Source of the DNA: a virus | Length of the DNA stretch: 64,000 bases | Direction: 5' to 3' (one strand) | IMG/VR virus record: IMGVR_UViG_3300043775_002158 | Coordinates: 1 to 64,000 of that record | Notes under the pieces: model-generated | What the model was told of the DNA's origin: nothing | The model's database searches: none | The model's input: the letters and a program-made list of their open reading frames with translations, nothing else | Translations under genes and position numbers: made by a program | Part shown: one piece after another, positions 1 through 64,000 of the stretch | Layout: the number at the start of each line of letters is the position of its first letter | How positions within the stretch are numbered: the first letter of the stretch is position 1

Positions 1-179
1 ACTTGCCAAGCCATTTTTTGGATTACGTTCAAGGTCTCCTCAACGAAAACAATTCCGTTGGTTGTGGTTATCTTTGTTCCAACAATACCACTTTTCATAT
101 CAGTATCCATATAGATAGATACGATTTGGTCAACGTTTATTAATGTGGGTGTACCTCGGTGTGTTAATTTAATTAACAT
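1..179 (-). CDS. partial hypothetical protein, FlbD-like small beta protein (runs off window)
   Basis: Hand translation from ATG at 179: MLIKLTHRGTPTLINVDQIVSI...TKITTTNGIVFVEETLNVIQ, resembles the FlbD-like pattern. Confidence 0.55.
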   Translation of the reverse strand, partial: MLIKLTHRGTPTLINVDQIVSIYMDTDMKSGIVGTKITTTNGIVFVEETLNVIQKMAWQ

Positions 180-350
180 TTAATTTAATTTTAAGTTTAT
201 AAATAATAATTCCATTCTCGCAGGAACGACTTTTGTTAGATTACAAACATCACAACATTCATCATTCTCATTTTCAGTTTGTATTGGACTTGGGTCATTA
301 CCATAACCCTCGACTTCCTCACCACAAAAACAACATTTAATTTTACTCAT
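180..350 (-). CDS. small zinc-finger protein (56 aa)
   Basis: Hand translation MSKIKCCFCGEEVEGYGNDPSP...ECCDVCN; two CxxC-type pairs; stop abuts next ATG. Confidence 0.7.
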   Translation of the reverse strand: MSKIKCCFCGEEVEGYGNDPSPIQTENENDECCDVCNLTKVVPARMELLFINLKLN

Positions 351-356
351 TTTTAT

Positions 357-569
357 TTAATTTATAATTTCAAAAATATCCTCTCCAATAATCAATCCCA
401 AATTTCTACCATTATCCCAACGAACATTTACAACATCATATCCAACATTGTAAACAACCCCCTCACTTCCAACCTCAATAGGTAAAGGGTCATTGTTCAT
501 TGGTTCAATTAGTTTAACTCGTTTACCCATTAATATATTTGGGTTTACAACATAATCATTTACTATCAT
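357..569 (-). CDS. DUF4314-like protein
   Basis: GKRVKLI.MN.DP.PIEVGSEGVV...VNVRWDNGRNLGLIIGED pattern. Confidence 0.75.
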   Translation of the reverse strand: MIVNDYVVNPNILMGKRVKLIEPMNNDPLPIEVGSEGVVYNVGYDVVNVRWDNGRNLGLIIGEDIFEIIN

Positions 570-570
570 A

Positions 571-720
571 TTATTTAATTTTAGAGATTTTTAATTTGAT
601 ACCATAAACAACTAAATTGATTAACGATAAAACGAATAGACAAACACAAATACTCCAAAAGATAAAGATAAACTTTTGAATACCCTCTAATTGATTGTAG
701 ATTTCTTGATACATAAACAT
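571..720 (-). CDS. small membrane protein (49 aa)
   Basis: Hand translation MFMYQEIYNQLEGIQKFIFIFWSICVCLFVLSLINLVVYGIKLKISKIK; one hydrophobic helix; downstream of promoter at 748-755. Confidence 0.55.
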   Translation of the reverse strand: MFMYQEIYNQLEGIQKFIFIFWSICVCLFVLSLINLVVYGIKLKISKIK

Positions 721-747
721 TTATTTATTTGATTAACTAATATTACA

Positions 748-778
748 CGAAGGTAATACAAAGTTTTGATATCACAAA
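748..778 (-). promoter_or_regulatory. Bacteroidota sigma70-type promoter (-7 TACCTTCG, -33 TTTG)
   Basis: One mismatch to TAnnTTTG at 748-755, TTTG at 775-778. Confidence 0.55.
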
Positions 779-835
779 TTTATTTAGAATATTTTTGTTA
801 AAATATTGTTAAAGAATTTTTCACCTGTCACGTCC

Positions 836-1114
836 CTCCATTATTGTTTGGCATGTATGACAAACCCCCAAGATCCTGATCGTCGTCCTAAACTTGTTTG
901 GCATATACGATAATATCCGAATTTGCCACACAACATTACAAAACAAGCAGACTCAAGGGGGTTTGTATGACAAAGTTTGCCAAACAACAATTTTCCCATC
1001 GGAGAACCTCCTCTTCAAATTTATTTTGTTAAAACTATGTTAAAGGATTTGCCAAACCATATTAGAGATGACGATGACATCTTTGGGTTGTATGACAATT
1101 GCCAAACAACAATT
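836..1114. repeat. cluster of TGCCAAACA/TGTTTGGCA boxes
   Basis: Copies at 845-853 and 895-903 (inverted), 924-932 (variant), 978-986, 1050-1058 (variant), 1100-1108; longer unit TTGTATGACAA..TTGCCAAACAACAATT at 963-992 and 1088-1114. Confidence 0.8.
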
Positions 1115-1139
1115 CCTGGAAGGAGACGAATATGGTCAA

Positions 1140-1166
1140 AAAAAACCCCCACCTTTCGGTGAGGGT
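1140..1166 (-). terminator. intrinsic terminator of ORF 1187-1744
   Basis: Hairpin CCCCCACC-TTTC-GGTGAGGG preceded by A-run on + strand. Confidence 0.65.
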
Positions 1167-1186
1167 CGGTTAGTGGGGGAACTAAC

Positions 1187-1744
1187 CTAATCAATAATTG
1201 TATACTCTTGTTTGAGTATCTTAATTCTCTTGATGTGGTCTAAAGACATTACCTTATAATTTAAGGTATTCTCTAAACCATTTTGATACTTTGAATAGTC
1301 GGTCTTGGTATCAATCATATATTGTTGGAACAATAATTTCTCAATACTATTACCCTCAATCAAATATCTTGTGTCAAGATAACTACTATTGTGGTCTTGA
1401 TATCTAAAGTAGAATTTAGTCGGGTCGGACTTTAAAAATACTAAAGATTTAGAAACTAACTGATAAGGACTTTCTTTCTTATCCTCATTCACAATAGGGG
1501 TAATTCCCTCACTCTTATACTTTCTTTCTAATTGACTATCGTAATCAAAACCCGTTTGGATATTTGATAACTTTTGTTCAACTAAAACCTTATCGTAATA
1601 AGGGTTAGGGTTTTGTTTACCACTTTGTTTGAAGTCAAGATATTTGTTCATCTTAACTTTTTTTAATGTTGTCAATCCCACATTAGGGACAAAGATATCT
1701 ATACCTGATAGTATATCTTTTAGTTCAGTTTTAATAATGTTCAT
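1187..1744 (-). CDS. hypothetical phage protein
   Basis: 185 aa ORF with own promoter and terminator. Confidence 0.8.
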   Translation of the reverse strand: MNIIKTELKDILSGIDIFVPNVGLTTLKKVKMNKYLDFKQSGKQNPNPYYDKVLVEQKLSNIQTGFDYDSQLERKYKSEGITPIVNEDKKESPYQLVSKSLVFLKSDPTKFYFRYQDHNSSYLDTRYLIEGNSIEKLLFQQYMIDTKTDYSKYQNGLENTLNYKVMSLDHIKRIKILKQEYTIID

Positions 1745-1763
1745 ATCTTATTGTTTGTTCCCA

Positions 1764-1790
1764 CAAAGATATAGTATATATCAATACAAA
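1764..1790 (-). promoter_or_regulatory. Bacteroidota sigma70-type promoter (-7 TATCTTTG, -33 TTTG)
   Basis: Exact TAnnTTTG at 1764-1771 upstream of ATG 1744. Confidence 0.7.
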
Positions 1791-1810
1791 GTTAGAATAT
1801 ACAAATAAAG

Positions 1811-1830
1811 TTATCCACATTCCATTGTTA
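1811..1830. promoter_or_regulatory. DnaA box TTATCCACA plus inverted degenerate box TGTTAATAA
   Basis: Perfect consensus at 1811-1819; TGTTAATAA begins at 1826. Confidence 0.45.
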
Positions 1831-1863
1831 ATAACTTGGGGTTCACCTTCGGGAACTAATGTG

Positions 1864-1920
1864 GTTTGGCAAACTCTTGAGAACGAACCCCCTGATGGGA
1901 TACTCCATTATTGTTTGGCA
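1864..1920. repeat. second pair of GTTTGGCA boxes; 18-bp exact repeat of 836-853
   Basis: CTCCATTATTGTTTGGCA at 1903-1920 identical to 836-853; GTTTGGCA at 1864-1871. Confidence 0.8.
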
Positions 1921-2137
1921 GGTCGGGTAAGGTATTGATAGTCAAAGGGTTAGGGGTAGGTAGGAGTGTAGGTAGGGATATACCCCCTCCCCCCTCCCGT
2001 ATCCCCCCTTTATATAGTGTTTTAGGGGGGTCTATAACAGGGGGTCAATGCCACGACTGAAATTTTTCCAGAAAAAATCGGGGAAATTGATCTTACCCCC
2101 TAAAGTAGAAATAAAATTTTCCAGATTTTTTTAGGGA

Positions 2138-2145
2138 TATTTATA
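2138..2145 (+). promoter_or_regulatory. putative phage late promoter TATTTATA (representative of about 20 copies)
   Basis: Same octamer 4-20 nt before ATG at 2909, 3749, 4735, 5287, 6825, 7403, 9056, 12215, 17413, 17935, 28797, 36840, 37294, 59093 (+) and 14250, 21693, 42551 (-); also at 41680 before a small RNA. Confidence 0.75.
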
Positions 2146-2151
2146 TACTAC

Positions 2152-2790
2152 ATGAAACTATTAGATACCATATACGAATCCGTTCTATTAGAATACTCAT
2201 ATAAACTCATTGACCAATTGGTAGATAAGTTTAGTGAGGAAGGTGTAGATCCCGAAGAGGCGAGGGAGTATATCAATTTGTTTCATAGGTTCTCTCAAGG
2301 ACTTGATCCTAACAAAAGGGACATCATCAAGTATTCGTGGGACGAACTATATAGAACCGTTAATGATAAGAAAGATAGTAGAAGGATTAAGGCAGGGAAA
2401 ATCGGGGACAAGAATATAGATAAGGATGATGTTGTTTATGGTAAGGATGGTGTGATGATATATAGAGGGGACAGTAAGGAGAAATGTATTAGATATGGTA
2501 ATGGTTACAATTTATGTATATCTTCAAGAGGAGACGATAACAAATACGATGAATATACGAGTACCACAAGAAACTATTATTTTATATTCAACAATAACTT
2601 AGATAAGGATGACCCATTACATTTAATCGTTATACAGAGACTTTTATATCCTTTAACACGTGATTCAAGTCCATATGTACTATGGGATGCTGAAAACAGG
2701 TTGATGTTCCCCGCAGACAAATTACCAAGTTTCAAAACAATCGAATTGATATTACCTTGGTTAGAAGGACTTGAATATATCTTTGAATAA
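2152..2790 (+). CDS. leader-bearing putative virion protein, PcfJ-like domain
   Basis: MKLLDTIYE leader; YG..LCIS...N.YDEY...YYFIF motif shared with 17947 and 23098. Confidence 0.6.
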   Translation: MKLLDTIYESVLLEYSYKLIDQLVDKFSEEGVDPEEAREYINLFHRFSQGLDPNKRDIIKYSWDELYRTVNDKKDSRRIKAGKIGDKNIDKDDVVYGKDGVMIYRGDSKEKCIRYGNGYNLCISSRGDDNKYDEYTSTTRNYYFIFNNNLDKDDPLHLIVIQRLLYPLTRDSSPYVLWDAENRLMFPADKLPSFKTIELILPWLEGLEYIFE

Positions 2791-2919
2791 TAAAATTAGA
2801 ACTATATTTCTAATTCCTTTAATATTCCATACTACTTAAGGGGTAAAAACCTGTAAATGGAAATATATTTCCAAAATGAGAAAAAAAATTTCCAGAAAAT
2901 TTTTGTGATATTTATACAT

Positions 2920-3129
2920 ATGAAGATAGTACTTACAGAATCCCAACTAAAGACCGTTATAGATGAATCATCACAGAAGGTTAGATACTTTGAAGGTGAG
3001 GAGTATGGTATTCCCGAGCAAATCGATTGGTTGATCATGCAGAAGGAGTTTATCTACTTGGGTCAAGGATCAGGTCATAAATTGAAGTTAATCAATAATA
3101 TCATACATAATTTACAGAAATTAAAGTAG
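2920..3129 (+). CDS. leader-bearing hypothetical protein
   Basis: Start moved to ATG 2920 (MKIVLTESQLKTVIDE) just after TATTTATA. Confidence 0.75.
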   Translation: MKIVLTESQLKTVIDESSQKVRYFEGEEYGIPEQIDWLIMQKEFIYLGQGSGHKLKLINNIIHNLQKLK

Positions 3130-3130
3130 T

Positions 3131-3649
3131 ATGAAGATCCTTATATCAGAACAACAATTAAAGAGTATCGTAAAGAACCAACAGAAAGGTGCAATACTAA
3201 TTGGTGGTTTGGATGATAGAACAGACAAAAAAACAGGTGAACTTATCGATAAGACCATAGGTGAACAAATATCCCTATTAAAAAGTGCAAGTGGGTTCAG
3301 TAATATCATAGGTCTTAGGTATAGTACCTCAGATGGTGATATAAACAAAACCATATTAAATAACCCTAATTTTCCTATTGTATTATTCAGTGCAGGTTGT
3401 CAGAAAGCAGATGTGGTTTTAAATACTAATGGTGTTAACCCTAATAAAGTATTTCTTATACAACCATGGGCGGCAAGTAAAAAAAGAATGGACTACTATA
3501 ATGGATTATCCATACCAAAGAACCAAATATATGTCGGTAAATTTTCAAGTACCGGTAATGGTATACGTGGTGCAACCCGTTGTCCCGAAGGAATGGGTCA
3601 TTGGGAATCCCTTCCCGCAATTGGTGGAATGGTTTTAAAATTAAGATAA
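3131..3649 (+). CDS. leader-bearing alpha/beta-hydrolase-like protein
   Basis: MKILISEQQLK leader; LIGGL, VLFSAG nucleophile-elbow-like motif, C-terminal His (GMGHW). Confidence 0.55.
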   Translation: MKILISEQQLKSIVKNQQKGAILIGGLDDRTDKKTGELIDKTIGEQISLLKSASGFSNIIGLRYSTSDGDINKTILNNPNFPIVLFSAGCQKADVVLNTNGVNPNKVFLIQPWAASKKRMDYYNGLSIPKNQIYVGKFSSTGNGIRGATRCPEGMGHWESLPAIGGMVLKLR

Positions 3650-3713
3650 TACATAAAGATACCTCGGGTTTGAAGACCCGACTTAGGACCGGGACTAGTT
3701 ACATAGTACCGTT

Positions 3714-3744
3714 GGACACGAATTCGCTACTCGTGTCCTTTTTT
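3714..3744 (+). terminator. intrinsic terminator
   Basis: GGACACGA-loop-TCGTGTCC followed by T6. Confidence 0.75.
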
Positions 3745-3760
3745 AATATATTTATATAAC

Positions 3761-4702
3761 ATGAAGATCGTAATATCAGAACAACAACTTAGACGTATAA
3801 TAACGGAACAATCATCTACCGTTGTGGTAAAGGGTAGTTTCACCCCTACAGTTCCAGTAACCCATATTGATTTTTGTGATGAGTTACACGCATTTCAGAG
3901 CACAGGTGGTAAGGATATTGGTAACATGAACGTTATTGTTGGTAATAAACTCGAAGAGTTATATAATAACGGTATGAACCCTATGGTTTCTAATGTAAGT
4001 GTATCCGTTAAAGATAATAAAGTAAATTGGACCTGTACAATTGTTCCTAGTCCCGATGGTAAAGCGTGGGTTGGTTTCACCAGTCGTGGTGCTGGATGTA
4101 ATAACGACATTATTAAACGTGCCGAGTCAGTTTCACAAGGAAATGATATTGGGACCGCTAAGAAGAAAATAATGACTAAATTTAAGGAATCTAATATTGA
4201 TATTGAGAAGGTTAACGATTTCGTGTATAAAGGTGGTAAAAACTCGTTTAAACAGGTCTTCTATCGTTATACTAAACCTAACTCATTTCCACCTGTAAAT
4301 GGCCCTAAAACAACTCCTATTAACAAATCTAACAATACACCTGTAAGTGGTGGTAACGAGAACTACGATACTTTAAGAATTAACACATCCGATTTAACCT
4401 CATTCATACAAGAGGTTAGAACTAAGACACAAGGATTGACCGTTAGTTTGGGTTCATTAAAGACGGACATTACTCCTGATAATTGTTCATTTGAGATTTT
4501 ATATGTTAAACCTGGTCGTAAGGATGTTAGTGGTACTTGTAAAAAGATTAAAAGATTTACGGTTGCATTATCCACACAAAATGAAGGTGAAGCCGCGGCA
4601 GATAATATTCTAAGTAAGAACCCCGAATCTAAAGTTATTCGTAAAGGTACATTTGTTGAGAATGGTAATACAAGAACTTGGAAGTTAATTGCCGTGATGT
4701 AA
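3761..4702 (+). CDS. leader-bearing hypothetical protein
   Basis: MKIVISEQQLRRIITEQ leader; 313 aa, two domains with Pro/Asn linker. Confidence 0.8.
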   Translation: MKIVISEQQLRRIITEQSSTVVVKGSFTPTVPVTHIDFCDELHAFQSTGGKDIGNMNVIVGNKLEELYNNGMNPMVSNVSVSVKDNKVNWTCTIVPSPDGKAWVGFTSRGAGCNNDIIKRAESVSQGNDIGTAKKKIMTKFKESNIDIEKVNDFVYKGGKNSFKQVFYRYTKPNSFPPVNGPKTTPINKSNNTPVSGGNENYDTLRINTSDLTSFIQEVRTKTQGLTVSLGSLKTDITPDNCSFEILYVKPGRKDVSGTCKKIKRFTVALSTQNEGEAAADNILSKNPESKVIRKGTFVENGNTRTWKLIAVM

Positions 4703-4746
4703 CATACCACCCTAGGAGATCTTGGTATATAATATATTTATACATA

Positions 4747-5187
4747 ATGAAACTAATTGACCTGTTAACTGAGGATACTAATGAACCAAGAGTTGTGTAT
4801 TTTAATACCCCACATGGTTATAATGGTTCACCAGAAGATCATAAGATGATTAAGAAGATGATAAATGTCTATAAGGCCCTGTCTAAGGGTCGTGGCTTGG
4901 TTCAGATATATCATACCCTCAGATACCCACCTTTGGATGTATCCTACGAATTACCCCCTTTAAACACCACTGCAATCCTGATTGACTATCCTAGTAAGAG
5001 AGCACTTAAAGATGGTGAGGATATTGATTATACATTTGATGTTGTCGGTAAGGTGAAATATACCCTCCATAATTTTGAAACACAATATGATACCGACATT
5101 GATAGATTTATGATGCATAAGGGACATGAAATATCATTTGTCTATAAAAAGAGATTTGAGAACTTTGGTGTTGTTATCAGTTCTTAA
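4747..5187 (+). CDS. leader-bearing hypothetical protein
   Basis: Start moved to ATG 4747 (MKLIDLLTE) after TATTTATA. Confidence 0.75.
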   Translation: MKLIDLLTEDTNEPRVVYFNTPHGYNGSPEDHKMIKKMINVYKALSKGRGLVQIYHTLRYPPLDVSYELPPLNTTAILIDYPSKRALKDGEDIDYTFDVVGKVKYTLHNFETQYDTDIDRFMMHKGHEISFVYKKRFENFGVVISS

Positions 5188-5301
5188 TTTCTGACCTCCG
5201 ATAACCCCGTTCACGACTTTCCGACGCCGGAACCCCCGTTCGAAATTTATGTCTTTCTATTTTTGTGTCCGTTAATAATAGTGGGATATTTATATGTGTA
5301 T

Positions 5302-6798
5302 ATGAAACTATTTGATATTATATCTGAAGATGAGGAACTTGATGAAGGTTTTAAATCTGATGAACAATGGTTGGATGAATTAAAACGTAAATTTCCCGAT
5401 TGGGATTATAGTAATGCGGTAATATATAGTGATGGTAGAAGAAAAAGAATAAATAATGTTTTTTGTACCATACACAATCATTCCTTTCCTGAAGAGGGTA
5501 GATCGGAGGGAATTGATATGGATAAACATAAAAATGGTACCGGTTGTTATGATTGTGGAAAGGAAGTATGGAAAGAAAAGTTTAAAGAAAAACGTACATA
5601 CGGTAAAGAAGATTGGTTGGAAAAATTAAATGGGGTCAAACATTTCAAAAATAAATACGATTTCAGTAAATCAAAGTTTTTATTTGTTGAACCATTAAAA
5701 AATGGTCCATTGGTTACACACACATATTGTAAAATACACAAGAAATATTTTAATGGCGGTAAAGATGATCAAGGAATTAGAGCATCACATTACCCGGTTT
5801 GGAATTATCCGTGTCCACTTTGTAGAAAAGAAAGTCAATTTGAAAAAAATGCTATTTCTCATGAAGATTGGATTGATAGATTTAAATCTAATGAACGTAA
5901 TAAAAAATATGATTATAGTAAATCAGAAATCTATTATGAAGAAGGTGATAATAAAGCAAAGGTATATAACATAAAGTGTAATGTAAAAGGATTAAATGGT
6001 AAAAAACACGGTGTATTTGGTCAGGAAGGTCTAAGAGCTTTAAATCATGCAAATGGTAATGCTCAATGTCCTAAATGTGAATGTGAAGACAAACAAAAAG
6101 AATTTATTCAACAATCAAATGAAATTCATGGTAACAAATATCTTTATGATAAAGTAGATTTTTGTGATAAAGATAGTATCATAAAAAAAGAAAAAGGTAA
6201 TTATACTTCATATATTAGAAAAGTTTTAATTGGTTGTAAAAAACCAAACCACGGTTATTTTTTCCAAATTGCGGGTATTCATAAAACAGGTGCGGGTTGT
6301 CCTATTTGTAGAGAATCAAAAGGTGAGAACTATATTGATTCATTGTTAAAATCTAAATTTGGTGGAAAATATACAATATTAAGAGAAAACGATGCAACAT
6401 TCAAAACATTAATGGGTAAAAAAGGATTATTACCATATGATTTTTATATACCTGAATTAAAAGTTCTCATTGAATATGACGGTGAACAACATTTTTATCC
6501 CGTTTTTGGTTCATCGGATTATACTAGAAACCTTACTTATAACACAACATTCACAAATGATAATTTGAAAAATAATTATATTAAAATTAATACGGAGGGT
6601 ATTAGATTAATTAGAGTTCCGTATACGATGGAATTTAGTGAAATCAATGATTCGTTATTAGATGCGATTAAAAAAACACCACCAAATACAATTACGTATC
6701 TTGGTGAATATCCGAAAAGACATAATCGTAAGGAAGTTAAAAGTAAATTTAAAATAAACGAATCCAAATTATCCCTAATGAGTATATTAGAGTCATAA
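5302..6798 (+). CDS. leader-bearing endonuclease: zinc-binding repeats + C-terminal Vsr/DUF559-like PD-(D/E)xK domain
   Basis: Start ATG 5302 (MKLFDIISE); four YDYS...C..H...H...CPxC repeats; SKGE...LPYDFYIPELKVLIEYDGEQHF...LIRVPY. Confidence 0.85.
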   Translation: MKLFDIISEDEELDEGFKSDEQWLDELKRKFPDWDYSNAVIYSDGRRKRINNVFCTIHNHSFPEEGRSEGIDMDKHKNGTGCYDCGKEVWKEKFKEKRTYGKEDWLEKLNGVKHFKNKYDFSKSKFLFVEPLKNGPLVTHTYCKIHKKYFNGGKDDQGIRASHYPVWNYPCPLCRKESQFEKNAISHEDWIDRFKSNERNKKYDYSKSEIYYEEGDNKAKVYNIKCNVKGLNGKKHGVFGQEGLRALNHANGNAQCPKCECEDKQKEFIQQSNEIHGNKYLYDKVDFCDKDSIIKKEKGNYTSYIRKVLIGCKKPNHGYFFQIAGIHKTGAGCPICRESKGENYIDSLLKSKFGGKYTILRENDATFKTLMGKKGLLPYDFYIPELKVLIEYDGEQHFYPVFGSSDYTRNLTYNTTFTNDNLKNNYIKINTEGIRLIRVPYTMEFSEINDSLLDAIKKTPPNTITYLGEYPKRHNRKEVKSKFKINESKLSLMSILES

Positions 6799-6849
6799 TA
6801 TCAATAACTTTTTATAATTTTAATATATTTATATAACAAAGAACAATAT

Positions 6850-7335
6850 ATGAAAAATAGAGTAATACGTTTAACTGAGTCTGAATTAAAAAGATATATC
6901 AATAAAGTTATATCCGAACAATCTACACCACCACCTACAGGTGGAGGGTCAAATTTCAATCAAACAACACCAAAAGTACCTATTGTTGGGGGAACTCCGA
7001 CTGAAAAGTTGAGAGAATTGGTTGGTAAAGCGGTATTATGTAGAGCGTCAGATAATAGTGCAAGTTACAAATGCGTAATCAGAAGTGCTGGTCAAACTAA
7101 AAGTAATTATATTTATTTGACAGTAAGTTGTGAAAATGAACCCAAGGTTCAATGGATTAGATACTATGCTGATGATGATGACGAAAAAGAATTAACAGTA
7201 GGTGGTAGTTTGCCAACAAGACCTGTAACATGTAAAGGTTTAACTGATTGGTTACGTACAAATATTAAACCATATATGGAACAGTATGATTTTGCGAAAA
7301 AAGGTGGTTCTGACATGAACGCAGATTTTTCATAA
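6850..7335 (+). CDS. leader-bearing hypothetical protein
   Basis: MKNRVIRLTESELKRYINKVISEQ leader. Confidence 0.8.
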   Translation: MKNRVIRLTESELKRYINKVISEQSTPPPTGGGSNFNQTTPKVPIVGGTPTEKLRELVGKAVLCRASDNSASYKCVIRSAGQTKSNYIYLTVSCENEPKVQWIRYYADDDDEKELTVGGSLPTRPVTCKGLTDWLRTNIKPYMEQYDFAKKGGSDMNADFS

Positions 7336-7357
7336 ATGATTTGATGAAAAGATATAT

Positions 7358-7383
7358 AAACCCTCCACAACGGAGGGTTTTTT
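7358..7383 (+). terminator. intrinsic terminator
   Basis: AAACCCTCC-ACAAC-GGAGGGTTT plus T-run. Confidence 0.75.
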
Positions 7384-7417
7384 ATTTAATATTATATTGG
7401 GATATTTATATGTGTAT

Positions 7418-9055
7418 ATGAAATTATTAGATATTATATTGGAAAGAATCGAATCAAGAACAAAGGAAGATTTTCTATTGAAGATGAAAGAACTTTTTCC
7501 TTATCGTAATGGTAGTCTTTATGATTTCGGTAATCAGGAAAACTTTACAAAAAACTCTACGGTAAATGTTCATTGTAAAAAACATAATGTTGATTTCTCT
7601 GCACTTGTTGAATATCTATTGAAAGGTCGTACAGGTCCAAATGGATGTGGTGAGTGTAAGAAAGATGATAGTCAAAGTAATGTTAAATCAACTAAAAATG
7701 ATTTTTATAGTAAGGTAAAAGATATATGGAAGGATGAAAATGGAAATCCGTTATATATCTACAATAGACCAGGTTTGAGAAGATATACAGGTATTAATAA
7801 TGAATTTGATTTTTATTGTCCTAAAATTGGTTCCGATGGAAAACCCCATGGTAAACAAAGTATAAAAAACGCACAACTTCACATATATCAAAATGTTGGT
7901 TGTAGAAAATGTAAAGACGAACAAGGAATTGTTAAACAAGAACCAACCAATCTTTCTCGTGCGGAGTTTATAAGAAAAGTTAAAGAGAGAATGAAATTAT
8001 ACCACATTCCAATAAGTTGGTATGATTGGAAGGGTATGGAATATTCAAATCCATCAAGAAATACTAAAATAAAATGTTTAAAACATAATGAAGAAGTCAC
8101 AAGAGTAAAGGGTAAATATTTTTACACAGGTGTACCTTTATGTTCAGAATGTAATAGAATAGCGGTTAAAGAAAAAAAATTCATGGATAAAATTCATGAA
8201 CTATATGGTGACAGATTTGTTTTATTATCAGATTATATCGGTGGTGATTCACCAATTACTCTTGGTTGTACTTTACACGGGAAAACTCCATATCCTGTCG
8301 TGGTAAAATCTCCATCATCAATTTGGAAAAGTACTGAAAAATTTGGGTCAATTCAATGTAAAGAATGTGATAGGGTTAATAGTTTAAATAATTACAAAAG
8401 AACGTTTGAATCCTCACAGTCTAACAGATCTATTAAATATACTTATCCAAATATTGACAAAGAATTTGTTAATGCGAACACAAAAATACCTATTGAATGT
8501 CACGTAAAAGGTCCTAATGATGAAGAACATGGAATGTTTTGGCAAACGCCCGCAAATCATTCTACGGGACAAGGTTGTCCAATATGTCAAGAATCAAGAA
8601 ATGAAAGACATATTGGTGAACTATTAAGAAAAAATAAAATAGAATTTGAAAAAGAAAAGAATTATCCTGAACTTGGTAATCAAAAATTTGATTTTTATTT
8701 GCCTGAATATAATGTTCTTATTGAATATGATGGAAAACAACATTTTGAACCTACGTTTGGTAAATCAGAATACACTAGACAAATGAATTATAATATATTG
8801 TACGAAAGTGATAATATAAAAAATGAATTTATTAAAACTAATAATTACGGTTTGGGAATGATTCGTATACCACATACCCTTAAAGAAGGTCAATATGATA
8901 AATTATTAGAGAACGCATTGAAAGGTGGAGTTGAGAAAAATGAAATAAAACCATTGGGTGATTATCCGGAAAGAGAAACACCTAAAGAACCAGTACACCC
9001 TAAAAAAAGAGGCGAATCCAAATTATCGTTAATTGATACGTTAAAAAATATTTAA
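7418..9055 (+). CDS. leader-bearing endonuclease, paralog of 5302-6798
   Basis: Start ATG 7418 (MKLLDIILE); five C..H/CxxC repeats; FDFYLPEYNVLIEYDGKQHF; upstream GGGATATTTATATGTGTATATGAAA identical to that of 5302. Confidence 0.85.
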   Translation: MKLLDIILERIESRTKEDFLLKMKELFPYRNGSLYDFGNQENFTKNSTVNVHCKKHNVDFSALVEYLLKGRTGPNGCGECKKDDSQSNVKSTKNDFYSKVKDIWKDENGNPLYIYNRPGLRRYTGINNEFDFYCPKIGSDGKPHGKQSIKNAQLHIYQNVGCRKCKDEQGIVKQEPTNLSRAEFIRKVKERMKLYHIPISWYDWKGMEYSNPSRNTKIKCLKHNEEVTRVKGKYFYTGVPLCSECNRIAVKEKKFMDKIHELYGDRFVLLSDYIGGDSPITLGCTLHGKTPYPVVVKSPSSIWKSTEKFGSIQCKECDRVNSLNNYKRTFESSQSNRSIKYTYPNIDKEFVNANTKIPIECHVKGPNDEEHGMFWQTPANHSTGQGCPICQESRNERHIGELLRKNKIEFEKEKNYPELGNQKFDFYLPEYNVLIEYDGKQHFEPTFGKSEYTRQMNYNILYESDNIKNEFIKTNNYGLGMIRIPHTLKEGQYDKLLENALKGGVEKNEIKPLGDYPERETPKEPVHPKKRGESKLSLIDTLKNI

Positions 9056-9067
9056 TATTTATAAGAT

Positions 9068-10336
9068 ATGAAGAAAGTTATAAGAATGACCGAGAGTCAA
9101 TTAAAGAAAATGGTCGAGAATACTATCAATGAACAATCAAGTAAAAACTACTTTGACGTATACAAAAAAACAGGCGGTGAATTAACACAAGTGTCGCCAA
9201 ATCATATGATGGATAATGAGTCATATGAGGGACAGTCATATCATATATGGGATAATGGTCGTGTTATGAGTGTTGATAATTCTGATAAAACTAATAAACT
9301 AATGGGAACGATGGTTATCATTTCCGATAGTTCATATAAATTCGTGTGGGATAATGGATACACATATGATAGTGCGACCGATAAGGTTACTAAAACTGTT
9401 ACTCAACCAAAGATTAATACAGTTAATTGTGCGCCTCAATTATTGGATATAACTAAAGGTAAGATTTTAAAATTCGGTTGTAAAACACAAGGTGTAAAGG
9501 AATTACAAACATTATTGGATTTTACAACACCGACGGGTTATTTCGGTAAAATTACAAAACAAAAAGTAATTGATTTCCAAAAAAAGAATAACATAGAAGA
9601 TGACGGTATTGTTGGGCCCGAAACATATAAGGCATTAACACCTAATGCCGTCCCTGCACCAGCACAAGATGTAAAAGAATATGATGACATGTATGATGAT
9701 GATTATAATGAGTTAGATAATTTATTCACTAACAATTTCGATACTGAAGATGATTACGATGGTGAACCACTTAGAGGTGACGATGAAGGGTTTAGTAATA
9801 AACTAAGACAAAAACAAATTCAAAAAAAGATGAGATTATCATCAACAGGTTTGGATACATACTATAAAGGTGGTGGAGATTTAAAATCAAATACAATCCC
9901 ACGTGATCAAGACGGAGAAGAAGTTAAATGGTCACCTATTAGGAGTAATGAAATGCCATTAAACAAATACCTTGAGAAAAAGAAAATGGGTGATTTGGAT
10001 GAAGACATTTCAATGTTAGATAGTTTATTTGATAAAGATGAAATAAATGAACAAAGTGGTGGAACGTATGAACAAATAAAGGCCGAGTGGTCTAAAGTAA
10101 ATTCGGACGAGGATACAAGTACTAAAGGATTTGGTGAAGGTAGATCACCTAATGAAAGTATGGCTATGAGAATGGGTCAAATGAAGGCACGTACAATTGT
10201 AGCAAAAAAGGCGGCAGGAATTAAACCTTCAGATAATAAACCATTTTCCGCGACTGTAGGTGCGAGTGAAGTTGATGGTAAAATGTTTAACATGAATAAC
10301 ACGTATGTTTATTTGTGTTTAATGGATAAAAATTAA
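9068..10336 (+). CDS. leader-bearing protein with peptidoglycan-binding domain
   Basis: MKKVIRMTESQLKK leader; LKFG...VKELQ...G.FGK.T...V.DFQK.N.IEDDGIVGPET (PG_binding_1). Confidence 0.8.
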   Translation: MKKVIRMTESQLKKMVENTINEQSSKNYFDVYKKTGGELTQVSPNHMMDNESYEGQSYHIWDNGRVMSVDNSDKTNKLMGTMVIISDSSYKFVWDNGYTYDSATDKVTKTVTQPKINTVNCAPQLLDITKGKILKFGCKTQGVKELQTLLDFTTPTGYFGKITKQKVIDFQKKNNIEDDGIVGPETYKALTPNAVPAPAQDVKEYDDMYDDDYNELDNLFTNNFDTEDDYDGEPLRGDDEGFSNKLRQKQIQKKMRLSSTGLDTYYKGGGDLKSNTIPRDQDGEEVKWSPIRSNEMPLNKYLEKKKMGDLDEDISMLDSLFDKDEINEQSGGTYEQIKAEWSKVNSDEDTSTKGFGEGRSPNESMAMRMGQMKARTIVAKKAAGIKPSDNKPFSATVGASEVDGKMFNMNNTYVYLCLMDKN

Positions 10337-10347
10337 ATTTAAAATAT

Positions 10348-10458
10348 ATGGGAACAGCAGCAAAAAAACCACGTGCTATGAGAAGTAGACGTTCAGGTGT
10401 TAAATCATTTAATATTGTTAAGAAAAACTTAGAAATCTTAAAGAAACTTAAGGGGTAA
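10348..10458 (+). CDS. small basic peptide (36 aa)
   Basis: Hand translation MGTAAKKPRAMRSRRSGVKSFNIVKKNLEILKKLKG; stop overlaps next ATG (TAATG). Confidence 0.6.
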   Translation: MGTAAKKPRAMRSRRSGVKSFNIVKKNLEILKKLKG

Positions 10459-11693
10459 TGAAAATATTATTAAGTGAAGATCAATATAATCGACTAATAG
10501 ATGAGGAAAGACCTCTACCATATACTGAAAAAGAATTAGAAAGAATTAAAAAAAAGTATAAAGATAAACCTATTTCCGAATTTAGAAACGGAGAAGATAG
10601 TTCCGTGTGGAGTTATGTTTATCGTAAAGGTAATGATTATTATCAAGAATTCACTAAAGATATGGTTAGACCCACAAGTAATCATTTAAAATATACCGAC
10701 GATGTGATAAGACAAATCACTAAAAAATATGATGGTAAACCTATTTCTGATTTTATTAGAGATTATTCAAGTTTATATACTAGTATTGGTTATAGAGGAA
10801 AAGAATACTTTGATGATGTCACTAAAAACATGACAAGAAAAATTAGAACTTGGACAGATAAAGAGATTGAAGATGAAGCAAAAAAATACGAACATATTAA
10901 AGACTTTGCCGAAAAATCGCCGAAAGCATTTGGGGCAGCCAAAAATAGAGGACCAATTGTTGTAGATCCAAAAACAGGGGTTGAAAAAAATACAATGGGA
11001 TTCTATCGTAAAGTTACGGCACATATGACACCATTAGGTAATATGTATAGAAGATTAATATATGTTCATGAATTTCGTTATAGAAATGGTAAACCTGCGG
11101 CGGCTTATGTGGGTTTAACATATAATAGTGATAAAAGATATAAACAACATACAAGTGGGGTTGATCATAAACTTAAACAAAAAGATACACCTGTTACGTC
11201 TTTTATGAGACAAAACCCAACATTGAAACATACTTACAAATTATTGACGGATTATTTAGACAAAAATGAGGCGGTTATACAAGAAAGATATTGGGAGGAC
11301 AAATATAAAGAAGATGGTTGGTTAATTTTAAGTGTTAAAAGAGCGGGTAGTTTGGGTGGTAATTTTAAAATCAGAGATCAGGACATTAAAGATTTTCTTG
11401 ATTTATGTTATAGTAAGGGAATGACTTTAACTCAAATAAGACATAAATTTCCTAATCAAGTTAATATTGTATATGCAAGAAATTTACATTTACCTCCACA
11501 CAATTATCTTGAAAAATTTGAAACATCAAGAAATAAACAATATACCGATCAATCGGCATTTGATGCTGCAATGAAATATAAAAGTAATGGGGACATATAC
11601 GAAAAAGATAGAAAATTATATGCCGTATTAGGAAAAAGAAAATTACTACAAAAAGTAAGAGATGCATTTTCAAAACGTAATAAAAAGAAATGA
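10458..11693 (+). CDS. leader-bearing GIY-YIG endonuclease with helical repeats
   Basis: MKILLSEDQYNRLIDEE; LIYVHEF...AYVGLTYNSDKRYKQH...EAVIQERYW; (Y/W)T.....I.KKY repeats. Confidence 0.8.
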   Translation: MKILLSEDQYNRLIDEERPLPYTEKELERIKKKYKDKPISEFRNGEDSSVWSYVYRKGNDYYQEFTKDMVRPTSNHLKYTDDVIRQITKKYDGKPISDFIRDYSSLYTSIGYRGKEYFDDVTKNMTRKIRTWTDKEIEDEAKKYEHIKDFAEKSPKAFGAAKNRGPIVVDPKTGVEKNTMGFYRKVTAHMTPLGNMYRRLIYVHEFRYRNGKPAAAYVGLTYNSDKRYKQHTSGVDHKLKQKDTPVTSFMRQNPTLKHTYKLLTDYLDKNEAVIQERYWEDKYKEDGWLILSVKRAGSLGGNFKIRDQDIKDFLDLCYSKGMTLTQIRHKFPNQVNIVYARNLHLPPHNYLEKFETSRNKQYTDQSAFDAAMKYKSNGDIYEKDRKLYAVLGKRKLLQKVRDAFSKRNKKK

Positions 11694-12214
11694 TGAAATT
11701 ACAGAACATATTATTAGAGAAGTTAAGAGATATGGTATCTATACCTATCTATCATCATACCACTGAGGAACGTGCTTTAGGTATTATGAATAGTAATATG
11801 TTAAAAGGATCTAAACAATACGAGGAGGTTTTAAATTTAGATAGAACATTAAAACAATCCAAACATAAAACGATGGTTTCATTTACTCGTGATAAGAACT
11901 TTATACCAGATGGGTCTATTGGTAATTCTGGTGACGGTCCTCGTATTAAACCTGATATGTTGAACGTAATCTTTGTCGCTGATAGAAGTCGTCTTAAATC
12001 ACGTTATAGGGTGGTTCCTTTTGATTATGGAACAATTGCAAATAAAGCTTGGATGGATACAGTTCCACGTACACGTAAAAACCCTGAGGTTGAGGAAAGG
12101 GTATTAACGGATAGAATATACCCATTGAGACAATACCTTACAAACATCATTTATACAGGTCAAGATCCCGAGGTACAGAAAAAGATAGATGAGTATCTAT
12201 CTGGAATTAAGTAA
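11693..12214 (+). CDS. leader-bearing ADP-ribosyltransferase-like protein
   Basis: MKLQNILLE; IYHHT...VSFTRD...EVEER arrangement typical of the ART fold. Confidence 0.55.
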   Translation: MKLQNILLEKLRDMVSIPIYHHTTEERALGIMNSNMLKGSKQYEEVLNLDRTLKQSKHKTMVSFTRDKNFIPDGSIGNSGDGPRIKPDMLNVIFVADRSRLKSRYRVVPFDYGTIANKAWMDTVPRTRKNPEVEERVLTDRIYPLRQYLTNIIYTGQDPEVQKKIDEYLSGIK

Positions 12215-12226
12215 TATTTATATTTA

Positions 12227-13675
12227 ATGAAGCTTCAGGTAACAGAATCACAATTAAAACTTATTGAACAACAACAGTTAAATGAACTGAAGTGGTTGGC
12301 TAATATACAATCTCATATTGTTAGAATGGACGTTCCATTAACACCATCTTTAGTTAATTACATTTGGGGTAAACAAAGAGTCACAACATTTCATATTGGA
12401 GATGTTCACGGTATTAATGATATGGGATCAATAGTTGGAACAAGAAAATCTTTATCTACATTTAGATTTATGGATAAGGAATTGGTTAAAAATATGAAAG
12501 GGGTTCAAACCGAAGGTGGAATTATCTACCAAATTGTAGGTGATTTACAATTCGATTCTCCAACAGATGTTATGAGCGCACCTGATGAGAAAGGTAGAAG
12601 ATGGGTGAACATTAGAAGTTTTCCACATGATTTTCAAAATAAAGTTGAACATGAGTATGAAAAGTATGAGAAATTCAGACACATGGATGAACCTTCAGGG
12701 TCGGCAAAGGATTTGATAGAATACTATAGATTAATGGATCAATTGGTTCGAGAAAATGCGAAAGAAATACGTGAATATTTTACTGATATTAAAAAGAACA
12801 GAGGTGGTAGGGAAAGTTTATGGAATGAAACTGTTGTGAATAATATCGAAGTTAAGGACATATTATGGAAAGAAGATATTGTTGCGTTTTTAGATAATTG
12901 GGAAACAAAGGAACAAAGATTACGAGTACTTAATGAAATTGGTATAAAGTTGAGTTCAATCTCCACCGGAACGGTTTACTTGGCCGATAAAGGTGGCACA
13001 TTTGGTTTTAGAGATATTAATCCCGTTAAATGGGTTGAACAAAGAGGAGGATTAACTAATTTTAAAAAATATGTTAAGAAATTCCATGTTGATAGTGAAC
13101 CAAGAACAATACATATTAACGAAGACAAACCAAATCCTAATAATCCACCACATGTAAAATATGGTCAGGGTTATGTTTTAATTACACCCGACAAACCTAT
13201 AGATAAAACTGCTTGTGTCATTCTTGGTGGTTGGAACAATACAGATGGTAATCATAAACAATTGGTAAAGTTTATTCCTGAAAATATACAGTATAAAAAA
13301 ACAATACTAATTACTTTACCCGGATCGACAATGGATGAAATTCAAAAAATATTAGGGAACACTAAAATTAAATCTATAATAGGTTTTGAAGAGGGTGGGA
13401 CTAATGCATGTAAGTACGCAGGTGAGTATGATTTAGTTGGGTTAATTAATCCTGTTTTAAATAAAGATTCACGTAGATATCATATTAACGATAAAAGAGT
13501 TTTCATGTTGTATGACCCAAATAGGAATATTTTAAATGGTAATAAAATTGAACGAGGAGAAAAATACCAAAAAGAATTTGCCTCAATTATGACGGGTAAT
13601 GCTATACCACTTAAAGACTATAAAAGTGAAAATATGTTAACTTATTTCCTTAATAAGTTTCAAAATAATATTTAA
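12227..13675 (+). CDS. leader-bearing two-domain protein (ART-like N-domain, degenerate alpha/beta-hydrolase C-domain)
   Basis: MKLQVTESQLK; TFH...SLSTF...WNE; then VILGG...IIGFEEGG (Ser absent). Confidence 0.45.
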   Translation: MKLQVTESQLKLIEQQQLNELKWLANIQSHIVRMDVPLTPSLVNYIWGKQRVTTFHIGDVHGINDMGSIVGTRKSLSTFRFMDKELVKNMKGVQTEGGIIYQIVGDLQFDSPTDVMSAPDEKGRRWVNIRSFPHDFQNKVEHEYEKYEKFRHMDEPSGSAKDLIEYYRLMDQLVRENAKEIREYFTDIKKNRGGRESLWNETVVNNIEVKDILWKEDIVAFLDNWETKEQRLRVLNEIGIKLSSISTGTVYLADKGGTFGFRDINPVKWVEQRGGLTNFKKYVKKFHVDSEPRTIHINEDKPNPNNPPHVKYGQGYVLITPDKPIDKTACVILGGWNNTDGNHKQLVKFIPENIQYKKTILITLPGSTMDEIQKILGNTKIKSIIGFEEGGTNACKYAGEYDLVGLINPVLNKDSRRYHINDKRVFMLYDPNRNILNGNKIERGEKYQKEFASIMTGNAIPLKDYKSENMLTYFLNKFQNNI

Positions 13676-13677
13676 AA

Positions 13678-14232
13678 TTATTTTAACATACTTTTAATAT
13701 TTTTACCATATGTACCTTTTGGACAATCTGGAGGTGGACAATAGATATCGCTCAATTTGTTAATATATGTTTCTTTTGGTAATTTGCTCATACCATTACT
13801 ATCTTGCCACAATTTATAATCTTTAACTGAATCTTGCCAATTATTATAGGCAGCATGATTTCCGTGTAATTTGTGTTTACCAATTGCCGTTGTTGGTCTT
13901 AGTTTCGCCAATTTCATACCAAATAGATTATTATTATCGTAAAAAATTTCACTTTTAAAATGTTTACTTTCCCATTTTGCTTGAGCTAATGCAACATCAG
14001 GATGAACAATATTTAATTTTTTAATTTCAGCTTTTAAATTTTCAGGTGTAAAAGGTAATGGTTTAGGTTCAGTACTTTTCGGTGCGTCATTACCAAATTT
14101 AGATTTAACATAATCAACCGCTGATTTACCCATATCAAAAGCCGATTTACCAAGATTAACAGCATTTAAACCGTCTATTTGTTCATTAATTAACCTATCA
14201 AGATCACTTTTTTTAATTCTAATAATTTTCAT
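13678..14232 (-). CDS. leader-bearing GH73 glucosaminidase (peptidoglycan hydrolase)
   Basis: ALAQAKWES...NNNLFGMK...AYNNWQDSVKDY; MKIIRIKKSDLDRLINEQ leader. Confidence 0.85.
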   Translation of the reverse strand: MKIIRIKKSDLDRLINEQIDGLNAVNLGKSAFDMGKSAVDYVKSKFGNDAPKSTEPKPLPFTPENLKAEIKKLNIVHPDVALAQAKWESKHFKSEIFYDNNNLFGMKLAKLRPTTAIGKHKLHGNHAAYNNWQDSVKDYKLWQDSNGMSKLPKETYINKLSDIYCPPPDCPKGTYGKNIKSMLK

Positions 14233-14258
14233 ATAAAAATAAATATTTCTATAAATAT

Positions 14259-14290
14259 TTTGAATATTCCAAAATATATACTTATCTTTG
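14259..14290 (+). promoter_or_regulatory. Bacteroidota sigma70-type promoter
   Basis: TTTG 14259-14262, TATCTTTG 14283-14290. Confidence 0.75.
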
Positions 14291-14309
14291 TGGTGTAAAT
14301 TAAAAATAT

Positions 14310-15737
14310 ATGAAAAAATTTTATTATTTGGTATTGGTCATTTTAACAGTAAGTTGTTCTAAAACCTTGGAAACCAAGACAATAACTCAACCTATTGGAG
14401 ACAAGGGTTCGATTGTTTTATTGTCCGTTAACTTGGAGAATCATGTTGACACTTTGTCTATTAGTGGGGTTTACGAACCAAAATTAATAGCAACATACTC
14501 TAATGGGTATAAATCTAATGTTAGTGATAGTGCGACTATTACAACATCAGATCCGACCGTTTTTAAATCTAATAAATCGTACTACGGAGCAAAGTCAGGT
14601 AAGGCGATATTTGACATTAAATTCAAGGAATATACATTCAAAGATACCGTTACGGTTTCCGAAATAGAGTATGTTGATATGTCTAAGTTCTCGTTCTTAA
14701 ATACACCATCTAATCCAAGTGCCAATATTGTTGTACCAATTGTTGTTATTAATTATTACCCCACTTTAAATGGAATTGACATTGATACAAAAAGAGCACC
14801 TGGTTTAGGTACCGCATCTCCAATAACTTTGGATGGTATTAAAGAAAAAACTGTTCAATTTTTAAATTTAACAAAATATGGTTTAGAACAAGGATCTAAA
14901 TTTAGGGGATATAATAATCCATCTCAAACTTCATCCGTATCATTTAAGGTTGTTAAATACATAAATGTTTATGAAATTAAAAAAGGAATGATGGACAGAT
15001 TAGGTGGAGTTGTTTATCAACCTGACTATGTTGAATTATTTACTAAACTTAATTTGAAACAACTTGTTGAAAATGAAGGTGTAAAAGAAGTTTGGTTTTC
15101 ATTAAGACCAATTAGTAATGAATACCCTGTTGTTAAAAATGAAAATATAAGTCCAGAAAATTTTATAAACCTTCCCGAATCTAATATGTCAAGTCCAACG
15201 GGAGACGTATCAAACAGTGTACGTTATCAAAATGATTTACCCGTTTACAATAAAACATATGTTGTTTATGGATATAATTTGGAAACGTCATCTGCGAACA
15301 TGATACATAACCGAGGACATCAAATTGAAGCACAATTATCACATTTAGATGGTAATTTTTGGGGAAATCATTCAAATAAAACTGATGGTTATGGTGATAG
15401 TACTCGTTTAGGTTGTACACACAAACCACCAAATACAACAAAAGATTATGATTGGAATAACAAGTCTTTTGCTATGAGTGATATTGAAGATTGGAAACCG
15501 ACAGGTGGAACAAGAAAATTAATTAATAGTGATAGATGGATGAACATTAACTATACTCCCCCTACGCCAGTTAATTCTATACCTTACGATCCAAATGATT
15601 CTCAAATGAAATGGTTAATATTTTGGCTACAAAGTATTCCAAGTAATAACAGTAATATAAGTGGAGCGTCAAATTGGTGGGATTTATTTTACAATTGGGA
15701 TGATGCAATAAAAAATAGAAAAAGACTTACGTTTTAA
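14310..15737 (+). CDS. lipoprotein with Ig-like domain and zincin-like C-terminal domain
   Basis: Signal peptide with lipobox LTVSC; ATYSNG Ig-like segment; HNRGHQIE (HxxGH..E). Confidence 0.6.
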   Translation: MKKFYYLVLVILTVSCSKTLETKTITQPIGDKGSIVLLSVNLENHVDTLSISGVYEPKLIATYSNGYKSNVSDSATITTSDPTVFKSNKSYYGAKSGKAIFDIKFKEYTFKDTVTVSEIEYVDMSKFSFLNTPSNPSANIVVPIVVINYYPTLNGIDIDTKRAPGLGTASPITLDGIKEKTVQFLNLTKYGLEQGSKFRGYNNPSQTSSVSFKVVKYINVYEIKKGMMDRLGGVVYQPDYVELFTKLNLKQLVENEGVKEVWFSLRPISNEYPVVKNENISPENFINLPESNMSSPTGDVSNSVRYQNDLPVYNKTYVVYGYNLETSSANMIHNRGHQIEAQLSHLDGNFWGNHSNKTDGYGDSTRLGCTHKPPNTTKDYDWNNKSFAMSDIEDWKPTGGTRKLINSDRWMNINYTPPTPVNSIPYDPNDSQMKWLIFWLQSIPSNNSNISGASNWWDLFYNWDDAIKNRKRLTF

Positions 15738-15812
15738 AATACCCAGTATTATACTAGTATTAATATATCTAGTTTAAAACCAGTCTAGTATACTAGATAA
15801 ATACTGGAAATT

Positions 15813-16616
15813 TTATAAAAAAATTAAATAATCTTTTAAACCTTTTTCTAAATTATATTGAGGAGTCCAACCGACCATCCAATTTTCAGAATTACTTTTA
15901 GTATGAAATTGATATCCCTTTGGGATATCTTTTTCATTATGGTAGGTGTATGGTATTTCTAATATGTCTAATACATCTTCAAAAGTTCTAGCATCCCCAC
16001 TACCAACCTCATACCATTGACCTTGGTAATCTTCAAACCATTCCATGGCAAATAAATTCGCACTTATGATATCTTTTACATATACAAAGTCTCGTTGTGG
16101 TTTTTTGGGGAATAACTTGATTTCTTGACCCTCTTTTTGTTTTTCCAACATTTGATACGCCACCGACGCCATCTTCCCTTTATGGTCTTCTAATGGACCG
16201 TAAACGTTAAAATAACGTAAAGCAATACCCCCACATTTAATAACATATTGTTCTGCGGTATATTTGCTCCAACCATATAGATTTGAAGGGTATTCATCAT
16301 TTGTACCGTAGTTTGCCGCTGACGATGAGTAAATAAACTTTTTACCCAATAATTGACACCATTCCGCAACTCTACGAGTAAACTCAAAATTACGAGTCAT
16401 CATGTAATTCACATCAGTTTCCAAGGTATCCGAACAAGCACCGACGTGAAATACCACATTAGGATCAAATCGATTTAATTTAAAATATATTTCATTATAC
16501 CAATCGGAGACATCAAAAATATCCTCATTAATTTCTAATATTTCGTGTTGGTCTTTTAATTCATTTAATAGGTTTTTTCCAATAAAACCATTTGTTCCTG
16601 TTATTAAAATTTTCAT
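15813..16616 (-). CDS. rfaD: ADP-L-glycero-D-manno-heptose 6-epimerase
   Basis: TGTNGFIG, FHVGACSDT, YSSSAANYG, YGWSK, LRYFNVYGPLEDHKGKMASV, RDFVYVKD. Confidence 0.9.
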   Translation of the reverse strand: MKILITGTNGFIGKNLLNELKDQHEILEINEDIFDVSDWYNEIYFKLNRFDPNVVFHVGACSDTLETDVNYMMTRNFEFTRRVAEWCQLLGKKFIYSSSAANYGTNDEYPSNLYGWSKYTAEQYVIKCGGIALRYFNVYGPLEDHKGKMASVAYQMLEKQKEGQEIKLFPKKPQRDFVYVKDIISANLFAMEWFEDYQGQWYEVGSGDARTFEDVLDILEIPYTYHNEKDIPKGYQFHTKSNSENWMVGWTPQYNLEKGLKDYLIFL

Positions 16617-16618
16617 AA

Positions 16619-17377
16619 CTATTTTTTTTGTCTTACTATTGGTACGCTCACCCCTCTTTTCTGAACAACGATTGAAGCCATTTTATTTGCATATATTATT
16701 GATTCCTCAACGTTTTTAGTTTCCAAATATTTTACAGTAAAAGATGCTGTAAATGTATCACCAGCACCACTAACATCAATTGTTTCACGAGGATCTGGTG
16801 ATGGGTATATGTTATCCATATATCTAGCACCTTTTGACCCTAACGTAACTAATATTTTATTTAACCAACATGTGTCAAAATCGTGTTTTAAAAACTCAGA
16901 TTCGTTTAGTTTAATAAAATTGAAGGATGATAAAATTTTATTACCTATTTTTTTCTTTGTATCCATAACAATAAAACGAGAATGATATGCAACTTCTAAT
17001 AATATTTCTTCGTTCAAATAACCTTTGTTGTAATCGCTCACAATAACTGCGTCAGATTCTTTTATTTCGTCAATTACATCGTCAGTCAATTCCAAAGGTG
17101 TAATTGTTTCCTCACCCTCATCAATTCTAATAAACATATGATTAGATTTATCATCCACATATCTTGTCTTCTTAATTGGTTGAAATTGATGTAAATGTTT
17201 AATCGTTACATCTTGATCTAGCGACTTCAAATTTTCAACTACGTTTCCCGCCATTCCAAAATTTCTTTCTACATATAATGGATTAAAAACTGGTACAGGG
17301 GCTTCAGGACTTAATCTCTTTGTTTCACCATATACGAATATATCCGTACAAAATTCACCTATTACTGTTATTTTCAT
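16619..17377 (-). CDS. rfaE: heptose-7-phosphate kinase (RfaE/HldE kinase domain, PfkB family)
   Basis: RLSPEAPVPV, GMAGNV, SDYNKG, DVSGAGDTF. Confidence 0.85.
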   Translation of the reverse strand: MKITVIGEFCTDIFVYGETKRLSPEAPVPVFNPLYVERNFGMAGNVVENLKSLDQDVTIKHLHQFQPIKKTRYVDDKSNHMFIRIDEGEETITPLELTDDVIDEIKESDAVIVSDYNKGYLNEEILLEVAYHSRFIVMDTKKKIGNKILSSFNFIKLNESEFLKHDFDTCWLNKILVTLGSKGARYMDNIYPSPDPRETIDVSGAGDTFTASFTVKYLETKNVEESIIYANKMASIVVQKRGVSVPIVRQKK

Positions 17378-17436
17378 ATTATAATATAATAAAACAAATA
17401 CTAAAATCCAAGTATTTATATAGAAACACAGATAAA

Positions 17437-17886
17437 ATGGGAAAGAAATTTAAAATCACAGAAGACCAATTAAAAAGATTGGTGGAAAATAAAAGTAGAA
17501 TTCAAGAACAAATGGATGAAGAACTTGATGGTCCTTCAAGAGAAGAGTATTTTGCAAAACACGGAGATGATAATATGGGTTGGACAGGTAGTTCAAACAA
17601 AACATATCAAGATTTACCTGATGGTGACTATGATGATGAAACATATGATGATTTTGACACATTACATAGTGCTTACCCTAATTTCCATTCACATTATTCA
17701 GGTAAAGGTGAGGTAGATCGAGCAAGAGGAATGTTTGGTACATATAAAAACCTTCGTGGTCCATTACGTATAAAGAAAAGAAGATCTATGGATGAGATGG
17801 GCATGAAAGAAGATGGTATGATGAACGAATCGATTAAACAATATAAAACCGAATTTGATAGGTTTTTAAAGAAACCAAAACAATAG
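17437..17886 (+). CDS. leader-bearing acidic hypothetical protein
   Basis: Start moved to ATG 17437 (MGKKFKITEDQLKRLVE) after TATTTATA. Confidence 0.75.
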   Translation: MGKKFKITEDQLKRLVENKSRIQEQMDEELDGPSREEYFAKHGDDNMGWTGSSNKTYQDLPDGDYDDETYDDFDTLHSAYPNFHSHYSGKGEVDRARGMFGTYKNLRGPLRIKKRRSMDEMGMKEDGMMNESIKQYKTEFDRFLKKPKQ

Positions 17887-17892
17887 TTAATG

Positions 17893-17917
17893 AACCCTTC
17901 AGAAATGAGGGGTTTTT
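17893..17917 (+). terminator. intrinsic terminator
   Basis: AACCCTTCA-GAAA-TGAGGGGTT plus T-run. Confidence 0.7.
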
Positions 17918-17946
17918 TATTATATCTATAGGGATATTTATATACA

Positions 17947-20367
17947 ATGAACTTTAACAACATTTTTGAAGAATTACTACTTGAGTTAAGTGGACAGGAG
18001 ATATATCAAAAGTATTATTCTAAAATACCATATGAGACTTTTTTAGATATTGTAATGGCTGACCCGAAAACAAACATAAGTGGATCAGGTGAATTACTAT
18101 CAATAGGAAAATATTCAAAATTATTATTATCATTTTATCAAAAGGGTAGTTTAAGGGATGAGGATTTAGCAAAGGCTGAAGAATATTTGGAATGTGTTTA
18201 TTCCCATAATATCGCATTAGACGTAAGTAAATTAAAAAATTTAGGGGACTTATATCAAGTAGTTCAAAAATATCTTATTTCGGACACACAAGATCTTAAT
18301 GAAATTTTAAAGGCACTTGTTATCGATCAAGATTACAAATTACTACATCAAGGTAAGGATTGGGATTTTTATCAACCTCTAACCGAAAAGGGTTCCGCAT
18401 ATTTAGGATTTGCCACCGAGTGGTGTACAGCGTGGGGTCAATACTGTCTTAATAAAAAATATAGAGAAAGACAAAACCATTTTGAAAGACATAACGGACA
18501 AGGACCTTTATTCATTATGATGAGTAAAATTAATCCATTAAACAAATATCAATTTCATTTTGAAACAAATCAATTTATGGATCCAAAGGACAGTAGAATT
18601 AATTTTACTGAATTTTGGCCAAATAAAGATGAAATTAAAAATTATTTCTTCCCATCATTAGTTAGAGAAACATCTGAGGAAGAAGTAAAAAATGAATTAC
18701 AAAGAATATCTATTTTACCTGACGGAGATGGTATGGTAATATTAAAGAAATCAATTGGAACTGTTAACAATCCTTTAGTGGAAGCAATCATAAATGAAGA
18801 TGAAGATGCATTAGAAGATTTGGTTGATGGTGAAGAAAGAGATGGGTCTGTTTATGTTTATAGTGGTAGACTTATTATACAAGTTGACGGGATACCAGGA
18901 GACGATGCTGAGGGTGTTGAAAGATCGATAGATCAATATAGAGGAGAGGCGAATAATGGTTGGGAGTGGGTTCATAGTGATATGGAAAATAGATTTTACG
19001 ACGTAGACGATTATGAAGATGAACTTGAAAAAATTTTTAAATCTTATTACGATAATAATAAAATAATATTACAAGAAGAATTGGGTATTAACTCATATGA
19101 AATTTTTAAAGAAGATTATTTTGATAACTATCTTGGTGATGATTATGTTAAAGATACTTTTGTGGATGATATAACAGATTTATCATATCCAAGTTATGAA
19201 GCTGAAAATGATAGAGAAGCAGACGCAATTGAAAAGTATTTGTCTTTTGGTTCTTCAGATGAACTTAATTTTTCAATTGTTTTTTTAGTACAATTTTTAA
19301 TTAAAAGAAATATTGTTGGACTTGGTGGGGATTATGATTGGACAATACAAGACATGGTTAGTAGTTATATTAGTCATTATAATTTAACAACTGAAATAGA
19401 TGAACCGGTATATAATTATGAGACAACGTATCCAAAATATGGAGACAATAATTATATTACAAAAAGAACTGACGAACATTTCGGTAAATTATTAGACAAT
19501 CCAGAAACAAATCATCAATGTGTTGAGTTAAGAAAACAATTAAATTACATTATTAAAACTTTATTTAAAGGATCAACTAAATTTGAAAATGATCATGTAA
19601 AAATTAAGTTAAAATCAAATAGAATTGATTGTGAAAAGGGAACTGTTAATATTGAATTTGTAAATAAAGATACAGGTCAGGTTTTCTACGATAATAACGT
19701 TAAAGTTGAAAATTTACCGAGATATGCAACTAACTACGAATTAAATTTAAAAGAAAATAAAAAAGTGAAATTAGTAATAACCGAATCACAATTAAAAAAT
19801 TTAAAGAAGTCGGTTAATAAAGGAGAAGATATAGGTGAGAGAAGTCGTAGTTTTGCGTTTACAAGAAAGAAAAGAAAATTTAGTAAACCTGAAAGAATGT
19901 CTAATCCACTTAGATATAAGGAAAAGGATAGATTAGAAGAAAATGGAAAAACTAATGAAAGAAAAATATTAAATTTTTTTGATTTAGTTAGTAAAGGTAT
20001 TGTTTGGATTACAGAACCTCATACTAATGGTGAAAGAGTTGAACCGAATTGGGAACACGATACAAATGTAATAACATTATGGAATGTTGAACACCCCGAA
20101 TCAGGTCAAGAATGGGTTAGACAAGCAATACATTTTCCAAAAAATAATTCAGTTAAATGGTGGAATGAAGTCGGTCAATTTCAATTAACTGACGACAAAT
20201 ACTATCAAATACTAAGAAGTATTGAATTATATAAGAAACAAAACGAAAAAGACAAGGATGCCAAATTCCTAACTTGTAAGAATTGTAGAAAGAAATTCAC
20301 TCAAACAACACACAAAGGTAAGAAATCTTTACCTATTTGTCCAACTTGTGGAACACATAATAAATGA
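17947..20367 (+). CDS. large leader-bearing protein: PcfJ-like domain, internal second leader, C-terminal zinc ribbon
   Basis: MNFNNIFEELLLE; WCTA...GPLFIM...KYQFHFETNQFMD; internal KVKLVITESQLKNL; CKNC...CPTCG. Confidence 0.75.
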   Translation: MNFNNIFEELLLELSGQEIYQKYYSKIPYETFLDIVMADPKTNISGSGELLSIGKYSKLLLSFYQKGSLRDEDLAKAEEYLECVYSHNIALDVSKLKNLGDLYQVVQKYLISDTQDLNEILKALVIDQDYKLLHQGKDWDFYQPLTEKGSAYLGFATEWCTAWGQYCLNKKYRERQNHFERHNGQGPLFIMMSKINPLNKYQFHFETNQFMDPKDSRINFTEFWPNKDEIKNYFFPSLVRETSEEEVKNELQRISILPDGDGMVILKKSIGTVNNPLVEAIINEDEDALEDLVDGEERDGSVYVYSGRLIIQVDGIPGDDAEGVERSIDQYRGEANNGWEWVHSDMENRFYDVDDYEDELEKIFKSYYDNNKIILQEELGINSYEIFKEDYFDNYLGDDYVKDTFVDDITDLSYPSYEAENDREADAIEKYLSFGSSDELNFSIVFLVQFLIKRNIVGLGGDYDWTIQDMVSSYISHYNLTTEIDEPVYNYETTYPKYGDNNYITKRTDEHFGKLLDNPETNHQCVELRKQLNYIIKTLFKGSTKFENDHVKIKLKSNRIDCEKGTVNIEFVNKDTGQVFYDNNVKVENLPRYATNYELNLKENKKVKLVITESQLKNLKKSVNKGEDIGERSRSFAFTRKKRKFSKPERMSNPLRYKEKDRLEENGKTNERKILNFFDLVSKGIVWITEPHTNGERVEPNWEHDTNVITLWNVEHPESGQEWVRQAIHFPKNNSVKWWNEVGQFQLTDDKYYQILRSIELYKKQNEKDKDAKFLTCKNCRKKFTQTTHKGKKSLPICPTCGTHNK

Positions 20368-20372
20368 TATAA

Positions 20373-21686
20373 TTAAGGGTTTAGGTTATTTTTTAGAGGA
20401 TTACCACATAAATCAGTTCTAAGAAGTATTGTTTCAACCACACTACCTCTTTTCATTTTTACATTAGGTTCGTTATTATATAATAAATCCTTAGATTTAT
20501 TACTTTTAATTGTAACCCAAGGGGTATCGGCGTGAGATCCCGCCTCATAAAATATACCATACTTACCTTCTCGACTAACCAACGGAACAATAGATAATAT
20601 AATTTCTTGTGACGGAGCATTATCAATAATTGATTTAGCTTTTACACCATCTAATCTGAATGTTTGTGAACGATCTCCACCAAATTCACCGTCAGATAAT
20701 CTACCATATTGATTAAACGAATTGCCAATTTTAGTTATATCATTAACAAATTCCATAAAATTATTGTATCCAGCATTTTTTGATAGTTCAGATATTTTAC
20801 CTATTTTTTCATTTTCAGTAAATGGTTTTTCTCCTACAAGTTTAAAAATGTATTTTGATCTTTTTTCTGGATTTTGGAAGTCTTTGTCTTTTATTTTACC
20901 GTTTTGAAAATCTAACATCCAACTTCGTTGAGCGTTTTCTAATTTAGTTTTATATTCCGATTGAGCATCTGTTATTCTTTTAATTTCATTTGATACCTCA
21001 GGACTTGTAACGGTATCTAAAACACCATTATTTAAATTAACTTCACCTAATGATACTCCATTCATTCGTAATTCGAATATTGCCTCATCACAATAATGCG
21101 TAGCACTATTTCTCCCTTTGTAATACCCAACCGTTATTTCCATACCAACAAGACATTCGTAATCTTTACTAGTACTAATAACTGCACTTACAAATTGTTC
21201 TCTTTGATATAAACTTGTTAATTTTGGATCTTTTAAATCGTTAGGTCCATTGTATGGGGTGTCTCCAATTTTTGTTTGTGGGTCGGGTATTTTAGGTAGT
21301 TTATCTATAGATCCATTATCAAGAAGATCTTTAAAGTATTTACCTAAATAATTAACCATTTGTTCTCCTCTTTTTTGTGATAAAACTCCAGTTGCTAATT
21401 TTGGTTTTGATGGATCTTCATTATCTACGTTTGTTACTTTACTTTCTCCCGCAACAATTTGTATTGTTATATTACTTCCTTTATTCTTATTAATAAAATT
21501 GGTTATTTTAGATAATTCAGGATTTAATTTACTTATTTGATTAGAAGTTAATTTCCAATAACCCATCGGCCAAATAGACCCTAACGGAACGGTCAATGAT
21601 TCTGTTCTAACTTCATTTTGTTCGTTGACAACTAATTTATCAACCATCCTCTTAATCTGATCTTCCGTTAAAATTACTTTCTTCAT
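20373..21686 (-). CDS. leader-bearing protein with OmpA-C-like domain
   Basis: MKKVILTEDQIKRMV; ITIQIVAGES...LSQKRGEQMVNYL...REQFV. Confidence 0.55.
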   Translation of the reverse strand: MKKVILTEDQIKRMVDKLVVNEQNEVRTESLTVPLGSIWPMGYWKLTSNQISKLNPELSKITNFINKNKGSNITIQIVAGESKVTNVDNEDPSKPKLATGVLSQKRGEQMVNYLGKYFKDLLDNGSIDKLPKIPDPQTKIGDTPYNGPNDLKDPKLTSLYQREQFVSAVISTSKDYECLVGMEITVGYYKGRNSATHYCDEAIFELRMNGVSLGEVNLNNGVLDTVTSPEVSNEIKRITDAQSEYKTKLENAQRSWMLDFQNGKIKDKDFQNPEKRSKYIFKLVGEKPFTENEKIGKISELSKNAGYNNFMEFVNDITKIGNSFNQYGRLSDGEFGGDRSQTFRLDGVKAKSIIDNAPSQEIILSIVPLVSREGKYGIFYEAGSHADTPWVTIKSNKSKDLLYNNEPNVKMKRGSVVETILLRTDLCGNPLKNNLNP

Positions 21687-21746
21687 GTTATATATAAATA
21701 CTTTAAAAAGATAAGTTGTATTTATTAGTATATAAATAGAAAAATT

Positions 21747-22589
21747 ATGTTATTAAAATTAGGATCAGAAGGAGAAGATGTTAAAAAACTTCAAATTAAA
21801 TTGGGAGTAGACCCAATAGGTAAATTTGGACCAAAGACCGAAGCGGCAGTAAAAAATTGGCAATCATCAAACGGTTTAACCGCGGACGGTATTGTTGGTG
21901 ATGGTACTTGGAGTAAGTTATTTACTGAAGGTACTGTAAGTGCACCGACAGTAATTACTGAGCCGGCACCCGTTGCAAATATCGGTGGTTTGAAATTAGA
22001 GAAATTGAAAGGTCATATTCCTGATGCGGTAATCAAACAAATTCCCGATACCGCAGCTAAATTCCAAATCAACACCCCATTAAGATTAGCACATTTCTTG
22101 GCTCAGTGTGGTCATGAATCAGGTGGGTTTAGACTAACTAAAGAAAATCTTAACTATTCAGCTAAGGGTCTTACAGGAACATTTAAGAAGTATTTCCCAA
22201 CAGAGGCCGCCGCAAAACCATACGAAAGACAACCTGCAAAAATTGCAAATAAAGTTTACGGAGGTAGAATGGGTAACGGTCCCGAATCAAGTGGTGAGGG
22301 GTCTAAATTCTGTGGTCGTGGTTATATTCAATTAACAGGAAAGGATAACTATACGGCATTTGGTAAGTCAATAAATGAGGATATGGTTTCAAATCCGGAC
22401 AAAGTTGCGTCAGATTATGCGTTATTATCTGCGGCTTGGTTCTTCTCTAAGAACGGTTTACATAAGATGGCCGATGAAGGTTCATCTGATACGGTTGTAA
22501 CTAAAATCACAAAAAGAGTAAATGGTGGAACAATAGGTCTTGCAGATCGTATTAAACACTTTAAAGAATATTATTCATTACTATCATAA
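21747..22589 (+). CDS. endolysin: PG-binding domain + GH19 catalytic domain
   Basis: LKLGSEGEDVKKLQ...DGIVG; RLAHFLAQCGHESGGF, ENLNYS, GRGYIQLTGKDNY, ITKRVNGG..GLADR. Confidence 0.92.
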   Translation: MLLKLGSEGEDVKKLQIKLGVDPIGKFGPKTEAAVKNWQSSNGLTADGIVGDGTWSKLFTEGTVSAPTVITEPAPVANIGGLKLEKLKGHIPDAVIKQIPDTAAKFQINTPLRLAHFLAQCGHESGGFRLTKENLNYSAKGLTGTFKKYFPTEAAAKPYERQPAKIANKVYGGRMGNGPESSGEGSKFCGRGYIQLTGKDNYTAFGKSINEDMVSNPDKVASDYALLSAAWFFSKNGLHKMADEGSSDTVVTKITKRVNGGTIGLADRIKHFKEYYSLLS

Positions 22590-22594
22590 AAAAT

Positions 22595-23062
22595 TTAATT
22601 AATACTTAATAATTTTTTAAAATGATTTAATGCATCTTCAAGATTGTGATATTTAAAATTTTTGATTTGTTTTGGACACTGTACTATAAAGACATCACAC
22701 AATTCGTCATAATAAAGACAATTTTTATTAGTTATTTTATTTTGCATATTGACTTTATTTTCCACCCATCTTAAATTTGAAACGTGATTATTATAAATGT
22801 TTCTATCAATGTGATCAACCGCAGGTAAATTGTTAATATTTGGTATATATGTTAACGCCACCAATCTATGTATGTTAAATGATTTTGGTTTACCTTTTTC
22901 GATTGGTAAATTTATACAAATTCTTTTGGTGTCTTTATTAATTTTTTGTTTCAATATACGACCGGTTTTTTGATTTCTAACCTCTCCATATTCATTGATT
23001 TCATAATTATTTAAATTCGGGATACTTTTATATTTTTCCATAATAATAAATATAGTGGACAA
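22595..23062 (-). CDS. NUMOD4-HNH homing endonuclease
   Basis: YEINEYGEVRN, IHRLVALTYIPN, VDHIDRNIYNNHVSNLRWV; start may be the second Met. Confidence 0.88.
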   Translation of the reverse strand: MSTIFIIMEKYKSIPNLNNYEINEYGEVRNQKTGRILKQKINKDTKRICINLPIEKGKPKSFNIHRLVALTYIPNINNLPAVDHIDRNIYNNHVSNLRWVENKVNMQNKITNKNCLYYDELCDVFIVQCPKQIKNFKYHNLEDALNHFKKLLSIN

Positions 23063-23063
23063 T

Positions 23064-23094
23064 AAAAAAGGGACCTTTTTTGTGGTCCCTTTTT
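23064..23094. terminator. intrinsic terminator, possibly bidirectional
   Basis: AAAAAGGGACC-loop-GGTCCCTTTTT. Confidence 0.75.
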
Positions 23095-23097
23095 CAT

Positions 23098-24732
23098 TTA
23101 ATATGTTTCCTTTATATCTACATCCGTTTCAGGATCTAAATCACTGAATCTACGTGAATCGTCATCATCATTTTCTTCGTCTTTAGGATGCATTTTAGTA
23201 CCTTCTAATTCCGACCATTTCTTAGCACCAATAAAGTGTCCTCCGGCCAATTCATTATCCTCATCGATAGGATAAACACAATATAGAGTACGATTATCAA
23301 TCGGACCATTCTCACCTACCACATATGTCTCAACTAAATATGATTTATCTTGATCATCGATGTATAATATTGTTGATGATTCGGTATAGTGAGGTTCAAA
23401 CATAACTCCATCGTAAACAACCCAATTTGTTTTATCTAAATGATATAAACCAAAATTTTTCTTATTTTTCTTACTTTTATATAATCTAATCTTAGGATTA
23501 TCAATACTTGTTCTGGCGGTAATAAATTCATTCTCCATTAAATGTTGATAAATGAAAGCAACACCTAAATCCGATAAACTTTGATTAACTATTCTTCCAT
23601 TTTGATCTTGTCTTGAACCGACAGATTTAAGTGTATTATCTAATAATCTAAATTCATTACCCACCTTTTTAATTGCTGACATTAATTCATATGAGGAAAA
23701 TTTATCTAAAACATCTCTTCCTGTTACTGTTAAAATATATAAATTTCTAAGGTTTGGATCCATACTTTTCCAAGACTTCTCAGTTGATATTACACCACCT
23801 CCGTCTAAATAAGCCTTTTTTAATTCCCTTCTTGCAGCGGCAAATTCATTTCTACCGGGATTTTCCGTAAGTCGATTGGCCATGTTTCTATCAAATAATT
23901 CGGCCTCATCATATCTTACATATTCGAACTTATCTCTATGTTCAGCTAATTGTGGGTATATTGTAATAACTTCTTGCCATGTTTTAGGATTATCACCATC
24001 ATTTAACATGCTGGTCATCTTAAAACCTGTATATCCATTATCACGTTCACAATATTGTAATGCACATATGTAATATCTACTAATATCCTTATTTGGGTTG
24101 TCTTTAGGATTTTTAGATTCATCCATAACAAACCAAAACGTTCTTCTTGGTCTATATGTTCCCCATAAATTAGAACGAGAATCTGACGTATTTCTACCTG
24201 TTACACACCATTGAAGTCCTCCGTGTTTTTCGGCCATTACCTGTTGGTAAAATCCGTATTTAATGGATTCTCTAGCATCAGATACATAGTGTACTTTAAA
24301 TCCTTCTTCATTAATGATTACATCTCTATCACTTAACCATAATTTTTTAGATGCCGCTACCTTCTTTTCGTCAGATGTTAATTTACCTTTAAATTCATCT
24401 TCTTCACCTGCGGTTAATACAGCGTCTCTAAATTCGTGTAATAAAGATTCAATTTCTTCTAAACTATATTGACTAATGTCCATTAATTTAGATGGATCAA
24501 ATGCTGGAAAACCACGAGTACCGTCGTGTCTCATTAAAAAAGTATAGACAGCCGGATTATTAACGGTTAAACTTTTTTGTTTTTCCATGAATAATGTTAA
24601 ATCGGTCTCAGCTTGTTGTATTTGTTCTGGTGTTGGATTATCACCAAACCATTTTTTTAATAGAAAGTTAAATAGTTTCTTATTTTTAACCTCTTCTACT
24701 ATAACGTCATAAACTAAATCTTGTATGTTCAT
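23098..24732 (-). CDS. leader-bearing protein with PcfJ-like domain
   Basis: MNIQDLVYDVIVEE; DISQYS...KYG...WCVT...NLWGTY...TFWFVMD. Confidence 0.65.
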   Translation of the reverse strand: MNIQDLVYDVIVEEVKNKKLFNFLLKKWFGDNPTPEQIQQAETDLTLFMEKQKSLTVNNPAVYTFLMRHDGTRGFPAFDPSKLMDISQYSLEEIESLLHEFRDAVLTAGEEDEFKGKLTSDEKKVAASKKLWLSDRDVIINEEGFKVHYVSDARESIKYGFYQQVMAEKHGGLQWCVTGRNTSDSRSNLWGTYRPRRTFWFVMDESKNPKDNPNKDISRYYICALQYCERDNGYTGFKMTSMLNDGDNPKTWQEVITIYPQLAEHRDKFEYVRYDEAELFDRNMANRLTENPGRNEFAAARRELKKAYLDGGGVISTEKSWKSMDPNLRNLYILTVTGRDVLDKFSSYELMSAIKKVGNEFRLLDNTLKSVGSRQDQNGRIVNQSLSDLGVAFIYQHLMENEFITARTSIDNPKIRLYKSKKNKKNFGLYHLDKTNWVVYDGVMFEPHYTESSTILYIDDQDKSYLVETYVVGENGPIDNRTLYCVYPIDEDNELAGGHFIGAKKWSELEGTKMHPKDEENDDDDSRRFSDLDPETDVDIKETY

Positions 24733-24783
24733 ACTACATAAATATATAATAAATACCTTTTTATCAATATAAAAACGGGTATA

Positions 24784-25137
24784 TTATTGAGATATGAACA
24801 TATCTGAACTTGTTAGGTTTTTCTTAAGGGTAGATAATTCTTCCGTAACCGATTTTAATAATCTTTCAATCATAAGAACTTTCATTAAACTATCGGCATC
24901 GGTTGTACTAACATCGTTGGTTTGACCACCAAAAAGAGCTAATTTTATTAAACTATCAGTTTCACTTTTAGATTGTTTCTCCTTCTTTCTTTGAAAATAT
25001 TTCCTTGAATTTTCTCTTGTACAATCAATACAGTAGTTGCTATGACCATCTAAAACCAATTTGTTCTTGTAAAAATTGTCAAGTGCTTTAGGTGTCTTAC
25101 AACCCGAACATCTCTTTTCTCTTTTCTCTTCAGACAT
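24784..25137 (-). CDS. zinc-finger protein with C-terminal coiled coil
   Basis: KRCSGCKTPK..DNFYKN....DG.SNYCIDC; TACCTTTG promoter at 25161-25168. Confidence 0.75.
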   Translation of the reverse strand: MSEEKREKRCSGCKTPKALDNFYKNKLVLDGHSNYCIDCTRENSRKYFQRKKEKQSKSETDSLIKLALFGGQTNDVSTTDADSLMKVLMIERLLKSVTEELSTLKKNLTSSDMFISQ

Positions 25138-25242
25138 AAATCTATTTTTTGATTAAGACACAAAGGTAATGTATATTAAAAGAAAAACCCAAATATCATA
25201 AAAAATATTTGGGTATAACTTATATTATATTATATTTTAATA

Positions 25243-25593
25243 TTACCACCAACTCTCATGTTTTGATACTAATTTGTCAAAAACTTGTTTTTCTTTTGGA
25301 GGCATTTTTTCTTCAGTATCGGGTCCCCATACACCGTCAGTTGGGTAAACGCGAATAATTCCTTGATACATCATAATAGCCTCTTCCGTTGATGAATTAC
25401 GACCCGTTTTACCGTCAATAGTTAAAGGTTTAAAATTTGGGATTGTTTTTAAACGAAGATTTAAAAACTCCTGTACTGCCTTTATTTTATTTCTCTCGTA
25501 GTTCTGTTCGTTAATTTGATCTTGTTTAGTTCCTGTGATCTGACTATCTATAATCTTTTTGATTTGACTTTCTGTGAATATATATTTTTTCAT
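25243..25593 (-). CDS. leader-bearing PG-binding protein
   Basis: MKKYIFTESQIKKII; VQEFLN...LTIDGKTG...TEEAIMMYQ...DGVWGPDT. Confidence 0.75.
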   Translation of the reverse strand: MKKYIFTESQIKKIIDSQITGTKQDQINEQNYERNKIKAVQEFLNLRLKTIPNFKPLTIDGKTGRNSSTEEAIMMYQGIIRVYPTDGVWGPDTEEKMPPKEKQVFDKLVSKHESWW

Positions 25594-25594
25594 A

Positions 25595-25921
25595 TTATTT
25601 AGTTGTTGACCTTCTTTTTTTACTTAAATCATCATTTTCTTTAGTCAGGTATTCAACTTTAACTGTTAGGGCCGCCACTTCTCTCGTTAAATTCAAAACC
25701 ATTGTTCGTAATTCGTCTTTTTCACTTGCGGATTGTTGTAATAACGCTTCCAATTTAGAAATACGGTCTTTACAGTCATGTCTGATAAAGTCCTCATCTT
25801 TCTCTTTATGCATTGCTCTTCTTTCGTAATACCTCCAAGCACCTCCACCACCTAAAATGGTTACTGCGGTGATTAATACTGAATAAACGTTTTCCATATT
25901 GTTATAAATAGTGTAATACAA
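25595..25921 (-). CDS. membrane-anchored coiled-coil protein (holin/spanin-like candidate)
   Basis: N-terminal hydrophobic helix then heptad-rich region; start probably MENV. Confidence 0.55.
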   Translation of the reverse strand: MYYTIYNNMENVYSVLITAVTILGGGGAWRYYERRAMHKEKDEDFIRHDCKDRISKLEALLQQSASEKDELRTMVLNLTREVAALTVKVEYLTKENDDLSKKRRSTTK

Positions 25922-26119
25922 AATAAAATTAAACTTTTTTAGGGACGTTTACCCCTAAAACACAAATTAATTTTTACCTGACAAATCGACATCCTATTTT
26001 TAGGTATTTTTCTAATCCATAACTTATTTATTTTTGTTGTCGGGGGACAAAATAAACTTATTAAATTAATATACGGGAGATTTCACAAACTCCCCTTTTT
26101 TTTGTATATTAGATAAGAT

Positions 26120-26671
26120 ATGAGTAAGATAATTAATTTTTTTGGTGGACCTGGTATTGGTAAATCCACTCAAGCCTCAGGTTTATTTACTGAGATGAAA
26201 AAACACCACATGAGTGTTGAATATACATATGAGTTCCCAAAAGAGGTTGCTTGGGAGGGTAATGTATCTCAATTAAGTGATCAGTTCTTCATTACCGCAA
26301 ATCAACATAGAAACATTAGTCGTCTTTATGGTAAGGTTGATTATATTATTGTAGATTCCCCAATTGTATTAGGTTGTTTTTATGAACAACGATATGGTGA
26401 GGGTTATCCCGCATCACACTACTCAATGTCAGGTTTAAGTAATTTCCTTTGGTCTTTATTTAAAAAATATGACAACATAAACATATTATTAAAAAGAAAT
26501 GATGAGACATATGATACAAATGGTAGATTACAAGGTCTACAAGAAGCTCAGGAGATCGATGAGGACATTAAGCTTACGTTGGGCGTTAACAATATACCTT
26601 ATAGTGAATTTAGTGTTCATAATGACACTCCTTTGGAGATTTATAGGTATTTAATAGAAAAGAATTTATGA
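26120..26671 (+). CDS. P-loop kinase (NadR/AAA_28-like nucleotide kinase)
   Basis: GGPGIGKST Walker A, IIVDSP, GRLQ. Confidence 0.8.
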   Translation: MSKIINFFGGPGIGKSTQASGLFTEMKKHHMSVEYTYEFPKEVAWEGNVSQLSDQFFITANQHRNISRLYGKVDYIIVDSPIVLGCFYEQRYGEGYPASHYSMSGLSNFLWSLFKKYDNINILLKRNDETYDTNGRLQGLQEAQEIDEDIKLTLGVNNIPYSEFSVHNDTPLEIYRYLIEKNL

Positions 26672-27336
26672 GAAAGAATTTAGGTTCTAAGGTTGGGGTA
26701 ACTATGATGACATTAATGTTACTATTCATTACGGTTTTCACATTTGCACAGGATGTGGTTGTTTTAAAACACACAAATTATACATCACATTTTAGTAAAT
26801 CAAAAAAATATCCTGTAATGGTAGAATGGTGGATTACAAGAGCAAAAGTTAGTTGTCCTACACCATTGACAAGAAAAGACAATTTTAAACCCGATCCAAA
26901 ATTACCATCTGAAACTGATTTATTAAATGATTATAAAGGTTCAGGAACCGATAGAGGACACATGATGCCAGCTGCGGAGAATTTGTGTCAAACACAGGCA
27001 ATTCAAGACGAATGTTTCTATTTCTCAAATATGGCAGCACAATATCATAGTTTAAACGCTGGCGATTGGAAGTCTGTTGAAACATTGGAAAGAGAATTAT
27101 CAAAACAACAAGATAGCGTTAAAGTGTGGTGTGGTAATATTGGTGAGGCAAAAAGAATTGGTAGAGTTGCGGTTCCGACCAAGTGTTGGAAGGTTATCTA
27201 CATAGTAAAAACTAAAGAATGGATGGCATTTTTATTTGATAATAATACGTCAAAACCAGACGGTATCCATAATAATCAAGTAGATAAAATAGATATAGAA
27301 AAATTAACCGGTTTTAAATTCAAATATGTTAAATAA
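26668..27336 (+). CDS. exported DNA/RNA non-specific endonuclease (NucA/EndA family)
   Basis: Signal peptide ending TFA-Q; DRGHMMPAA, FYFSNMAAQ..SLNAGDWKSVE, VAVPTKCWKVI. Confidence 0.9.
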   Translation: MRKNLGSKVGVTMMTLMLLFITVFTFAQDVVVLKHTNYTSHFSKSKKYPVMVEWWITRAKVSCPTPLTRKDNFKPDPKLPSETDLLNDYKGSGTDRGHMMPAAENLCQTQAIQDECFYFSNMAAQYHSLNAGDWKSVETLERELSKQQDSVKVWCGNIGEAKRIGRVAVPTKCWKVIYIVKTKEWMAFLFDNNTSKPDGIHNNQVDKIDIEKLTGFKFKYVK

Positions 27337-27535
27337 AGAATTAGTAAATTATCAAAATAAACTTTATTATATCTATAAAAAGTTAAAACAAGATCGTATT
27401 AAAGATGGTCATGTAAATGACTTAAGGGAATATTGGGGATGTGATATTGTTGTTAAAAGTAGAATTAACAATGATGATACTCTTCTCTTTTTAAATGAAA
27501 TTTCTGAAGCGGAGATTGTAAAAGATTTAGTTTAA
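27326..27535 (+). CDS. hypothetical protein
   Basis: 69 aa ORF overlapping previous stop. Confidence 0.65.
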   Translation: MLNKELVNYQNKLYYIYKKLKQDRIKDGHVNDLREYWGCDIVVKSRINNDDTLLFLNEISEAEIVKDLV

Positions 27536-27928
27536 TTACATATTCTTTTTAATGTGTTTTAAACACATATTAGTATATTTTTCTTCATTACGTTTTGCTT
27601 CTTTCTCTAATGGATTTTGAGAATAGTAATGTGTTTTTTCGTAATTTCTATATTTTGTACGAGATTGTAAATAATGAGTATACTCATGGATCATAGTTGC
27701 CACAATATCGTGTATAGTGGTGTTATTTGGTAAATATAAAGTTATTGTATTCCTCCAAAAACAGTAATTTCCATAAACTTCACAATTACCCATTTTACGT
27801 TTTCTCTCACTAACTTTAAAAATTAACTTTCTTCTTTTTCTATCACATAGCCCAAAATACTTCTCACACCACTTCAAAGTTTGTTTTGCGTAGTATGTTT
27901 TGGATCCTATGTCGATAGTTCTAGCCAT
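27536..27928 (-). CDS. HExxH zinc metallopeptidase-like protein
   Basis: ATMIHEYTHYLQ...NPLEKEA. Confidence 0.75.
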   Translation of the reverse strand: MARTIDIGSKTYYAKQTLKWCEKYFGLCDRKRRKLIFKVSERKRKMGNCEVYGNYCFWRNTITLYLPNNTTIHDIVATMIHEYTHYLQSRTKYRNYEKTHYYSQNPLEKEAKRNEEKYTNMCLKHIKKNM

Positions 27929-28280
27929 TTTTCTTATCTATTTTAATCGTCCTGGTTGCTCTTTTAGTTGGTTTTGAGGTTACTTCATTAACTGCGTCGA
28001 AGTTCTGTGCAATGTCATTTAAAATTGATGCAAACTCATAATTTTCAGACTCTTCATTCTTTTTCCAAAGAACACTAACGAAACTTCTTAATTCATTGTC
28101 CGTTAGTTTAGCCCTAACTTTAACCGCATTTTTCATCAGTTTTAAGACCATATATTGAACCCCTAATTTTTTATCTTGATTTAAGGAGAAGTAATTATTG
28201 ACTGTCACATTAGATAAAATTGATGTCGATACGTTCTCCAAAAATGAAATGAACGACGGATGGTTAATGTTTACATTCAT
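27921..28280 (-). CDS. hypothetical protein with UVR-like motif
   Basis: EESENYEFASILNDI. Confidence 0.55.
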   Translation of the reverse strand: MNVNINHPSFISFLENVSTSILSNVTVNNYFSLNQDKKLGVQYMVLKLMKNAVKVRAKLTDNELRSFVSVLWKKNEESENYEFASILNDIAQNFDAVNEVTSKPTKRATRTIKIDKKNG

Positions 28281-28387
28281 ATGTCTTTTCGTTTTTAATA
28301 AATAGTATTGTTATTGTTCTAAAAATGGAAAAGGGGATAAGTTTTTTATTTACTTAACCCCTTGACCTTCAATTTAATGGATAATAT

Positions 28388-28747
28388 CTATTTTCCCCAT
28401 TTTCCATTCTTCACTAATTGAGCAATAATGGAATAAACCGATAAGTCTTGGTAAGTGTCGTCCACGGCCTCTCCTACGTTGTCCTGAGCCCCTAAAACGA
28501 CCAATTGTTTGATCCTTTGGATCTTATCATTCATACGGAACCAAAGTCCCATTTGGGACAATTTACGGTCCTCCTCCTTACTTAAATCCTTACCTAAGGC
28601 GATGTTATCGGGGCCATAATTCGACTGTTTTTTACAGAATGTCTCATATTGGTCTCTCATAATTTTTTTGAATTCTCGGGTCATTTCGGGATACTTTTCC
28701 TCAATTTCTTTGATGACCGGATTTACTTGTAATTTCTCTTCAGACAT
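28388..28747 (-). CDS. DUF1599 / nucleotide-modification-associated domain protein
   Basis: KKQSNYG...RMNDKIQRI...DTYQDLSVYSII. Confidence 0.8.
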   Translation of the reverse strand: MSEEKLQVNPVIKEIEEKYPEMTREFKKIMRDQYETFCKKQSNYGPDNIALGKDLSKEEDRKLSQMGLWFRMNDKIQRIKQLVVLGAQDNVGEAVDDTYQDLSVYSIIAQLVKNGKWGK

Positions 28748-28819
28748 AAAATATCATTTATATTATAATATAACGATTTTCTTTTGTAATACAAAATATT
28801 TATATAAAAACATATACAT

Positions 28820-29065
28820 ATGGCTTCTAAGAAATACAAGGAAATGCAGTCTTCAGGTGAAAAACCGCATTCAGACCAACCTAAACACAAACAATTGATT
28901 AAAATGTTGACTTTCAGGGTTGTACCGGCTTATTATAAAGAAATTGAGAAGGTTGCTAACCACAAAGACATGACAGTTTCTAAATTAATCAGAACATATA
29001 TTAAAGAAGGTATGAAAAGAGACGGTGAATTAACTGATAAAGAAGAAAAAGACTTTGGTTTATAG
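28820..29065 (+). CDS. ribbon-helix-helix DNA-binding protein
   Basis: MLTFRV...YKEIEKVA....MTVSKLIRTYI. Confidence 0.7.
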   Translation: MASKKYKEMQSSGEKPHSDQPKHKQLIKMLTFRVVPAYYKEIEKVANHKDMTVSKLIRTYIKEGMKRDGELTDKEEKDFGL

Positions 29066-29073
29066 TAAAATTT

Positions 29074-29403
29074 ATGGAAAAACAAATTATTACCGAAAAT
29101 CAGGTAAAAAACATATTGGATAAAGTTTTAATGGAAGAAACTTCCAAAGTTTCTCGTAATGAATTTAGTCGTGTTCAGTTTAAAATTGAAGAATTACAAA
29201 ATTCACTTAATGAGACGGTTAGAGAATTAAGAAAATTGGAAGATTCAATCCCTGGAGGATTACAAAACCTTACAAAATCAAGAATTTCAATGATTTCATC
29301 AAATTTAACAAATTCACAAAAATTATTGGCTCTTGTTAAGGAAAAAATTAGAAATTATAAGAGAAGTTTATATTCTCAAACCATAGAAGAAAAGAAAAAA
29401 TGA
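29074..29403 (+). CDS. leader-bearing coiled-coil protein
   Basis: MEKQIITENQVKNILDKVLMEE. Confidence 0.75.
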   Translation: MEKQIITENQVKNILDKVLMEETSKVSRNEFSRVQFKIEELQNSLNETVRELRKLEDSIPGGLQNLTKSRISMISSNLTNSQKLLALVKEKIRNYKRSLYSQTIEEKKK

Positions 29404-29735
29404 TAAAATTTAGTGATTTATTGTTAGAATCAGAAAAAATTGGATTTGATGAGTTTTCTGCGAAGAGATTGAAGGGAGCAACCAAAATTACTGAAGATGC
29501 GAAGAAAAAAGGAGGTCCTTCTATGTTAACTTACCACCATTTTGTGGTAAAATTACCATATTACAAGAAAGCTTCCGAAGGAAAATTCAATTTAGACGAG
29601 GCAAAGTCAGAATTTAAAGAAAATCTTGACAAATTATGTAAATTGACTGAAAATGTTGATATTCAACAAGTTGAATTCCAAAGATTAGTCGGTTTAATTG
29701 AAGTTTTGGGTGAGTTGATCATAAAACATCGTTAA
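29400..29735 (+). CDS. leader-bearing hypothetical protein
   Basis: MIKFSDLLLE. Confidence 0.75.
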   Translation: MIKFSDLLLESEKIGFDEFSAKRLKGATKITEDAKKKGGPSMLTYHHFVVKLPYYKKASEGKFNLDEAKSEFKENLDKLCKLTENVDIQQVEFQRLVGLIEVLGELIIKHR

Positions 29736-30175
29736 ATTAACCCATCTTTCTTCTTCATTACCCTTTTTCCCTTTTTTGTTAAAAAAAACATCTCCTCAGT
29801 CGTATCATCTTCATAAGAATCAACTAATCCTTTCTCTTTTAATTCATACAATACACTACCAGCCACAATTTCACGTAAAACAACCTCAAATTCGTCATCG
29901 TTGAACACTCCGAGGAATTCATCGTCGTCCCCTTCTAATTCACCTAAAATAAATTTTTCAGTTAGCTTATCCAATAGGTATTTCTCTGCAAATGCGGTTG
30001 ATTGAATCTCATAATCCTCAAAAAATAGACTTTCAGTTAAATCACTAATAATCTCATTTGTCATTTCAATTACAACAGGTTGGTAAATCTTATTCATTAT
30101 CATTAAAATTGGTCTATTACAAATAATAACCAAAAAACAAATAAAAAAGAAATTTGAATGACTTTTATTTTCCAC
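29732..30175 (-). CDS. acidic protein with winged-helix-like C-terminus
   Basis: LYELKEKGLVDSY...FFLTKKGK; true start likely near 30100. Confidence 0.6.
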   Translation of the reverse strand: MENKSHSNFFFICFLVIICNRPILMIMNKIYQPVVIEMTNEIISDLTESLFFEDYEIQSTAFAEKYLLDKLTEKFILGELEGDDDEFLGVFNDDEFEVVLREIVAGSVLYELKEKGLVDSYEDDTTEEMFFLTKKGKRVMKKKDGLI

Positions 30176-30210
30176 ATTTATTTGTTATATTATATAAAAA
30201 TTAATTATAC

Positions 30211-31464
30211 ATGAAGAAAGGTAAAATTTTTGTACAGATCGCATCTTACAGAGACCCTGAGTTAGTCCCTACAATTGAGGATATGATTAACAAGGCAAAA
30301 AATCCACAAAATTTAACATTTGGTATTTGTTGGCAATATGATAGTAGTGAACCTATTACCATGTTTGACGGTATCGAACAATTTAGAATTAGTAAACATC
30401 ACTATAGTGAAAGTGAGGGTTTAGGTTGGGCAAGACACATTACTAATACACTATATGATGATGAAGAATTCACATTACAAATTGATTCACATCACAGATT
30501 TGTTCAAGATTGGGATGTAATGGTTTTGGAGGATTTTAAACAGGCGAAAAAATCAGTTAAAAAACCAATTATTACAACATATTGTACACCATTTAACCCA
30601 AAAGAATCTGAAGATAAATGGATACCAACTCCGTGTTTAATGTCTCAATATGAATTTAGTGGAGATAGATTATTGATGAGTATGCCTTGGTATATTCAAG
30701 ATTATAAAACAAGAACCGAGGTTATTAAGGCTAGAACAATGAGCGGTCACTTTTACTTTACGTATGGTAAATTTATAAAAGAAGTTCCATACGATCCAGA
30801 TATCTATTTTGGTGGTTATACTGAAGAAACAACATTAAGTGTTCGTGCATTTACTAATGGTTATGATTTCTTTAGTCCATATCGTATGATTATGTGGCAC
30901 GAGTATACAAGAAATTATCGAGTAAAACATTGGGACGATCATGGAGTGAATAGTGAAACAAAGAAAACAAGTGGAGAAAGAGATGTTTTTGCACGTAATA
31001 AAACACGTCAATTATTTGGAACTGAAGAATATGGAATTGATATGGGTATTTACGGTTTAGGAACTGTTAGAAGTTTACATGATTACGAAGTTTATGGAGG
31101 ATTCGATTTTAAAAAATGTTTAATCCAAGATTACACATTGAAAGTTAAAACACCACCAAATCCGTCTGATTGGGAAGCTCAGTTTATTAGAAACAAATAC
31201 GATTTGACATTAGAGTGGGATTTAGATTTCTTCAAAAAATTTGAGTTTAAAAATCCTAAGTTTTTAACATTTGCCATTCATACGAAATCTGGTGTGGAAT
31301 TATATCGAAAAGATTTCACAATTGAGGAGGCTCCACAGTATGTCAATTTAGAAAATAATAAAACTACCGTAAATTTAGAATGTATTGAGAAACCTGGTAA
31401 GATTGTTATGTATTTATTTGATGAAGATAAACAATGGAGTGATCGATACGAAAAAACAATCTAA
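30211..31464 (+). CDS. GT60-like polypeptide GlcNAc-transferase (Skp1 Gnt1-like)
   Basis: IFVQIASYRDPEL, GLGWAR, LQIDSHHRF, EVPYDP..YF.G..EE. Confidence 0.85.
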   Translation: MKKGKIFVQIASYRDPELVPTIEDMINKAKNPQNLTFGICWQYDSSEPITMFDGIEQFRISKHHYSESEGLGWARHITNTLYDDEEFTLQIDSHHRFVQDWDVMVLEDFKQAKKSVKKPIITTYCTPFNPKESEDKWIPTPCLMSQYEFSGDRLLMSMPWYIQDYKTRTEVIKARTMSGHFYFTYGKFIKEVPYDPDIYFGGYTEETTLSVRAFTNGYDFFSPYRMIMWHEYTRNYRVKHWDDHGVNSETKKTSGERDVFARNKTRQLFGTEEYGIDMGIYGLGTVRSLHDYEVYGGFDFKKCLIQDYTLKVKTPPNPSDWEAQFIRNKYDLTLEWDLDFFKKFEFKNPKFLTFAIHTKSGVELYRKDFTIEEAPQYVNLENNKTTVNLECIEKPGKIVMYLFDEDKQWSDRYEKTI

Positions 31465-32546
31465 TGAAAATAGTTTTTATATTAGTCGGAACTGAGGGAA
31501 GACCAATAATATTAAATGGGGATACTATCAGAAATGGCGGCGCGGCATGTTCGGGAACGGATCAAAGTATGATCTTAGTTTCCGAATATTTGGCCGAAAA
31601 AGGACATGATGTTACTTTGGTTTTAGATAAAACCGACGGTGCGACATGTAGAGGAGTAAAATATGTTGATTTCAATTATGGGGATTTAGTTAATAGTGAA
31701 GTTGATATTTTAGTAACTGCATTGTGGTTTGACAAATACAAAGAAATACCGTTTAAAGTCAACAAAGGTCTAATTTACTGGTATCACATGGCTTGGGTAT
31801 ATTGCATTAACGAAATGGTTGATTTTTGTAATGAAAGAAGTATTAAAATGGGATTTTTGAATATTTCAAAATGGGCCGAAGGTCAAAACGATTGGAGTAT
31901 TAAAGTGGGAGTTGAAAAAATTGAAAACACTTTAGTTAGAATTATACCTAATCCTATTATGACAGATTTAATGGATGAAATATCTAATCGAGGAGTTGAA
32001 AGAAAAAATAGAAGTTCAATATTCCACGCACAATACGGTAGAGGAGGGGATGTTGCGGACAGAACAATTAATGAATTAGGGTGGGAACCAATGTACAAGT
32101 TTGATTATATCAATCACCAAAACGGAACTGATAAAGAAACATTATTTAATAAGTTATTAGAAACTGATTATTTTATATTTCCTTTATATCATCCAAATGG
32201 TTGTGTTTATAAAGATACATTCTCATGTTCCGTTGCTGAAGCAATTGCCGCAGGTGTAATTGTTATAACATATAGTTTAGGTGCGGTACCTGAATATTTT
32301 TCAGACGGATGTGTGTTTTTAAATTTTCCACATGGAACGGATATGGAAAAAATGATGACAGAAAAGGTTACATGTGATGCACATTATATGGATTATACCG
32401 GTAATGTTAAAGACAAACTTTTAGAAGTGGAACATACGCCAGGTTTAAAAGAAGAAATAAGAAATAGAGCTAAGAATACAATAAAAGAAAGATTTTCAAT
32501 TTCCGTAGTCGGTAAAATGTGGGAAGATTTAATAAATGAATTTTAA
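31464..32546 (+). CDS. GT-B (GT4-like) glycosyltransferase
   Basis: DYFIFP...DTFSCSVAEAIAAGVIVITYSLGAVPE. Confidence 0.8.
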   Translation: MKIVFILVGTEGRPIILNGDTIRNGGAACSGTDQSMILVSEYLAEKGHDVTLVLDKTDGATCRGVKYVDFNYGDLVNSEVDILVTALWFDKYKEIPFKVNKGLIYWYHMAWVYCINEMVDFCNERSIKMGFLNISKWAEGQNDWSIKVGVEKIENTLVRIIPNPIMTDLMDEISNRGVERKNRSSIFHAQYGRGGDVADRTINELGWEPMYKFDYINHQNGTDKETLFNKLLETDYFIFPLYHPNGCVYKDTFSCSVAEAIAAGVIVITYSLGAVPEYFSDGCVFLNFPHGTDMEKMMTEKVTCDAHYMDYTGNVKDKLLEVEHTPGLKEEIRNRAKNTIKERFSISVVGKMWEDLINEF

Positions 32547-33253
32547 TGAATAATCCTTTTAATTTTTTTGACAAGATATTTTATATCAATTTAGATTCTC
32601 GTACAGATAGACAAGAATTTATGGAAGAACAATTTAAAAAGTTTAATATCGATGCTGAAAGATTTAGCGCCGTAAGTTTAACTAAAGAACAAAATGATGA
32701 TTTAGTAAAAAGAGGTTGTAATTTTTACGATGATCCAAGACCTAATTATGCTCCAAGAATAAAATCATGTACAATATCACATCTTTCAGTTTTATTAAGA
32801 GGTAAAATGATGGATTATGAAAATATTTTAATTTTTGAAGATGATGCGTTAATAGATGATAACATCATTAAAGATTTAGATGATTGTGTAAATGATTTAA
32901 AAAATAAAGAATGGGACATGTTTTATTTAGGTTGTAATCCCTTAGAATATTATAAAGAAACGGAAAATATAGGTAGAGTATTGAGGACTACAACAAATCA
33001 CGCATATTCTATTAATAGAAGATTTTATGATAAAATATTAACCAACTCAAATTTCTTTAGAAGATATCCATGTAATGATGGATATTATGGTGGTTTAGGT
33101 AGAGATAAAAATAATAAAATCTACATGGCATTAAAAAATTTAGTAACACAGAAAGAAAGTTTTTCAGATATTGAGGGTCATGACGTTAATTATACGTATT
33201 CAATAAATGATAAATACAAATATAACATTATAGAAAAACCTCAAGGATGGTAA
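32546..33253 (+). CDS. GT25 glycosyltransferase
   Basis: FYINLDSRTDR, ERFSAV, CTISH, ILIFEDD, WDMFYLG. Confidence 0.85.
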   Translation: MNNPFNFFDKIFYINLDSRTDRQEFMEEQFKKFNIDAERFSAVSLTKEQNDDLVKRGCNFYDDPRPNYAPRIKSCTISHLSVLLRGKMMDYENILIFEDDALIDDNIIKDLDDCVNDLKNKEWDMFYLGCNPLEYYKETENIGRVLRTTTNHAYSINRRFYDKILTNSNFFRRYPCNDGYYGGLGRDKNNKIYMALKNLVTQKESFSDIEGHDVNYTYSINDKYKYNIIEKPQGW

Positions 33254-34020
33254 TAACATATGACTTTTTAGCGAAACATGGACAATTAGGAAATCAAATG
33301 TTTCAATACGCATTATTACTTGGAGTTAAACATAAATTAAATTGCGATATTGTAATCGATACCGAAGTAAGAAATAGATCTTATCTATTTAATTTTTTTG
33401 ATTTAAAGGAACCAATAATAAAAGATTTTCAAACTGACAATTTATTTAATGAAATCGATTATCATTTTAATTCTAATGTATTTGACATAAAGGAGGATAC
33501 AAATTTTAGAGGTTATTATCAATCTGAAAAGTACTTTAAACATTGTGAAAATATTGTTAGAAACGAGTTCACATTTAAATCAGAAATTAGTGACAGAGTG
33601 TTTGAATTTATCAAACCATTTGAAGGTAAAAGATTAGTATCGGTACATATTAGAAGAGGTGATTACTTAATTAATCCCGACGCTCATCCATTATGTTCTT
33701 TAGATTATTACAATCAATCGATGGATATGTTAGACGGTGAAAACGTAATGTTTATATGTTCATCAGATGATAAAGAATGGTGTGAACAAAATATCAAAAG
33801 AGATAATATTGTTTTTAATAAGTCAGATCTTGCACATGATATGTGTTTAATATCGAAATGTAATGACCACATTATCGCAAATAGTACGTTTAGTTGGTGG
33901 GGTTCTTGGTTATCTCAAAATAAAAATAAAAAAATAATCGCACCAAGTACTTGGTTTGGTCCTAGATATTCACACTGGGATTTAAGTGATTTATATTGTG
34001 AAAACTTTATAAAAATATAG
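33247..34020 (+). CDS. GT11 alpha-1,2-fucosyltransferase
   Basis: GQLGNQMFQYA, GYYQSEKYF, VSVHIRRGDY, IIANSTFSWWG. Confidence 0.92.
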   Translation: MVITYDFLAKHGQLGNQMFQYALLLGVKHKLNCDIVIDTEVRNRSYLFNFFDLKEPIIKDFQTDNLFNEIDYHFNSNVFDIKEDTNFRGYYQSEKYFKHCENIVRNEFTFKSEISDRVFEFIKPFEGKRLVSVHIRRGDYLINPDAHPLCSLDYYNQSMDMLDGENVMFICSSDDKEWCEQNIKRDNIVFNKSDLAHDMCLISKCNDHIIANSTFSWWGSWLSQNKNKKIIAPSTWFGPRYSHWDLSDLYCENFIKI

Positions 34021-34024
34021 ACAT

Positions 34025-34633
34025 ATGTTAATGACCGATCTACAAAAACATTTTACAAAACCTTTAAAAGGTGCAATCCACATTGGTGCACATCACGGAC
34101 AAGAAAAGGGGTGGTACAATCAAAATGGTATTAATCCGATAGTTTGGATCGATGCCAATCCACAATACGAATTAGGTTTAAGAACACAATACCCAAATGA
34201 TATTACAATAATATCTGGTGTTGGGAGTGAGAATAAAATTGAAAAATTTAAAATTGCAAATAATGGTGAATCATCGTCATTTTTAAATTGGGGAACTCAC
34301 CAAAATGAACATCCACATGTTAACTTTATTGATGAAATAGAAGTTCAAATAAAACCAATGGAACAATTAATTCAAGAAAACAATTTAGATGTTGAAAAAT
34401 ATAATTTTTTAAATGTCGATGTTCAAGGGTATGAATTGGAAGTTTTTAAAGGATTCGGTGAATATCTTAATAATTTTGATTACGTTTATTGTGAAGTAAA
34501 TGAAGATTATCTTTATGAAAATTGCGCATTAGTTTCAGATATTGATGATTATCTTTCTAAATATAATTTAGAAAGAGTTGAGACGTTTATGACGATACAT
34601 AAATGGGGAGATGCTTTATATGTAAAAAAATAA
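34025..34633 (+). CDS. FkbM-family methyltransferase
   Basis: IHIGAHHGQE, NNGESSS, FLNVDVQGYELEVFKG. Confidence 0.88.
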   Translation: MLMTDLQKHFTKPLKGAIHIGAHHGQEKGWYNQNGINPIVWIDANPQYELGLRTQYPNDITIISGVGSENKIEKFKIANNGESSSFLNWGTHQNEHPHVNFIDEIEVQIKPMEQLIQENNLDVEKYNFLNVDVQGYELEVFKGFGEYLNNFDYVYCEVNEDYLYENCALVSDIDDYLSKYNLERVETFMTIHKWGDALYVKK

Positions 34634-34634
34634 T

Positions 34635-35719
<1,085 letters not shown>

Positions 35720-35723
<4 letters not shown>

Positions 35724-35860
35724 GAGGTTTTCTTTTTTTCTTCAGGTTTCTTCAAACCTTTCTTTAATTCTTCTTTTTTTTCACGAGCAATCTTTTCAAG
35801 TTGTTTATGTTGCTCAGAAATTCTTTTTTTTTCCTCTTCGGACATACCAAATACTGCCAT
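35720..35860 (-). CDS. small charged peptide (46 aa)
   Basis: Hand translation MAVFGMSEEEKKRISEQHKQLEKIAREKKEELKKGLKKPEEKKKTS; follows 35863 ORF directly. Confidence 0.55.
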
Positions 35861-35862
35861 GA

Positions 35863-36183
35863 TTATATTGTTTTATTTTCCATTATTTCTATAGAATCAT
35901 CTTTCTTATGTTTTAACATCTCACATTTTTCGTATTCTTCCCTTTCTTCAAAAATAACAATCAAGGCGTCTAATATTTCAATATAAAGTTGTAAATCATT
36001 ATCATAAGATAAGATGGTACATGTATTATTATACTCATTTAATATCTCATTGTCAACTGCAACCATAAAGTTGGAGATCATTTCCAATTCATCCTCATCA
36101 TAATTGTCGTTATGTAAAACTCTTGTTGATTGTAAAAGAAAGTTGGATGACATACTCATACTATTATCATAAATATCACTCAT
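35863..36183 (-). CDS. acidic protein with UVR-like motif
   Basis: FEEREEYEKCEMLK. Confidence 0.65.
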   Translation of the reverse strand: MSDIYDNSMSMSSNFLLQSTRVLHNDNYDEDELEMISNFMVAVDNEILNEYNNTCTILSYDNDLQLYIEILDALIVIFEEREEYEKCEMLKHKKDDSIEIMENKTI

Positions 36184-36503
36184 ATAGTGTCTTTTAATTT
36201 TTTATCTAATATCCTGAAACACTCAAGAAATCCATCTGTCTCAGTTTCATCTCTAGTGGTTCTTGAATCCTGTGTAGGTCCAAATACAATACCATTTTTA
36301 AGTGACACACTAAAAACCCATTGATGTGGGTTATACATTTCTATTGTTAGGTACACACCCTCTTTATCAAAAAACTGATAAAGTTTTTTTGAGTCATATA
36401 ACCCTAAAGTTGATAGACTTATCACTCCAACATTTGGAAACATAGTATCCTTAAACCTTTGAAAGGCAATAGGATACAAATATTCTATAACATACCAATC
36501 CAT
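36180..36503 (-). CDS. hypothetical protein
   Basis: 107 aa ORF overlapping next start. Confidence 0.7.
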   Translation of the reverse strand: MDWYVIEYLYPIAFQRFKDTMFPNVGVISLSTLGLYDSKKLYQFFDKEGVYLTIEMYNPHQWVFSVSLKNGIVFGPTQDSRTTRDETETDGFLECFRILDKKLKDTI

Positions 36504-36599
36504 ATGAATAATAATAAGAAAAATATCTCTATTTTGTATCTATAAAAGGTATATTTTTTGATTTTGAATAAAATCCATATAATTATCATTGTTTAGCCC

Positions 36600-36839
36600 A
36601 TGTATATAAGAGAATTTTATTATAATGACGACAATAGGATATTGTACGTTGAGTTTTCAACCGATAATGACGGTGACGACACATATAGAGTGTTAGAATT
36701 AACAATTGAGGATGTTATGTATTATTCTCCTAATATTATTCATGAGAATGACATGTATAAAATGGAGGAAGATGATGTTATTGAACTAATCGACCAATAT
36801 GCAACTGAAAATGATTTACCTGAAGAATCAATTTTGTAA
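36600..36839 (+). CDS. small very acidic protein
   Basis: 79 aa, D/E-rich. Confidence 0.7.
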   Translation: MYIREFYYNDDNRILYVEFSTDNDGDDTYRVLELTIEDVMYYSPNIIHENDMYKMEEDDVIELIDQYATENDLPEESIL

Positions 36840-36851
36840 TATTTATAAAGT

Positions 36852-37220
36852 ATGAGTTTTTTAACTGACGAGAAAAAGGAGATTTTAGACAAGTTTGTCC
36901 TATTTGTAAAGGAACAATTGGAACTTAAAACTGTTCCAACCATTAAGATACAAAACCATAGAGACGGTCTAAAAACGACTGCAAACTACGATTACACTAA
37001 AGAAAACAAGATCATCAAGGTATGTGCTAAGAACCGAGCACTTGTGGATGTATGTAGAAGTATTGCTCATGAGATGGTTCATCACAAACAATTTGAACAG
37101 GGACGTCTTAAGGTTCGACCACCCGATATTGGAGGTGAAATTGAAGATGAGGCGAACGCTAAGGCCGGTCAATACATTAAAATGTATTCCAAGAAAGATC
37201 CCAATATCTACGAAGAATAG
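36852..37220 (+). CDS. HExxH metallopeptidase-like protein
   Basis: RSIAHEMVHHKQ...EIEDEANAKAG; TATTTATA upstream. Confidence 0.75.
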   Translation: MSFLTDEKKEILDKFVLFVKEQLELKTVPTIKIQNHRDGLKTTANYDYTKENKIIKVCAKNRALVDVCRSIAHEMVHHKQFEQGRLKVRPPDIGGEIEDEANAKAGQYIKMYSKKDPNIYEE

Positions 37221-37305
37221 TTAATTCTTTATTTTTATACTAAAAAAGGGTATTTTTCCCTATACCAATACCGTATTCAAAAGTTTTATTGGATATTTAT
37301 AAACT

Positions 37306-38994
37306 ATGAAGTTGGGCTTAACCGATAAACAATATAATTTATTACTGACCGTATTAAAAGAACAAGGGGAAACTCCCGCCGCTGAACCCGAAAAAGGTAC
37401 ATCAGATAAACAGTCGGGTGGTCAGGGATATCCTAGTGTGGGTAAATGGGAAAGTGGTGTTACAAGAGGACCAGGTAATCAAGTGGGGGTAACTAAATGG
37501 GCTGATGTAGTTGGTTCAAAACTAACAAGAGGTAAAGGTAATCAATTAAAAGAACAAGAAGAACCTCTATTATTCGATAAGGGTGATCAATTAAGAAAAG
37601 AAAAAGACGAGAAAACAAAAAAAGAAGAACAAGAATTTTTTAAAAAATTTGTTAATTATCCAACACCATTAGGTTATAACAAATTAAATCAAATAACATT
37701 ACCAAGAAGTGTGGGGGAAAATAAAACAAAGATTGTTTTATTTGGTGATGACGGTAACAAAAAAGTTAATGATTTTTTTAAAATATATTTAACAGATAGT
37801 AGATATAAACAATACGATTGGGTTATACCTACCCCAAAATATTTAAATGAACTATTACCAAGTGGAACAATATCTAAGTTTAATGTGAATAATATTTGGT
37901 ATTTCCCAATTTTAAAAAGAGTTAGTGATAATCCATTATATTATAAATTTAATGGGTATTACACCAAAGATAATAATTATCCATATAAATTAGATATGTT
38001 TTTAAATGAAAAAGACATACCTGAATCATTAAGAGAAAAAACTGGATTTTGGAATGAATGGGGAAATATGATATTAGTATCTGCCGGACTAATTATTTCT
38101 TTTTGGGTACCTGGTTCAATAGGATTATGGGTTGGTTTAGGAATTGATTCAGTTGCCGTAATTAACTCTATTTTGTTAGAGGATAGTGTTGGTGCGATTT
38201 TAGGTATTGTCTGTGCATTTTTACCTTTTATTGGTATGGGATTAAAAATAGGTGAGGTAAGCGTTTCACAAGCAAGAAGAATCACTGGAGCATTAAAATA
38301 TTGTAAAACTGAAGAAGAACTTGCTAATTTAATTAATGGAGTAAGTAAAACACCGGGAGGAAGACTTTTAACCAATCAAGATAGATATGTTTTACAAAAA
38401 TTAAAAGATATCGACCCCAAAGAAATCGGTAAATTAATGGAAGGATCTATATTAGAAAAAATTAATATATTAAAAAAACAAAATACAATTGTATCAAAAC
38501 AGGAATTACAAAAAATATATGAAAATGTAAATGAATTATATAATAAAGGAATTATAGATAAAGTAAAGGCAGATAAATTTTATAAAAGATTTGGATTTGA
38601 AACTTTATCATTTGTTGTAGGGTCAATTTTTGGTATAGGGTTCATAAGTGAAATTTTAAAGGGTTTAAAACAATATTATATGATTAAAAATAAAGATTTT
38701 AGTGGAGACCCTAATTATGTAAAATTTATTAATTTACAAGAAACATTTTTACAATTAGATCGTGATTTAGTCGGTGAAAAAAGACAAAAATACGAACAAC
38801 AAATCGAACCAATACATAAAAAATATCAAGAACTTTGTAAATCAACTTTTTCCGATAATGAATTTGATATTAGACTTTTGAGTATATGTATTGATGTTAT
38901 GAGAAAATATAACGAAAATGAAAATGTTAATTTAGATAATGTAGCATATCAACAATTCATTATCGAAAAAAAAGAATATGAAAAAAATAAATAA
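37306..38994 (+). CDS. leader-bearing membrane protein (putative ejected/internal virion protein)
   Basis: MKLGLTDKQYNLLLTVLKEQ; duplicated KW...TRG.GNQ motif; hydrophobic Gly-rich helices mid-protein. Confidence 0.65.
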   Translation: MKLGLTDKQYNLLLTVLKEQGETPAAEPEKGTSDKQSGGQGYPSVGKWESGVTRGPGNQVGVTKWADVVGSKLTRGKGNQLKEQEEPLLFDKGDQLRKEKDEKTKKEEQEFFKKFVNYPTPLGYNKLNQITLPRSVGENKTKIVLFGDDGNKKVNDFFKIYLTDSRYKQYDWVIPTPKYLNELLPSGTISKFNVNNIWYFPILKRVSDNPLYYKFNGYYTKDNNYPYKLDMFLNEKDIPESLREKTGFWNEWGNMILVSAGLIISFWVPGSIGLWVGLGIDSVAVINSILLEDSVGAILGIVCAFLPFIGMGLKIGEVSVSQARRITGALKYCKTEEELANLINGVSKTPGGRLLTNQDRYVLQKLKDIDPKEIGKLMEGSILEKINILKKQNTIVSKQELQKIYENVNELYNKGIIDKVKADKFYKRFGFETLSFVVGSIFGIGFISEILKGLKQYYMIKNKDFSGDPNYVKFINLQETFLQLDRDLVGEKRQKYEQQIEPIHKKYQELCKSTFSDNEFDIRLLSICIDVMRKYNENENVNLDNVAYQQFIIEKKEYEKNK

Positions 38995-39011
38995 TTATAA
39001 TAAATAAGTAG

Positions 39012-40619
39012 ATGAAACTGAATGAACAAATAAATAGTATAAGTAGGTTATTAAATAATACTAAGATATTTCCTGAAAATAAAAAAAATTTACAAGAAGC
39101 AACTGGTAATCCTGTTCATAATCCATTTGATATGGCTCAATTAGTGGGTAGGTTAATTTATAGAAAAATACCAAAAGATGTATCTGACGAGATCGATAAT
39201 ATAATTGATAAATTATCGTTACCAACTGTTAGGGCAATTGAATTTGATGAAACAGGTAGAATTATTAAAGGTATTAATTTAGATAATATTAGTGATTCAC
39301 AGTTAAAAAATCTTTTTAGAATACCTGAAGTTAGAGGGGCGTTAGAAGATTATGCTAAAAATTATAGAGCAAGAGATAATGGACCCATTTATCCAATAGA
39401 TTTAAATAATATTAACATTGCGGGGGCAAATCCAAGAAGTCCATTTTCAAGAATTATAAACGCTTATAGGAATTCAAAAAATGATATTATAACTTTAACT
39501 AAATTTGATAAAATAGTTAGATTACCTTTTAAAAGATTAATGATAAAATATGGTAATTTTGACAATATATATGAGTTTTTTAAAGATAAAATAAAATATA
39601 ATTTGATGTTAAGGGGGGTAGAAACCGGCATAAAACCTGATTATGCTCTCAGAATGAAAAAATTATATGAAGATGCCGTCAAAATAACTAAGGATTGGAG
39701 CGATGTTCAGGGAAAAGGAATGGTTAACATAGATTCATATAGAAAAAAATTATATGACATACTAAAAGAAATGAAACTTTTGGATAGAAAATGTCAAAGA
39801 GACGTTTTTGATAAATTAGTAACATTATTGCCTGAAAATATAAAAAAAGAACTTGATGATACGGTAAAAATTACTGATGACGAATTATCTAAATTATGGG
39901 AACAGTTGACAGCAGTATCCAAATCAGGAGCGTCATTTGACGATAAATATTTATTTTATTTAGGTGGTGTTGGTAGAATGTTAAGTGATATTCGTGGAGG
40001 AAGAGGTATGGATTTTGCAAAAAGATGGGGTAATTTTTTAATTGGTTTAGATTTTAGACTAAATCGTGAGATGACTAATAATATACGAGTTAAAGGTAGG
40101 TTTGGATTTATATGGAGAGAAGCCTCTTTACGTGCCTTTTTATATGCAATTGCGGTTGGTACGGTTGATTATTACTTAGCGTATCAGAAAAAAGAAAAGG
40201 GAACAGCCCTTAATATTTTTGGTGCTAACTTTGAACCTAATTTAGAATGGCAAAGACCAAAAGAAATTGAAGATAAGGATGTAAATGGACTTGGTTATTT
40301 TTTATCTCATGTTGGTCAAACATCTGGTACATATTTTTTAAAACATCCAATTCATGCATCCACGATGGGTCCACTACCAAGAGTAATAGATGCTTTTTTT
40401 AACGATCCAGATAAACAAAGAAATAAAGACATTACCGAAACCGAATTACACGATAAATCTTGGGAAGAGTATTTAAAAAACGTTAGAAATAACGAAGAAT
40501 ATAAACTTTTATCTCCACAAGATAAGATTAAAGCGGAAGAAGAGGCTAAAGTTGCCTTTGAAACACAATTTAAAAAAGTTAATGAAGCAAAAAAAGCATT
40601 AAAAAAATTAGATAATTAA
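39012..40619 (+). CDS. leader-bearing helical protein
   Basis: MKLNEQINSISRLL...LQE; one hydrophobic segment. Confidence 0.7.
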   Translation: MKLNEQINSISRLLNNTKIFPENKKNLQEATGNPVHNPFDMAQLVGRLIYRKIPKDVSDEIDNIIDKLSLPTVRAIEFDETGRIIKGINLDNISDSQLKNLFRIPEVRGALEDYAKNYRARDNGPIYPIDLNNINIAGANPRSPFSRIINAYRNSKNDIITLTKFDKIVRLPFKRLMIKYGNFDNIYEFFKDKIKYNLMLRGVETGIKPDYALRMKKLYEDAVKITKDWSDVQGKGMVNIDSYRKKLYDILKEMKLLDRKCQRDVFDKLVTLLPENIKKELDDTVKITDDELSKLWEQLTAVSKSGASFDDKYLFYLGGVGRMLSDIRGGRGMDFAKRWGNFLIGLDFRLNREMTNNIRVKGRFGFIWREASLRAFLYAIAVGTVDYYLAYQKKEKGTALNIFGANFEPNLEWQRPKEIEDKDVNGLGYFLSHVGQTSGTYFLKHPIHASTMGPLPRVIDAFFNDPDKQRNKDITETELHDKSWEEYLKNVRNNEEYKLLSPQDKIKAEEEAKVAFETQFKKVNEAKKALKKLDN

Positions 40620-41677
40620 TGGCACAAAATTTAGATAAATATAGAAGACAACTTTATAAAGTTGTTCGTGAAAATGTCCCCAATTTTACACAAGAGGATT
40701 TCAATTCACAATTTATAGATAAAGAAACATTTGAATCTTTTGTAAGTAAACTTGAACAAAACAAAAAGAAAAAAGAAAAAGGGAAAACGTGGAATAAGAT
40801 CGGTTTTTCTAGTTTGGGTACATACTATAGAACTTATGCGTGTGATATGCCGTGGGCCAAAGACCTAAGTTATTGTGGGGGTAACGGTGAATCCAATGTT
40901 AATTTAGATGACAATACATTAAAATCACTAATGGGGAATTACGTTTCCGATCCAAAGACAAACGGAGAATTTAAAATATTCGATTCTACATCATATAATA
41001 ATGTTGATGATCCGATTAAATTAGGTATATCCTCATATAGTTTTTCTTTTATCTCAGGTACGTTAGATAATCCAAGATATGAGGGTCAAAACTTAACATT
41101 TGACATCTCAATAAATACTTCAAGAGAAGATATAACAAGTAGAATTAAATCGTTAGTTCCTGATTTAAATTTAACAAATTTTAAATCTAAAATTATATTT
41201 GATAAAGATAGAAAAAGTTTTAGTTATAATTTTTTAGATAAAATTAAAGGTAAGGCAATAAAAACCAAAGAGAACACAACAAGTAAAACAGACACAACAA
41301 GTAAAACAGATACGACGAATAAATCTGATGACGAGAAACCATATAAACCACATCAAACAACAATTTATTCAACAACAACAGATTATGATAAAATAGATGA
41401 ACCTAATTTGACCGTGAAAAATTGTAATAGTTTTCCATTCGCGTTAGGATGTAAAAATTCATTAATTGGAGACCTTAATGAAAAGTTTTTTGGTAAACGT
41501 AGAAAAGATACATATACAAAACTTTTACAAAATTATTTAGACGACGATGCATACTTTAGTGTTGATAATGAAGAAAAAATGATTACAAAAGAAATTTGGG
41601 ATCAAATAATGAAATCTAAAATTGTAAAAGAAACGGTAAAAAAAGTTTTAAAAGAATACATTAATAAGAAAAAATAA
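40619..41677 (+). CDS. hypothetical protein with C-terminal leader-like tail
   Basis: Ends IVKETVKKVLKEYINKKK; TTSKTD repeats. Confidence 0.7.
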   Translation: MAQNLDKYRRQLYKVVRENVPNFTQEDFNSQFIDKETFESFVSKLEQNKKKKEKGKTWNKIGFSSLGTYYRTYACDMPWAKDLSYCGGNGESNVNLDDNTLKSLMGNYVSDPKTNGEFKIFDSTSYNNVDDPIKLGISSYSFSFISGTLDNPRYEGQNLTFDISINTSREDITSRIKSLVPDLNLTNFKSKIIFDKDRKSFSYNFLDKIKGKAIKTKENTTSKTDTTSKTDTTNKSDDEKPYKPHQTTIYSTTTDYDKIDEPNLTVKNCNSFPFALGCKNSLIGDLNEKFFGKRRKDTYTKLLQNYLDDDAYFSVDNEEKMITKEIWDQIMKSKIVKETVKKVLKEYINKKK

Positions 41678-41689
41678 CATATTTATATT

Positions 41690-41787
41690 CAGAGTTTGGC
41701 GGTTTGGTCGCCGTTAAATGATAACTCTGTAAACGAAAAGGAGGTATTCTAAATCTCGACAAAGGGTCTTCGGACCTTTTGTTGTTT
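41690..41787 (+). ncRNA. putative small RNA (~100 nt)
   Basis: Begins right after TATTTATA (41680-41687); stem AGAGTT...AACTCT enclosing GGCG/CGCC; AAAAGGAGGT; terminator GACAAAGGGTC-TTCG-GACCTTTTGTT; no start codon. Confidence 0.5.
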
Positions 41788-41793
41788 TATAGA

Positions 41794-41817
41794 AAAACCC
41801 ATCTAAATGATGGGTTT
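41794..41817 (-). terminator. terminator downstream of tmRNA
   Basis: AAAACCCATC-TAAAT-GATGGGTTTT. Confidence 0.7.
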
Positions 41818-41851
41818 TATCTTAGGTCGAAAACTCAAAAAAGTCGAAGTG

Positions 41852-42247
41852 TGGAGACGAAGGGAGTCGAACCCTTGTCTTTCCTGTTCAACAATAAATG
41901 ACTACACGTTTATTCAATTGGTTCTCAATTGACAAATAGAAGGTTAATTACAGGAAACCAACAATACTGTCCCTAACCGGATTTTCATGAGCCGTCAAGT
42001 TTGCTCCAACACTCTTGGGTGGTGTTACACCGTAAGGACTTCTGTTCCAAGGTTATATGTCCGTCGACCCGTGCGTAGAGGCTAATCTAATTAGGCTGCT
42101 ACTTTAGAAGTTGCAAGTAAACCTGCAATTTCCATTGTGTTGTAAACGTTGTCGTTTAATTTTCTTCACCGTGGATTAAAGTCATAGATGAATTCTGACT
42201 ACGTGCCATTTACCCCTGATACCTGAAATCAAATCCAAGGCGTCCCC
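41852..42247 (-). ncRNA. ssrA: tmRNA
   Basis: 5' GGGGACG pairs with 3' CGTCTCC-A including G3:U; T-arm AAGGG-TTCGACT-CCCTT; tag frame 42153-42091 DNVYNTMEIAGLLATSKVAA*; TATATTTG promoter at 42261-42268. Confidence 0.93.
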
Positions 42248-42326
42248 AGTAAATACAATACAAATATAGACAAAAAAGGGTTAAAAAACTAATTTTAACC
42301 CTAATAATCTATTGAAAAGAAAAAAA

Positions 42327-42536
42327 CTACTTTGCTTTAGTTTTTTTAACTTTCGGAGCTTTTGCTTCTTTAGGTGCTTTTGGTTTTTTAACCTTAGCTT
42401 TAACTTCCGCAACAACTTCTTTAACAACTTCAATTTCATGTTTTACCTCAACTTGAAGTTCTTCCATTGCTACAGTTTTTTCCGCTACAGAACCACTACC
42501 TAAAAGTTTTTTAATTAAATCAATAATTTTTTTCAT
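42327..42536 (-). CDS. small protein with Lys/Ala/Pro-rich basic tail
   Basis: KAKVKKPKAPKEAKAPKVKKTKAK; TATTTATA upstream. Confidence 0.7.
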   Translation of the reverse strand: MKKIIDLIKKLLGSGSVAEKTVAMEELQVEVKHEIEVVKEVVAEVKAKVKKPKAPKEAKAPKVKKTKAK

Positions 42537-42567
42537 AAAATAACATTTTATATAAATATATGGAAAA

Positions 42568-43260
42568 TTAAGAAATTACTAAAGGGAGATTTTTATCAAA
42601 TAACGCCTCAAAAAATAGTTTATTCTTTTCCCATTGTTTATTGGTCATACCTACCGATTTATGTGTGACCCCAAATTTGGTAGTTAGACCAATCTTAACC
42701 CCTTCTAATTGATTTTCAACACAGAACGAAATATCATAAAAATGGAACCCTTCAAACTGTTCATTAAATTCTTTCTTTAGGAGACTTTTACGGACTATAA
42801 AGAATAAACCGTCCACAATTACAACATCCTTAAGAACATCGTTAAAAACACCCTTAGAATAGTGATTAACGTGTCTTTTACCCTCATGGATATGACCAAC
42901 CACTCCAAACATATTTTCACGGTTTTGCCACCACATTCCACTTGTTAATTTATCTGTTCCAGCAATACCAATAATTCCGTATTCAGGATGTTTCTCAAAT
43001 AACTTAACAATCTTAGGTGTCATATTGGGTGTCTCCAAAATAAGATCATCGTGCATGAAAACAACGATATCATTAACACTTTCTTTTAACCCTTTGTTAT
43101 AGACTTGGGTTAATGACATTTGACCGTCATTTTCATACATCAATATTTCTGTATTCGGATGAGAAAACATTCTTTTCACATGATCGTAATATGTGGGATC
43201 AATCTTTCTCGTGGATATTACAACACTTACCATTTCATTATTCTTCGACATATATTGCAT
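42568..43260 (-). CDS. GT-A glycosyltransferase-like protein
   Basis: SLTQVYNKG, VFMHDD, GIIGIAG, VDGLF, FHFYDISFC. Confidence 0.8.
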   Translation of the reverse strand: MQYMSKNNEMVSVVISTRKIDPTYYDHVKRMFSHPNTEILMYENDGQMSLTQVYNKGLKESVNDIVVFMHDDLILETPNMTPKIVKLFEKHPEYGIIGIAGTDKLTSGMWWQNRENMFGVVGHIHEGKRHVNHYSKGVFNDVLKDVVIVDGLFFIVRKSLLKKEFNEQFEGFHFYDISFCVENQLEGVKIGLTTKFGVTHKSVGMTNKQWEKNKLFFEALFDKNLPLVIS

Positions 43261-43987
43261 TTATTTTTCCGTTAATTTCAACTAAGTCAATAACGATTGG
43301 TTTATTTGTTGGTTCATATCCTGTAGTACAAATTGCGGCATTTACAAATAAAGTTTTATTCCCATATTGAACACCATAACCTTCGTGAATGTGACCAAAC
43401 ACATTTACCAATGGATTTATTTCACCAATTCTATTTATTAAACATTCACATCCAACGTGAGTATTTGGTTGTCTCCAATTATTAACTAAATCACCGTATC
43501 CATTTGGTGGGGTGTGTGTAATTAATACATCGGTATCCTCAGGAATCCTATTCCATTTTTCCTGTAATTCAGTTCCTAATCTTGGTAAGTTAAATGCCCA
43601 ATCATAGAACCAAGGTTGCCAAGGACTACCATAAAATTTAATAGGTCTTGAGAACTCAGGTGTTTCAATAGTAAAAGAACTATCCTCCAAATAAGTTATA
43701 TCTGATTGTGATAAATTTTCAGGAGACATTAGAGGACTTAACCAATCATACATATTTTTATAAGAAGGTTTATTGATCCTTTCAAAACAATAATCATGAT
43801 TGCCGGATATGAATATTTTTTGATTCCATCCACCTAAGTTTTGAAACCATTTTATAAAATCTTTAACATCTTTTTCACCACCTTTATTTGATAAATCTCC
43901 AGCATGAATTAGTATATCACCCTTTGGTAAGGGATGTTCCATATCATGATGAAGGCTGTGGGTATCAGATATACATACTAATCTCAT
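43238..43987 (-). CDS. calcineurin-like metallophosphoesterase
   Basis: ISDTH, HAGD, GNHD, LITHTPP, FGHIHE; TATATTTG promoter at 43992-43999. Confidence 0.9.
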   Translation of the reverse strand: MRLVCISDTHSLHHDMEHPLPKGDILIHAGDLSNKGGEKDVKDFIKWFQNLGGWNQKIFISGNHDYCFERINKPSYKNMYDWLSPLMSPENLSQSDITYLEDSSFTIETPEFSRPIKFYGSPWQPWFYDWAFNLPRLGTELQEKWNRIPEDTDVLITHTPPNGYGDLVNNWRQPNTHVGCECLINRIGEINPLVNVFGHIHEGYGVQYGNKTLFVNAAICTTGYEPTNKPIVIDLVEINGKINAIYVEE

Positions 43988-44022
43988 AAAACAAATATAC
44001 TAATTATTTTCGAATATACATA

Positions 44023-44048
44023 AAAAAAGTCAGAATTTCTTCTGACTT
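44023..44048 (-). terminator. terminator of the large ncRNA
   Basis: AGTCAGAA-TTTC-TTCTGACT with A-run on + strand. Confidence 0.75.
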
Positions 44049-44059
44049 AATTTTGTATA

Positions 44060-44927
44060 GGCCGTATGGTTTTACATACATTCACCACCACTTTGTTTTT
44101 CTAAACAAAGAAAATAAAACTCTGAGAATACAAGTTTTAACAATCGACTTAGGAACATTATTTGTTTCTTTCCCTTTCCACAACCTTTTGAGTTGTACCG
44201 ATCAATGACGGTCAATTAGATTAACCAATCCTAAAGTCATCAGATACTCTTTTATTACTTATTACTCAACAAATCTGCCGACCTGTTTCAACCTTGCGGG
44301 TTTAGAGAACTTTCTTAAAAATCATATTGGGATTGAGTCCCTTTATGGCCGTGAACCCCTCACGACTAAGTAGTCACCTGTCTCCAATGACTGACGAACA
44401 CTTTTTCTTTTTATGTATGATTTTTATACCAAAATAAAAATTTAGTTTTCCGAATTGAGAAAGTAGTGGTTCGTCACCTAGCCAAGTTATCTTTTGAACA
44501 ACTCGATACTAAACTACTCTCTGAAGTGTCCCCACCTCCATATTTTTGGTTTCCTTCGAGATTAAACCCTTGGTAGGATTTATTCAAGGACACTAACAGC
44601 ACCACCTGTTTTTTGTCATACCTTCCATCTTACGATGCTACGGTTTTAAGACCACCATTGTATTGAATTACGCAATAATAAAGTCGGATAACTATACTTC
44701 TTACATTAATTCTATGGATTATTCTTATTGATGTTCCCATCTCAACCAAACAACTCGGATTGCTTGGTCATCCAACCCTTTCGCTACGGAGTTACCCTCA
44801 CTACTTCAGGTTAAATGATATTCCACTTGTCTACTCGAGATCTCTTTCGAAATCCGCAACTTACCCCAACCAAGGGTTTGTCACTTTATCCCACTTTCGT
44901 GGTTTATTTTATTGACTATAGACGGCC
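44060..44927 (-). ncRNA. large structured ncRNA (~870 nt), probably GOLLD-class
   Basis: No credible ORF; higher GC; ends pair (5' GGCCGT / ACGGCC 3'); GNRA hairpins (CCAC-GAAA-GTGG, CC-GCAA-GG); own promoter (44979-44986), leader and terminator; size and tRNA-proximal phage context fit GOLLD. Confidence 0.7.
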
Positions 44928-45026
44928 AATATTTTTATTCAAAGAACATTATCTTTTGGGTTATTCACCCTTCTTTTACAAAGATAAGAAATGTTTTCTA
45001 ATATTCAAAATATTTTTCAAAGTTTT

Positions 45027-45542
45027 TTATATTAATTTATTTCTTTTCCCGTTATTTCTTTCTCCAAAAAATACACTTGTTTGAGTTAATTTTTTATGTT
45101 CAGTTCTTAAAAAATCTAAACAATAGTAATTAAGTCGTAAAAATTCATATGAATCTTTGTTCCAATCGCCATTATCAAAAACAATAATTGATTCTTTTTT
45201 TTTATTTTTATGTATAAACTTAACAAACTCAAATCTTGGTAAAAAACGAGGGTCATTATCAACTAAAAAAACATCGGAAATTTTTACCAAATGTAAGAAA
45301 ACTTTATCATTTATAATATTCACATCCATTAAATTAAGATTAACGTTTGTAATATTATTTTCTTTTATTTTATCTAATATTTTATCATACCATATAATAT
45401 CGTTTTCAAATGAATTAACAATATTAAAATGATTTGAAAAAAATAATGTAGAAAATCCTGAACCTATTTCCAATATTGTTTTATTGATAAAATCTTGTTC
45501 ATTTGTCCATTTAATAAAACCCTCGGAAAGTGCTGGTAACAT
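45027..45542 (-). CDS. class I SAM-dependent methyltransferase-like protein
   Basis: ILEIGSGFSTLFF, SFEND..W, IVFDN. Confidence 0.75.
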   Translation of the reverse strand: MLPALSEGFIKWTNEQDFINKTILEIGSGFSTLFFSNHFNIVNSFENDIIWYDKILDKIKENNITNVNLNLMDVNIINDKVFLHLVKISDVFLVDNDPRFLPRFEFVKFIHKNKKKESIIVFDNGDWNKDSYEFLRLNYYCLDFLRTEHKKLTQTSVFFGERNNGKRNKLI

Positions 45543-45748
45543 TATTTTGAAACTTTTTTAGATTTTTTAATCTCATATGACCCACCTTGATCATGACCAA
45601 CCTCAACATTCTCTTTTGGTGATTCAGTCACAACACCTTTCCATTCTGTTTTAGTGGTATATTTCCAAGTATTACCCGCCATTTGATTGGCTTGAATATC
45701 GGATACTCTAATGACGTTTCCTGTTTTAGTATTTTTTAAACACTTCAT
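45542..45748 (-). CDS. hypothetical protein
   Basis: 68 aa ORF coupled to next start. Confidence 0.65.
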   Translation of the reverse strand: MKCLKNTKTGNVIRVSDIQANQMAGNTWKYTTKTEWKGVVTESPKENVEVGHDQGGSYEIKKSKKVSK

Positions 45749-45915
45749 ATTTTCTATTTTTAATAATATAAGAATTTTTTTTTAAAAAACAAAATAATCA
45801 ATAGGAACAGTTCCTTCACTTCTGTCTTGTAACTCCGTACCACTCAGCACTATTGATATTTGATGGATGAAAAACATCTATTCTTCTTGCGGACTTCCAT
45901 CGGAGTCCCATATCT

Positions 45916-47118
45916 TTATTTAATCTCACTAATTGGTAATTCACCATTCTTCACAAAAAGATCTTTCATATGATCAACCGAACATGTATTAAAACAATAA
46001 ACCATTTTATCCTCATCTTTTTTAGCATTTTCCCATCTACTTGCAAAAACCACTTCCAAATAATCACTATCTAAAATTTCTTGTAAAGAATAATTGTTTA
46101 AATTGATTTTATCTCTACCATAGTTATTTATTTCATTTCTGATTTGTAAAGTTTCATTATTTTGGAAATCACTATTGTGCATAGTACCAACAAAACAACA
46201 CGGCATAACGTTTCCTTTACAATCAACATATATCTCCATACCAGCTTGATGACAGGATTTACAATTTACTGCCTTACCTTTAAATCTTTCAGGAAATTCC
46301 AAATTCTTTAAATTATTATTTATTACATCGTCCCATTTTTTATCAATTGATTCTTTAGTTGGTTTATCATTTGGTAACCAAATTTTATCTTCACTGATTT
46401 CAAATTTTTTAACTGATTTGTTTAATCTAAATTGTTCAGTTGCAGGTTCTATTCTATAAATAAAATTTCCTTCTTCATCGTAAACCATTAAATCTTGATA
46501 AACATCTGGTACGTGTGTTTCAAACCCAAAAGGTCTTTTTGGTGAAAAGGTAACACCAATTTCTTGTGCTAATTTTTCAGCCTCACCCAATTGATGTTCA
46601 TTATGTTTGAAAATTAAAAAGTCCCATATTCCCATACCTCCTGATTTGACATATGATTTCATATTTTTCATCACACTATCCCATTTTACATTTCTTCTAT
46701 AAATGTGATTAGTGTCTTCTAATCCGTCTACAGAAAAAACTACATATCTACTATTAGTACAAGGTATTGAAAGTAGTTTACCCATTTTCGCCCAAAACTT
46801 TACATCCCTAATTGATCCGTTAGTGTTTATTTGAATTTTAGCATTTGAATTTTTTACAACATATTCTAAAATTTCATAAGCGTCTTTTGCCATCATCGGA
46901 TCTCCGTTTGTACCACAGAATATCCAACTTTTACTTTTTTGAACAAAGTCTAATGGGAACCAATTTTTAAAACTTTCTAAAGAAACACTACCTAAATCTA
47001 ATTCAGGGTTTACCTTCAAAGAATGATTAATATATCTCGGACAAAGTGGACAAGCAGCATTACAACGATTAGATAATTCAACATGAACTAAATAAGTATT
47101 TTCATAATTCCATGTCAT
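45916..47118 (-). CDS. radical SAM protein with SPASM/twitch domain
   Basis: CNAACPLC, GTNGDP, TNGS, FSVDGL, YVDCKGNVMPCC, C..C near C-terminus. Confidence 0.9.
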   Translation of the reverse strand: MTWNYENTYLVHVELSNRCNAACPLCPRYINHSLKVNPELDLGSVSLESFKNWFPLDFVQKSKSWIFCGTNGDPMMAKDAYEILEYVVKNSNAKIQINTNGSIRDVKFWAKMGKLLSIPCTNSRYVVFSVDGLEDTNHIYRRNVKWDSVMKNMKSYVKSGGMGIWDFLIFKHNEHQLGEAEKLAQEIGVTFSPKRPFGFETHVPDVYQDLMVYDEEGNFIYRIEPATEQFRLNKSVKKFEISEDKIWLPNDKPTKESIDKKWDDVINNNLKNLEFPERFKGKAVNCKSCHQAGMEIYVDCKGNVMPCCFVGTMHNSDFQNNETLQIRNEINNYGRDKINLNNYSLQEILDSDYLEVVFASRWENAKKDEDKMVYCFNTCSVDHMKDLFVKNGELPISEIK

Positions 47119-47120
47119 AA

Positions 47121-47393
47121 TTAATATATTACATTTTTATCTTCTTCCGTTAATAAATTTGGACCGAGATCAAAATTACTTTGTCTTCTTCTTGCCTCTT
47201 CAGCCTCTCTATACCAACGAATCCATGTTAACGATACGTCAATCGGTGCTAATACCCAAGCCATCATTATTACCATAATAGTATCTAACTCAGGTGAACC
47301 TCCTGTTGGGTCGTTAGAATACCTTTTGTCCAAATTTTTAAACAACTGATATAAACAATAAATAACACAAATAACATAATAACCTACAAACAT
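47121..47393 (-). CDS. small membrane protein
   Basis: Start moved to ATG 47393 (MFVGYY) because the longer ORF overlaps tRNA-Glu; two hydrophobic segments. Confidence 0.65.
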   Translation of the reverse strand: MFVGYYVICVIYCLYQLFKNLDKRYSNDPTGGSPELDTIMVIMMAWVLAPIDVSLTWIRWYREAEEARRRQSNFDLGPNLLTEEDKNVIY

Positions 47394-47407
47394 AATTTTA
47401 AATTTAG

Positions 47408-47479
47408 TATTCCCGACGGGATTCGAACCCGTATTACCTCCGTGAAAGGGAGGTGACCTAACCATTAGTCGACAAGAAC
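47408..47479 (-). tRNA. tRNA-Glu (TTC)
   Basis: Cloverleaf; anticodon arm CCTCC-CTTTCAC-GGAGG; T-arm ACGGG-TTCGAAT-CCCGT; CCA not encoded. Confidence 0.92.
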
Positions 47480-47596
47480 AGATCCCGTTTTTTTTCTACA
47501 TTTAGCCCAAACACCAGTAGATCAGTATTTTGGGTTTTGACGCGAGAAGTCTACAAGGTTTCCCCATTAGACCGTTACCACGGGCAAACTCTACAG

Positions 47597-47684
47597 CGGA
47601 GAGAGTAGGATTCGAACCCACGGGCCAGTTTCCCGGCCTCCTGATTTCAAGTCAGGTGCAATAGACCAACTCTACCATCTCTCC
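47597..47684 (-). tRNA. tRNA-Ser (TGA)
   Basis: GGAGAGA/TCTCTCC acceptor, CCTGA-CTTGAAA-TCAGG, long variable arm, discriminator G. Confidence 0.95.
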
Positions 47685-47878
47685 GTTGACACCTTTATTT
47701 ATCCAACTCACAGGTGTCTTAGCTGTCCCCTTTCGGGTTAGGAATAATCATTTCGTCCTCACGAGGTCGGGGTGATGTCCCCTGACGTTCTTCCTATACG
47801 TCAATGTACGTTTCCATATGGTTGTCAAACCATTTCTCATCATATTGGACATACTATTCGGTGACTAACCGAATCGTG

Positions 47879-47952
47879 CGGAATGTACGGGACTCGAACC
47901 CGTGGGCTTCTCCGTGACAGGGAGACATGATAACCAACTTCACTAACACTCC
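47879..47952 (-). tRNA. tRNA-Asp (GTC)
   Basis: GGAGTGT/ACATTCC, TCTCC-CTGTCAC-GGAGA, TTCGAGT loop. Confidence 0.95.
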
Positions 47953-47958
47953 GTTTTG

Positions 47959-48034
47959 TGGGTGAGTTTGGATTCGAACCAAAGACCTAAAGTTTATGAG
48001 ACTTTTGCTCTAAAACCAGCTGAGCTACACACCC
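47959..48034 (-). tRNA. tRNA with CAT anticodon (Ile2 more likely than elongator Met)
   Basis: GGGTGTG/CTCACCC acceptor, AAAGT-CTCATAA-ACTTT; not initiator-like. Confidence 0.88.
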
Positions 48035-48126
48035 TATTAGTCTTTTCCTTACCTCTTAATAACCACATTGCCATCCCGGTGTTACTGCCGGGTGCTTACC
48101 ACTTGCGTGGAGTGATTATCACGTTG

Positions 48127-48199
48127 CGCTCCCTGAGGGTCACGATCCCCCGACTTCAAAATTAACAGTTTTGCGCTCTACCAACTGAGCTAAGGAAGC
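48127..48199 (-). tRNA. tRNA-Asn (GTT)
   Basis: GCTTCCT/AGGGAGC, CAAAA-CTGTTAA-TTTTG; atypical T-loop ATCGTGA. Confidence 0.88.
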
Positions 48200-48461
48200 G
48201 TGTTTGATTCCAACCCAACTTAAGTTGCACCATCCGTGTCATGCACTGGTTAACAAAGTCCTCGTTGAGTTAGTTTCAAAAAGTTACAGGTTTTTCGTAC
48301 CATCTATGTACATCATAACAGACATAGTCTGTGGTTACTTTTCGCTTAATGGTTAATTACTCCAACTTATAGTAACTCTACTCTCACCGTTCTACATCTA
48401 GATTCAAACGGATAGTTGAGATTCATAGACAGTGGGGTCACACCACCGTCGTCACCTGTTG

Positions 48462-48534
48462 AGCCCAAACTCAGACTCGAACTGAGGACCTAATCATTAC
48501 AAATGACTTGCTCTACCAACTGAGCTATCCGGGC
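48462..48534 (-). tRNA. tRNA-Thr (TGT)
   Basis: GCCCGGA/TTTGGGC, AGTCA-TTTGTAA-TGATT, CTCAG-TTCGAGT-CTGAG. Confidence 0.95.
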
Positions 48535-48552
48535 TTATTTTCTACCATTTTA

Positions 48553-48582
48553 TGTCAAAGAACCACTTATTTTACAAAGGTA
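48553..48582 (-). promoter_or_regulatory. promoter (-7 TACCTTTG) and boxA-like leader GTTCTTTGACA of tRNA operon
   Basis: TAnnTTTG at 48575-48582; GTTCTTTGA also in the large-ncRNA leader (44939-44947). Confidence 0.65.
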
Positions 48583-48669
48583 ATAAATATATATGAATAT
48601 ACAAAATTATCTTAAAAATATTTTATAATCAATTATGAATCAATGTGATAAGAACTGATATTTATCAAT

Positions 48670-49185
48670 ATGACAAAAATAAAAGGACTCTCTCTCCTTT
48701 TATGTACTTTGTTCTTGGCATTCTCTTCATTTGCTCAGGACACACAAAAAGTGTACATATCTGGCGTTGAGAACAAAATTAAAATCGGACGTATGACGTC
48801 TAACCGAAACTTAGCTTTCGGAGTTAAAAACATTTTTGAAGAAATTTTACAGGATAAGGACTTCACAATCGTAGAGGTACGTAGTGAGGCTGACGTTTTA
48901 TTAAACGTTGATTTATTATTTTTTGACGTTAATAAAACTAAAAGAAACGTTTCAGTATTCCATTCTAATGTTGAAGAAACATTGGTAATAATGAAAGGTA
49001 CTATTACCGACAAATCAGGAAAAAAATTAAAAGAGGTGGTGGCCGAAGAATCAAGTTCAGAAATTTCTACATCAACGTTAATCACTGACGAAGGAAGTGG
49101 ACAAATAAACCAACAAGCATTGTCTTCCGCAATTAAGAAGACATGTGTTTTACTTGTAGATAAAATATTTTTAAATAAGAAATGA
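48670..49185 (+). CDS. exported CsgG-like/LptE-like alpha-beta protein
   Basis: Signal peptide SFA-Q; layout (LAFGVKNIFEEIL...ALSSAIKKTC.LLV) parallels 58128. Confidence 0.55.
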   Translation: MTKIKGLSLLLCTLFLAFSSFAQDTQKVYISGVENKIKIGRMTSNRNLAFGVKNIFEEILQDKDFTIVEVRSEADVLLNVDLLFFDVNKTKRNVSVFHSNVEETLVIMKGTITDKSGKKLKEVVAEESSSEISTSTLITDEGSGQINQQALSSAIKKTCVLLVDKIFLNKK

Positions 49186-50831
49186 AAAAACTAACATTAT
49201 TAATGGGATTATTTTTATTAATGTCCCTATCATCATTTGCCCAATTAACAATTAACCAATCTATAACTCCAACTACAGGTTTAAAAGTGGGAGATACATT
49301 AACGGTTAAATATACAATTAATAGAGGGGCAACAACACCTCGTTATTTTTGGTTAAGATACTCTTTTAATAATAAAGCATTGTCAATGGTGTCAAATAGT
49401 ACCACTTTTACACAAGGCAGTTCAACACAAACATTTTATACAGGTTGGGATAATTACAAATTTACACCGGCAGCAAATATTGTGGATACACAATTATATG
49501 CACAATATCAAGTTACACCTTGGGGATATGAGGTAAATTCTGATTGGAATGTTGGACAATTAACAATTCAAAGAGCCGACGCTTCAATTAATGGTGACAT
49601 TGCCACACAAAAATTTGTATTAAAAGACCAAAACACATATAATAATATTCATAAATTAGATTTGGCATATTCAATTAATGCAACAGATGAGTATATTTCA
49701 CCAATTACAAGAAGTTCAACAAACATATCTTTAACCAATGTGGTAGGTAACACATCTCAATTCAAAGTTAGAGTATTATTTCCACAAGGATATACAATTT
49801 CCGACCACAATGTTCAATTGATGAGATTAAAAACAGATGGTAGTGGTGATATTGATTGGTCACAACAACCAATCGCACAAAAAGCATTGGATGCAAGTGG
49901 TGAGGTAATATTCACATCGGGTGTTAAAGTCGGTGATAGTGTTGGTGTATTTGTATCTCCCGCTTCCCAAAAGACTTGGATGAACAACGTAATCACAGTT
50001 TCAGATGCATATAAAGCATTCTTAGGACACTCTCAAACTGATATTAGTGGAACGGCAAACTTCTTTACAAGACCTGTTTTAGAAAGAAAAATAGGTAATG
50101 TAACAAAAAACGATATGACATTTAACGAATCTGACTCATATAATTTATTTGCACACGTAATTGGACAAGATGTATCGGTAAACGCATTTATCCCAACATC
50201 AACTTCAACTTCTTGGAGATGGCATAGTGGTTTATTGAATCAAAGTTGGTTAGATGGTGTTACTAAGAATAGAGTATACATTACGGCTCCATCACAAACT
50301 GTTGATGCAGTATTTGCGTGGGGTGGTGATTTAAACTGGTCACACTCATCTCATCCTGACACAATTGCAACTAAAATTACACAAGGTAATTTCACAAACT
50401 CAATAAACGATAACAAATATCAATCATTCTCAGTAAAGTCGATGTCATATACTCAACCTACATTTGAAAAGGTAACTTTAGGAATTAACTCTACTTTGGA
50501 AAATGGTAAAGTTGTATTAACTACTACATTGACAAAAGAAGGATTGGCAGGTTTACAAGTTATAATGAATTATGACGAAAGTAGATTGACGTTGGATAAT
50601 GTAATATTTGATGCGGGAAGTACGATTACAAACTTCTCAACTCATAAAGATGGTAGATTGACATTTGGATCTATTGATCAATTAAAAACATCAAGAATTA
50701 AAGTAGGAACACCGTATAAATTAATTTTCACTCCTAAAGTTCAATTAACAAATACTGCCGGTTTATTCTTCTTTGTATTGGCGGATGCGGTTGATGGATT
50801 GGGTAAGAAAGTTGATTTGACAATAGAATAA
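49182..50831 (+). CDS. exported protein: cohesin/Ig-like + dockerin-like + cohesin-like domains
   Basis: Signal peptide; KVGDTLTV N-domain; ITVSDAY...GNVTKNDMTFNESDSY; LAGLQVIMNYDESRL...GRLTFG. Confidence 0.6.
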   Translation: MKKLTLLMGLFLLMSLSSFAQLTINQSITPTTGLKVGDTLTVKYTINRGATTPRYFWLRYSFNNKALSMVSNSTTFTQGSSTQTFYTGWDNYKFTPAANIVDTQLYAQYQVTPWGYEVNSDWNVGQLTIQRADASINGDIATQKFVLKDQNTYNNIHKLDLAYSINATDEYISPITRSSTNISLTNVVGNTSQFKVRVLFPQGYTISDHNVQLMRLKTDGSGDIDWSQQPIAQKALDASGEVIFTSGVKVGDSVGVFVSPASQKTWMNNVITVSDAYKAFLGHSQTDISGTANFFTRPVLERKIGNVTKNDMTFNESDSYNLFAHVIGQDVSVNAFIPTSTSTSWRWHSGLLNQSWLDGVTKNRVYITAPSQTVDAVFAWGGDLNWSHSSHPDTIATKITQGNFTNSINDNKYQSFSVKSMSYTQPTFEKVTLGINSTLENGKVVLTTTLTKEGLAGLQVIMNYDESRLTLDNVIFDAGSTITNFSTHKDGRLTFGSIDQLKTSRIKVGTPYKLIFTPKVQLTNTAGLFFFVLADAVDGLGKKVDLTIE

Positions 50832-50834
50832 TTT

Positions 50835-53423
50835 ATGAAGAAACTATTAGTAGTATTATTTTTATTTATATCATTTTTAGGGTTTGGTCAGTCGGTTTTG
50901 GCACCAGACCCTAAGTCATTTATTGTTAATACCACAGGACAAGATGCAAGTGGGTTTGAGTTAACTGGATTTAATTCAACCGCAACTTTATTAGCATCGG
51001 TGAGTTTAGTATCACCACCAGCAGGAACAACATTCTATTTAAACACTTACACAGGTCTAACCGCAGCAAGTGGTTTCAATATGATTGGTAATAAAACTAA
51101 ATTGGTGTTTACCGGAACAATGGCAAATATCAATACGGCATTGGCATCATTAAAAATTAACACAGGTTCTATTTCGGGTGATATTGTCATATCAGTCGCA
51201 GCAACTATAAATCCAACTGGTTTCTTTTACAATGGAACAAACGGACACTTTTATAGACCAATATCAACAGGAACAAGCTATACGGGTGCAAGAGCAGCGG
51301 CATTAAATACTACATTTAAAGGACAGACTGGATATTTAGTAACAATAACTTCGGCAGATGAAGATGCGTTTGTATTTAATAATGTACCACAAACAAACAT
51401 TTGGTTTGCACTAACGGATGAAGAAACAGAAGGCCAATGGAAAATTGATGCTGGTCCTGAAAAGGGAACTTTAATCAAAACATCAAACGGACAAACTGCG
51501 GGTAATATACAAGGACAGTACAATAACTGGGCACCTGGTGAACCAAACAATAGTGGTAACGAAGATTATGCGGTAACAAAATGGAACGGTTCTCAATGGA
51601 ATGATTTACCGAATGGATTTAGTTGCCCTTATGTAATTGAATATGGAACTTGGACCAATCCTGATGATGCAACATTTACCGAATTTTATACTAACAGTGT
51701 AGTTCATTCAAACGGAGAAACAATAAAAGCATTATTCAATTTTACATTTGGTGGAGCAACTGATAAAAGTAAATTTTCAGCAAGATTATTTAATAGAAGC
51801 GATGCGACATCAACATGGGTAGCCGGTGGTTCTTATAAATCATTAAGTGGATTGGGTAAAGTATATCTTTCAAATCAAATAGATACTGCAAAGATATTTT
51901 CAACCGCAATTCAATTAACGCCGGGTACAAATGATATGACACAATTTAGTTCTGCTGATATTGGTAAGGTCTATAAACTAACAACAACTGGAGCAAGTGG
52001 TGGTGGATGGGGAACGGACATTTATACAAGTGACTCTTATATACCCGCTATGGCAGTTCACGCAGGAGTTTTAACAATCGGACAAACAAAAGAAATTTAT
52101 ATTAAAATAGTTGAGGGAAAAAGTAGTTATTTAGGTTCAACCCGTAATGGAATCACAACGTCAGAATGGGGTGGATGGGGATTGAGTTATCAATTTGTAT
52201 CTCAACCATCTTCATACAAGGCAATATCATCACCTGGCCAAGTTGAATGGTGTGTGATATATGACTACGATGCATCAAATCAAAGATATAGAGTTGGGAT
52301 TGATAAGAGAGAATTTGATGGAACCAACGTATCACCAAATAATGTATCATCACTAAAATTATTTGATTTGTGGGATGGAAATGTAACATTTGATAGTGAA
52401 GACATATATTGGGCAAATTATTGGATTAATACACCAACCCAATTTAATTTTACGGGTTCATCATTTTCATCATTTATAAGACAAGGCAATGGATTTTACG
52501 GAGTAAGTAGTGAGTTTACCTTTTCACAATTAGGTACATACAAACAACACAAAATGGAATTAAATGAATATGATAATGTACAATTAAAAACATTATATAA
52601 TAACATTGTAACAGTATCGGATGTTTATTTGGCATTTAAGGAATTATCTAATAAGGGTTTATTTGGTAATCAAAGTGGTAATGAATTTGGATATGGTATT
52701 CAATATATAAATGCAGATGTGGATGATAATGGTGTATTCAATGAAGTGGATACATATAAATTATTACAAAATTTAACGGGTGTAAATGATTTAGTTAGCA
52801 GTTATACTTTGGATAATACTATAAAAGTAATTCCAGACTCAATCTATAATTTAATTGGTAAATCAACATGGAGTTCATTTACATCATACAAAGGTAAATC
52901 ATATTCATTTAGTTTATTGGATAATGTGTTGAATTACAATTACAATTTATCTGTGAGTTGGAAAGGTGATGTGAATTTATCACATTCAGCAACACCTCCT
53001 TCAAATGGTATAACAACAATGTCGGTTAGAACATCAATGAGTACACCGATATCAAACGAAATAAATTCATCAATTATGTCCGAAATTGTGGGAGATAGTG
53101 TTTATGTATATATTACAATAGACCCATTACAACAAGAATTGGTGGGGACACAGTTTAAGTTAAATTACGATAATGATTTATTAAAGTTTAATAATGTAAT
53201 ATATAAAACAAAAGGATTACCAACTAACTATGCGACGGACAAAGGGAATTATATTAATTTAGGTTCTCTAATAACGGATGGTGGAACTTTAGATAATACC
53301 ACTGAATATAAATTATCATTTACAACAAAAACAAAGTTGGAGAATATATTCGGTTTAATTTCGGTTGGGTTAATGGATGCAGTAAACAAAAGTGGTAGAA
53401 CATTAAAAGTAATAATGAAATAA
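50835..53423 (+). CDS. exported adhesin: C-type lectin + LCCL + dockerin-like + cohesin-like
   Basis: NGHFY...GYLVTITS.DE...WAPGEPNN...WNDL; WGTDIYTSDS..AMAVHAG..YLGSTRNGI; ADVDDNGVFNEVDTY; LVGTQFKLNYDNDLLKF. Confidence 0.8.
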   Translation: MKKLLVVLFLFISFLGFGQSVLAPDPKSFIVNTTGQDASGFELTGFNSTATLLASVSLVSPPAGTTFYLNTYTGLTAASGFNMIGNKTKLVFTGTMANINTALASLKINTGSISGDIVISVAATINPTGFFYNGTNGHFYRPISTGTSYTGARAAALNTTFKGQTGYLVTITSADEDAFVFNNVPQTNIWFALTDEETEGQWKIDAGPEKGTLIKTSNGQTAGNIQGQYNNWAPGEPNNSGNEDYAVTKWNGSQWNDLPNGFSCPYVIEYGTWTNPDDATFTEFYTNSVVHSNGETIKALFNFTFGGATDKSKFSARLFNRSDATSTWVAGGSYKSLSGLGKVYLSNQIDTAKIFSTAIQLTPGTNDMTQFSSADIGKVYKLTTTGASGGGWGTDIYTSDSYIPAMAVHAGVLTIGQTKEIYIKIVEGKSSYLGSTRNGITTSEWGGWGLSYQFVSQPSSYKAISSPGQVEWCVIYDYDASNQRYRVGIDKREFDGTNVSPNNVSSLKLFDLWDGNVTFDSEDIYWANYWINTPTQFNFTGSSFSSFIRQGNGFYGVSSEFTFSQLGTYKQHKMELNEYDNVQLKTLYNNIVTVSDVYLAFKELSNKGLFGNQSGNEFGYGIQYINADVDDNGVFNEVDTYKLLQNLTGVNDLVSSYTLDNTIKVIPDSIYNLIGKSTWSSFTSYKGKSYSFSLLDNVLNYNYNLSVSWKGDVNLSHSATPPSNGITTMSVRTSMSTPISNEINSSIMSEIVGDSVYVYITIDPLQQELVGTQFKLNYDNDLLKFNNVIYKTKGLPTNYATDKGNYINLGSLITDGGTLDNTTEYKLSFTTKTKLENIFGLISVGLMDAVNKSGRTLKVIMK

Positions 53424-53446
53424 AAACAAATTAAAAAACAAAAATT

Positions 53447-54130
53447 ATGGCAGACAGAAACGGAGACGGAGTTGTTTATCATCGCTCAGATTGTGGTGAT
53501 AATTATGTAAGATGGTATGGGTTCGGTGGAGATGGACCTTGTTCGGCGTGTGATACGTGGGGACTTACCAATAAAGCAATAAGATATATTCATGACCACC
53601 CTGAAATAAATCATAGACTTGAAGATGTGGTAGGTAGAGAGTGGGATGAAGAGGTTATGCCAGTATTAACAGAGGTTTATGAAGAAGTAAAAGAAGGTGT
53701 AATAGACGCATATAATTGGGTGGACGCAAACGCTTGTAATATAGCTGTAACAGCAGCAATCTCGGCGGGAGTTGTTTACGCATTCACACCAGAACCGGCA
53801 AACCCAACAGCGGTGGCAACATCAACTACTTTATCGGCAATGGCATCAACTATTACTAATATGGCAGTTAAAGTTGCGGTAGTAGGAGAAATGAGTGAAA
53901 TTATAACAAATGGATTTTTACTAATACCATTTGTAAGTGATAGTATTGACCACACTCTATTATACAATATAATTTCAAATTGTTTAGCTAAAAGTTTAGA
54001 TTCTGCGGAGTTATGGGCAACACCAGCCGGTGTTGGTATTGCGATTGGAGCAGCAATTGCACCTGTTATTGCGGATTTGATATGTAAAAAAACTTGTCCT
54101 GAAGGATTTACTAAAGCATTTGGTGCGTAA
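53447..54130 (+). CDS. hypothetical protein with hydrophobic Ala/Gly-rich helices
   Basis: No signal peptide; Cys-containing N-domain; AGVGIAIGAAIAPVIA. Confidence 0.7.
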   Translation: MADRNGDGVVYHRSDCGDNYVRWYGFGGDGPCSACDTWGLTNKAIRYIHDHPEINHRLEDVVGREWDEEVMPVLTEVYEEVKEGVIDAYNWVDANACNIAVTAAISAGVVYAFTPEPANPTAVATSTTLSAMASTITNMAVKVAVVGEMSEIITNGFLLIPFVSDSIDHTLLYNIISNCLAKSLDSAELWATPAGVGIAIGAAIAPVIADLICKKTCPEGFTKAFGA

Positions 54131-55023
54131 TGAAAAAACTAATAACCATATTATTTTTACTTTGTGTAAGTTTTGTTACAAATGCACAAATACAAAAACC
54201 AGATACGTTACAACTATCGGCAAAAGAACTATTTGGAGAAAGTGATGATTGGAACGATGTGGGTATATTACAATCCTATGTTAATTTTTCAAAAGATGTC
54301 CTATCATCATCAAACCTTTCAATTGGTGTAATTGGAAAACAAGTATCTACAACTCTTAATTTGGGATATAATAAATCATCATTGAATGGGAAGTGGGGAC
54401 ACTCATTTGCAGCATCAATAAACCCTATTTGGAATTATTATGGTGTAGGGTATGGTCTTAGTAGAAATACCGAAAAGAGAACAACTACAATACAAACATT
54501 TTATTCTACGGACTTTGATTTCCAAAAAGATATTAACTTATCATTTATTGATGTATTCAGAACAAAAAAATGGGGAACATTCGGTTATAGTTTAACAGCA
54601 TCAAAATCATTTTGGGGAACTTATCAGGGTGAGTGGGAAGGGAAATATACGGTTGATGAAAATGGTGATTTTAAAGATTTAATATATCCAATGATACCGG
54701 CATCAAGTGAAATAAGTTATAGAGGTATGATGATGTACACTTATACATTGAAAACAAAGAGAGTAAACATCTCACCACAAATATTTGCAATGAGTGATGT
54801 ATATAAAGTATTTAAAGATGGAACTGAATCAGATTTGGCATATGTAGATGATTTCAATTTGGACTTATATTATGGTACATCTATTGATTGGAAAATAACT
54901 AAAAGATTTGTATTGAATACCAATGTTAGATATAATACAACTTGGGATAAATTAAGTGAATCAGTCGGTTATAAAAAAAGTAACCCAATAATGTTTATGA
55001 TAGGAACAAACTTTCAATTTTAA
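54130..55023 (+). CDS. putative outer-membrane beta-barrel protein
   Basis: Signal peptide TNA-Q; alternating amphipathic strands; C-terminal IGTNFQF. Confidence 0.7.
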   Translation: MKKLITILFLLCVSFVTNAQIQKPDTLQLSAKELFGESDDWNDVGILQSYVNFSKDVLSSSNLSIGVIGKQVSTTLNLGYNKSSLNGKWGHSFAASINPIWNYYGVGYGLSRNTEKRTTTIQTFYSTDFDFQKDINLSFIDVFRTKKWGTFGYSLTASKSFWGTYQGEWEGKYTVDENGDFKDLIYPMIPASSEISYRGMMMYTYTLKTKRVNISPQIFAMSDVYKVFKDGTESDLAYVDDFNLDLYYGTSIDWKITKRFVLNTNVRYNTTWDKLSESVGYKKSNPIMFMIGTNFQF

Positions 55024-55397
55024 TGAGTAAAAAAGATTTAATATCATTCATAGTAATTTATTTATTAACCACATTTGTAATATTATTTAGTGGTTGTAGA
55101 AAAACGCAGACTATTCCAACACCACCACCGATAAATAAAGAATTTTTTAATTCACCCGAAAACAACGTTAAAAATGGGGATATTATTAATTTTAATTTAA
55201 CTACAGTTGGTGTTTATACTTTGACAATGATTGATACGGTTCAAAATCAAGTTGTGACCAGAGAAAGATTTACGGGTAAAATTGGTTTAAACTCACTTAA
55301 AATATTTACAAAAACTTTACCGACAAAATACCTAAGTGTCGTTTTAAAGGATCAAAATAATCAACAGATAGGTAAAACAAGAATAATAATAAATTAA
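55023..55397 (+). CDS. lipoprotein with T9SS-CTD-like Ig domain
   Basis: Lipobox FSGC; YTLTMID...G..GLNSLKIFTKTLP..YLSVVL...KTRIIIN. Confidence 0.55.
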   Translation: MSKKDLISFIVIYLLTTFVILFSGCRKTQTIPTPPPINKEFFNSPENNVKNGDIINFNLTTVGVYTLTMIDTVQNQVVTRERFTGKIGLNSLKIFTKTLPTKYLSVVLKDQNNQQIGKTRIIIN

Positions 55398-55410
55398 AAA
55401 ATAACAAAAA

Positions 55411-55779
55411 ATGAAAAAAGTATCTCTCGTACTCTTCGGTTTGATTCTACTTGCTGGATGTAGAAAATCAGATTTTCCAACGCCACCTCAATCAGTTAGC
55501 GACGATTTAAAAATTGCTAGTTTATCAGGATTAAAATTACAAACTGCATTTGTAACAAGTGAAGTTTCAATGAACATAAAAAGTGAGACATCTCAGACTG
55601 TAACTATCAGAATCTTTGATATTGCAAATAGAGTAGTGTCTAAATCAACAAGCGACGTAAAGTCAGGTGATAATATATTGAAGATATACACTTCATCATT
55701 ACCGTCATCAGGTTATAGAATAGCAATTTACGATCGTGCCGGTAATATGTTAGGTATTACGGACTTTAATAAAATTTAA
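55411..55779 (+). CDS. lipoprotein with T9SS-CTD-like Ig domain
   Basis: Lipobox LAGC; VTIRIFDIANRVV...SGDNILKIYTSSLPSSGYRI...DFNKI. Confidence 0.65.
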   Translation: MKKVSLVLFGLILLAGCRKSDFPTPPQSVSDDLKIASLSGLKLQTAFVTSEVSMNIKSETSQTVTIRIFDIANRVVSKSTSDVKSGDNILKIYTSSLPSSGYRIAIYDRAGNMLGITDFNKI

Positions 55780-55809
55780 GATAATTATAGTATATAAAAA
55801 CACAAAATT

Positions 55810-56118
55810 ATGGCAGAAGAACAACAAGAACAATCAACCGGTGGTTCAATTAAGAATATACTTATCGGTTTAGTAAGTACCATCACATTAGGTGTGGGTG
55901 GTTGGTTTACAACAAAATTAACGGGTGGTGACGAAAAAGAAACTCCGGCACAACAAGCTGCACCTGTAATCAACATTACAAACTCTAATCAACAATCACA
56001 AGCTGCAGGAGGTAAGACTGTTATTATTAAAGAAAAGTCAACAACACCAGCACCGGCACCAAAACCAAAACCTAAAAAAGATGGTGACGAATTTAAAGAA
56101 GAGACACCAAAATGGTAG
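55810..56118 (+). CDS. single-pass membrane protein with Pro/Lys-rich tail
   Basis: ILIGLVSTITLGVGGWF; PAPAPKPKPKK. Confidence 0.7.
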   Translation: MAEEQQEQSTGGSIKNILIGLVSTITLGVGGWFTTKLTGGDEKETPAQQAAPVINITNSNQQSQAAGGKTVIIKEKSTTPAPAPKPKPKKDGDEFKEETPKW

Positions 56119-56217
56119 GTTTGGGTTTAGAGGTTGAAACTGCAACCTTAATTTTTACGATTATAATAATTGGGATGTCGATAAAGACATCCTTGGAATT
56201 GACAAAAAAAGAAAAAA

Positions 56218-56826
56218 ATGGCTGATCAACAACCACCAAGTGGATTTAAAGAATTATTAGCAAATATGATGAAACGTAGATGGTTCATCACTGCAATTGT
56301 ATTAGGGGGATTTATGATAATCATAATGGGAATATTTGGGGCAATCCTAAATAAATCCGCTATTGAAGGAGAATGGAAAGAACTTCTACTATTGTTATTG
56401 GGTGCATTTATCGGTAGTTACGGTAAAATAATCGACTATTGGTTTAGTGATACTGATAAGGATAAAATGTTAGTTCAGAAAATGGATGAAGAAGATGGTG
56501 TATCGTTGAGTAATACTAACGATGGTCCAAATACTCCAATCGTACCAATGTCAATAGCACCATTAGTGTTATCAGAATCAACCGAACAAATAACCGAACA
56601 ATTAGTTGAAACACCAAAAGTAGAAAAGAAGGGTGTTGAAATCGATGAAGATGGTGACGGTGTTATGGATGGTTTAGATTTCGATGGTGATGGTAAAATC
56701 GATGAATATTTCGCACACAGACAATGTGAACACGTTTGGGGTGACTTAGACGGTGACGGAACAGAGGAGTGTTTGAAGTGTGGTAAAGTTAAGGATGAAT
56801 ACGCAGAAATGCATATGGAAGGATAA
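56218..56826 (+). CDS. two-TM membrane protein with DxDGDG Ca-binding repeats
   Basis: Two hydrophobic helices; DEDGDG, DFDGDG, DLDGDG; CEH...CLKC. Confidence 0.7.
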   Translation: MADQQPPSGFKELLANMMKRRWFITAIVLGGFMIIIMGIFGAILNKSAIEGEWKELLLLLLGAFIGSYGKIIDYWFSDTDKDKMLVQKMDEEDGVSLSNTNDGPNTPIVPMSIAPLVLSESTEQITEQLVETPKVEKKGVEIDEDGDGVMDGLDFDGDGKIDEYFAHRQCEHVWGDLDGDGTEECLKCGKVKDEYAEMHMEG

Positions 56827-56855
56827 AATAAACAAAAGACAAAAAATAAAAAACT

Positions 56856-57104
56856 ATGAAATTTAAAGAATGGGCTATTGAACTCTTCAAAGACGAAAGA
56901 GGTTCAATTTCAGTAAAACCAGTTATTGCATTTGTAGGGGCGATGTTCCTATGTGTGACTATGATCTTAAATTCGTTCTCTCACGCGGATTTCGCCCCAT
57001 CACCTGAATTGGTGAATGCGGTGATGATTATCACGGGAATTGGGATGGGTGCCGATACGATGGATAAATTCTCTCACAAAAAGAAAGAAGAAACAGAAGG
57101 TTAA
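56856..57104 (+). CDS. small two-TM membrane protein (holin-like)
   Basis: FKDERGSIS.KP followed by two TM helices and charged C-tail. Confidence 0.6.
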   Translation: MKFKEWAIELFKDERGSISVKPVIAFVGAMFLCVTMILNSFSHADFAPSPELVNAVMIITGIGMGADTMDKFSHKKKEETEG

Positions 57105-57106
57105 TA

Positions 57107-57138
57107 TGAAGGAGGGTTTATCCCTCCTTTTTTTTTTC
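57107..57138 (+). terminator. intrinsic terminator
   Basis: GAAGGAGGG-TTTAT-CCCTCCTTT plus long T-run. Confidence 0.75.
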
Positions 57139-57161
57139 ATATATTTATTAAAAATGAATTT

Positions 57162-57368
57162 ATGAAAAATTTAAGAGATATTTTAGCTTTAAGGTTTATT
57201 CAATTAGTATTTGTATGGGTAAGTTTTGCTCTAACATTTCAGGTGTTTATGATTATAACACATTTTACCAATCCTGAATTGAGTACAAAAATAGGTAATG
57301 AAATTATGTGGAAAATAGACGGTACATTTAAAAATGATCCTGATAATATTTGGTATGAAAAAAAATAA
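57162..57368 (+). CDS. small membrane protein
   Basis: One TM helix, 68 aa. Confidence 0.65.
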   Translation: MKNLRDILALRFIQLVFVWVSFALTFQVFMIITHFTNPELSTKIGNEIMWKIDGTFKNDPDNIWYEKK

Positions 57369-57374
57369 AACAAG

Positions 57375-58118
57375 ATGACAAAAAACGAAATATTATATAA
57401 TGTCGGTTTAACCGATAAAGTATATTCAGAACAAAAAGATATTGATTTTAAAGCACAAAGGTTAAAATTAATTAAATGGATTGAAGATAAAAAATCAGAC
57501 ACACAAGGATTTGTTGCAACGAAAGATAATACAATTTATATTGTGTGGAGAGGTAGTTCTTCTAAAAAAGATTTCCAAAACGACGCCTCTATCGATAAAG
57601 TTCCTTTTATTGAAGAAGGTGAGAAAGTTCATATTGGATTTAAAACCTGTTGGGATGCCGTAAAGGATGATACATATAAAGCATTAGATATTGCACTTAA
57701 AAACTTAGGTCAAGAACATTCAATAGATAATATTGTTGTTTGTGGACACAGTTTAGGTGCGGCAATTTCTACCTTGTGTGCATATGAAATCTATTCAATT
57801 TATAAATCAAATAAAATTATATGTTGTACCATAGGTAGTCCAAGAGTTGGTAATAAAATATTCAAACAAAACTTTGATAAATCACCAATTGAATCGTTAA
57901 GGATTGTTAACAATTTAGATATTGTAACTCGTGCACCAAATATTGGATATCACCACGTTAATACCGAATTACGTATTGATAGTGAGGGTAAAGTTAAAAA
58001 ATGGATGATTGATTGGCAAAGAGTTGGTGAATATCTTAAAGCCGTATTCACAGGTAAGACTGCGAAAGATCATATGACAAATAATTACATAAGTGCATTA
58101 AATAAATGGAACCCATAA
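57375..58118 (+). CDS. class 3 lipase
   Basis: IVWRGS, VHIGF, GHSLGAA, GSPRVGN, DIVTRAP, DH.TNNY. Confidence 0.92.
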   Translation: MTKNEILYNVGLTDKVYSEQKDIDFKAQRLKLIKWIEDKKSDTQGFVATKDNTIYIVWRGSSSKKDFQNDASIDKVPFIEEGEKVHIGFKTCWDAVKDDTYKALDIALKNLGQEHSIDNIVVCGHSLGAAISTLCAYEIYSIYKSNKIICCTIGSPRVGNKIFKQNFDKSPIESLRIVNNLDIVTRAPNIGYHHVNTELRIDSEGKVKKWMIDWQRVGEYLKAVFTGKTAKDHMTNNYISALNKWNP

Positions 58119-58127
58119 AAAAAATAT

Positions 58128-58847
58128 ATGAAAAAATTATTAATATTATTAAGTGTTTGTTTAGTAAGTCTTGTTGCAAATAGTCAAACAATAGGTAAAA
58201 CTAAGACAGAGGACTTCAAGGCGGACTTTGAAAAGAAAAAGGATATAAGTACTTACTTAGATTATGACGGACCTCAAATACCCGTTCAAATCCTTAAATG
58301 TGGTATTTCTGACGAAGTATATGAGATGTATCCAGAATTAAAGGAAAAACGTGTAGGTTTAGGTGTTGCTAATATCTCTATGGAATATCTTGAGAACTTA
58401 AACAGATTTAAATTTACTGAGGACAAGACAGAAATTAAGAATCGCATGGTAAAACAATTCCAAGCATCTCAAGCCGGTATTTCTGAGAACAAATTAGATG
58501 GTCGTGGTAAAATCAATTTGGCTAAGTATTTTGTAACTATCGAGTGTTATGATTATTCGGTATCTGAAGATGAAACTATCAACCTAAAAGACGGTATTAA
58601 AGATAATATGGTTACTCGTATTGGTTTACAAGTTAGATTTACTGACGCCGAGACAGGACTAGTATTTGCAGGTTCAGGTTTAGGTGAAGCTAAGACAACA
58701 AGAGAGTTGACTTTATTATCTGATGCAACTATCGACCCAATTAAATTTAATCAATCAACCATCAGTATCTCAACTAAAAAGGCGTTAGATATTGCGGTTG
58801 CTAACATTCTTGATAGAATGATTAAAAAAGGTATTTTCACAAAATAA
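58128..58847 (+). CDS. csgG: CsgG-family (curli assembly/transport) protein
   Basis: Signal peptide; GLGVANISMEYLENLNRFKFTE...AKYFVT...IGLQVRFTDAETG...G.G.A...KKALDIAV. Confidence 0.75.
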   Translation: MKKLLILLSVCLVSLVANSQTIGKTKTEDFKADFEKKKDISTYLDYDGPQIPVQILKCGISDEVYEMYPELKEKRVGLGVANISMEYLENLNRFKFTEDKTEIKNRMVKQFQASQAGISENKLDGRGKINLAKYFVTIECYDYSVSEDETINLKDGIKDNMVTRIGLQVRFTDAETGLVFAGSGLGEAKTTRELTLLSDATIDPIKFNQSTISISTKKALDIAVANILDRMIKKGIFTK

Positions 58848-59080
58848 TGAAATACGAAGTTGTTGATATTCCACAACCGGAAAATTGTGAAAAATGTACA
58901 CCATGTCTTAGACTTAGATTAATGGAAATGGGGTTTATTACGGGAGAAAGAATTGAATTTGGAGAAAGTAGATTAGGTTTATATATGGTTAATATATTAA
59001 CCGAAAATGACCATATCTCTTCGGTGGTTGCACTTAGACAAGAAGAATTGGATAGAATATGTTTAAAAGGGGTTTTATAA
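58847..59080 (+). CDS. feoA: FeoA-like SH3 protein
   Basis: RLRLMEMGFITGERI...VALRQEE. Confidence 0.75.
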   Translation: MKYEVVDIPQPENCEKCTPCLRLRLMEMGFITGERIEFGESRLGLYMVNILTENDHISSVVALRQEELDRICLKGVL

Positions 59081-59103
59081 CCCCTTTTTTAGTATTTATA
59101 TGT

Positions 59104-59283
59104 ATGGAAAAATTTTATAGAACATATGACGATAGAGTCTTTTTTGGTATTTGTAGCGGTTTGGGGGTTAGAACCAATATCGATCCTTTAGTTTGGAGAT
59201 TATTGTTTTTTTTCTTAATTTTTTCACCGGTACCAATAATAACAGGTTATTTATTAACTACAATTTTAACTAAAAGTGTATGA
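59104..59283 (+). CDS. pspC: PspC-domain membrane protein
   Basis: Start ATG 59104; FYRTYDDRVFFGICSGLG...IDPLVWRL. Confidence 0.85.
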   Translation: MEKFYRTYDDRVFFGICSGLGVRTNIDPLVWRLLFFFLIFSPVPIITGYLLTTILTKSV

Positions 59284-60107
59284 AAAAATTTTTATTAATC
59301 GTCGGTTTAATTTTAATTTTAACGTTATTTGTTTCAATAATGTTAAACGCTCAAGTAAGTTCTTGGAGAAATAATTCACAACAAAGAACAACCGCACCAA
59401 GAATTCAACCATCAACTCCACAAAGAAATGACGTTAGTCGATGGAGAACACAAACAGAACCAATTAGACCAGGTCAACCTATTCCAAATAGACCTTTAGT
59501 GAGAAGATGGAGAGGTGGGGGTGTAAATCCATATGGATTAATGTGGGGAAATTGGGGGTGGTATCAACCATACCCATATATTTGGTACGATGATTATGGA
59601 TGGAGACATAGAAGTGTAGTTCGTGTTTATGAAAATGGAAAAAGAGATACTGTTAAAAAGGAAACATATTATACTTTAGGTATTGGACATACAAATAACA
59701 ATCAAGCTTCTTTTTGGGGTGCTGTAGGTGGTAATAAAGGATACTTTATTGTTGATTACGTTATGACCTATGAAATTGATCGCAACCAATATTTTCCAAA
59801 TGGTAAAATTAATGAAGTTGATTTTCCGTTAAGTAAAAATGACTTTTTAAAAGAGGGTACATTATATCTTGGTGGAGGTAAGAGATTCGGTAAATTAGGT
59901 GTCCATGGAATGGTTGGATTTGGAAATGAAATTATTAGATACCAAGGTAAAGATGATTTAGGTGGTATTTCATTTCCTAAATCAAATTCAAATTTTACAA
60001 CATTTAAATTTGGTATTATAAGAGATTTCAAATTCTTCACATTAAAGTTAGATAGAGACCCAATAAGAAATTACAATCAAATATCAATTGGATTGAATAA
60101 TAAGTAA
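59280..60107 (+). CDS. exported protein: Arg/Pro/Trp-rich N-region + beta-barrel-like C-region
   Basis: Signal peptide LNA-Q; repeated VS(S/R)WR; Gly/aromatic amphipathic strands. Confidence 0.6.
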   Translation: MKKFLLIVGLILILTLFVSIMLNAQVSSWRNNSQQRTTAPRIQPSTPQRNDVSRWRTQTEPIRPGQPIPNRPLVRRWRGGGVNPYGLMWGNWGWYQPYPYIWYDDYGWRHRSVVRVYENGKRDTVKKETYYTLGIGHTNNNQASFWGAVGGNKGYFIVDYVMTYEIDRNQYFPNGKINEVDFPLSKNDFLKEGTLYLGGGKRFGKLGVHGMVGFGNEIIRYQGKDDLGGISFPKSNSNFTTFKFGIIRDFKFFTLKLDRDPIRNYNQISIGLNNK

Positions 60108-61555
60108 TGAAAAAAAATCTAATTGTTTTATTAATTTTATGTTTCATAGGTTTTAAATCATATGGACAAACATTTACACAAACATTTATTGATAAATGTA
60201 CAGGTGAAGTTAAAGTTGCAACAACAACTTATATAAGTGGTAATGCATTTGTATCTTTTTATAATCAAAGTAAAACATTCACACCTTTAGAAGTCCAAAC
60301 AGGACAATTACAATTATGGTTACAAACAACTTACGCAACATATAACTCGATGGCCTGTCCAACAAATCAGGTAGTTCAACAAACAATACAAAATACAGTT
60401 ACACAGGCGGCGGCAACCGCAGCAAGTAATGCAGCATCTTCGGCGGCAAGTAATGCGGCATCTTCAGCTGCAAGTAATGCGGCAAGTTCATCGGCATCAA
60501 CTGCGGCGAGTTCGTCGGCATCAACTGCTGCGAGTTCGTCGGCATCAAGTAGTTCCGCCGCAACATCAAGTTCAAGTACAACAACATCATCTAGTAGTTC
60601 ATCTTCATCTAGTAGTTCATCTTCATCTAGTAGTTCATCTTCATCTTCTGAATCAAAGACTGAGAGTAGTTCTTCATCATCGGAATCAAAATCTGAAACA
60701 AAGAGTGAATCAAAATCTGAAAGTAAATCAGAAGAAAAAAAATCAGAAAGTAAATCAGAAGAAAAAAAAGAAGAGAAAAAGTCAGAGGAAAAGAAAGAGG
60801 AAAAGAAAGAGGAAAAGAAAGAGGAAAAGAAAGAGGAGAAGAAGAAGGAAGAAAAAAAAGATAAAAAGGAAGATAAGAAAGAAAAAAAGAAAGGAGGAGT
60901 ATTAAATCCGATGTTAATTGCCTCAGATTATACTGTTGCTCAAAATGCGGATAAAAGTTTTGGTTCTATGTTAGGGTTGGGTTGGAGTAAATCATCATTA
61001 ATGGGTGACGAATCTTTTTCAGCAAATGCAATTATATGGAGTAACCTAAAACAATTTGCGTTAGGTGGTGGATATACCAAAATGGACTTTAGTGGTGGTA
61101 AATTAAATGCCATACATTCTTATGGTGTAACAACCGCATATTTGAATGGTAATTATATGGGTTTACTTGGTTATACTTACATTAAACCACATCCTAAATT
61201 TGGAACTTACGGATACAATATAGGTGTTGTAAATTTATTCATTAAAGATGAAAAAGGTAAATTTAATTATAGTGTTGTAAGTTCAGCTGTTGCATTTTGG
61301 ACTAAACCATATTCATATTCAAAGAAACTTTCAATATCACCTCAATTATTTGTTATGTCTTCACCATTATCTTATAATACAGTTACGGGAGTAAGTATGG
61401 TTAATAGACACGCAGGATATTTGGTTGGAGGTTCGTTTGATTATAAATTAAGTAAAAGATTTGGGTTTACTTTTAATTATAGAATGAACGGATCAACTCA
61501 ACCATATAGTCCTATTTTACATAACTTCTTGATTGGTAGTAGAATGACATTATAA
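60107..61555 (+). CDS. exported protein with Ser/Ala and Lys/Glu low-complexity stalk and C-terminal beta-barrel
   Basis: Signal peptide; AASNAASS repeats, poly-Ser, EEKK repeats; amphipathic strands to C-terminus. Confidence 0.7.
   Translation: MKKNLIVLLILCFIGFKSYGQTFTQTFIDKCTGEVKVATTTYISGNAFVSFYNQSKTFTPLEVQTGQLQLWLQTTYATYNSMACPTNQVVQQTIQNTVTQAAATAASNAASSAASNAASSAASNAASSSASTAASSSASTAASSSASSSSAATSSSSTTTSSSSSSSSSSSSSSSSSSSSSESKTESSSSSSESKSETKSESKSESKSEEKKSESKSEEKKEEKKSEEKKEEKKEEKKEEKKEEKKKEEKKDKKEDKKEKKKGGVLNPMLIASDYTVAQNADKSFGSMLGLGWSKSSLMGDESFSANAIIWSNLKQFALGGGYTKMDFSGGKLNAIHSYGVTTAYLNGNYMGLLGYTYIKPHPKFGTYGYNIGVVNLFIKDEKGKFNYSVVSSAVAFWTKPYSYSKKLSISPQLFVMSSPLSYNTVTGVSMVNRHAGYLVGGSFDYKLSKRFGFTFNYRMNGSTQPYSPILHNFLIGSRMTL
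60409..60890 (+). repeat. coding tandem repeats (24-nt AASNAASS units, 18-nt poly-Ser units, 12-nt GAGGAAAAGAAA units)
   Basis: Visible directly in sequence. Confidence 0.85.
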
Positions 61556-61585
61556 AAAAATCCCCGAAGTATAAACCACGGGGAT
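61554..61585 (-). terminator. intrinsic terminator of minus-strand transcript
   Basis: ATCCCCG-12nt-CGGGGAT with A7 on + strand (U-tract on -). Confidence 0.75.
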
Positions 61586-61616
61586 ATGACAAAAAATAAA
61601 TGTACCTCTCTCCTGA
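61554..61616 (-). ncRNA. putative antisense RNA / 3'UTR complementary to start of gene 48670
   Basis: CAGGAGAGAGGUACAUUUAUUUUUUGUCAUAU can form about 28 bp with 48668-48698. Confidence 0.45.
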
Positions 61617-61642
61617 TACAATATAAATTTATTAAAGTTTTT

Positions 61643-61981
61643 TTATAAAGTCAATTCTTTATGAAGATTTAATACCTGACTACAAATTTCATAATCTTCG
61701 TTTTCTTCAAAGTAAGGTAATATGTCTCTTTTTAAAACAATCGTTTCACTACGATGAAATTCAAATTCAGTATTCCAATCCGCATCTTTAAACTTAGCTG
61801 AAAGTTTTAAAACTAAAGATTTTTTTCTTGTATTTTTAAACTCTTCAAAAATTTCAATTATTGATTTATAAATGTCTTCTTTGTTTGGTTCATAAAAACT
61901 TTTCCAATCCTTATATACTCCATTGATTATCAATTCTTTATAAGGTTTTTTTCTTCTTTTTGGTTGGTCCAAATTTTCCAT
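61643..61981 (-). CDS. hypothetical protein with UVR-like motif
   Basis: YFEENEDYEICSQVLNL. Confidence 0.65.
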   Translation of the reverse strand: MENLDQPKRRKKPYKELIINGVYKDWKSFYEPNKEDIYKSIIEIFEEFKNTRKKSLVLKLSAKFKDADWNTEFEFHRSETIVLKRDILPYFEENEDYEICSQVLNLHKELTL

Positions 61982-62046
61982 GTAAGTAAGTGTTTAGTTT
62001 GTTTAGTAATTATGTAAAAGTAATGATTTTTTTGAATAACCAAAAA

Positions 62047-62535
62047 TTATTCGTCACCAATTGTACGATCCCATTTTGCTTTACGTTCTTCGGGGGATAA
62101 CATGTGTATTTCACTAATAGTGTGGTTAATTTGAACTCTTACACAAGTTTGGGGTAATTTACAATTCATCAAATAATTATTAATATAACCCATCATATTT
62201 GCCGCACCAATAGGGTTTGCTGAATGTACATATATCTGAGGTAATGGTATTTTTTCATTCATACTTTCACTAACCAAATAACGGCAACAATCCATACCTG
62301 TCCTTTCATTAATGTTGTTGTAATCCAACATATAATTATTTTTTACATTTGTATAATACTCAACCATCGCACCTTCACCTAAATCATGATCTAAGGATAT
62401 TAATTCAAATGTACCTAATCCATGTAATTTTATTTGTGCAACAAATTCGTCATAGTTTCTTACAACAATCCAATCTTCATCTACGGGAGTTCTTATATCG
62501 TCAAGGTATAATCTTAATCTTTTATTAATTTTCAT
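62047..62535 (-). CDS. cyclic-phosphate-processing receiver-domain protein
   Basis: LYLDDIRTP, ISLDHDLG, TGMDC, VHSANPIGA; adjacent to RNA ligase. Confidence 0.8.
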   Translation of the reverse strand: MKINKRLRLYLDDIRTPVDEDWIVVRNYDEFVAQIKLHGLGTFELISLDHDLGEGAMVEYYTNVKNNYMLDYNNINERTGMDCCRYLVSESMNEKIPLPQIYVHSANPIGAANMMGYINNYLMNCKLPQTCVRVQINHTISEIHMLSPEERKAKWDRTIGDE

Positions 62536-63595
62536 CTTTTTTAAATGGTTTTGAATATTTTGGCTTAATTAATTTCCAAATTATTTCGTCTACTTTCGAA
62601 TTATTATTATCCCACATTGCAAACATTATTGGATGTAAAACTTTTTGTTGTTTCATTACAAATTCCGCAAATTCTTTTTTGGATGGTTCGGGGTCTCTAT
62701 CACCAAATTTTCCATACCTAAAACCATCGTGTAATTTTCCTGCGGTCTCTCTTAATTGAAAACATGAATACCTTAAATCACTAATTGTTTTTTTAACCCA
62801 ATCATTAAATTCATCTGGAACTTTTTCAAGTAGTTCATCAAATGGTTTATTATCTTTTAGATATTCCCATATATCTTGATTAGATATGTTTGTTAAAATT
62901 TTATGAAGACGTTTATATTCTTCACCTTTGATTTTCATACGAAAACCATTCTTAAATTTAATTACATATCCTTCTCTATCTTTACTTATTTCTTCTTTAA
63001 GTAAATCATACGATTCACCCCAAGTCTTGTATGTCATAACAACTTCAAATCCAGAATCTTGTGTCCAAAACAAACTACTATCAGGTATTTCTTCACCTGT
63101 TTCTGTATGAATGGCACCAAGAACAACTAATTTTTCTTCACCTTTATAATCAACAACAATTCTATTTTCAGGATAAATTATTTCAAACAAATATGTGTTA
63201 TCTTTTCTCCACGATCCAATATCGTGTCTATCAAGAATTTCTTTTCCTTTGATAGCTTGTGGTGAGGTAAATGACCCACGAGTTGCCATTATCCATTCAC
63301 CTTCATAATTAAAAAGAATACCTAATGAACCATCCATCTTTTCGTAAACAACATAATCTTCATTAGGAATATCTTCTGGTTTATGTTCTTCGTAATTAAA
63401 AAATTTCTTAAATGGTCTTGCAACAATGTCACCTTTTGAATTGATAACCAACCCACGACATTGTAAAGTAATATCATCCCACAATCTTTCGTATTGAACT
63501 TTTGGTGAATAGTTCCATATAGTCAAATCTTTCGTAGGATGTGTTTGTTTGTGTAACAAACCATCATTATAATATTTTTCTAATATGTCTAACAT
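62525..63595 (-). CDS. T4 Rnl1-like RNA ligase
   Basis: CRGLV, RPFKKFFN, EKMDGSLG (motif I), FEII, EGYV, KIKG.EY. Confidence 0.9.
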   Translation of the reverse strand: MLDILEKYYNDGLLHKQTHPTKDLTIWNYSPKVQYERLWDDITLQCRGLVINSKGDIVARPFKKFFNYEEHKPEDIPNEDYVVYEKMDGSLGILFNYEGEWIMATRGSFTSPQAIKGKEILDRHDIGSWRKDNTYLFEIIYPENRIVVDYKGEEKLVVLGAIHTETGEEIPDSSLFWTQDSGFEVVMTYKTWGESYDLLKEEISKDREGYVIKFKNGFRMKIKGEEYKRLHKILTNISNQDIWEYLKDNKPFDELLEKVPDEFNDWVKKTISDLRYSCFQLRETAGKLHDGFRYGKFGDRDPEPSKKEFAEFVMKQQKVLHPIMFAMWDNNNSKVDEIIWKLIKPKYSKPFKKDEN

Positions 63596-63598
63596 AAA

Positions 63599-63841
63599 TT
63601 AGTTTAATCTTTTGTGGAAACCGATGTTGTAGGTATGTTTTAACCAATTGAGTGACAAATATATACCACATATTTTGTTTTTCCAAATAGAAACGTGAGC
63701 ATCGGGAAAACAAGTTTCAAAATAAAAATAAATAAAAGGTAAAGGATATAATGACCATTGGTTTTTTTGTAAGTTAGCGTGGAATTTCATCTTTGGTTTT
63801 GGATTTACGGACTCAAAAAACGAAATAATAAATTCACTCAT
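63599..63841 (-). CDS. hypothetical protein
   Basis: 80 aa ORF translationally coupled to upstream gene. Confidence 0.6.
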   Translation of the reverse strand: MSEFIISFFESVNPKPKMKFHANLQKNQWSLYPLPFIYFYFETCFPDAHVSIWKNKICGIYLSLNWLKHTYNIGFHKRLN

Positions 63842-64000
63842 TAAAGTTTAATTTGAAATCTATTTTTCATTTGTTGAAGTTTATCTTCGGGAACTCCATG
63901 AACATTTTCATTCCCGTGTCTATTTTCAACAATTACAGTATGAACTCTGTAATTATATCTTTCTGCCATTTTAAAATACTCATCCATTTCCCATTCTTGA
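63841..64000 (-). CDS. partial polynucleotide-kinase-like (AAA_33) protein, C-terminus
   Basis: Hand translation QEWEMDEYFKMAERYNYRVHTVIVENRHGNENVHGVPEDKLQQMKNRFQIKL*. Confidence 0.75.
   Translation of the reverse strand, partial: QEWEMDEYFKMAERYNYRVHTVIVENRHGNENVHGVPEDKLQQMKNRFQIKL

Follow-up and report, generated by a model that had tools for sequence, protein, structure and literature searches.

A phage-specific gene island for exported CsgG-fold, cohesin-like and lectin proteins that probably rebuild the surface of the infected cell

Results

A gene island for exported proteins in a freshwater jumbo phage

The window analysed here, a stretch of 64,000 nucleotides, belongs to a 105-kb record of a ~330-kb freshwater jumbo phage (record completeness 32%; relatives 324–336 kb), the sequence of which is contained in lake-water metagenomes. 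On this genome fragment, 17 tightly packed open reading frames (ORFs), all on the + strand between positions 48670 and 61555, follow one another with overlaps or gaps of at most 99 nt (Table 1), in agreement with the 17 co-oriented genes described in an earlier note on this DNA. Genes for TerL, portal and MCP lie downstream in the same record, which shows that the island is phage-borne, as that note had claimed.

A heuristic scan counting Sec or lipoprotein signals found signal-peptide-like N-termini in 10/17 island proteins, compared with 3/112 among the record's remaining ORFs (Fisher p = 2e-8). Lipoboxes are present in g06 and g07 (FSGC and LAGC, in that order), and hydrophobic TM-like segments in g04, g08–g11 and g15, so that the signal peptides, lipoboxes and TM helices noticed previously hold up. 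All seven SPI cleavage sites (7/7) expose Gln at +1, a feature conserved in homologues and known as the Bacteroidetes Q-rule (PMC5837995). Because of this residue, and because the cultured relative, Flavobacterium phage immuto, infects Flavobacterium sp. LMO8, the host is probably a Flavobacterium-type member of the Bacteroidota.

Table 1 Genes and other features of the island, with positions in the window.
Feature	Position	Strand	Description
Late-promoter-like motif	48658–48665	+	7/8 variant of TATTTATA, 4 nt ahead of g01 ATG
g01	48670–49185	+	Small exported protein, SPI signal FA|Q; shortened paralog of g13
g02	49182–50831	+	Exported; dockerin-like segment; C-terminal cohesin module, residues 264–549
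g03	50835–53423	+	Exported, multidomain: lectin (164–267), LCCL (392–448), dockerin-like segment, cohesin (585–862)
g04	53447–54130	+	Accessory; no signal peptide; C-terminal hydrophobic segments
g05	54130–55023	+	Exported, NA|Q; outer-membrane-protein candidate
g06	55023–55397	+	Small lipoprotein; paralog of g07; one beta-sandwich-like domain
g07	55411–55779	+	Small lipoprotein; paralog of g06; one beta-sandwich-like domain
g08	55810–56118	+	Bitopic membrane protein; N-terminal anchor; Pro/Ala/Lys-rich tail
g09	56218–56826	+	Membrane protein; TM segments by heuristic scan; acidic DxDGDG-type tail; four Cys/His (motifs from translation)
g10	56856–57104	+	Small, very conserved membrane protein; TM segments by heuristic scan
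Intrinsic terminator-like hairpin	57108–57130	+	9-bp stem, T run; divides island into two units
Second late-promoter-like motif	57141–57148	+	After terminator-like hairpin, ahead of g11
g11	57162–57368	+	Small membrane protein; paralogous to the TM domain at the N-terminus of long g01 forms from related phages
g12	57375–58118	+	Class-3 lipase, GHSLG, no signal peptide; accessory
g13	58128–58847	+	Exported, non-lipidated CsgG-fold protein; most conserved island gene
g14	58847–59080	+	FeoA-domain protein, Pfam 24.7 bits; accessory
g15	59059–59283	+	PspC-domain membrane protein, Pfam 51.7 bits; accessory
g16	59280–60107	+	Exported, NA|Q; Trp/Arg/Pro-rich
g17	60107–61555	+	Exported, YG|Q; two-Cys N-domain, ~170-aa linker, C-terminal OMP-like domain
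Non-coding near-copy of g01 start	61584–61614	+	ATG and about 9 codons, directly after g17

The island is probably expressed late

The 105-kb record contains 42 copies of TATTTATA, 27 of which lie at most 60 nt ahead of a start on the same strand, those of TerL and portal among them; of the 35 copies of the 8-mer ATATTTAT, 24 lie upstream of starts, g01 and g11 among them. Since g01 and g11, like TerL and portal, are preceded by TATTTATA-like motifs (7/8 variants for g01 and g11), the island is probably late-expressed. In immuto, the module comes after the replication genes, which would suit earlier expression.

Late-type motifs and a terminase gene about 12 kb from the island would also fit components of the virion, for example decorations or fibres that bear a lectin, and lectin and cohesin-like Ig or jelly-roll folds are known from phage fibres. 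However, virion assembly in the cytoplasm is incompatible with the ten Sec or lipoprotein signals, which are cleavable and have cleavage sites specific to Bacteroidota, and the island gave no PHROG matches to structural families, which makes a virion role extremely unlikely.

A conserved core with variable accessory genes

Conservation of the block extends over more than 500 viral contigs; bacterial genomes essentially lack it, with only two short mis-binned MAG contigs carrying it among 185,579 species genomes; the possibility raised earlier, that it might be a chromosomal Bacteroidota operon, therefore does not apply. Co-occurrence in other phages extends from hundreds of relatives, including 39 full loci with the same gene order (the basis of all x/39 counts given here), to immuto, where gp013–gp019 form a reduced version of the module, and to a third lineage at ~35% identity that keeps the order cohesin protein, CsgG-like, g17-like and g01-like. 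In immuto and the third lineage, a g01-like gene lies after the g17-like gene, at exactly the position of the near-copy of the g01 start in our phage (local alignment score 40, versus 16.8 ± 2.5 and a maximum of 26 for shuffled sequences).

The 17-gene apparatus envisaged in the earlier note reduces to a conserved core of about 10–12 genes plus variable accessories. Its lipase, FeoA and PspC assignments were confirmed by Pfam matches over cut-offs (Lipase_3 in g12, E 8e-27; FeoA in g14; PspC in g15); these genes are variable accessory insertions outside the machine, found in 7/39, 10/39 and 9/39 loci, respectively, with FeoA and PspC co-varying with the lipase, as is g04 (11/39; a single TM-like segment by heuristic scan, no family match).

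Such variability could mean that there is no single machine, but a hot spot collecting unrelated secreted 'moron' genes that each act alone: g04, g05, g10, g12, g14, g15 and g16 each occur in 7–26 of 39 loci, the domain content of g03 varies, and a terminator-like hairpin lies inside the island. We find this improbable, since the core order is retained across three lineages in which g13 identity is only ~35–54%, and the block contains the paralog pairs g01/g13, g02/g03, g05/g17, g06/g07 and g11 with the g01 N-domain.

Two CsgG-fold proteins

The earlier note had recognised two CsgG-like proteins, and both assignments are correct. The first, g13, is present in 39/39 full loci at a mean identity of 88% (6401 homologous clusters; 524 viral loci). 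It has no direct Pfam match itself; 14/33 of its relatives match PF03783 (CsgG), and its AF2 model (pLDDT 80.9) matches CsgG (Foldseek E 2e-7; VIA Z 12.7, rmsd 3.1 Å, 178 residues). The second, g01, also in 39/39 loci, was assigned by profile–profile comparison, in which its family together with immuto gp019 aligned to g13/CsgG (hhalign, 92.7%, E 4e-7, 129 columns); in an untrimmed comparison, only 28 C-terminal columns matched. Many g01 relatives bear an N-terminal TM domain paralogous to g11 (32/39 loci), with which it has the motif W(K/R)IDGTFKN-P-NIWY in common, as seen in alignment and translation.

The earlier note had proposed to model a CsgG ring; g13 was modelled as a head-to-tail homo-oligomer (ipSAE 0.75, versus 0.00 for the best control), a score that may reflect recall, since CsgG rings have been solved. 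Contacts agreed at at least 95% and partner pLDDT was at least 79; in calibration, the mark was reached by 20/30 solved homomers and 1/23 monomers. On this model, g13 may be a ring-type homo-oligomer.

A CsgG-like outer-membrane pore, as proposed previously, would make the island a curlin-free, type VIII-like system, in which lectin/cohesin/dockerin proteins are exported to the surface or vesicles and polymerise, aggregating hosts or binding particles. The CsgG fold spans nearly the whole g13 chain, the oligomer can be modelled, a long β-hairpin is predicted at residues 134–173, g02 and g03 carry SPI signals with no other evident outer-membrane route, and pelagimyophages carry CsgG/CsgF clusters (PMC7029224). 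The CsgG-like protein of the third lineage retains a lipobox, so an outer-membrane location is possible there. Against a pore, the lipobox is absent from g13 and immuto gp017, and hairpin 1 of g13 is 18 aa long and includes 7 charged but no aromatic residues, compared with 23 aa, 4 charged and 3 aromatic residues in E. coli CsgG. Neither CsgE, CsgF nor curlin (CsgA/B) was found in the record itself, two near-complete relatives or immuto, in line with the absence of a curlin-repeat subunit remarked on before. Furthermore, CsgG passes unfolded small subunits, whereas the cargo here would be 550–860-aa multidomain Ca-binding proteins; bacterial relatives in the g13 subfamily are fused to caspase or Ser/Thr kinase, and g13 is next most similar in structure to PelC, LptE and further lipoproteins of the periplasm or outer membrane. 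The pore is thus not supported, and we consider this system unlikely. By analogy, a periplasmic ring or barrel partner is more likely than a curli-type channel, because g13 lacks a lipobox and has polar hairpins, CsgE, CsgF and curlin are missing and an oligomer could be modelled.

Cohesin-like scaffolds, one with a lectin

The C-terminal modules of g02 (37/39 loci) and g03 are paralogous (26% identity, E 9e-17), and the AF2 model of this shared module matches cohesins in Foldseek (for g03, E 2.6e-7, TMt 0.66). Pfam Cohesin is matched by 19/29 members of the module family, with g03 at 22.1 bits, under the 24.1 cut-off. The cohesin half of the cohesin/dockerin-like scaffolds proposed earlier therefore stands; the dockerin half is sub-threshold (9/29 family members, best E 4e-3). 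The monomer model has a pTM of 0.74, and therefore the helical segment may pack on its own cohesin.

As the earlier note had stated, g03 combines a C-type lectin and an LCCL domain, both over Pfam cut-offs (Lectin_C 29.9 bits, LCCL 43.1 bits). Its EPN (236–238) and WND motifs are aligned in PDB matches to mannose-binding protein and CD23, and the lectin is predicted to be Ca-dependent and of the mannose/GlcNAc type. Relatives have g03 with or without lectin or LCCL: among its homologues, the lectin is found in 33, EPN in 26, WND in 33 and LCCL in only 7.

Envelope proteins

Three β-barrels had been suggested, which we could not confirm: g05 and the g17 C-domain show weak OMP hints and g16 none. 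The two former are paralogs (25% identity over 230 aa, E 4e-5). Present in 22/39 loci, g05 ends in F-Q-F and has no PDB profile match; one member of its family matches DUF5777 (2e-4) and one OMP_b-brl (0.02). Found in 38/39 loci, g17 has an N-domain homologous to immuto gp018 (31% identity, E 3e-8) and a linker that is first Ser-rich, then Glu/Lys-rich (S 65, K 32, E 27 among 169 residues); F is the last residue of its orthologues from immuto and the third lineage. g16 (21/39 loci) has no family or PDB match and ends in K, hence has no β-signal.

The lipoproteins g06 and g07 (paralogous at E 4e-8; 32/39 loci) gave sub-threshold matches to DUF3244 (11/23 members) and Por_Secre_tail (9/23, best 1.4e-3), which leaves their supposed T9SS-CTD likeness unconfirmed. 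Among the small membrane proteins, g08 (39/39 loci), a homologue of immuto gp016 (E 4e-4), has a hydrophobic stretch at about residues 16–37 that was read by eye from the translation and not flagged by the heuristic scan; g09 is present in 35/39 loci and g10 in 26/39 at 85–98% identity.

These proteins bear on a purely periplasmic device, in which lectin/cohesin proteins would bind peptidoglycan or periplasmic glycans and, jointly with the rings, the lipoproteins and the membrane proteins, reinforce the envelope or set the time of lysis in a long jumbo-phage cycle. SPI signals without a recognised outer-membrane export signal and late-type promoter motifs are consistent with such a device, the EPN lectin could bind GlcNAc-type sugars, CsgG-fold relatives include peptidoglycan-linked LpoB and the TolB N-domain, and some island versions contain PspC. 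However, PspC is accessory, no holin, spanin or endolysin family match lies inside the island, and OMP-like g17 and g05 together with two lipoproteins suggest outer-membrane involvement, leaving this explanation unlikely.

Discussion

We consider it fairly probable that the island is a phage-specific, probably late module whose products use the Sec and lipoprotein export pathways of a Flavobacterium-type Bacteroidota host and assemble in the host periplasm and outer membrane. Its core would comprise g13 and its short paralog g01, both of the CsgG fold and the former modelled as a ring-type homo-oligomer; OMP-like g17 with its long spacer, plus its paralog g05; the cohesin/dockerin-like scaffolds g02 and g03, one bearing the predicted lectin; and the two lipoproteins with the small inner-membrane proteins g08–g11. 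The CsgG-fold proteins could act as periplasmic rings or as partners of barrel proteins, as PelC does for PelB or LptE for LptD, an analogy resting on fold similarity only.

Phage-encoded envelope modules are of a kind already known. The exported products probably rebuild the surface of the infected cell, and the net effect would be an envelope re-dressed with proteins that bind glycans and self-associate, so that receptors on cells and lysis debris could be masked, or cells and debris could become sticky.

An island of exported proteins in a large lake phage

The island comprises 17 ORFs (g01–g17) that run head to tail on the plus strand, with overlaps of 1–22 nt and gaps of at most 99 nt. 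It is bordered on the left by an array of six tRNA genes and on the right by convergent minus-strand genes, including those for a cREC_REC protein and a T4-type RNA ligase. A simple N-terminal scan over all 129 ORFs of the record detected signal-peptide-like N-termini in 10 of the 17 island ORFs versus 3 of the 112 others (Fisher p = 2e-8), bearing out the earlier note's description of 17 co-oriented genes, most with signal peptides, lipoboxes or TM helices. SPI-type signals are found in seven proteins (g01, g02, g03, g05, g13, g16 and g17), and predicted cleavage exposes a Gln in all seven (FA↓Q, FG↓Q, NA↓Q, NS↓Q or YG↓Q); Gln at +1 of the SPI cleavage site is the Bacteroidetes Q-rule (PMC5837995). 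This motif is retained in nearly all homologues except those of g01, most of which bear a long-form N-terminal membrane anchor in its place. Lipoboxes are present in g06 and g07, and TM-like segments in g04, g08–g11 and g15; for 10 island proteins, PHROGs holds no family. A spanin/holin reading of g06–g08 was rejected, as the g08 tail is rich in Pro, Ala and Lys with no coiled coil, and zero matches to lysis families were obtained.

The full IMG/VR record, of which the window covers the first 64 kb, measures 105,374 bp (CheckV completeness 32%), and related contigs reach 324–336 kb. These sizes, together with genes for the large terminase, the portal and the major head protein elsewhere in the record, indicate that the window is a piece of a ~330-kb tailed phage. 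Near-identical sequence is present in lake-water metagenomes from many studies, and megablast of the island against GenBank phages returned zero matches. A tmRNA gene lies beyond the tRNA array. Several glycosyltransferase genes and a UDP-galactopyranose mutase gene were also observed upstream of the island. It is possible that the phage alters host surface glycans as well, and the island's lectin could in principle recognise these.

Positions of the island and of other features of the phage
Feature	Position	Strand	Remark
Island, g01–g17	window 48670-61555	+	17 ORFs
Six tRNA genes (Glu, Ser, Asp, Met, Asn, Thr)	window 47407-48534	-	left border of island
tmRNA gene	window 41851-42247	-	tag ending ...LATSKVAA; further from island than tRNA array
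Bacteroidota-type -33/-7 promoter pattern	window 48575-48605	-	faces tRNA array
Glycosyltransferases, UDP-galactopyranose mutase	window 30211-35723 and 42568-43260		13-18 kb upstream of island
g09	window 56218-56826	+	acidic Ca-loop motifs in tail
g11	window 57162-57368	+	68 aa
Start of g01	window 48668-48698	+	ATG + ~9 codons
Non-coding near-copy of g01 start	window 61584-61614		directly after g17
Long-form g01 of a related phage	L050:2049-2699		~215 aa
TATTTATA, examples	window 2138, 3749, 9056, 17935, 37294; record 73176, 75010		73176 TerL; 75010 portal
ORF beyond window	record 70115-71734		539 aa; adjoins terminase gene, head/packaging region
Half-dockerin (Ca-loop) match in that ORF	record 70328-70399		E 0.004
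Large terminase, portal, major head protein genes	record 73-82 kb

The core of the module is co-inherited among phages

Homologues of g13 fall into 6401 clusters (90% identity) and were found at 524 IMG/VR loci on viral contigs. We counted gene presence in 39 loci with full flanks, taking the contexts of metagenomic homologues from IMG/VR loci. Gene order is maintained throughout, and g01, g02, g03, g08, g13 and g17 are each present in 35–39 of the 39 loci, followed by g06, g07, g09 and g11 (32–35), g10 (26), g05 (22), g16 (21), g04 (11), FeoA (g14; 10), PspC (g15; 9) and the lipase (g12; 7).

A protein search of GenBank phages led to Flavobacterium phage vB_FspM_immuto (NC_055915), a cultured 160-kb myophage that carries a reduced form of the module in the order lectin (gp013, 38% to the g03 lectin), weak cohesin, cohesin protein (gp015), g08-like (gp016), g13 homologue (gp017, 54% identity), g17-like (gp018) and g01-like (gp019). 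As in the island, the exported immuto proteins all have Q at +1. The immuto set differs in having seven genes rather than 17, in placing lectin and cohesin on separate proteins and in adjoining replication genes; its annotations read 'lectin C-type domain-containing' and 'cohesin domain-containing', and otherwise hypothetical. In a third viral lineage, the CsgG-like proteins are ~35% identical and still lipidated, and the order is cohesin protein, CsgG-like, g17-like, g01-like. Given the reduced module of immuto and the order kept in the third lineage, the core is a co-inherited unit.

The earlier note had asked whether the same genes form a common bacterial operon and whether they co-occur in other phages. 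Among 185,579 prokaryote species, represented by one genome each, close g13 relatives occur on only two short MAG contigs of 2.7 and 9.1 kb, one of them from a Lake Mendota bin, so that such relatives are essentially absent from bacterial genomes. Co-occurrence in phages is evident from the 39 loci, immuto and the third lineage. All three of the note's refutation tests, as far as they could be tried, favour a real phage module.

A non-coding near-copy of the start of g01 lies directly downstream of g17, scoring 40 compared with 16.8 ± 2.5 for shuffles. In immuto and the third lineage, a g01-like gene sits at exactly this position, after the g17-like gene, so the near-copy may be a scar left when g01 moved to the island's front end.

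g13 and g01 share the CsgG fold

Direct sequence comparisons of g13 gave no Pfam match at E<0.1; neither g13 nor g01 as single sequences matched the PDB, and the g13 family profile recovered no CsgG there. An exhaustive phmmer search of 1.84 billion representatives found 220 relatives of g13, and of 33 that were aligned, 14 matched PF03783 (CsgG; best 1.9e-17) and six LpoB. Similarly, the language-model neighbours of g13 are CsgG/HfaB clusters, and its top match among viruses is a phage protein that bears the name CsgG. The AF2 model of g13 (pLDDT 80.9) has CsgG structures as its top Foldseek matches (4uv2, 4uv3 and 6l7a; E 2e-7 to 2e-6 over 215–237 columns), and VIA-align against CsgG 6lqh_A gave Z 12.7 and an rmsd of 3.1 Å for 178 aligned residues, 3 Z units over the next family. 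After CsgG, the structural matches are PelC (Z 9.7) and then other periplasmic or outer-membrane lipoproteins (LptE, Z 7.4). The predicted structure of g13 is thus that of the CsgG alpha/beta fold.

A four-copy model of g13 reached an ipSAE of 0.75 versus 0.00 for the best control, with contacts agreeing to at least 95% and partner pLDDT of at least 79, and shows a head-to-tail interface in which the sheet at residues 139–183 packs against the helix at 78–107. In calibration, 20 of the 30 solved homomers passed the threshold used, as did 1 of the 23 monomers. CsgG rings have already been solved, so this pass may reflect likeness only; g13 is predicted to form a ring-type homo-oligomer, in a model that could be recall of those rings.

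BLASTP of g01 against g13 gave no match, and searching the ESM Atlas with g01 returned viral unnamed clusters only. A first hhalign of the two families covered only 28 columns; with the g01 family trimmed and immuto gp019 added, the alignment to the g13 family extended over 129 columns (92.7%, E 4e-7) and holds one deletion of ~29 residues. Given this alignment and the structural matches of g13, the earlier note was right, at fold and superfamily level, to list two CsgG-like proteins. In many related phages, g01 is a longer protein of ~215 aa. The N-terminal membrane domain of this long form is homologous to the free-standing g11, a case of gene fission or fusion inside the module.

Features of g13 depart from a curli-type pore

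The earlier note had proposed that the CsgG-like proteins form a secretion pore. A curli-type outer-membrane pore would suit the fold, the modelled oligomer and a long hairpin that AF2 predicts at residues 134–173 of g13, and several features that define a curli channel fail. The g13 signal is of the SPI type and ends in ANS↓Q, without a lipobox Cys; this Cys is also absent from the closest representative (P0121) and from immuto gp017, and more distant relatives have G-C. CsgG builds its 36-strand barrel from two amphipathic transmembrane hairpins. Aligned with E. coli CsgG, a crude and alignment-dependent measure, hairpin 1 of g13 has 18 residues with seven charged and no aromatic, compared with 23 residues, four charged and three aromatic, and hairpin 2 has six charged residues and lacks aromatic ones. 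No CsgE, CsgF or curlin repeat was found among the 17 island proteins, and PF10614 and PF07012 gave no matches in the record itself, in two relatives that are 97–100% complete or in immuto, which agrees with the note's own remark that no curlin-repeat subunit is visible. Additionally, bacterial members of the g13 subfamily occur as fusions to a caspase or a Ser/Thr kinase, an arrangement more in keeping with an oligomerisation domain in the periplasm than with a channel. We therefore consider a curli-type pore unlikely; in our reading, g13 and g01 are proteins of the CsgG/PelC/LptE fold class that act as rings or plugs.

Cohesin and lectin domains in g02 and g03

The proteins g02 and g03 have in common a C-terminal module of ~285 residues (26% identity, E 9e-17), the model of which has a pLDDT of 76, rising to >87 across the last 120 residues. 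In both, the C-terminal ~125 aa fold as a cohesin (Foldseek E 2.6e-7, TMt 0.66, rmsd 3.4 Å), and nearly all of the top 50 Foldseek matches of the module are cohesins. The Pfam Cohesin family (PF00963) is matched by 19 of 29 family members; g03 itself scores 22.1 bits, below the 24.1 cut-off, which is exceeded by orthologues (27.2, 24.7 and 37.6 bits). Also, the family profile matches the scaffoldin cohesin 4ums in the PDB (E 0.0046), and the module belongs to the cohesin fold and family. In the helical segment that precedes the cohesin, one loop-helix of g03 fits the pattern D-x-D-x-N-G-x-x-N-x-x-D and the first repeat is degenerate; Dockerin_1 (PF00404) matches there are sub-threshold, in 9 of 29 members (best 4.4e-3). 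This segment may dock in trans or pack against the cohesin of its own chain. Of the cohesin/dockerin-like scaffolds described in the earlier note, the cohesin part is confirmed and the dockerin part stays below threshold.

The same note's C-type lectin and LCCL domains are both found in g03 over their Pfam cut-offs (Lectin_C, PF00059, 29.9 bits versus 22.6; LCCL, 43.1 bits). Aligned to mannose-binding protein and CD23, the lectin has GEPNN and WND, with EPN kept in 26 and WND in 33 homologues, and so carries the EPN/WND motifs of Ca-dependent, mannose/GlcNAc-type C-type lectins. Homologues of g03 are modular, with 24 having a lectin without LCCL, seven both and six another N-terminal part.

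Dockerin_1 matches elsewhere in the genomes were considered as cohesin partners and rejected, being half-domain matches with E of 4e-4 to 0.02. One such match lies beyond the window in a large ORF next to the terminase gene, and large ORFs of immuto and the relatives contain similar weak matches, all of them probably generic Ca-binding loops. The tail of g09 contains acidic Ca-loop motifs of the DxDGDG type together with a C-x-H...C-x-x-C cluster, and this protein, which has one or two TM segments, might, if periplasmic, anchor the cohesin proteins to the membrane.

OMP-like proteins, lipoproteins and accessory genes

The C-terminal 220 residues of g17 are paralogous to g05. They are preceded in g17 by a conserved N-domain with two Cys and a ~170-residue spacer that is first Ser-rich and then Glu/Lys-rich. 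The C-terminus is F-Q-F in g05, L in g17 and F in the g17 orthologues of immuto and the third lineage. DUF5777 and OMP_b-brl each match weakly, in one of 20 members of the g05/g17 C-domain family, the profile of which had no match in the PDB; a strand-amphipathicity heuristic fails to separate OmpA from soluble beta proteins. On these thin signs, g05 and the g17 C-domain are candidate barrels. The third beta-barrel candidate of the earlier note, g16, was not upheld, showing no sign of a barrel and an uninformative profile comparison with the PDB.

The lipoproteins g06 and g07 are paralogues of 122–124 aa without a cargo domain. Matches of g07 to the T9SS sorting domain (PF18962/TIGR04183) reach 19.3 bits against a cut-off of 27 and 15.9 against 23, sub-threshold matches occur in 9 of 23 family members, DUF3244 matches equally well, and the family profile gave nothing informative in the PDB. 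Lacking a cargo domain, g06 and g07 do not qualify as ordinary T9SS substrates. The lipase, FeoA and PspC genes reported earlier are present, each over its curated Pfam cut-off: Lipase_3 with 94.3 bits and a GHSLG motif (g12), FeoA with 24.7 bits (g14) and PspC with 51.7 bits (g15).

Candidate late transcription signals

The octamer TATTTATA occurs 42 times in the record, with 27 copies no more than 60 nt ahead of a start on the same strand, those of TerL and the portal gene among them, and often only 4–35 nt from the start codon. The motif is close to the T4 late promoter, TATAAATA, and looks like a late promoter of the phage. Variants matching it at 7 of 8 positions precede g01 and g11, 4 and 13 nt upstream of the ATG, and g10 is separated from g11 by a strong terminator-like hairpin; motif variants and hairpin suggest that the island consists of two late units. 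A sigma-70 promoter scan found sites no more numerous than in shuffles, and a search for the Bacteroidota -33/-7 pattern yielded a single site, on the minus strand and facing the tRNA array.

Comparison with known systems

Phage-encoded envelope modules are known in kind. Pelagimyophages of the HTVC008M group (PMC7029224) and the OM43 phage Melnitz (PMC9004378) carry CsgG/CsgF clusters without recognisable curlins, with surface change or 'sibling capture' as proposed roles (PMC7029224, PMC9004378). The island resembles them in that its phage-borne genes of the CsgG superfamily belong to a small group of genes for exported proteins in which curlin subunits are not recognisable. Their genes are bona fide CsgG and CsgF, close to alphaproteobacterial T8SS genes, whereas the island lacks CsgF, a direct Pfam CsgG match and the lipobox, and has a second, short paralogue. 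It further adds cohesin/dockerin-like lectin proteins, lipoproteins and OMP-like proteins, and its host phylum is Bacteroidota. Compared with enterobacterial CsgG (PDB 4uv2/4uv3, 6lqh), g13 shows the fold match and a modelled head-to-tail oligomer, but only ~12% identity, no lipid anchor, no CsgE, CsgF, CsgA or CsgB partners and a shorter, charged hairpin 1.

PelC-PelB and LptE-LptD each join an outer-membrane barrel to a lipoprotein of the same alpha/beta fold that acts as ring or plug. PelC and LptE are the second-best structural matches of g13, g01 is about the size of PelC, and the island likewise pairs CsgG-fold with OMP-like proteins that are adjacent across lineages, a likeness that is structural. 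It differs in having no polysaccharide synthase or LPS transport genes, in the non-lipidated g13 and g01 and in the putative nature of the g17/g05 barrel. The proteins g02 and g03 share the cohesin fold with cellulosomes and the non-cellulosomal cohesins of Clostridium perfringens (PDB 2jh2), and the one g03 loop-helix fits the dockerin Ca-binding pattern, with Dockerin_1 matches below threshold. Here, however, dockerin-like and cohesin modules are joined in one polypeptide, a C-type lectin with or without LCCL takes the place of attached enzymes as cargo, and the modules would act in the envelope of a Gram-negative cell under phage infection.

An October 2026 preprint reports that huge phages encode envelope proteins, among them OMPs, PspA and sortase B, and counts 1,603 OMPs, 678 of them from freshwater (bioRxiv 10.64898/2026.10.24.761521). 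The surveyed large-genome phages encode beta-barrel OMPs, often beside further envelope genes, which the island resembles in its candidate OMPs and other envelope proteins; the survey text (bioRxiv 10.64898/2026.10.24.761521) makes no mention of CsgG, curli, cohesin, dockerin or lectin, and does not describe this multi-gene module. Literature searches found no description of the module, in line with the earlier note, which knew of none for this combination.

Possible function and significance

One reading of the module, to which we assign a low probability, is that it builds a cellulosome-like, Ca-dependent cohesin-dockerin lattice with lectin tips outside infected Flavobacteria, exported by a novel outer-membrane route of non-lipidated CsgG/PelC-like rings paired with phage-encoded barrels, and making cells and lysis debris sticky. 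If so, sticky cells and debris would capture neighbouring hosts or particles, or be decoys or shields for progeny. The question is directly testable, since the core can be studied in culture, in immuto on its host Flavobacterium sp. LMO8.

The phage lineage with this module is very common in lakes, and it spends ~4% of a ~330-kb genome on proteins fitted to the host secretion pathway. Bacteroidota are key polysaccharide degraders and particle colonisers, and knowing what the module does, with possible effects on adhesion, aggregation, receptor masking and grazing, would reveal how the envelope of these bacteria is reshaped by large phages. It would also assign a function to non-canonical, non-lipidated CsgG-fold rings and would be the first phage use of a cohesin-dockerin-type assembly.

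Follow-up and report, generated by a model that had tools for sequence, protein, structure and literature searches.

The locus described here raises the question of whether a phage encodes a cohesin-dockerin coupling of its own, a type of interaction described in cellulosomes and amylosomes and, outside cellulosomes, in a few systems of bacteria and archaea. The window analysed is a stretch of 64,000 nucleotides (positions 1 to 64,000 of IMG/VR record IMGVR_UViG_3300043775_002158), and the gene pair of interest comes from an uncultured phage of ~270-340 kb whose host is probably a member of the Bacteroidota/Flavobacteriales. A sequence-only reading had proposed that two paralogous proteins, here ORF1 and ORF2, each carry dockerin-like and cohesin-like modules and could polymerise head to tail into chains or lattices that display lectin heads. 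Both genes were found, and the features of the locus, all on the + strand, are as follows.

48670..49185 (+), o48670, the upstream gene, 171 aa, with a signal-peptide-like N-terminus
49182..50831 (+), ORF1, 549 aa, a mini-scaffoldin-like protein by AF2 model and fold searches
49182..49244 (+), signal-peptide-like N-terminus of ORF1, residues 1-21: MKK, a hydrophobic stretch and SFAQ
49239..49748 (+), N-terminal cohesin-fold domain of ORF1, residues ~20-189, assigned at fold level only
49749..49961 (+), small beta-strand domain of ORF1, residues ~190-260, from the secondary structure of the AF2 model
49971..50171 (+), dockerin-like helical core of ORF1, residues ~264-330, by homology to the ORF2 dockerin
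50172..50381 (+), post-dockerin extension of ORF1, residues ~331-400, with motif W380-S389 at nt 50319-50348
50382..50456 (+), flexible linker of ORF1, residues ~401-425, pLDDT 51-60 in blocks 401-420
50457..50828 (+), C-terminal cohesin of ORF1, residues 426-549, by fold search and family profile
50835..53423 (+), ORF2, 862 aa, lectin-headed, with the same dockerin-extension-cohesin tail as ORF1
50835..50891 (+), signal-peptide-like N-terminus of ORF2, residues 1-19, read from sequence
51240..51656 (+), C-type lectin domain of ORF2, residues ~136-274, by Pfam Lectin_C
52008..52178 (+), LCCL domain of ORF2, residues 392-448, by Pfam LCCL (PF03815)
52596..52820 (+), dockerin fold of ORF2, residues ~588-662, by AF2 and VIA fold search
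52821..53000 (+), post-dockerin extension of ORF2, with motif W709-S718 at nt 52959-52988
53055..53420 (+), C-terminal cohesin of ORF2, residues ~741-862, by hhalign to the ORF1 domain and profile

ORF1 thus runs from the signal peptide through the N-terminal cohesin fold, small beta domain, dockerin fold, extension and linker to the C-terminal cohesin, and its AF2 model has a pLDDT of 91.1 and a pTM of 0.74. In this model the C-terminal domain is predicted to have the nine-stranded beta jelly-roll fold of cohesins. The VIA fold search aligned 123 residues of ORF1 426-549 to 6kgf_C (Z 14.4, rmsd 2.6), the top rows were all cohesins, and Foldseek returned 2vn6_A (E 5.3e-7) and 5nrm_A (TM 0.68, rmsd 3.2). 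The family profile of ORF1-type cohesins matched the PDB cohesin 3l8q_A at E 2e-5, and Pfam Cohesin (PF00963) was detected in 34 of 55 ORF1 relatives at E<=0.1, with a best value of 3.3e-10. The fold search was run on the ORF1 model, and the C-terminal domain of ORF2 was assigned as a cohesin through hhalign and its profile. The ORF1-type and ORF2-type profiles align over 118 columns with 98.7% hhalign probability (E 2.6e-16), and the ORF2-type profile found the PDB cohesin 4ums_A (E 0.0028) as well as 5nrk_A/5nrm_A, which carry the molecule name 'Endoglucanase' but whose entry titles identify chain A as the sixth cohesin of ScaB. Pfam Cohesin was present in 27 of 49 ORF2 orthologues at E<=0.01 (4 of these above the 24.1-bit cut-off) and above cut-off in the genomes of two of three near-complete relatives, while ORF1 and ORF2 themselves gave no Pfam Cohesin or Dockerin match at E<=1.

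The cohesin fold at the N-terminus of ORF1 had been missed by the sequence-only reading. Residues 20-189 aligned to 1g1k_A over 131/143 residues (Z 13.3, rmsd 2.2), with dozens of cohesins at Z 10-13 in the VIA search. A PDB profile search with this domain returned noise only, hhalign against the C-terminal cohesin gave 0.2%, and the sole sequence support for an ORF1-type N-terminal cohesin is a Pfam Cohesin match in one relative, P0159 (residues 31-151, 25.2 bits). Because of this second cohesin-fold domain the modelled ORF1 looks like a small scaffoldin.

The dockerin assignment is drawn from a model of ORF2 578-742 (pLDDT 80.1), in which the module is predicted to adopt the two-F-hand helical dockerin fold. 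A search of 48,161 chains placed dockerins at all of ranks 1-11 (Z 5.5-3.4, rmsd 2.1-4.0, 49-80 residues aligned; coverage of 49-64 residues in chains of 56-138 residues), with the next unrelated row at Z 2.7; the best match, 4fl4_A, had a modest Z of 5.5 (rmsd 2.1, 59/68 aligned). Foldseek with the same dockerin model gave no dockerin at E<=0.001 (best E 0.39), and the PDB dockerin 5m2s_B matched the profile at only E 0.09-0.26. Pfam Dockerin_1 (PF00404) matched 36 of 86 alignment rows at E<=1 (best 1.5e-4) and 3 of 49 whole ORF2 orthologues at E<=0.01; its 22.9-bit cut-off was reached by no relative, the best score being 19.3 bits. The helix signature S/V-D-x-Y-x-x-F/L occurs twice in the dockerin module, and the dockerin-like core of the ORF1 model has helices at 273-284, 298-305 and 316-327. 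Structure prediction, unbiased fold search and family profiles agree on cohesin and dockerin folds, as had been supposed from the sequence.

The proposal that the coupling is calcium-dependent fared less well. Type I dockerins have two segments of ~22 residues, each with a 12-residue Ca loop whose ligands lie at positions 1, 3, 5, 9 and 12. A full set of ligands (D-x-[DN]-x-[ND]-G-x-F-[ND]-E-x-D) was found in all 46 ORF2-type sequences, in the second F-hand only (D628-D639 of ORF2, nt 52716-52751), and in the first loop K/N, L and N/S occupy positions 1, 3 and 5, so that ligands are lost. ORF1-type dockerins (n=40) have no Ca ligands at positions 1 and 3 of either loop. Calcium dependence could therefore apply at most to the ORF2 dockerin, since only the ORF2 type keeps one full loop, and does not fit the ORF1 type. 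Given the lost ligands the phage dockerins are non-canonical, and binding to cohesins might not occur at all.

The two proteins share a C-terminal module of ~290 aa (ORF1 264-549 vs ORF2 585-862, 26% identity, BLASTP E 9e-17), which bears out the common C-terminal architecture first noticed in the sequence. In both, the dockerin fold is followed by an extension of ~60-70 aa, a linker and the cohesin. The motifs lie at VSD 273-275, FNESDSY 314-320, WGGDLNWSHS 380-389 and NYD 463-465 in ORF1 and at VSD 594-596, FNEVDTY 635-641, WKGDVNLSHS 709-718 and NYD 777-779 in ORF2. An alignment of 86 rows has invariant columns at D19, F24, G34, E60, D62, G72, W102, W132, D135, S139, H140 and S141, from which we judge the motifs to be conserved rather than due to chance. 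The most conserved element of the tail, W-x-GD-x-N-x-SHS (invariant as W-x-G-D-[VL]-[ND]-x-S-H-S), had been noted in both proteins and is indeed present in both; its place is within the extension C-terminal to the dockerin, in neither the dockerin core nor the cohesin, and so outside both known modules. The linker that follows is ~25 residues long, which would let a dockerin reach the cohesin of its own chain and bind it in cis.

Of the two proteins only ORF2 carries a lectin, and both sugar-binding motifs proposed for it are present. At residues 164-267 Pfam Lectin_C (PF00059) exceeded its cut-off of 22.6 bits with a score of 29.9, and phmmer against the PDB found CD23 (8e-6), mannose-binding protein (2.2e-5), langerin, SP-D and mincle. 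The Ca site-2 motifs are EPN at 236-238 (nt 51540-51548) and WND at 255-257 (nt 51597-51605). In C-type lectins EPN goes with a preference for Man/GlcNAc/Fuc/Glc, and by analogy sugars of the mannose/GlcNAc/fucose type are the expected ligands of ORF2. Canonical animal domains of this type have four cysteines in two conserved disulfides; these were not found in ORF2 136-274, which has a single cysteine (..GFSCPYV..). The LCCL match has 43.1 bits, well over the 22.6 required, and covers profile positions 37-92 of 96. Heads are swapped on a constant tail: 49 ORF2 orthologues have Lectin_C (43), LCCL (7) or PA14 (2), the relatives bearing either PA14 or a lectin whose middle part differs from that of ORF2. 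A phage counterpart is a C-type lectin of Flavobacterium phage vB_FspM_immuto, 37.9% identical to ORF2 136-274 (E 6e-11), although this match spans only 16% of ORF2 and leaves the dockerin/cohesin tail unmatched.

The stop of o48670, a gene for which family searches returned no match, overlaps the start of ORF1 (ATGA), and the order o48670-ORF1-ORF2 is kept in all 68 related viral loci. Both ORF1 and ORF2 begin with a K/R-containing n-region, a hydrophobic core and an (S/T)F(A/G)Q pattern. A simple K/R plus hydrophobic-window heuristic was passed by all 52 unique complete ORF2 orthologues, and by the same heuristic the ORF1-like pattern recurs in related N-termini. The surrounding island holds lipoproteins, barrels predicted for the outer membrane and four or more further proteins with signal peptides, and no recognisable virion genes. 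Elsewhere, at 30211-35723, the same phage has a glycosyltransferase cluster. In three near-complete relatives (97-100% complete, 274-324 kb) there are exactly two dockerin modules per genome, both in the ORF1/ORF2 genes, and no Pfam Cohesin match outside these genes, which makes two dockerins and three cohesin-fold domains per phage with no further ones found. The tail is 38-99% identical among relatives for ORF2 and 62-98% for ORF1. ORF1 had no match in 50,697 GenBank phage records. The tail family is abundant in metagenomes, where the ORF2 tail alone matched 2,312 proteins at E<=0.01, and almost absent from the cellular species genomes scanned, in which one locus (L071) was found, in a Schleiferiaceae MAG on a contig of 3.4 kb that is possibly of phage origin.

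We tentatively favor the reading that ORF1 and ORF2 form a Sec-exported, phage-made adhesin complex held together by putative cohesin-dockerin coupling, which may well be correct but which we would not yet bet on. During infection both proteins would be exported to the host envelope and there be coupled by cohesin-dockerin contacts into a multivalent glycan-binding complex, ORF1 serving as scaffold or anchor and ORF2 as variable adhesin. The anatomy of the modules suits a closed heterodimer, self-capping in cis or docking to a host protein equally well as the chains or lattices first envisaged, and the product may be anything from a closed heterodimer through short oligomers to long chains. 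In distance-matrix correlations across 42 unique loci the best non-adjacent pair was the ORF1 dockerin (Doc1) with the ORF2 C-terminal cohesin (CohC2), at a partial r of 0.32; confounded by linkage and shared ancestry, it is a weak lead.

Alternatively, though we consider it rather unlikely, the tail could be one cis-folded unit that, instead of coupling proteins, targets or anchors both of them through recognition by the island barrels/lipoproteins or the host T9SS. An extreme C-terminal domain behind a Sec signal is the layout of T9SS cargo, and the phage proteins resemble Bacteroidota cargo in their N-terminal Sec signal, adhesin-like middle and C-terminal beta-sandwich. The nearest viral structural relative of ORF1, A0A6J5M064 (636 aa, E 1.1e-22), comes from another phage and goes by the name 'Secretion system C-terminal sorting domain', and the neighbor o55411 shows a sub-threshold likeness to Por_Secre_tail (19.3 bits vs 27; NCBIfam E 0.0098). 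Conservation peaks in the extension motif and not at known cohesin-dockerin contact sites, the flexible linker allows cis contact, and the strongest covariation is between Doc2 and CohC2 (distance-matrix partial r 0.60), though these are adjacent on the same protein. However, at E<=1 neither ORF1 nor ORF2 matched a T9SS model in NCBIfam, which includes the type-A one (TIGR04183), and Por_Secre_tail (PF18962) was found in neither of the two sets of 55 and 18 relatives scanned. The NCBIfam result also counts against the adhesin complex, since no path through the outer membrane emerged from it. The C-terminal domain of ORF1 instead matches cohesins specifically, by fold search and profile, and a targeting tail leaves the N-terminal cohesin fold of ORF1 without a role.

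It is improbable, in our estimation, that the phage modules dock on cohesin or dockerin surface proteins of the host, placing lectins on a host scaffold or hijacking it. Non-cellulosomal cohesins and dockerins do occur in many cellular lineages, our matches including 2xdh of A. fulgidus as well as 2jh2, 2vo8 and 2ozn of C. perfringens, and the wider divergence of the ORF2 tail could track host variation, but the near absence of the module from the cellular genomes scanned speaks against this. An internal partnership is favored because in each phage the dockerin modules, always two in number, strictly accompany their cohesins. We regard it as very unlikely that ORF1 and ORF2 are virion parts (fibres or capsid/tail decoration, with lectin, PA14 and Ig-like domains adhering to host or particles and cohesin-dockerin contacts attaching them to the virion), for although phage receptor-binding and decoration proteins typically swap glycan-binding heads on a constant tail as seen here, tail and fibre proteins appear among the BFVD matches (E 1e-4 to 1e-3) and phage immuto has an annotated C-type lectin protein, the cleavable-looking signal peptides are conserved on ORF1, ORF2 and neighbors, the island has genes for lipoproteins and predicted barrels and no recognisable virion genes, and PHROG has no match for either protein.

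If the adhesin complex is taken as the working reading, its closest relatives are the cellulosomal and adaptor scaffoldins (A. cellulolyticus ScaA, 3l8q; C. thermocellum CipA, 3kcp/4fl4), which are some of the best matches by sequence and by fold and which, like ORF1, combine cohesin folds and a dockerin on one chain. They have flexible linkers rich in S/T/P/N, as do the phage proteins. In contrast to scaffoldins, the proteins described here come from a phage that probably infects Bacteroidota and not from a cellulolytic Firmicute, they lack enzymes, CBMs and an anchoring module (SLH or sortase), and the ORF1 dockerin lacks Ca ligands and is followed by a conserved C-terminal extension. The dockerin of R. 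flavefaciens ScaA has a stabilising insert or clasp. Such clasped dockerins and the double-dockerin 8x39, whose chain B aligns to residues 12..156 of the ORF2 model (Z 4.2, 80 aligned), likewise elaborate the core with an extra segment, whereas the phage extension bears its own invariant W-x-GD-x-N-x-SHS motif.

Cohesin-dockerin pairs beyond cellulose degradation include the C. perfringens glycosidase/toxin complexes (2ozn, 2jh2, 2vo8, 2w1n) and A. fulgidus (2xdh), which match the ORF1/ORF2 models at Z 13.0 (2jh2_B), 12.6 (2xdh), 12.5 (2vo8) and 2.2 (2ozn_B). A. fulgidus reportedly has two adjoining proteins that each carry a cohesin and a dockerin. These systems are cellular, and ORF1 and ORF2 are viral. 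According to one account, the cohesin of Ruminococcus bromii amylosome protein Amy4 binds its own dockerin, and multimerisation by self-recognition was proposed and partly shown (PMC4611034). Amy4 is like the phage proteins in having both modules on one exported protein, but is described there as a bacterial GH13 amylase with measured binding, whereas the phage has two paralogues, with lectin heads in place of an enzyme, known from sequences and models.

Among the matches listed in the literature on cohesin/dockerin and phages, none describes such a pair encoded by a phage, and the jumbo-phage papers listed made no mention of 'dockerin'. The pair described here is a form of non-cellulosomal cohesin-dockerin system for which no earlier phage report was found among these matches. 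A bolder version, which we think improbable, is that the jumbo phage reprogrammes the surface of Flavobacteriales with its own cellulosome-like kit, in which ORF1, as a scaffoldin with two cohesins, and ORF2, with its swappable heads, would self-assemble by dockerin-cohesin links into a multivalent sugar-binding layer delivered or anchored by the island barrels and lipoproteins. Infected cells would thereby adhere to other cells, to algae or to particles rich in glycans, or would trap competing phages, and the phage glycosyltransferase cluster might make the ligand. If ORF1 and ORF2 do assemble, the virus would be making and exporting an adhesin complex whose lectin heads are exchangeable, and protein engineers could gain an orthogonal cohesin-dockerin pair that may work without Ca. 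Such an assembly would also be relevant to the ways in which large phages of aquatic habitats change how infected Bacteroidota behave at their surface.

ORF1 and ORF2 are adjacent genes with a common tail, predicted to consist of a dockerin fold, an extension, a linker and a C-terminal cohesin, and ORF2 additionally has a lectin head:

49182-50831, + strand: ORF1, 549 aa
49239-49748, within ORF1: predicted N-terminal cohesin-fold domain, based on 1g1k_A (Z 13.3, rmsd 2.2, 131/143 aligned)
50835-53423, + strand: ORF2, 862 aa, adjoining ORF1

The sequence-only reading had proposed two paralogous proteins with dockerin and cohesin modules, forming a potential self-polymerising scaffold that displays lectin heads. 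The motifs it quoted were all located where it had placed them in the two ORFs, with the EPN (236-238) and WND (255-257) lectin motifs in ORF2 only, and the common C-terminal region was recovered by BLASTP (ORF1 264-549 versus ORF2 585-862, 26% identity, E 9e-17). The cohesin fold holds up under fold comparison for the ORF1 tail and by profile for both tails, and the dockerin fold holds up under fold comparison for ORF2. The observation of a gene pair tailed in this way is confirmed and is extended here; its cohesin-dockerin interpretation is partly supported as a whole, with the folds holding at the level of predicted models.

The ORF1 model was built with AlphaFold2 on a 55-row family alignment (A1) and reached pLDDT 91.1 and pTM 0.74, with low confidence in the linker (401-420). 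A1 comprises 55 of 138 ORF1-family hits, namely most of those of at least 400 aa plus eight C-terminal fragments. All short fragments were left out, as were seven longer hits: P0025 and the PA14/lectin-headed P0201, P0214, P0223, P0244, P0249 and P0254, the last six being domain-scanned separately. For the C-terminal domain of ORF1, Foldseek against the PDB returned cohesins at the top (2vn6_A, E 5.3e-7) and aligned the ORF1 model with 5nrm_A at TM 0.68 and rmsd 3.2 over 135 columns, and VIA, a structural fold comparison against PDB chains, matched residues 426..549 to 6kgf_C (Z 14.4, rmsd 2.6, 123 aligned). Pfam Cohesin is found at E<=1 in neither ORF1 nor ORF2 themselves; it is found in 34/55 A1 members (best 3.3e-10), and the A1 profile retrieves cellulosomal cohesins first from the PDB (3l8q_A, E 2e-5). 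The ORF2 tail domain is related to that of ORF1 at 98.7% hhalign probability (E 2.6e-16), its profile finds the cohesin 4ums_A (E 0.0028), and matches to Pfam Cohesin at E<=0.01 occur in 27 of 49 ORF2 orthologues, of which four exceed the cut-off.

A further domain, absent from the sequence-only reading, lies at ORF1 17-192, where most cohesin chains align in VIA, including those of A. fulgidus (2xdh, Z 12.6) and C. perfringens (2jh2_B, Z 13.0). These matches lead us to model ORF1 as two cohesin-fold domains flanking a dockerin. Between the N-terminal domain and the C-terminal cohesin there is no detectable sequence similarity (hhalign 0.2%), and the N-terminal profile yields antibody noise only against PDB sequences. 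Sequence-level support comes solely from the relative P0159, which has a Pfam Cohesin match at 31-151 (25.2 bits).

For the dockerin, the region before the cohesin was aligned from 46 ORF2-type and 40 ORF1-type sequences (A2, 86 rows), with 84 of 107 unique locus pieces kept under a 93% redundancy filter. ORF2 578-742 folded alone reached pLDDT 80.1, its final 19 residues being disordered. In an unbiased VIA comparison with 48,161 PDB representatives, dockerins take every one of ranks 1-11, from 4fl4_A (Z 5.5, rmsd 2.1, 59/68 aligned) to rank 11 at Z 3.4, and the first unrelated row follows at Z 2.7. The ten single-dockerin rows span model residues 11..87 (ORF2 ~588-664), and the double-dockerin 8x39_B at rank 9 runs across the extension (model 12..156, Z 4.2, with the low-pLDDT trim off). 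Foldseek gave no row at E<=0.001 for this model, its best rows being dockerins at E 0.39-8. Pfam Dockerin_1 remains sub-threshold, in 36/86 A2 rows at E<=1 (best 1.5e-4) and with a top score of 19.3 bits versus a cut-off of 22.9 among 49 ORF2 orthologues. The A2 profile found no dockerin among PDB sequences, only CD2 noise (E 0.19-0.66), and the PDB dockerin 5m2s_B came no better than E 0.09-0.26. We accept a dockerin fold for ORF2 ~588-664, with membership in the Dockerin family unproven.

The calcium loops differ between the two types. The second F-hand loop is complete in 46/46 ORF2-type sequences (D628, D/N630, N/D632, G633, F635, N/D636, E637, D639), and the first has K/N, L and N/S at ligand positions. 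In the 40 ORF1-type sequences the first loop is degenerate in the same way and the second has V/I at position 1 and K/N/L at position 3. Judging from this loop composition, the ORF2 dockerin would bind calcium at one site at most and the ORF1 dockerin probably at none. Some 45-50 residues past the dockerin core stands W-x-G-D-[VL]-[ND]-x-S-H-S, of which W, D, S, H and S are invariant in 86/86 A2 rows. The extension segment that holds it is well predicted and packed against the dockerin in the models, and it matched no known module.

In ORF2, Pfam identifies a lectin domain (Lectin_C, 29.9 bits) and an LCCL domain (43.1 bits). The PDB sequences matched by the lectin are of the EPN type, namely mannose-binding protein, langerin, SP-D and mincle, and sugars of the Man/GlcNAc/Fuc type would be its expected ligands. 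The domain has a single cysteine and lacks the canonical CTLD disulfides. We scanned 49 of the 52 unique complete ORF2 orthologues, omitting L030, L032 and L060 as near-copies of L029 and L058. Lectin_C heads occur in 43, LCCL in 7 and PA14 instead in 2, and lengths group near 640, 760 and 860 aa. More distant relatives combine PA14/GLEYA heads with the same tail. By its domain content, the ORF2 family appears to be an unchanging tail with exchangeable heads predicted to bind glycans.

The pair lies in an island of genes whose products look exported. Signal-peptide-like N-termini are seen in ORF1, ORF2, o48670, o54130, o58128, o59280 and o60107 (window genes named by start coordinate), and the pattern is kept in 52/52 ORF2-type N-termini by a simple heuristic. 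Lipobox N-termini are found in o55023 and o55411. The neighbours discussed here are:

54130-55023: o54130, 297 aa, with a signal-peptide-like N-terminus and the C-terminal sequence ..NFQF
55023-55397: o55023, small lipobox protein, conserved behind ORF2 in almost every locus
55411-55779: o55411, small lipobox protein, likewise conserved behind ORF2 in almost every locus
60107-61555: o60107, with a long low-complexity stretch, Ser/Thr-rich, then Lys/Glu-rich

o54130 and the C-terminal ~200 aa of o60107 are paralogous (25% identity, E 4e-6). Since the nearest named protein-atlas neighbours of o54130, which serve as a lead only, are outer-membrane barrels (autotransporter, OmpG-like), both are probably phage-encoded outer-membrane barrels. 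o55411 has sub-threshold matches to DUF3244 (E 8.4e-4) and to Por_Secre_tail, a sorting domain of the type IX secretion system (T9SS; 19.3 bits versus a cut-off of 27). A CsgG-like reading of island proteins found no support in Pfam at E<=10, in BLASTP of o48670 versus o58128 or in a PDB phmmer search with o58128. Between ORF2 and o54130 lies o53447 (53447-54130, 227 aa), with a Cys-rich start and a hydrophobic C-terminal half; in the 97-99% identical relative L003 it follows o55411 instead (13234-13914), and it looks like a small gene moving within the island. The membrane protein o56218 (56218-56826) has two hydrophobic segments and an acidic C-terminal region with D-x-D-G-D-G-type repeats and a C-x-x-C pair, features that look Ca- or metal-binding. 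It was considered as a third dockerin and rejected: it has no Dockerin or EF-hand match at E<=10, and the A2 profile did not pick up its orthologues in three near-complete genomes. Also encoded in the island, at 58847-59283, are small proteins resembling FeoA (24.7 bits) and with a PspC domain (51.7 bits), and a class-3 lipase is encoded at 57375-58118.

The virus record, whose first 64 kb make up the window, has 105,374 bases and a CheckV completeness of 32%. Viral contigs with relatives of the pair reach 339 kb, and three of 274-324 kb are 97-100% complete. The order o48670-ORF1-ORF2 is kept in 68/68 viral loci, where the two genes for lipoproteins and the two for membrane proteins downstream of ORF2 are mostly retained; o54130 occurs in 22/68 and o53447 in 7/68. 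The ORF1 family numbers 138 representative clusters among 1.84 billion, and a search with the ORF2 tail returned 2,312 proteins at E<=0.01. ORF1 has no match in 50,697 GenBank phage records, and PHROGs gives no family for ORF1, ORF2 or five neighbours. No RNA sequencing run turned up for 48600-53500. Host assignment to the Bacteroidota/Flavobacteriales is suggested by (S/T)F(A/G)Q-type signal peptides, by the match of the ORF2 lectin to Flavobacterium phage immuto and by L071, a contig of 3.4 kb from a Schleiferiaceae MAG. Among the species genomes covered by the scan, the dockerin module matched L071 alone, at 56% identity; this short contig may be phage sequence that was binned together with the host, and as a host pointer it is weak. 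The terms lectin and cohesin do not occur in the paper (PMC12619734) on 'moraphages', large aquatic phages whose predicted hosts are Flavobacteriia. The window also holds HNH endonucleases and endolysin-like genes, a tmRNA gene at 41851-42247 (tag ending ..ATSKVAA) and, just upstream of the island, six minus-strand tRNA genes (47407-48534; Glu, Ser, Asp, Met, Asn, Thr). The start of the ORF at 47121-47465 overlaps tRNA-Glu, and this part of the ORF is probably not a gene. At 62047-63595 on the minus strand, a T4-type RNA ligase stands beside a cREC_REC (cyclic-phosphate processing receiver) protein, and the two may be an RNA-repair pair.

A. fulgidus has a cohesin and a dockerin on one protein, and noncellulosomal surveys such as that of Peer et al. 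in 2009 reportedly describe both modules on one protein. Structural matches of ORF1 include non-cellulosomal cohesins from both A. fulgidus and C. perfringens. The pair, known here from genes and models, can be likened to a scaffoldin with its cargo or, alternatively and from its predicted modules, to R. bromii Amy4, in which the cohesin binds the protein's own dockerin (PMC4611034). Unlike these systems, the phage pair is viral, has lectin, LCCL or PA14 heads instead of enzymes, degenerate Ca sites and a conserved post-dockerin extension, and is without a known anchor.

ORF1 and ORF2 look exported, always occur together and have the only dockerin and cohesin modules found in the phage: in the three near-complete relatives covered by the counts (L012 and L017 lie outside them), exactly two dockerin-profile matches per genome fall in the ORF1/ORF2 counterparts, to which Pfam Cohesin matches are likewise confined. 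The reading we put forward, with slightly less than an even chance of being right, is that cohesin-dockerin contacts link the two proteins in the host envelope, giving a complex that binds glycans multivalently. A control-free complex prediction on purpose-built alignments paired ORF1 421-549 (cohesin) with ORF2 578-727 (dockerin region) and gave ipSAE of 0.23 and 0.30 versus a mark of 0.32, values that count neither for nor against binding. Distance-matrix (mirror-tree) correlations were computed from 48/68 loci with all ten modules at >=80% coverage (42 unique). The ORF1 dockerin and ORF2 cohesin gave the highest non-adjacent partial correlation (r 0.32), and the adjacent ORF2 dockerin and C-terminal cohesin gave 0.60; these values form a mosaic confounded by linkage and shared ancestry and are a weak lead.

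Alternatively, the tail could fold in cis as a targeting or anchoring unit. Its position at the extreme C-terminus, a structural relative carrying the T9SS sorting domain name and a best-conserved element outside known contact sites all speak for this explanation, which we regard as unlikely overall, at perhaps one chance in four. Docking of the modules onto host proteins seems less probable still, and a role of ORF1/ORF2 in the virion is the most doubtful of these explanations. If ORF1 and ORF2 do join through their modules, the long chains or lattices proposed from sequence would be one possible outcome, not the most likely one; a closed heterodimer could equally form from two dockerins and three cohesin folds.

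The window also encodes sugar-related functions. Six genes at 30211-35723 specify a GlcNAc-transferase (PF11397), a GT1-like protein, GT25, GT11 (a fucosyltransferase family), an FkbM methyltransferase and a UDP-galactopyranose mutase. Elsewhere in the window are genes for an epimerase and a PfkB kinase (15813-17377) and for a GT2 (42568-43260). Possibly the phage makes or alters a glycan, and that glycan could serve its own lectin as a ligand.

Follow-up and report, generated by a model that had tools for sequence, protein, structure and literature searches.

The locus examined here raises the question of why a sequence of about 31 nt occurs at both ends of a block of genes coding for exported proteins in a phage genome. 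The window, i.e., the whole stretch of DNA that was analyzed (64,000 nt), is part of a 105-kb IMG/VR record of an uncultured freshwater jumbo phage whose host is probably a member of the Bacteroidota. An initial annotation had read the distal copy of the near-repeat as an antisense RNA (a trans-acting sRNA or a 3' untranslated region [UTR]) silencing the block, or alternatively as a recombination scar left by the acquisition of an island. Both copies are present where they had been reported, at 48668-48698 and 61584-61614, with 25 of 31 positions identical without gaps, or 28 of 32 if one gap is allowed in each. They have the same orientation (direct repeats), and approximately 13 kb separates the candidate small RNA from its putative target.

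By plain similarity the repeat is weak on its own and within chance genome-wide. When the 87-nt distal spacer was searched against the 105-kb record, its best match was the start of gene 48670 (score of 20, next 16), and 17% of dinucleotide shuffles of the spacer matched at least as well somewhere in the record. The comparison with relatives decides the matter. Both copies are found there on the same strand and at the same two places, often with at least 24 identical bases; the matches are 24 to 31 nt long (-37 to -40 kcal/mol), and the six contigs that contain both copies with at least 24 identical bases give duplexes of -37.5 to -39.8 kcal/mol. On this comparison, we regard the recurrence at two fixed places as decisive evidence against a chance resemblance. 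Only two full-length copies each were found in G000, G001, and G002, the other core-like stretches being partial and located inside the block.

The distal copy had been described as non-coding and as lying just inside a minus-strand terminator. It sits in the spacer where two genes converge (60107-61555, plus strand; 61643-61981, minus strand), and on the minus strand a hairpin and seven U residues come directly after it. The features of this region are as follows.

61554..61619, minus strand: candidate small RNA gene of ~66 nt, starting at the complement of 61619 (predicted +1, a G) and ending with the U-tract
61602..61619, minus strand: predicted 5' stem-loop and seed GUAUCAGGAGAGAGGUAC, with a 5-bp stem and the loop AGGAGAGA
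61586..61601, minus strand: U-rich linker AUUUAUUUUUUGUCAU, single-stranded, with complementarity to the AUG and the A-rich start of gene 48670
61554..61585, minus strand: intrinsic terminator, hairpin 61560-61585 plus U7 61554-61560
61626..61654, minus strand: putative sigma-70-like promoter of the small RNA, -35 TTGACT (61649-61654) and -10 TAAATT (61626-61631)
61643..61981, minus strand: gene of unknown function (112 aa), whose last codons contain the -35 element of that promoter

Conservation sets in sharply at 61619 and extends through the terminator (19 aligned sequences and 34 distinct relatives). At nine loci reached via the neighboring 112-aa protein (57 to 97% identity), a 33-nt block is almost unchanged while the flanking spacer is variable. 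The 5' stem-loop and seed are invariant among these nine, and the U-rich linker varies more in distant relatives. The sole variant of the 5' stem, a G-to-A change in L056, L066, and L067, converts a U.G pair of the stem to U-A. The predicted fold of the RNA has an energy of -18.8 kcal/mol (z score of -3.6). In the terminator hairpin, 98.1% of cells are paired over 18 distinct sequences, with both sides changed at three pairs, and many U.G or G.U pairs would become C.A or A.C mismatches if it were read on the plus strand. This G+C-rich hairpin and the U-run after it on the strand that is transcribed have the makeup of an intrinsic terminator; a simple scan missed the hairpin because its loop is 12 nt long. 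The stop codon of gene 60107-61555 and the U-tract overlap.

The minus strand contains no conserved reading frame. A small peptide encoded on the plus strand from the ATG at 61587 (20 codons) was rejected, as relatives differ in the length and tail of this frame but not in the bases of the block. The first base of its start codon is A, G, or T depending on the relative, which is compatible with both peptide and RNA readings. The distal copy appears to be the 5' part of a conserved minus-strand small RNA gene, whose transcription we infer.

The predicted promoter has a 17-nt spacer between its -35 and -10 elements and 6 nt between the -10 element and the +1 position. A promoter scan picks it, such matches being no more common there than in shuffled sequences. 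In 19 sequences, TTGAC and the T, A, A, and T of the -10 element (TAnAnT) are invariant, and the spacer varies in sequence while its length is constant. As TTGAC falls in different reading frames or stop contexts across the relatives (34 distinct), coding does not explain its invariance. The TTGAC/TAnAnT pattern is not enriched elsewhere in the record and differs from the main host-type promoter of the phage, which is of the Bacteroidota kind (TTTG, 19 nt, TAnnTTTG). The phages carry sigma-70-family genes (G001 214589-214795; G000 90925-91110), whose products are candidates for recognizing the TTGAC/TAnAnT promoter. A perfect promoter of the host type belongs to the tRNA operon (48575-48605), and the RNA-ligase / cREC_REC operon (62047-63595), whose last gene is 61643-61981, has a host-type promoter at ~63657-63687. 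The small RNA could alternatively arise as the 3' end of the latter operon. Its own conserved promoter makes it a small RNA gene, beyond a mere 3'UTR. The initial reading as an sRNA or 3'UTR holds for a conserved minus-strand RNA, and the 3'UTR part falls short of what is observed, as the sequence evidence places a promoter and a terminator around this short non-coding stretch, as for trans-encoded small RNAs. Two other promoter candidates were rejected: a plus-strand element in the core, (A/T/G)TGACA, has no -10 element at a usable distance (by inspection), and a Bacteroidota -7 box in the U-rich linker (minus-strand TAnnTTTG) fits the 5-U variants only and would send transcription straight into the terminator.

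At the other end of the block, the proximal copy overlaps the start of the first gene.

48658..48666, plus strand: phage gene-start motif ATATTTATC (GTATTTATA in relatives), 3 nt before the AUG
48668..48698, plus strand: proximal copy, the putative target site, spanning start codon 48670 and the first 9 signal-peptide codons of gene 48670-49185
48679..48703, plus strand: predicted target hairpin, with a 9-bp stem and CUCUCUC (48688-48694) in the loop
48670..49185, plus strand: first gene of the block, 171 aa with a signal peptide, LptE/PelC/CsgG/HpaA-like lipoprotein fold (model)
59069..59100, plus strand: internal terminator hairpin plus GTATTTATA, inside the block

In the record, an ATG-started open reading frame of at least 50 aa begins within 45 nt downstream of 9 of the 10 GTATTTATA motifs and 32 of the 42 TATTTATA motifs, compared with 14% of random positions, and the motif beside the core is invariant in relatives. 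It is the probable phage-type promoter of the block, and the proximal copy appears to be the 5' end of the mRNA of the exported-protein block. The first gene product has no sequence match in Pfam, PHROG, or PDB; its model (pLDDT of 73) resembles HpaA, LptE, PelC, and CsgG in Foldseek (E values of 2e-7 to 1e-4, TM scores of 0.4 to 0.5).

The hairpin at the target site has a predicted energy of -7.9 kcal/mol (z score of -2.2). Individually such hairpins are weak (z scores of -0.3 to -2.2); CUCUCUC is located in the loop in four target lineages that have three different stem sequences. Relatives have an 8-bp hairpin between the core and the AUG; its wobble and compensated pairs are valid on the plus strand only, and the core itself is unpaired beside it. 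These patterns indicate that the target acts as plus-strand RNA in relatives. An alternative leader pairing of CUCUCUC with a downstream GAGAG in relatives was unsupported, because the change that compensates for a G-to-A substitution at this site is in the 8-bp hairpin instead.

The internal terminator and the GTATTTATA motif at 59069-59100 imply that the block comprises at least two transcription units (48670-59080 and 59104-61555). The block, conserved ends included, occurs in all relatives with contigs long enough to cover it, which gives no support to the view that it is an acquired island. Its length depends on the lineage (about 9.5, 10.4, 13, or 14 kb), and its GC content is not distinct.

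We compared the predicted pairing of the small RNA with the 125 translation-start regions of the record. Gene 48670 ranked first with -31.4 kcal/mol, the next best site reaching -22.3, and none of 150 shuffled RNAs attained -31.4 against any start region (best, -28.1; mean, -20.7). In the divergent lineage G004, the first gene also ranked first among 60 start regions. In duplex scans of whole sequences, the first gene was the best non-self site of the window's record by a margin of only 2.5 kcal/mol, and in the G004 contig it was second to an internal, non-start site (-31.1). The ranking restricted to start regions is the informative test, rather than the whole-genome scan. The proposed antisense relationship to the start of gene 48670 is borne out to this extent: the RNA has a conserved seed complementary to the start region of a distant messenger, as expected of a trans-encoded small RNA, and complementarity to the first gene of the block has been kept in relatives and, in two lineages, apparently re-made.

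Other start regions inside the block show shorter matches.

55403..55428, plus strand: candidate second target at the start of lipoprotein gene 55411-55779, with AACAAAAA, AUGAAAAAA, and GUAUCUCUC in this order
56838..56850, plus strand: short A-rich match GACAAAAAATAAA, upstream of gene 56856
56200-56208 and 57375-57385: similar short matches

The site at 55403..55428 ranked second of the 125 start regions (-22.3 kcal/mol), and its bases are also found in G001, G002, L005, and L006. The A-rich matches at 56838 and 57375 had been noted initially; they exist, and the former is identical in a distant relative (G001), but they are of low complexity and weak by themselves. The sequence GACAAAAAA occurs 3 times in the 13-kb block and 4 times elsewhere (both strands). 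A pooled test of the 17 genes of the block for better pairing was not significant (Mann-Whitney P = 0.07). Together with the presence of at least two transcription units, this does not support the notion that the RNA controls the whole block.

Changes in RNA and target that may be compensatory were found in two diverged lineages. In lineage D (L077/L011), the RNA has a run of 5 U and the target has 5 A, and the lineage's own pair is the best for both this RNA and this target (-37.6). Lineage E (G004) has a different transcribed sequence with the same promoter geometry and terminator; its RNA pairs with its own first gene at -24.0 kcal/mol and with the targets of other lineages at about -10. 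A change from ATGACA to ATGGCA in the target is matched by a change from UGUCAU to UGCCAA in the RNA. Thus, in these two lineages each RNA is predicted to pair best with its own target. The reverse does not hold for lineage E: the G004 target pairs equally well with the canonical RNA and with its own (-24 each). In addition, the commonest variants of sRNA and target disagree at two positions, with an A.C mismatch at one and a G.U pair at the other, and co-variation is therefore not strict.

The small RNA element was found in 52 IMG/VR contigs, and once per genome in the three whole records that were searched. No covariance model of Rfam, that of c4 included, matched the small RNA at the gathering score in the window; on the element alone, the best E value was 0.22, far below every cut-off. 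A collection of phage GenBank genomes contained no relative, its sole match being 66 nt and tRNA-like. In 596 Gb of cellular genomes, the 18-nt seed had seven exact matches, in unrelated taxa and contexts; this is about the number expected, and they are attributable to chance. One freshwater metatranscriptome run contained 6% of the words.

We consider it fairly likely that the distal copy is the front of a trans-acting antisense small RNA of the phage and that the proximal copy, at the 5' end of the block mRNA, is its target. This reading is based on the observation that the front half of the conserved RNA mirrors the first bases of the block's messenger. The small RNA is most likely a built-in antisense regulator of the exported-protein cluster and not a recombination scar.

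Four other explanations were weighed. The small RNA may be real and act elsewhere, on host messengers or other phage genes, the proximal likeness stemming from a duplication after which each copy was kept separately, the proximal one as promoter-proximal leader and signal-peptide start. The copies are directly oriented and clearly homologous, and could have remained alike through common descent and separate constraints. The proximal core does have constraints of its own, since it adjoins a promoter-like motif and is coding in the window, and a purine-rich seed could pair with many pyrimidine-rich sites. Nevertheless, lineages D and E show joint changes of RNA and target, the first gene ranks top among start regions in two lineages with different RNA sequences, and CUCUCUC is looped in targets with unrelated stems; we thus deem this explanation unlikely. 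Less probable still is that both copies act in the same sense and are bound by one protein, as operators or RNA-binding sites (on DNA or the plus-strand messenger) that mark the ends of the block, with the terminator merely ending the RNA-ligase operon. Direct repeats that flank a co-oriented gene block on its 5' and 3' sides would suit such sites, as would the fact that TTGAC/TAnAnT is not the main host promoter type. However, the distal spacer is conserved in the manner of a promoter followed by a minus-strand transcribed block, and the sequence that replaced the transcribed part in G004 between the retained promoter and terminator matches the first gene in antisense, not in sense. Moreover, the other core-like stretches in the record are partial only, and all of them are at start regions inside the block.

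The idea of a scar can be extended to a recombination substrate, the repeats representing the edge of a mobile or shuffled cassette similar to the PeSL cassettes of T4-type phages. In its favor, direct repeats of about 25 to 33 nt surround accessory-looking genes in a block of lineage-dependent length, with a terminator hairpin adjoining one copy and a promoter-like motif the other. We inspected the flanks of 37 exact cores: 25 were distal-distal, 12 were proximal-proximal, and none was hybrid. Relatives with a single copy or devoid of the block had been suggested as a check, and no empty site was present among these 37 cores. The absence of hybrid and empty sites argues that the element is not a scar, contradicting the alternative offered in the initial annotation. 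The occurrence of the two-ended block in every relative reaching it, the unremarkable GC content, and the presence of two full-length copies per genome rather than a dispersed family point the same way. Furthermore, a scar would not remain nearly invariant while neighboring proteins fall to 57% identity. We therefore regard the cassette explanation as very improbable. Least credible of all is that an A-rich gene start and an A-rich spacer resemble each other by chance. The spacer shuffles would allow it, and the region holds many 30-nt pairs at ~75% identity, but the recurrence of the pair at the same two places in many relatives and the failure of all 150 shuffles to equal it at any start region speak against it.

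For the antisense regulator, the following mechanism can be envisaged. Minus-strand transcription of the small RNA would begin at its own sigma-70-like promoter and stop at the intrinsic terminator; the RNA may in addition be made as the tail of the RNA-ligase operon. Its 5' hairpin loop would display AGGAGAGA, and the loop of the target hairpin CUCUCUC. The loops may make the first contact, and pairing would then extend over ~30 nt, which in this window include the AUG of gene 48670. Most likely, translation would be blocked at initiation and/or the long duplex would be cleaved, lowering the expression of the first transcription unit; the start region of gene 55411 may also be targeted. Gene anatomy, strand, conservation, complementarity, and co-variation rest on sequence comparison, and we infer production of the RNA, RNA-RNA pairing in the cell, and the repressive effect. 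Our fuller proposal is tentative, at somewhat less than an even chance: a kissing-loop small RNA, made from a promoter of non-host type, would switch an envelope-protein cluster (its first unit and at least one internal lipoprotein gene), as lineage-specific co-evolved pairs in freshwater jumbo phages of Bacteroidota. If so, it would be the first trans-acting phage small RNA known to act on a structural or accessory phage operon in Bacteroidota, and would provide a natural set of orthogonal RNA/target pairs.

In phages P1 and P7, the ant messenger is the target of c4, an antisense RNA of 77 nt (PMC12197685). As predicted here, c4 is a phage-encoded small RNA that regulates a gene of the phage itself, through short complementary stretches around the target start that are thought to be displayed in loops, and variants of RNA and target set the specificity between related phages. 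c4 is encoded in the same immunity operon as its target, just upstream of it, in temperate phages. In contrast, the RNA and the putative target described here belong to separate, convergent units on opposite strands 13 kb apart. The window shows no sign of lysogeny for this jumbo phage, and the putative target is a cluster of envelope-protein genes.

Enterobacterial RybB, MicA, and OmrA/B are trans-encoded base-pairing RNAs that target messengers of envelope proteins; they have their seed at the 5' end and terminate intrinsically. The element resembles them in size (60 to 80 nt), in architecture, with the 5' end most conserved and followed by a U-rich stretch and a terminator hairpin, and in its predicted targeting of the start regions of exported or outer-membrane genes, possibly several (here genes 48670 and 55411). 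It differs from them in the length of the complementarity (24 to 31 nt versus 7 to 16) and in that both RNA and target are of the phage, with a host that is probably a member of the Bacteroidota, in which Hfq-type chaperones are not the rule.

CopA/CopT and RNAI/RNAII, as well as sar of P22 and OOP of lambda (PMC12197685), are kissing-loop antisense RNAs of plasmids and phages. Long complementarity and a first contact between loops, predicted here between AGGAGAGA and CUCUCUC, are common to them and to our element, and as for OOP and cII the long duplex would be a plausible substrate for a double-strand-specific RNase. These RNAs are encoded in cis opposite their targets and are therefore perfectly complementary by construction, whereas the two separate loci found here imply that complementarity must be kept by selection. 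PeSL elements are composite terminator/promoter cassettes of T4-type phages, present in many copies per genome at recombinant junctions (PMC2839356, PMC4122927). Like our element, they are short, conserved repeats of non-coding sequence that border variable genes in a large phage and adjoin a stem-loop and a promoter-like motif. Here, however, there are two copies with 25 to 33 nt in common, and neither recombinant junctions nor repeat-bounded indels were found among relatives.

Few phage small RNAs are known to act in trans on the phage's own genes, and the reviewed examples come from phages of proteobacteria, many of them temperate, and from one cyanophage (PMC12197685). The present case concerns large uncultured phages whose host is probably a member of the Bacteroidota. 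In this phylum, little is known about post-transcriptional control, and translation proceeds without reliance on Shine-Dalgarno pairing. As the predicted target cluster codes for exported or outer-membrane-type proteins, the timing or dosing of envelope remodeling in infection may be controlled by RNA. The family could be added to RNA family libraries for better annotation of jumbo phage genomes, and its natural variants (canonical, 5-U, and G004 types) represent ready-made pairs for compensatory tests.

Both copies of the near-repeat that brackets the block of plus-strand exported-protein genes were found where the initial annotation had placed them, at 48668-48698 at the start of the first block gene (proximal copy) and at 61584-61614 (distal copy), with 25 of 31 bases identical without gaps and 28 of 32 with one gap in each. 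An 87-nt spacer, in which the distal copy sits, separates the last block gene from the gene for a 112-aa protein, and by plain similarity the proximal copy is the best match of this spacer in the whole 105,374-nt IMG/VR record. Since an equally good match occurred somewhere in the record for 17% of dinucleotide shuffles of the spacer, similarity within this window alone proves nothing. Pairing energy, proposed earlier as a check against shuffled controls, gave a clear result: at -31.4 kcal/mol the pairing ranked first among the record's 125 start regions (next best, -22.3 kcal/mol at the lipoprotein gene 55411), and none of 150 shuffles reached it.

In nine loci fetched via the neighboring 112-aa protein (57-97% identity), a 33-nt block around the distal copy was almost unchanged, with a variable spacer on one side and a hairpin carrying compensated substitutions on the other. 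In IMG/VR, two pattern scans detected the element on 52 contigs (34 distinct sequences), and each of three whole records searched held one copy. The invariant minus-strand alignment columns are TTGAC, a 17-base stretch of fixed length and variable sequence, T-A-n-A-n-T, six variable bases and the conserved block, which opens with a G (the complement of 61619). In the window, TTGAC overlaps the final codons of the 112-aa gene, and in other relatives it falls in a different frame or across the stop codon; its invariance is thus not explained by coding. Across 18 distinct sequences, the hairpin at 61560-61585 shows 98.1% pairing, with three pairs changed on both sides and many U.G and G.U pairs that are mismatches if read on the plus strand, and seven U follow it directly on the minus strand. 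This anatomy supports a small RNA gene of ~66 nt in which a putative promoter is followed by a conserved 5′ region, a linker rich in U and an intrinsic terminator:

61554-61619, minus strand: predicted small RNA gene, holding the distal copy
61643-61981, minus strand: 112-aa gene, at the end of the RNA-ligase operon

The first 18 nt of the RNA are predicted to form a 5-bp stem with loop AGGAGAGA, and the sole natural variant of the stem replaces U.G by U-A. Rfam holds no family matching the small RNA, and the 18-nt seed had only seven exact matches in 596 Gb of cellular genomes, all in unrelated contexts and attributable to chance. The predicted small RNA adds a new family to a known kind of RNA.

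Both copies were found with at least 24 identical bases in six contigs, invariably sharing a strand and occupying the same two positions, and the predicted duplexes of minus-strand RNA and plus-strand leader there have energies of -37.5 to -39.8 kcal/mol. Candidate compensatory changes, which the initial annotation had suggested seeking, were found in two lineages of relatives. In one diverged lineage (L077 with L011), the RNA carries five U in place of the six found elsewhere, and the target has five A; in a cross table, this lineage's own RNA/target pair (-37.6 kcal/mol) is the best of both its row and its column. A second lineage kept the -35 element, spacing, -10 element, position and terminator, with a different sequence in the transcribed 5′ part:

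L109 1428-1500, minus strand (G004:C1 ~10990-11095): divergent small RNA gene with TTGACA, 17 nt, TATATT, 7 nt, a 43-nt 5′ part of different sequence and a terminator of the same kind; three contigs (G004-G006)

Here, the target reads ATGGCA in place of ATGACA, and the RNA correspondingly UGCCAA in place of UGUCAU. For the G004 RNA, pairing energies are -24.0 kcal/mol with the first gene of its own block and about -10 with other lineages' targets, and the first block gene is again the best of 60 start regions, while a whole-contig scan found one internal G004 site that outscores it. The G004 target fits the canonical RNA as well, and two positions differ between the most frequent RNA variant and the most frequent target variant. 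CUCUCUC stands in a hairpin loop of all four target lineages, on three unrelated stem sequences; because this loop mirrors that of the RNA's 5′ hairpin, it suggests that the two loops would touch first, as they do in classical antisense systems. Taken singly, the target hairpins are weak.

The proximal copy is non-coding in most relatives, where the usual order is GTATTTATA, five bases, the core shared by both copies, an AU-rich hairpin, an 8-bp hairpin and, 3-4 nt on, the AUG. Wobble and compensated pairs in the 8-bp hairpin are valid on the plus strand only. In the window's lineage the leader is remodeled: the frame opens at an AUG three bases past the motif, and the core codes for the first signal-peptide residues. 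The product of the first gene (48670-49185) has no sequence relatives of known function and models, with modest scores, as an LptE/PelC/CsgG/HpaA-like lipoprotein fold.

In this phage, GTATTTATA marks gene starts. A long ATG-started frame lies within 45 nt after 9 of 10 GTATTTATA and 32 of 42 TATTTATA copies, versus 14% of random positions; the motifs stand 3-35 nt ahead of the AUG, at times (two GTATTTATA copies) directly after a terminator hairpin. Together they probably represent the phage's own promoter class, which would imply very short or absent leaders; read in this way, GTATTTATA would place the core at the very 5′ end of the first block messenger. The motif is the reverse complement of TATAAATAC, reminiscent of the T4 late promoter, TATAAATA. 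As a terminator and GTATTTATA also occur at 59069-59100, the block is not one operon, and a second unit begins there; the PspC-domain frame at this place probably begins at ATG 59104 rather than at 59059.

17412, 59092, 68686, 73175, 75009, 78326, 79088 and 104059, plus strand, and 21701, minus strand: examples of GTATTTATA / TATTTATA in the window's record
59059-59283, plus strand: PspC-domain frame, with terminator hairpin 59069-59084, a T-run and GTATTTATA inside the longer frame

The core of the initial reading, an antisense RNA against the first block gene, is thus supported by a conserved minus-strand gene, a conserved complementary site at the predicted 5′ end of the block's messenger, and co-variation of RNA and target in two lineages. 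Control of every block gene is without support, as the 17 genes pooled showed no significant advantage over other genes as targets (p = 0.07). At gene 55411, a possible second target, AACAAAAA, AUG and GUAUCUCUC repeat the two halves of the core, and G001, G002, L005 and L006 keep these bases. The A-rich matches reported at other block-gene starts exist, and one is kept in G001; they are of low complexity. In two relatives (L037 14978-15010 in G001 and the matching L038 place in G002), the last block gene begins with AUGAAGAAAUAUAUUAUCUCUCUCCU, providing a perfect complement of 12 nt to the seed variant of G001 itself; the window has no such 12-nt match at 60107. Its last block gene (482 aa) carries 18-24-nt repeats (Ala/Ser and Ser-rich) and, after them, 12-nt repeats rich in Lys/Glu (60410-60890, plus strand), which could vary in length.

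The initial annotation had offered a recombination scar from acquisition of the block as the alternative. All 37 exact cores had matched flanks (25 distal, 12 proximal, no hybrid), and the block, ~9.5 to 14 kb long, was present in every relative reaching both ends. These observations, with only two full-length copies per genome, argue against a scar, a reading we reject, and against a shuffling cassette of the PeSL type (PMC2839356, PMC4122927).

As an antisense RNA, the transcript would be made from its own promoter, possibly via one of the phage's sigma-70-family proteins, or might instead be the tail of the RNA-ligase operon, made from a host-type promoter.

G001:C1:214589-214795, plus strand, and G002:C1:81755-81961, minus strand (related phage contigs): Sigma70_r2 protein, clearly of the sigma-70 family (61-63 bits)
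G000:C1:90925-91110, minus strand: second, weaker sigma-70-family candidate (21 bits), present in the window's record too

Pairing of this antisense RNA with the first messenger would begin with kissing loops, the duplex then spreading over ~30 nt. In the window it would cover the AUG, so that initiation may be blocked or cleavage invited; in relatives, where the site precedes the AUG by ~85 nt, an effect on messenger stability appears more likely. Among known systems, the c4 antisense RNA of P1/P7 comes closest; it acts on the phage's own ant messenger via complementary stretches thought to be in loops (PMC12197685). The predicted RNA would share this working mode (own-phage messenger, complementary loops). 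The small RNA is not a c4 member, as there is no model match and genomic arrangement, phage type and target all differ. Enterobacterial small RNAs with 5′ seeds act on envelope-protein messengers; the phage RNA resembles them, with much longer predicted pairing.

The window (G+C, ~30%) is the first 64 kb of a record judged 32% complete, with relatives of up to 334-336 kb, and is therefore part of a jumbo phage. Its host probably belongs to the Bacteroidota. Flavobacterial-looking signal peptides open most block proteins, and perfect Bacteroidota-kind promoters (TTTG, 19 nt, TAnnTTTG) precede the tRNA operon, GOLLD and the RNA-ligase operon. The block's 17 plus-strand genes (48670-61555) are flanked by the tRNA operon on one side and by the convergent RNA-ligase / cREC_REC / 112-aa operon on the other, and the RNA genes (GOLLD RNA, tmRNA and six tRNA genes) are all on the minus strand:

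41849-42247, minus strand: phage-borne tmRNA (Rfam, 77.7 bits)
44119-44521, minus strand: full-length GOLLD RNA (Rfam RF02032, 296 bits)
44979-45009: perfect Bacteroidota-type promoter of GOLLD (TTTG, 19 nt, TATCTTTG), ~450 nt upstream
48575-48605, minus strand: host-type Bacteroidota promoter of the six-tRNA operon (TTTG, 19 nt, TAnnTTTG)
63657-63687, minus strand: host-type Bacteroidota promoter of the RNA-ligase (T4 Rnl1-like) / cREC_REC / 112-aa operon

Given its promoter ~450 nt upstream, the GOLLD transcript seems much longer than the Rfam model. An RNA-repair module adjoins the tRNA, tmRNA and GOLLD cluster, and the tmRNA is predicted to encode an unusual 20-residue tag ending in SKVAA (ARAGORN).
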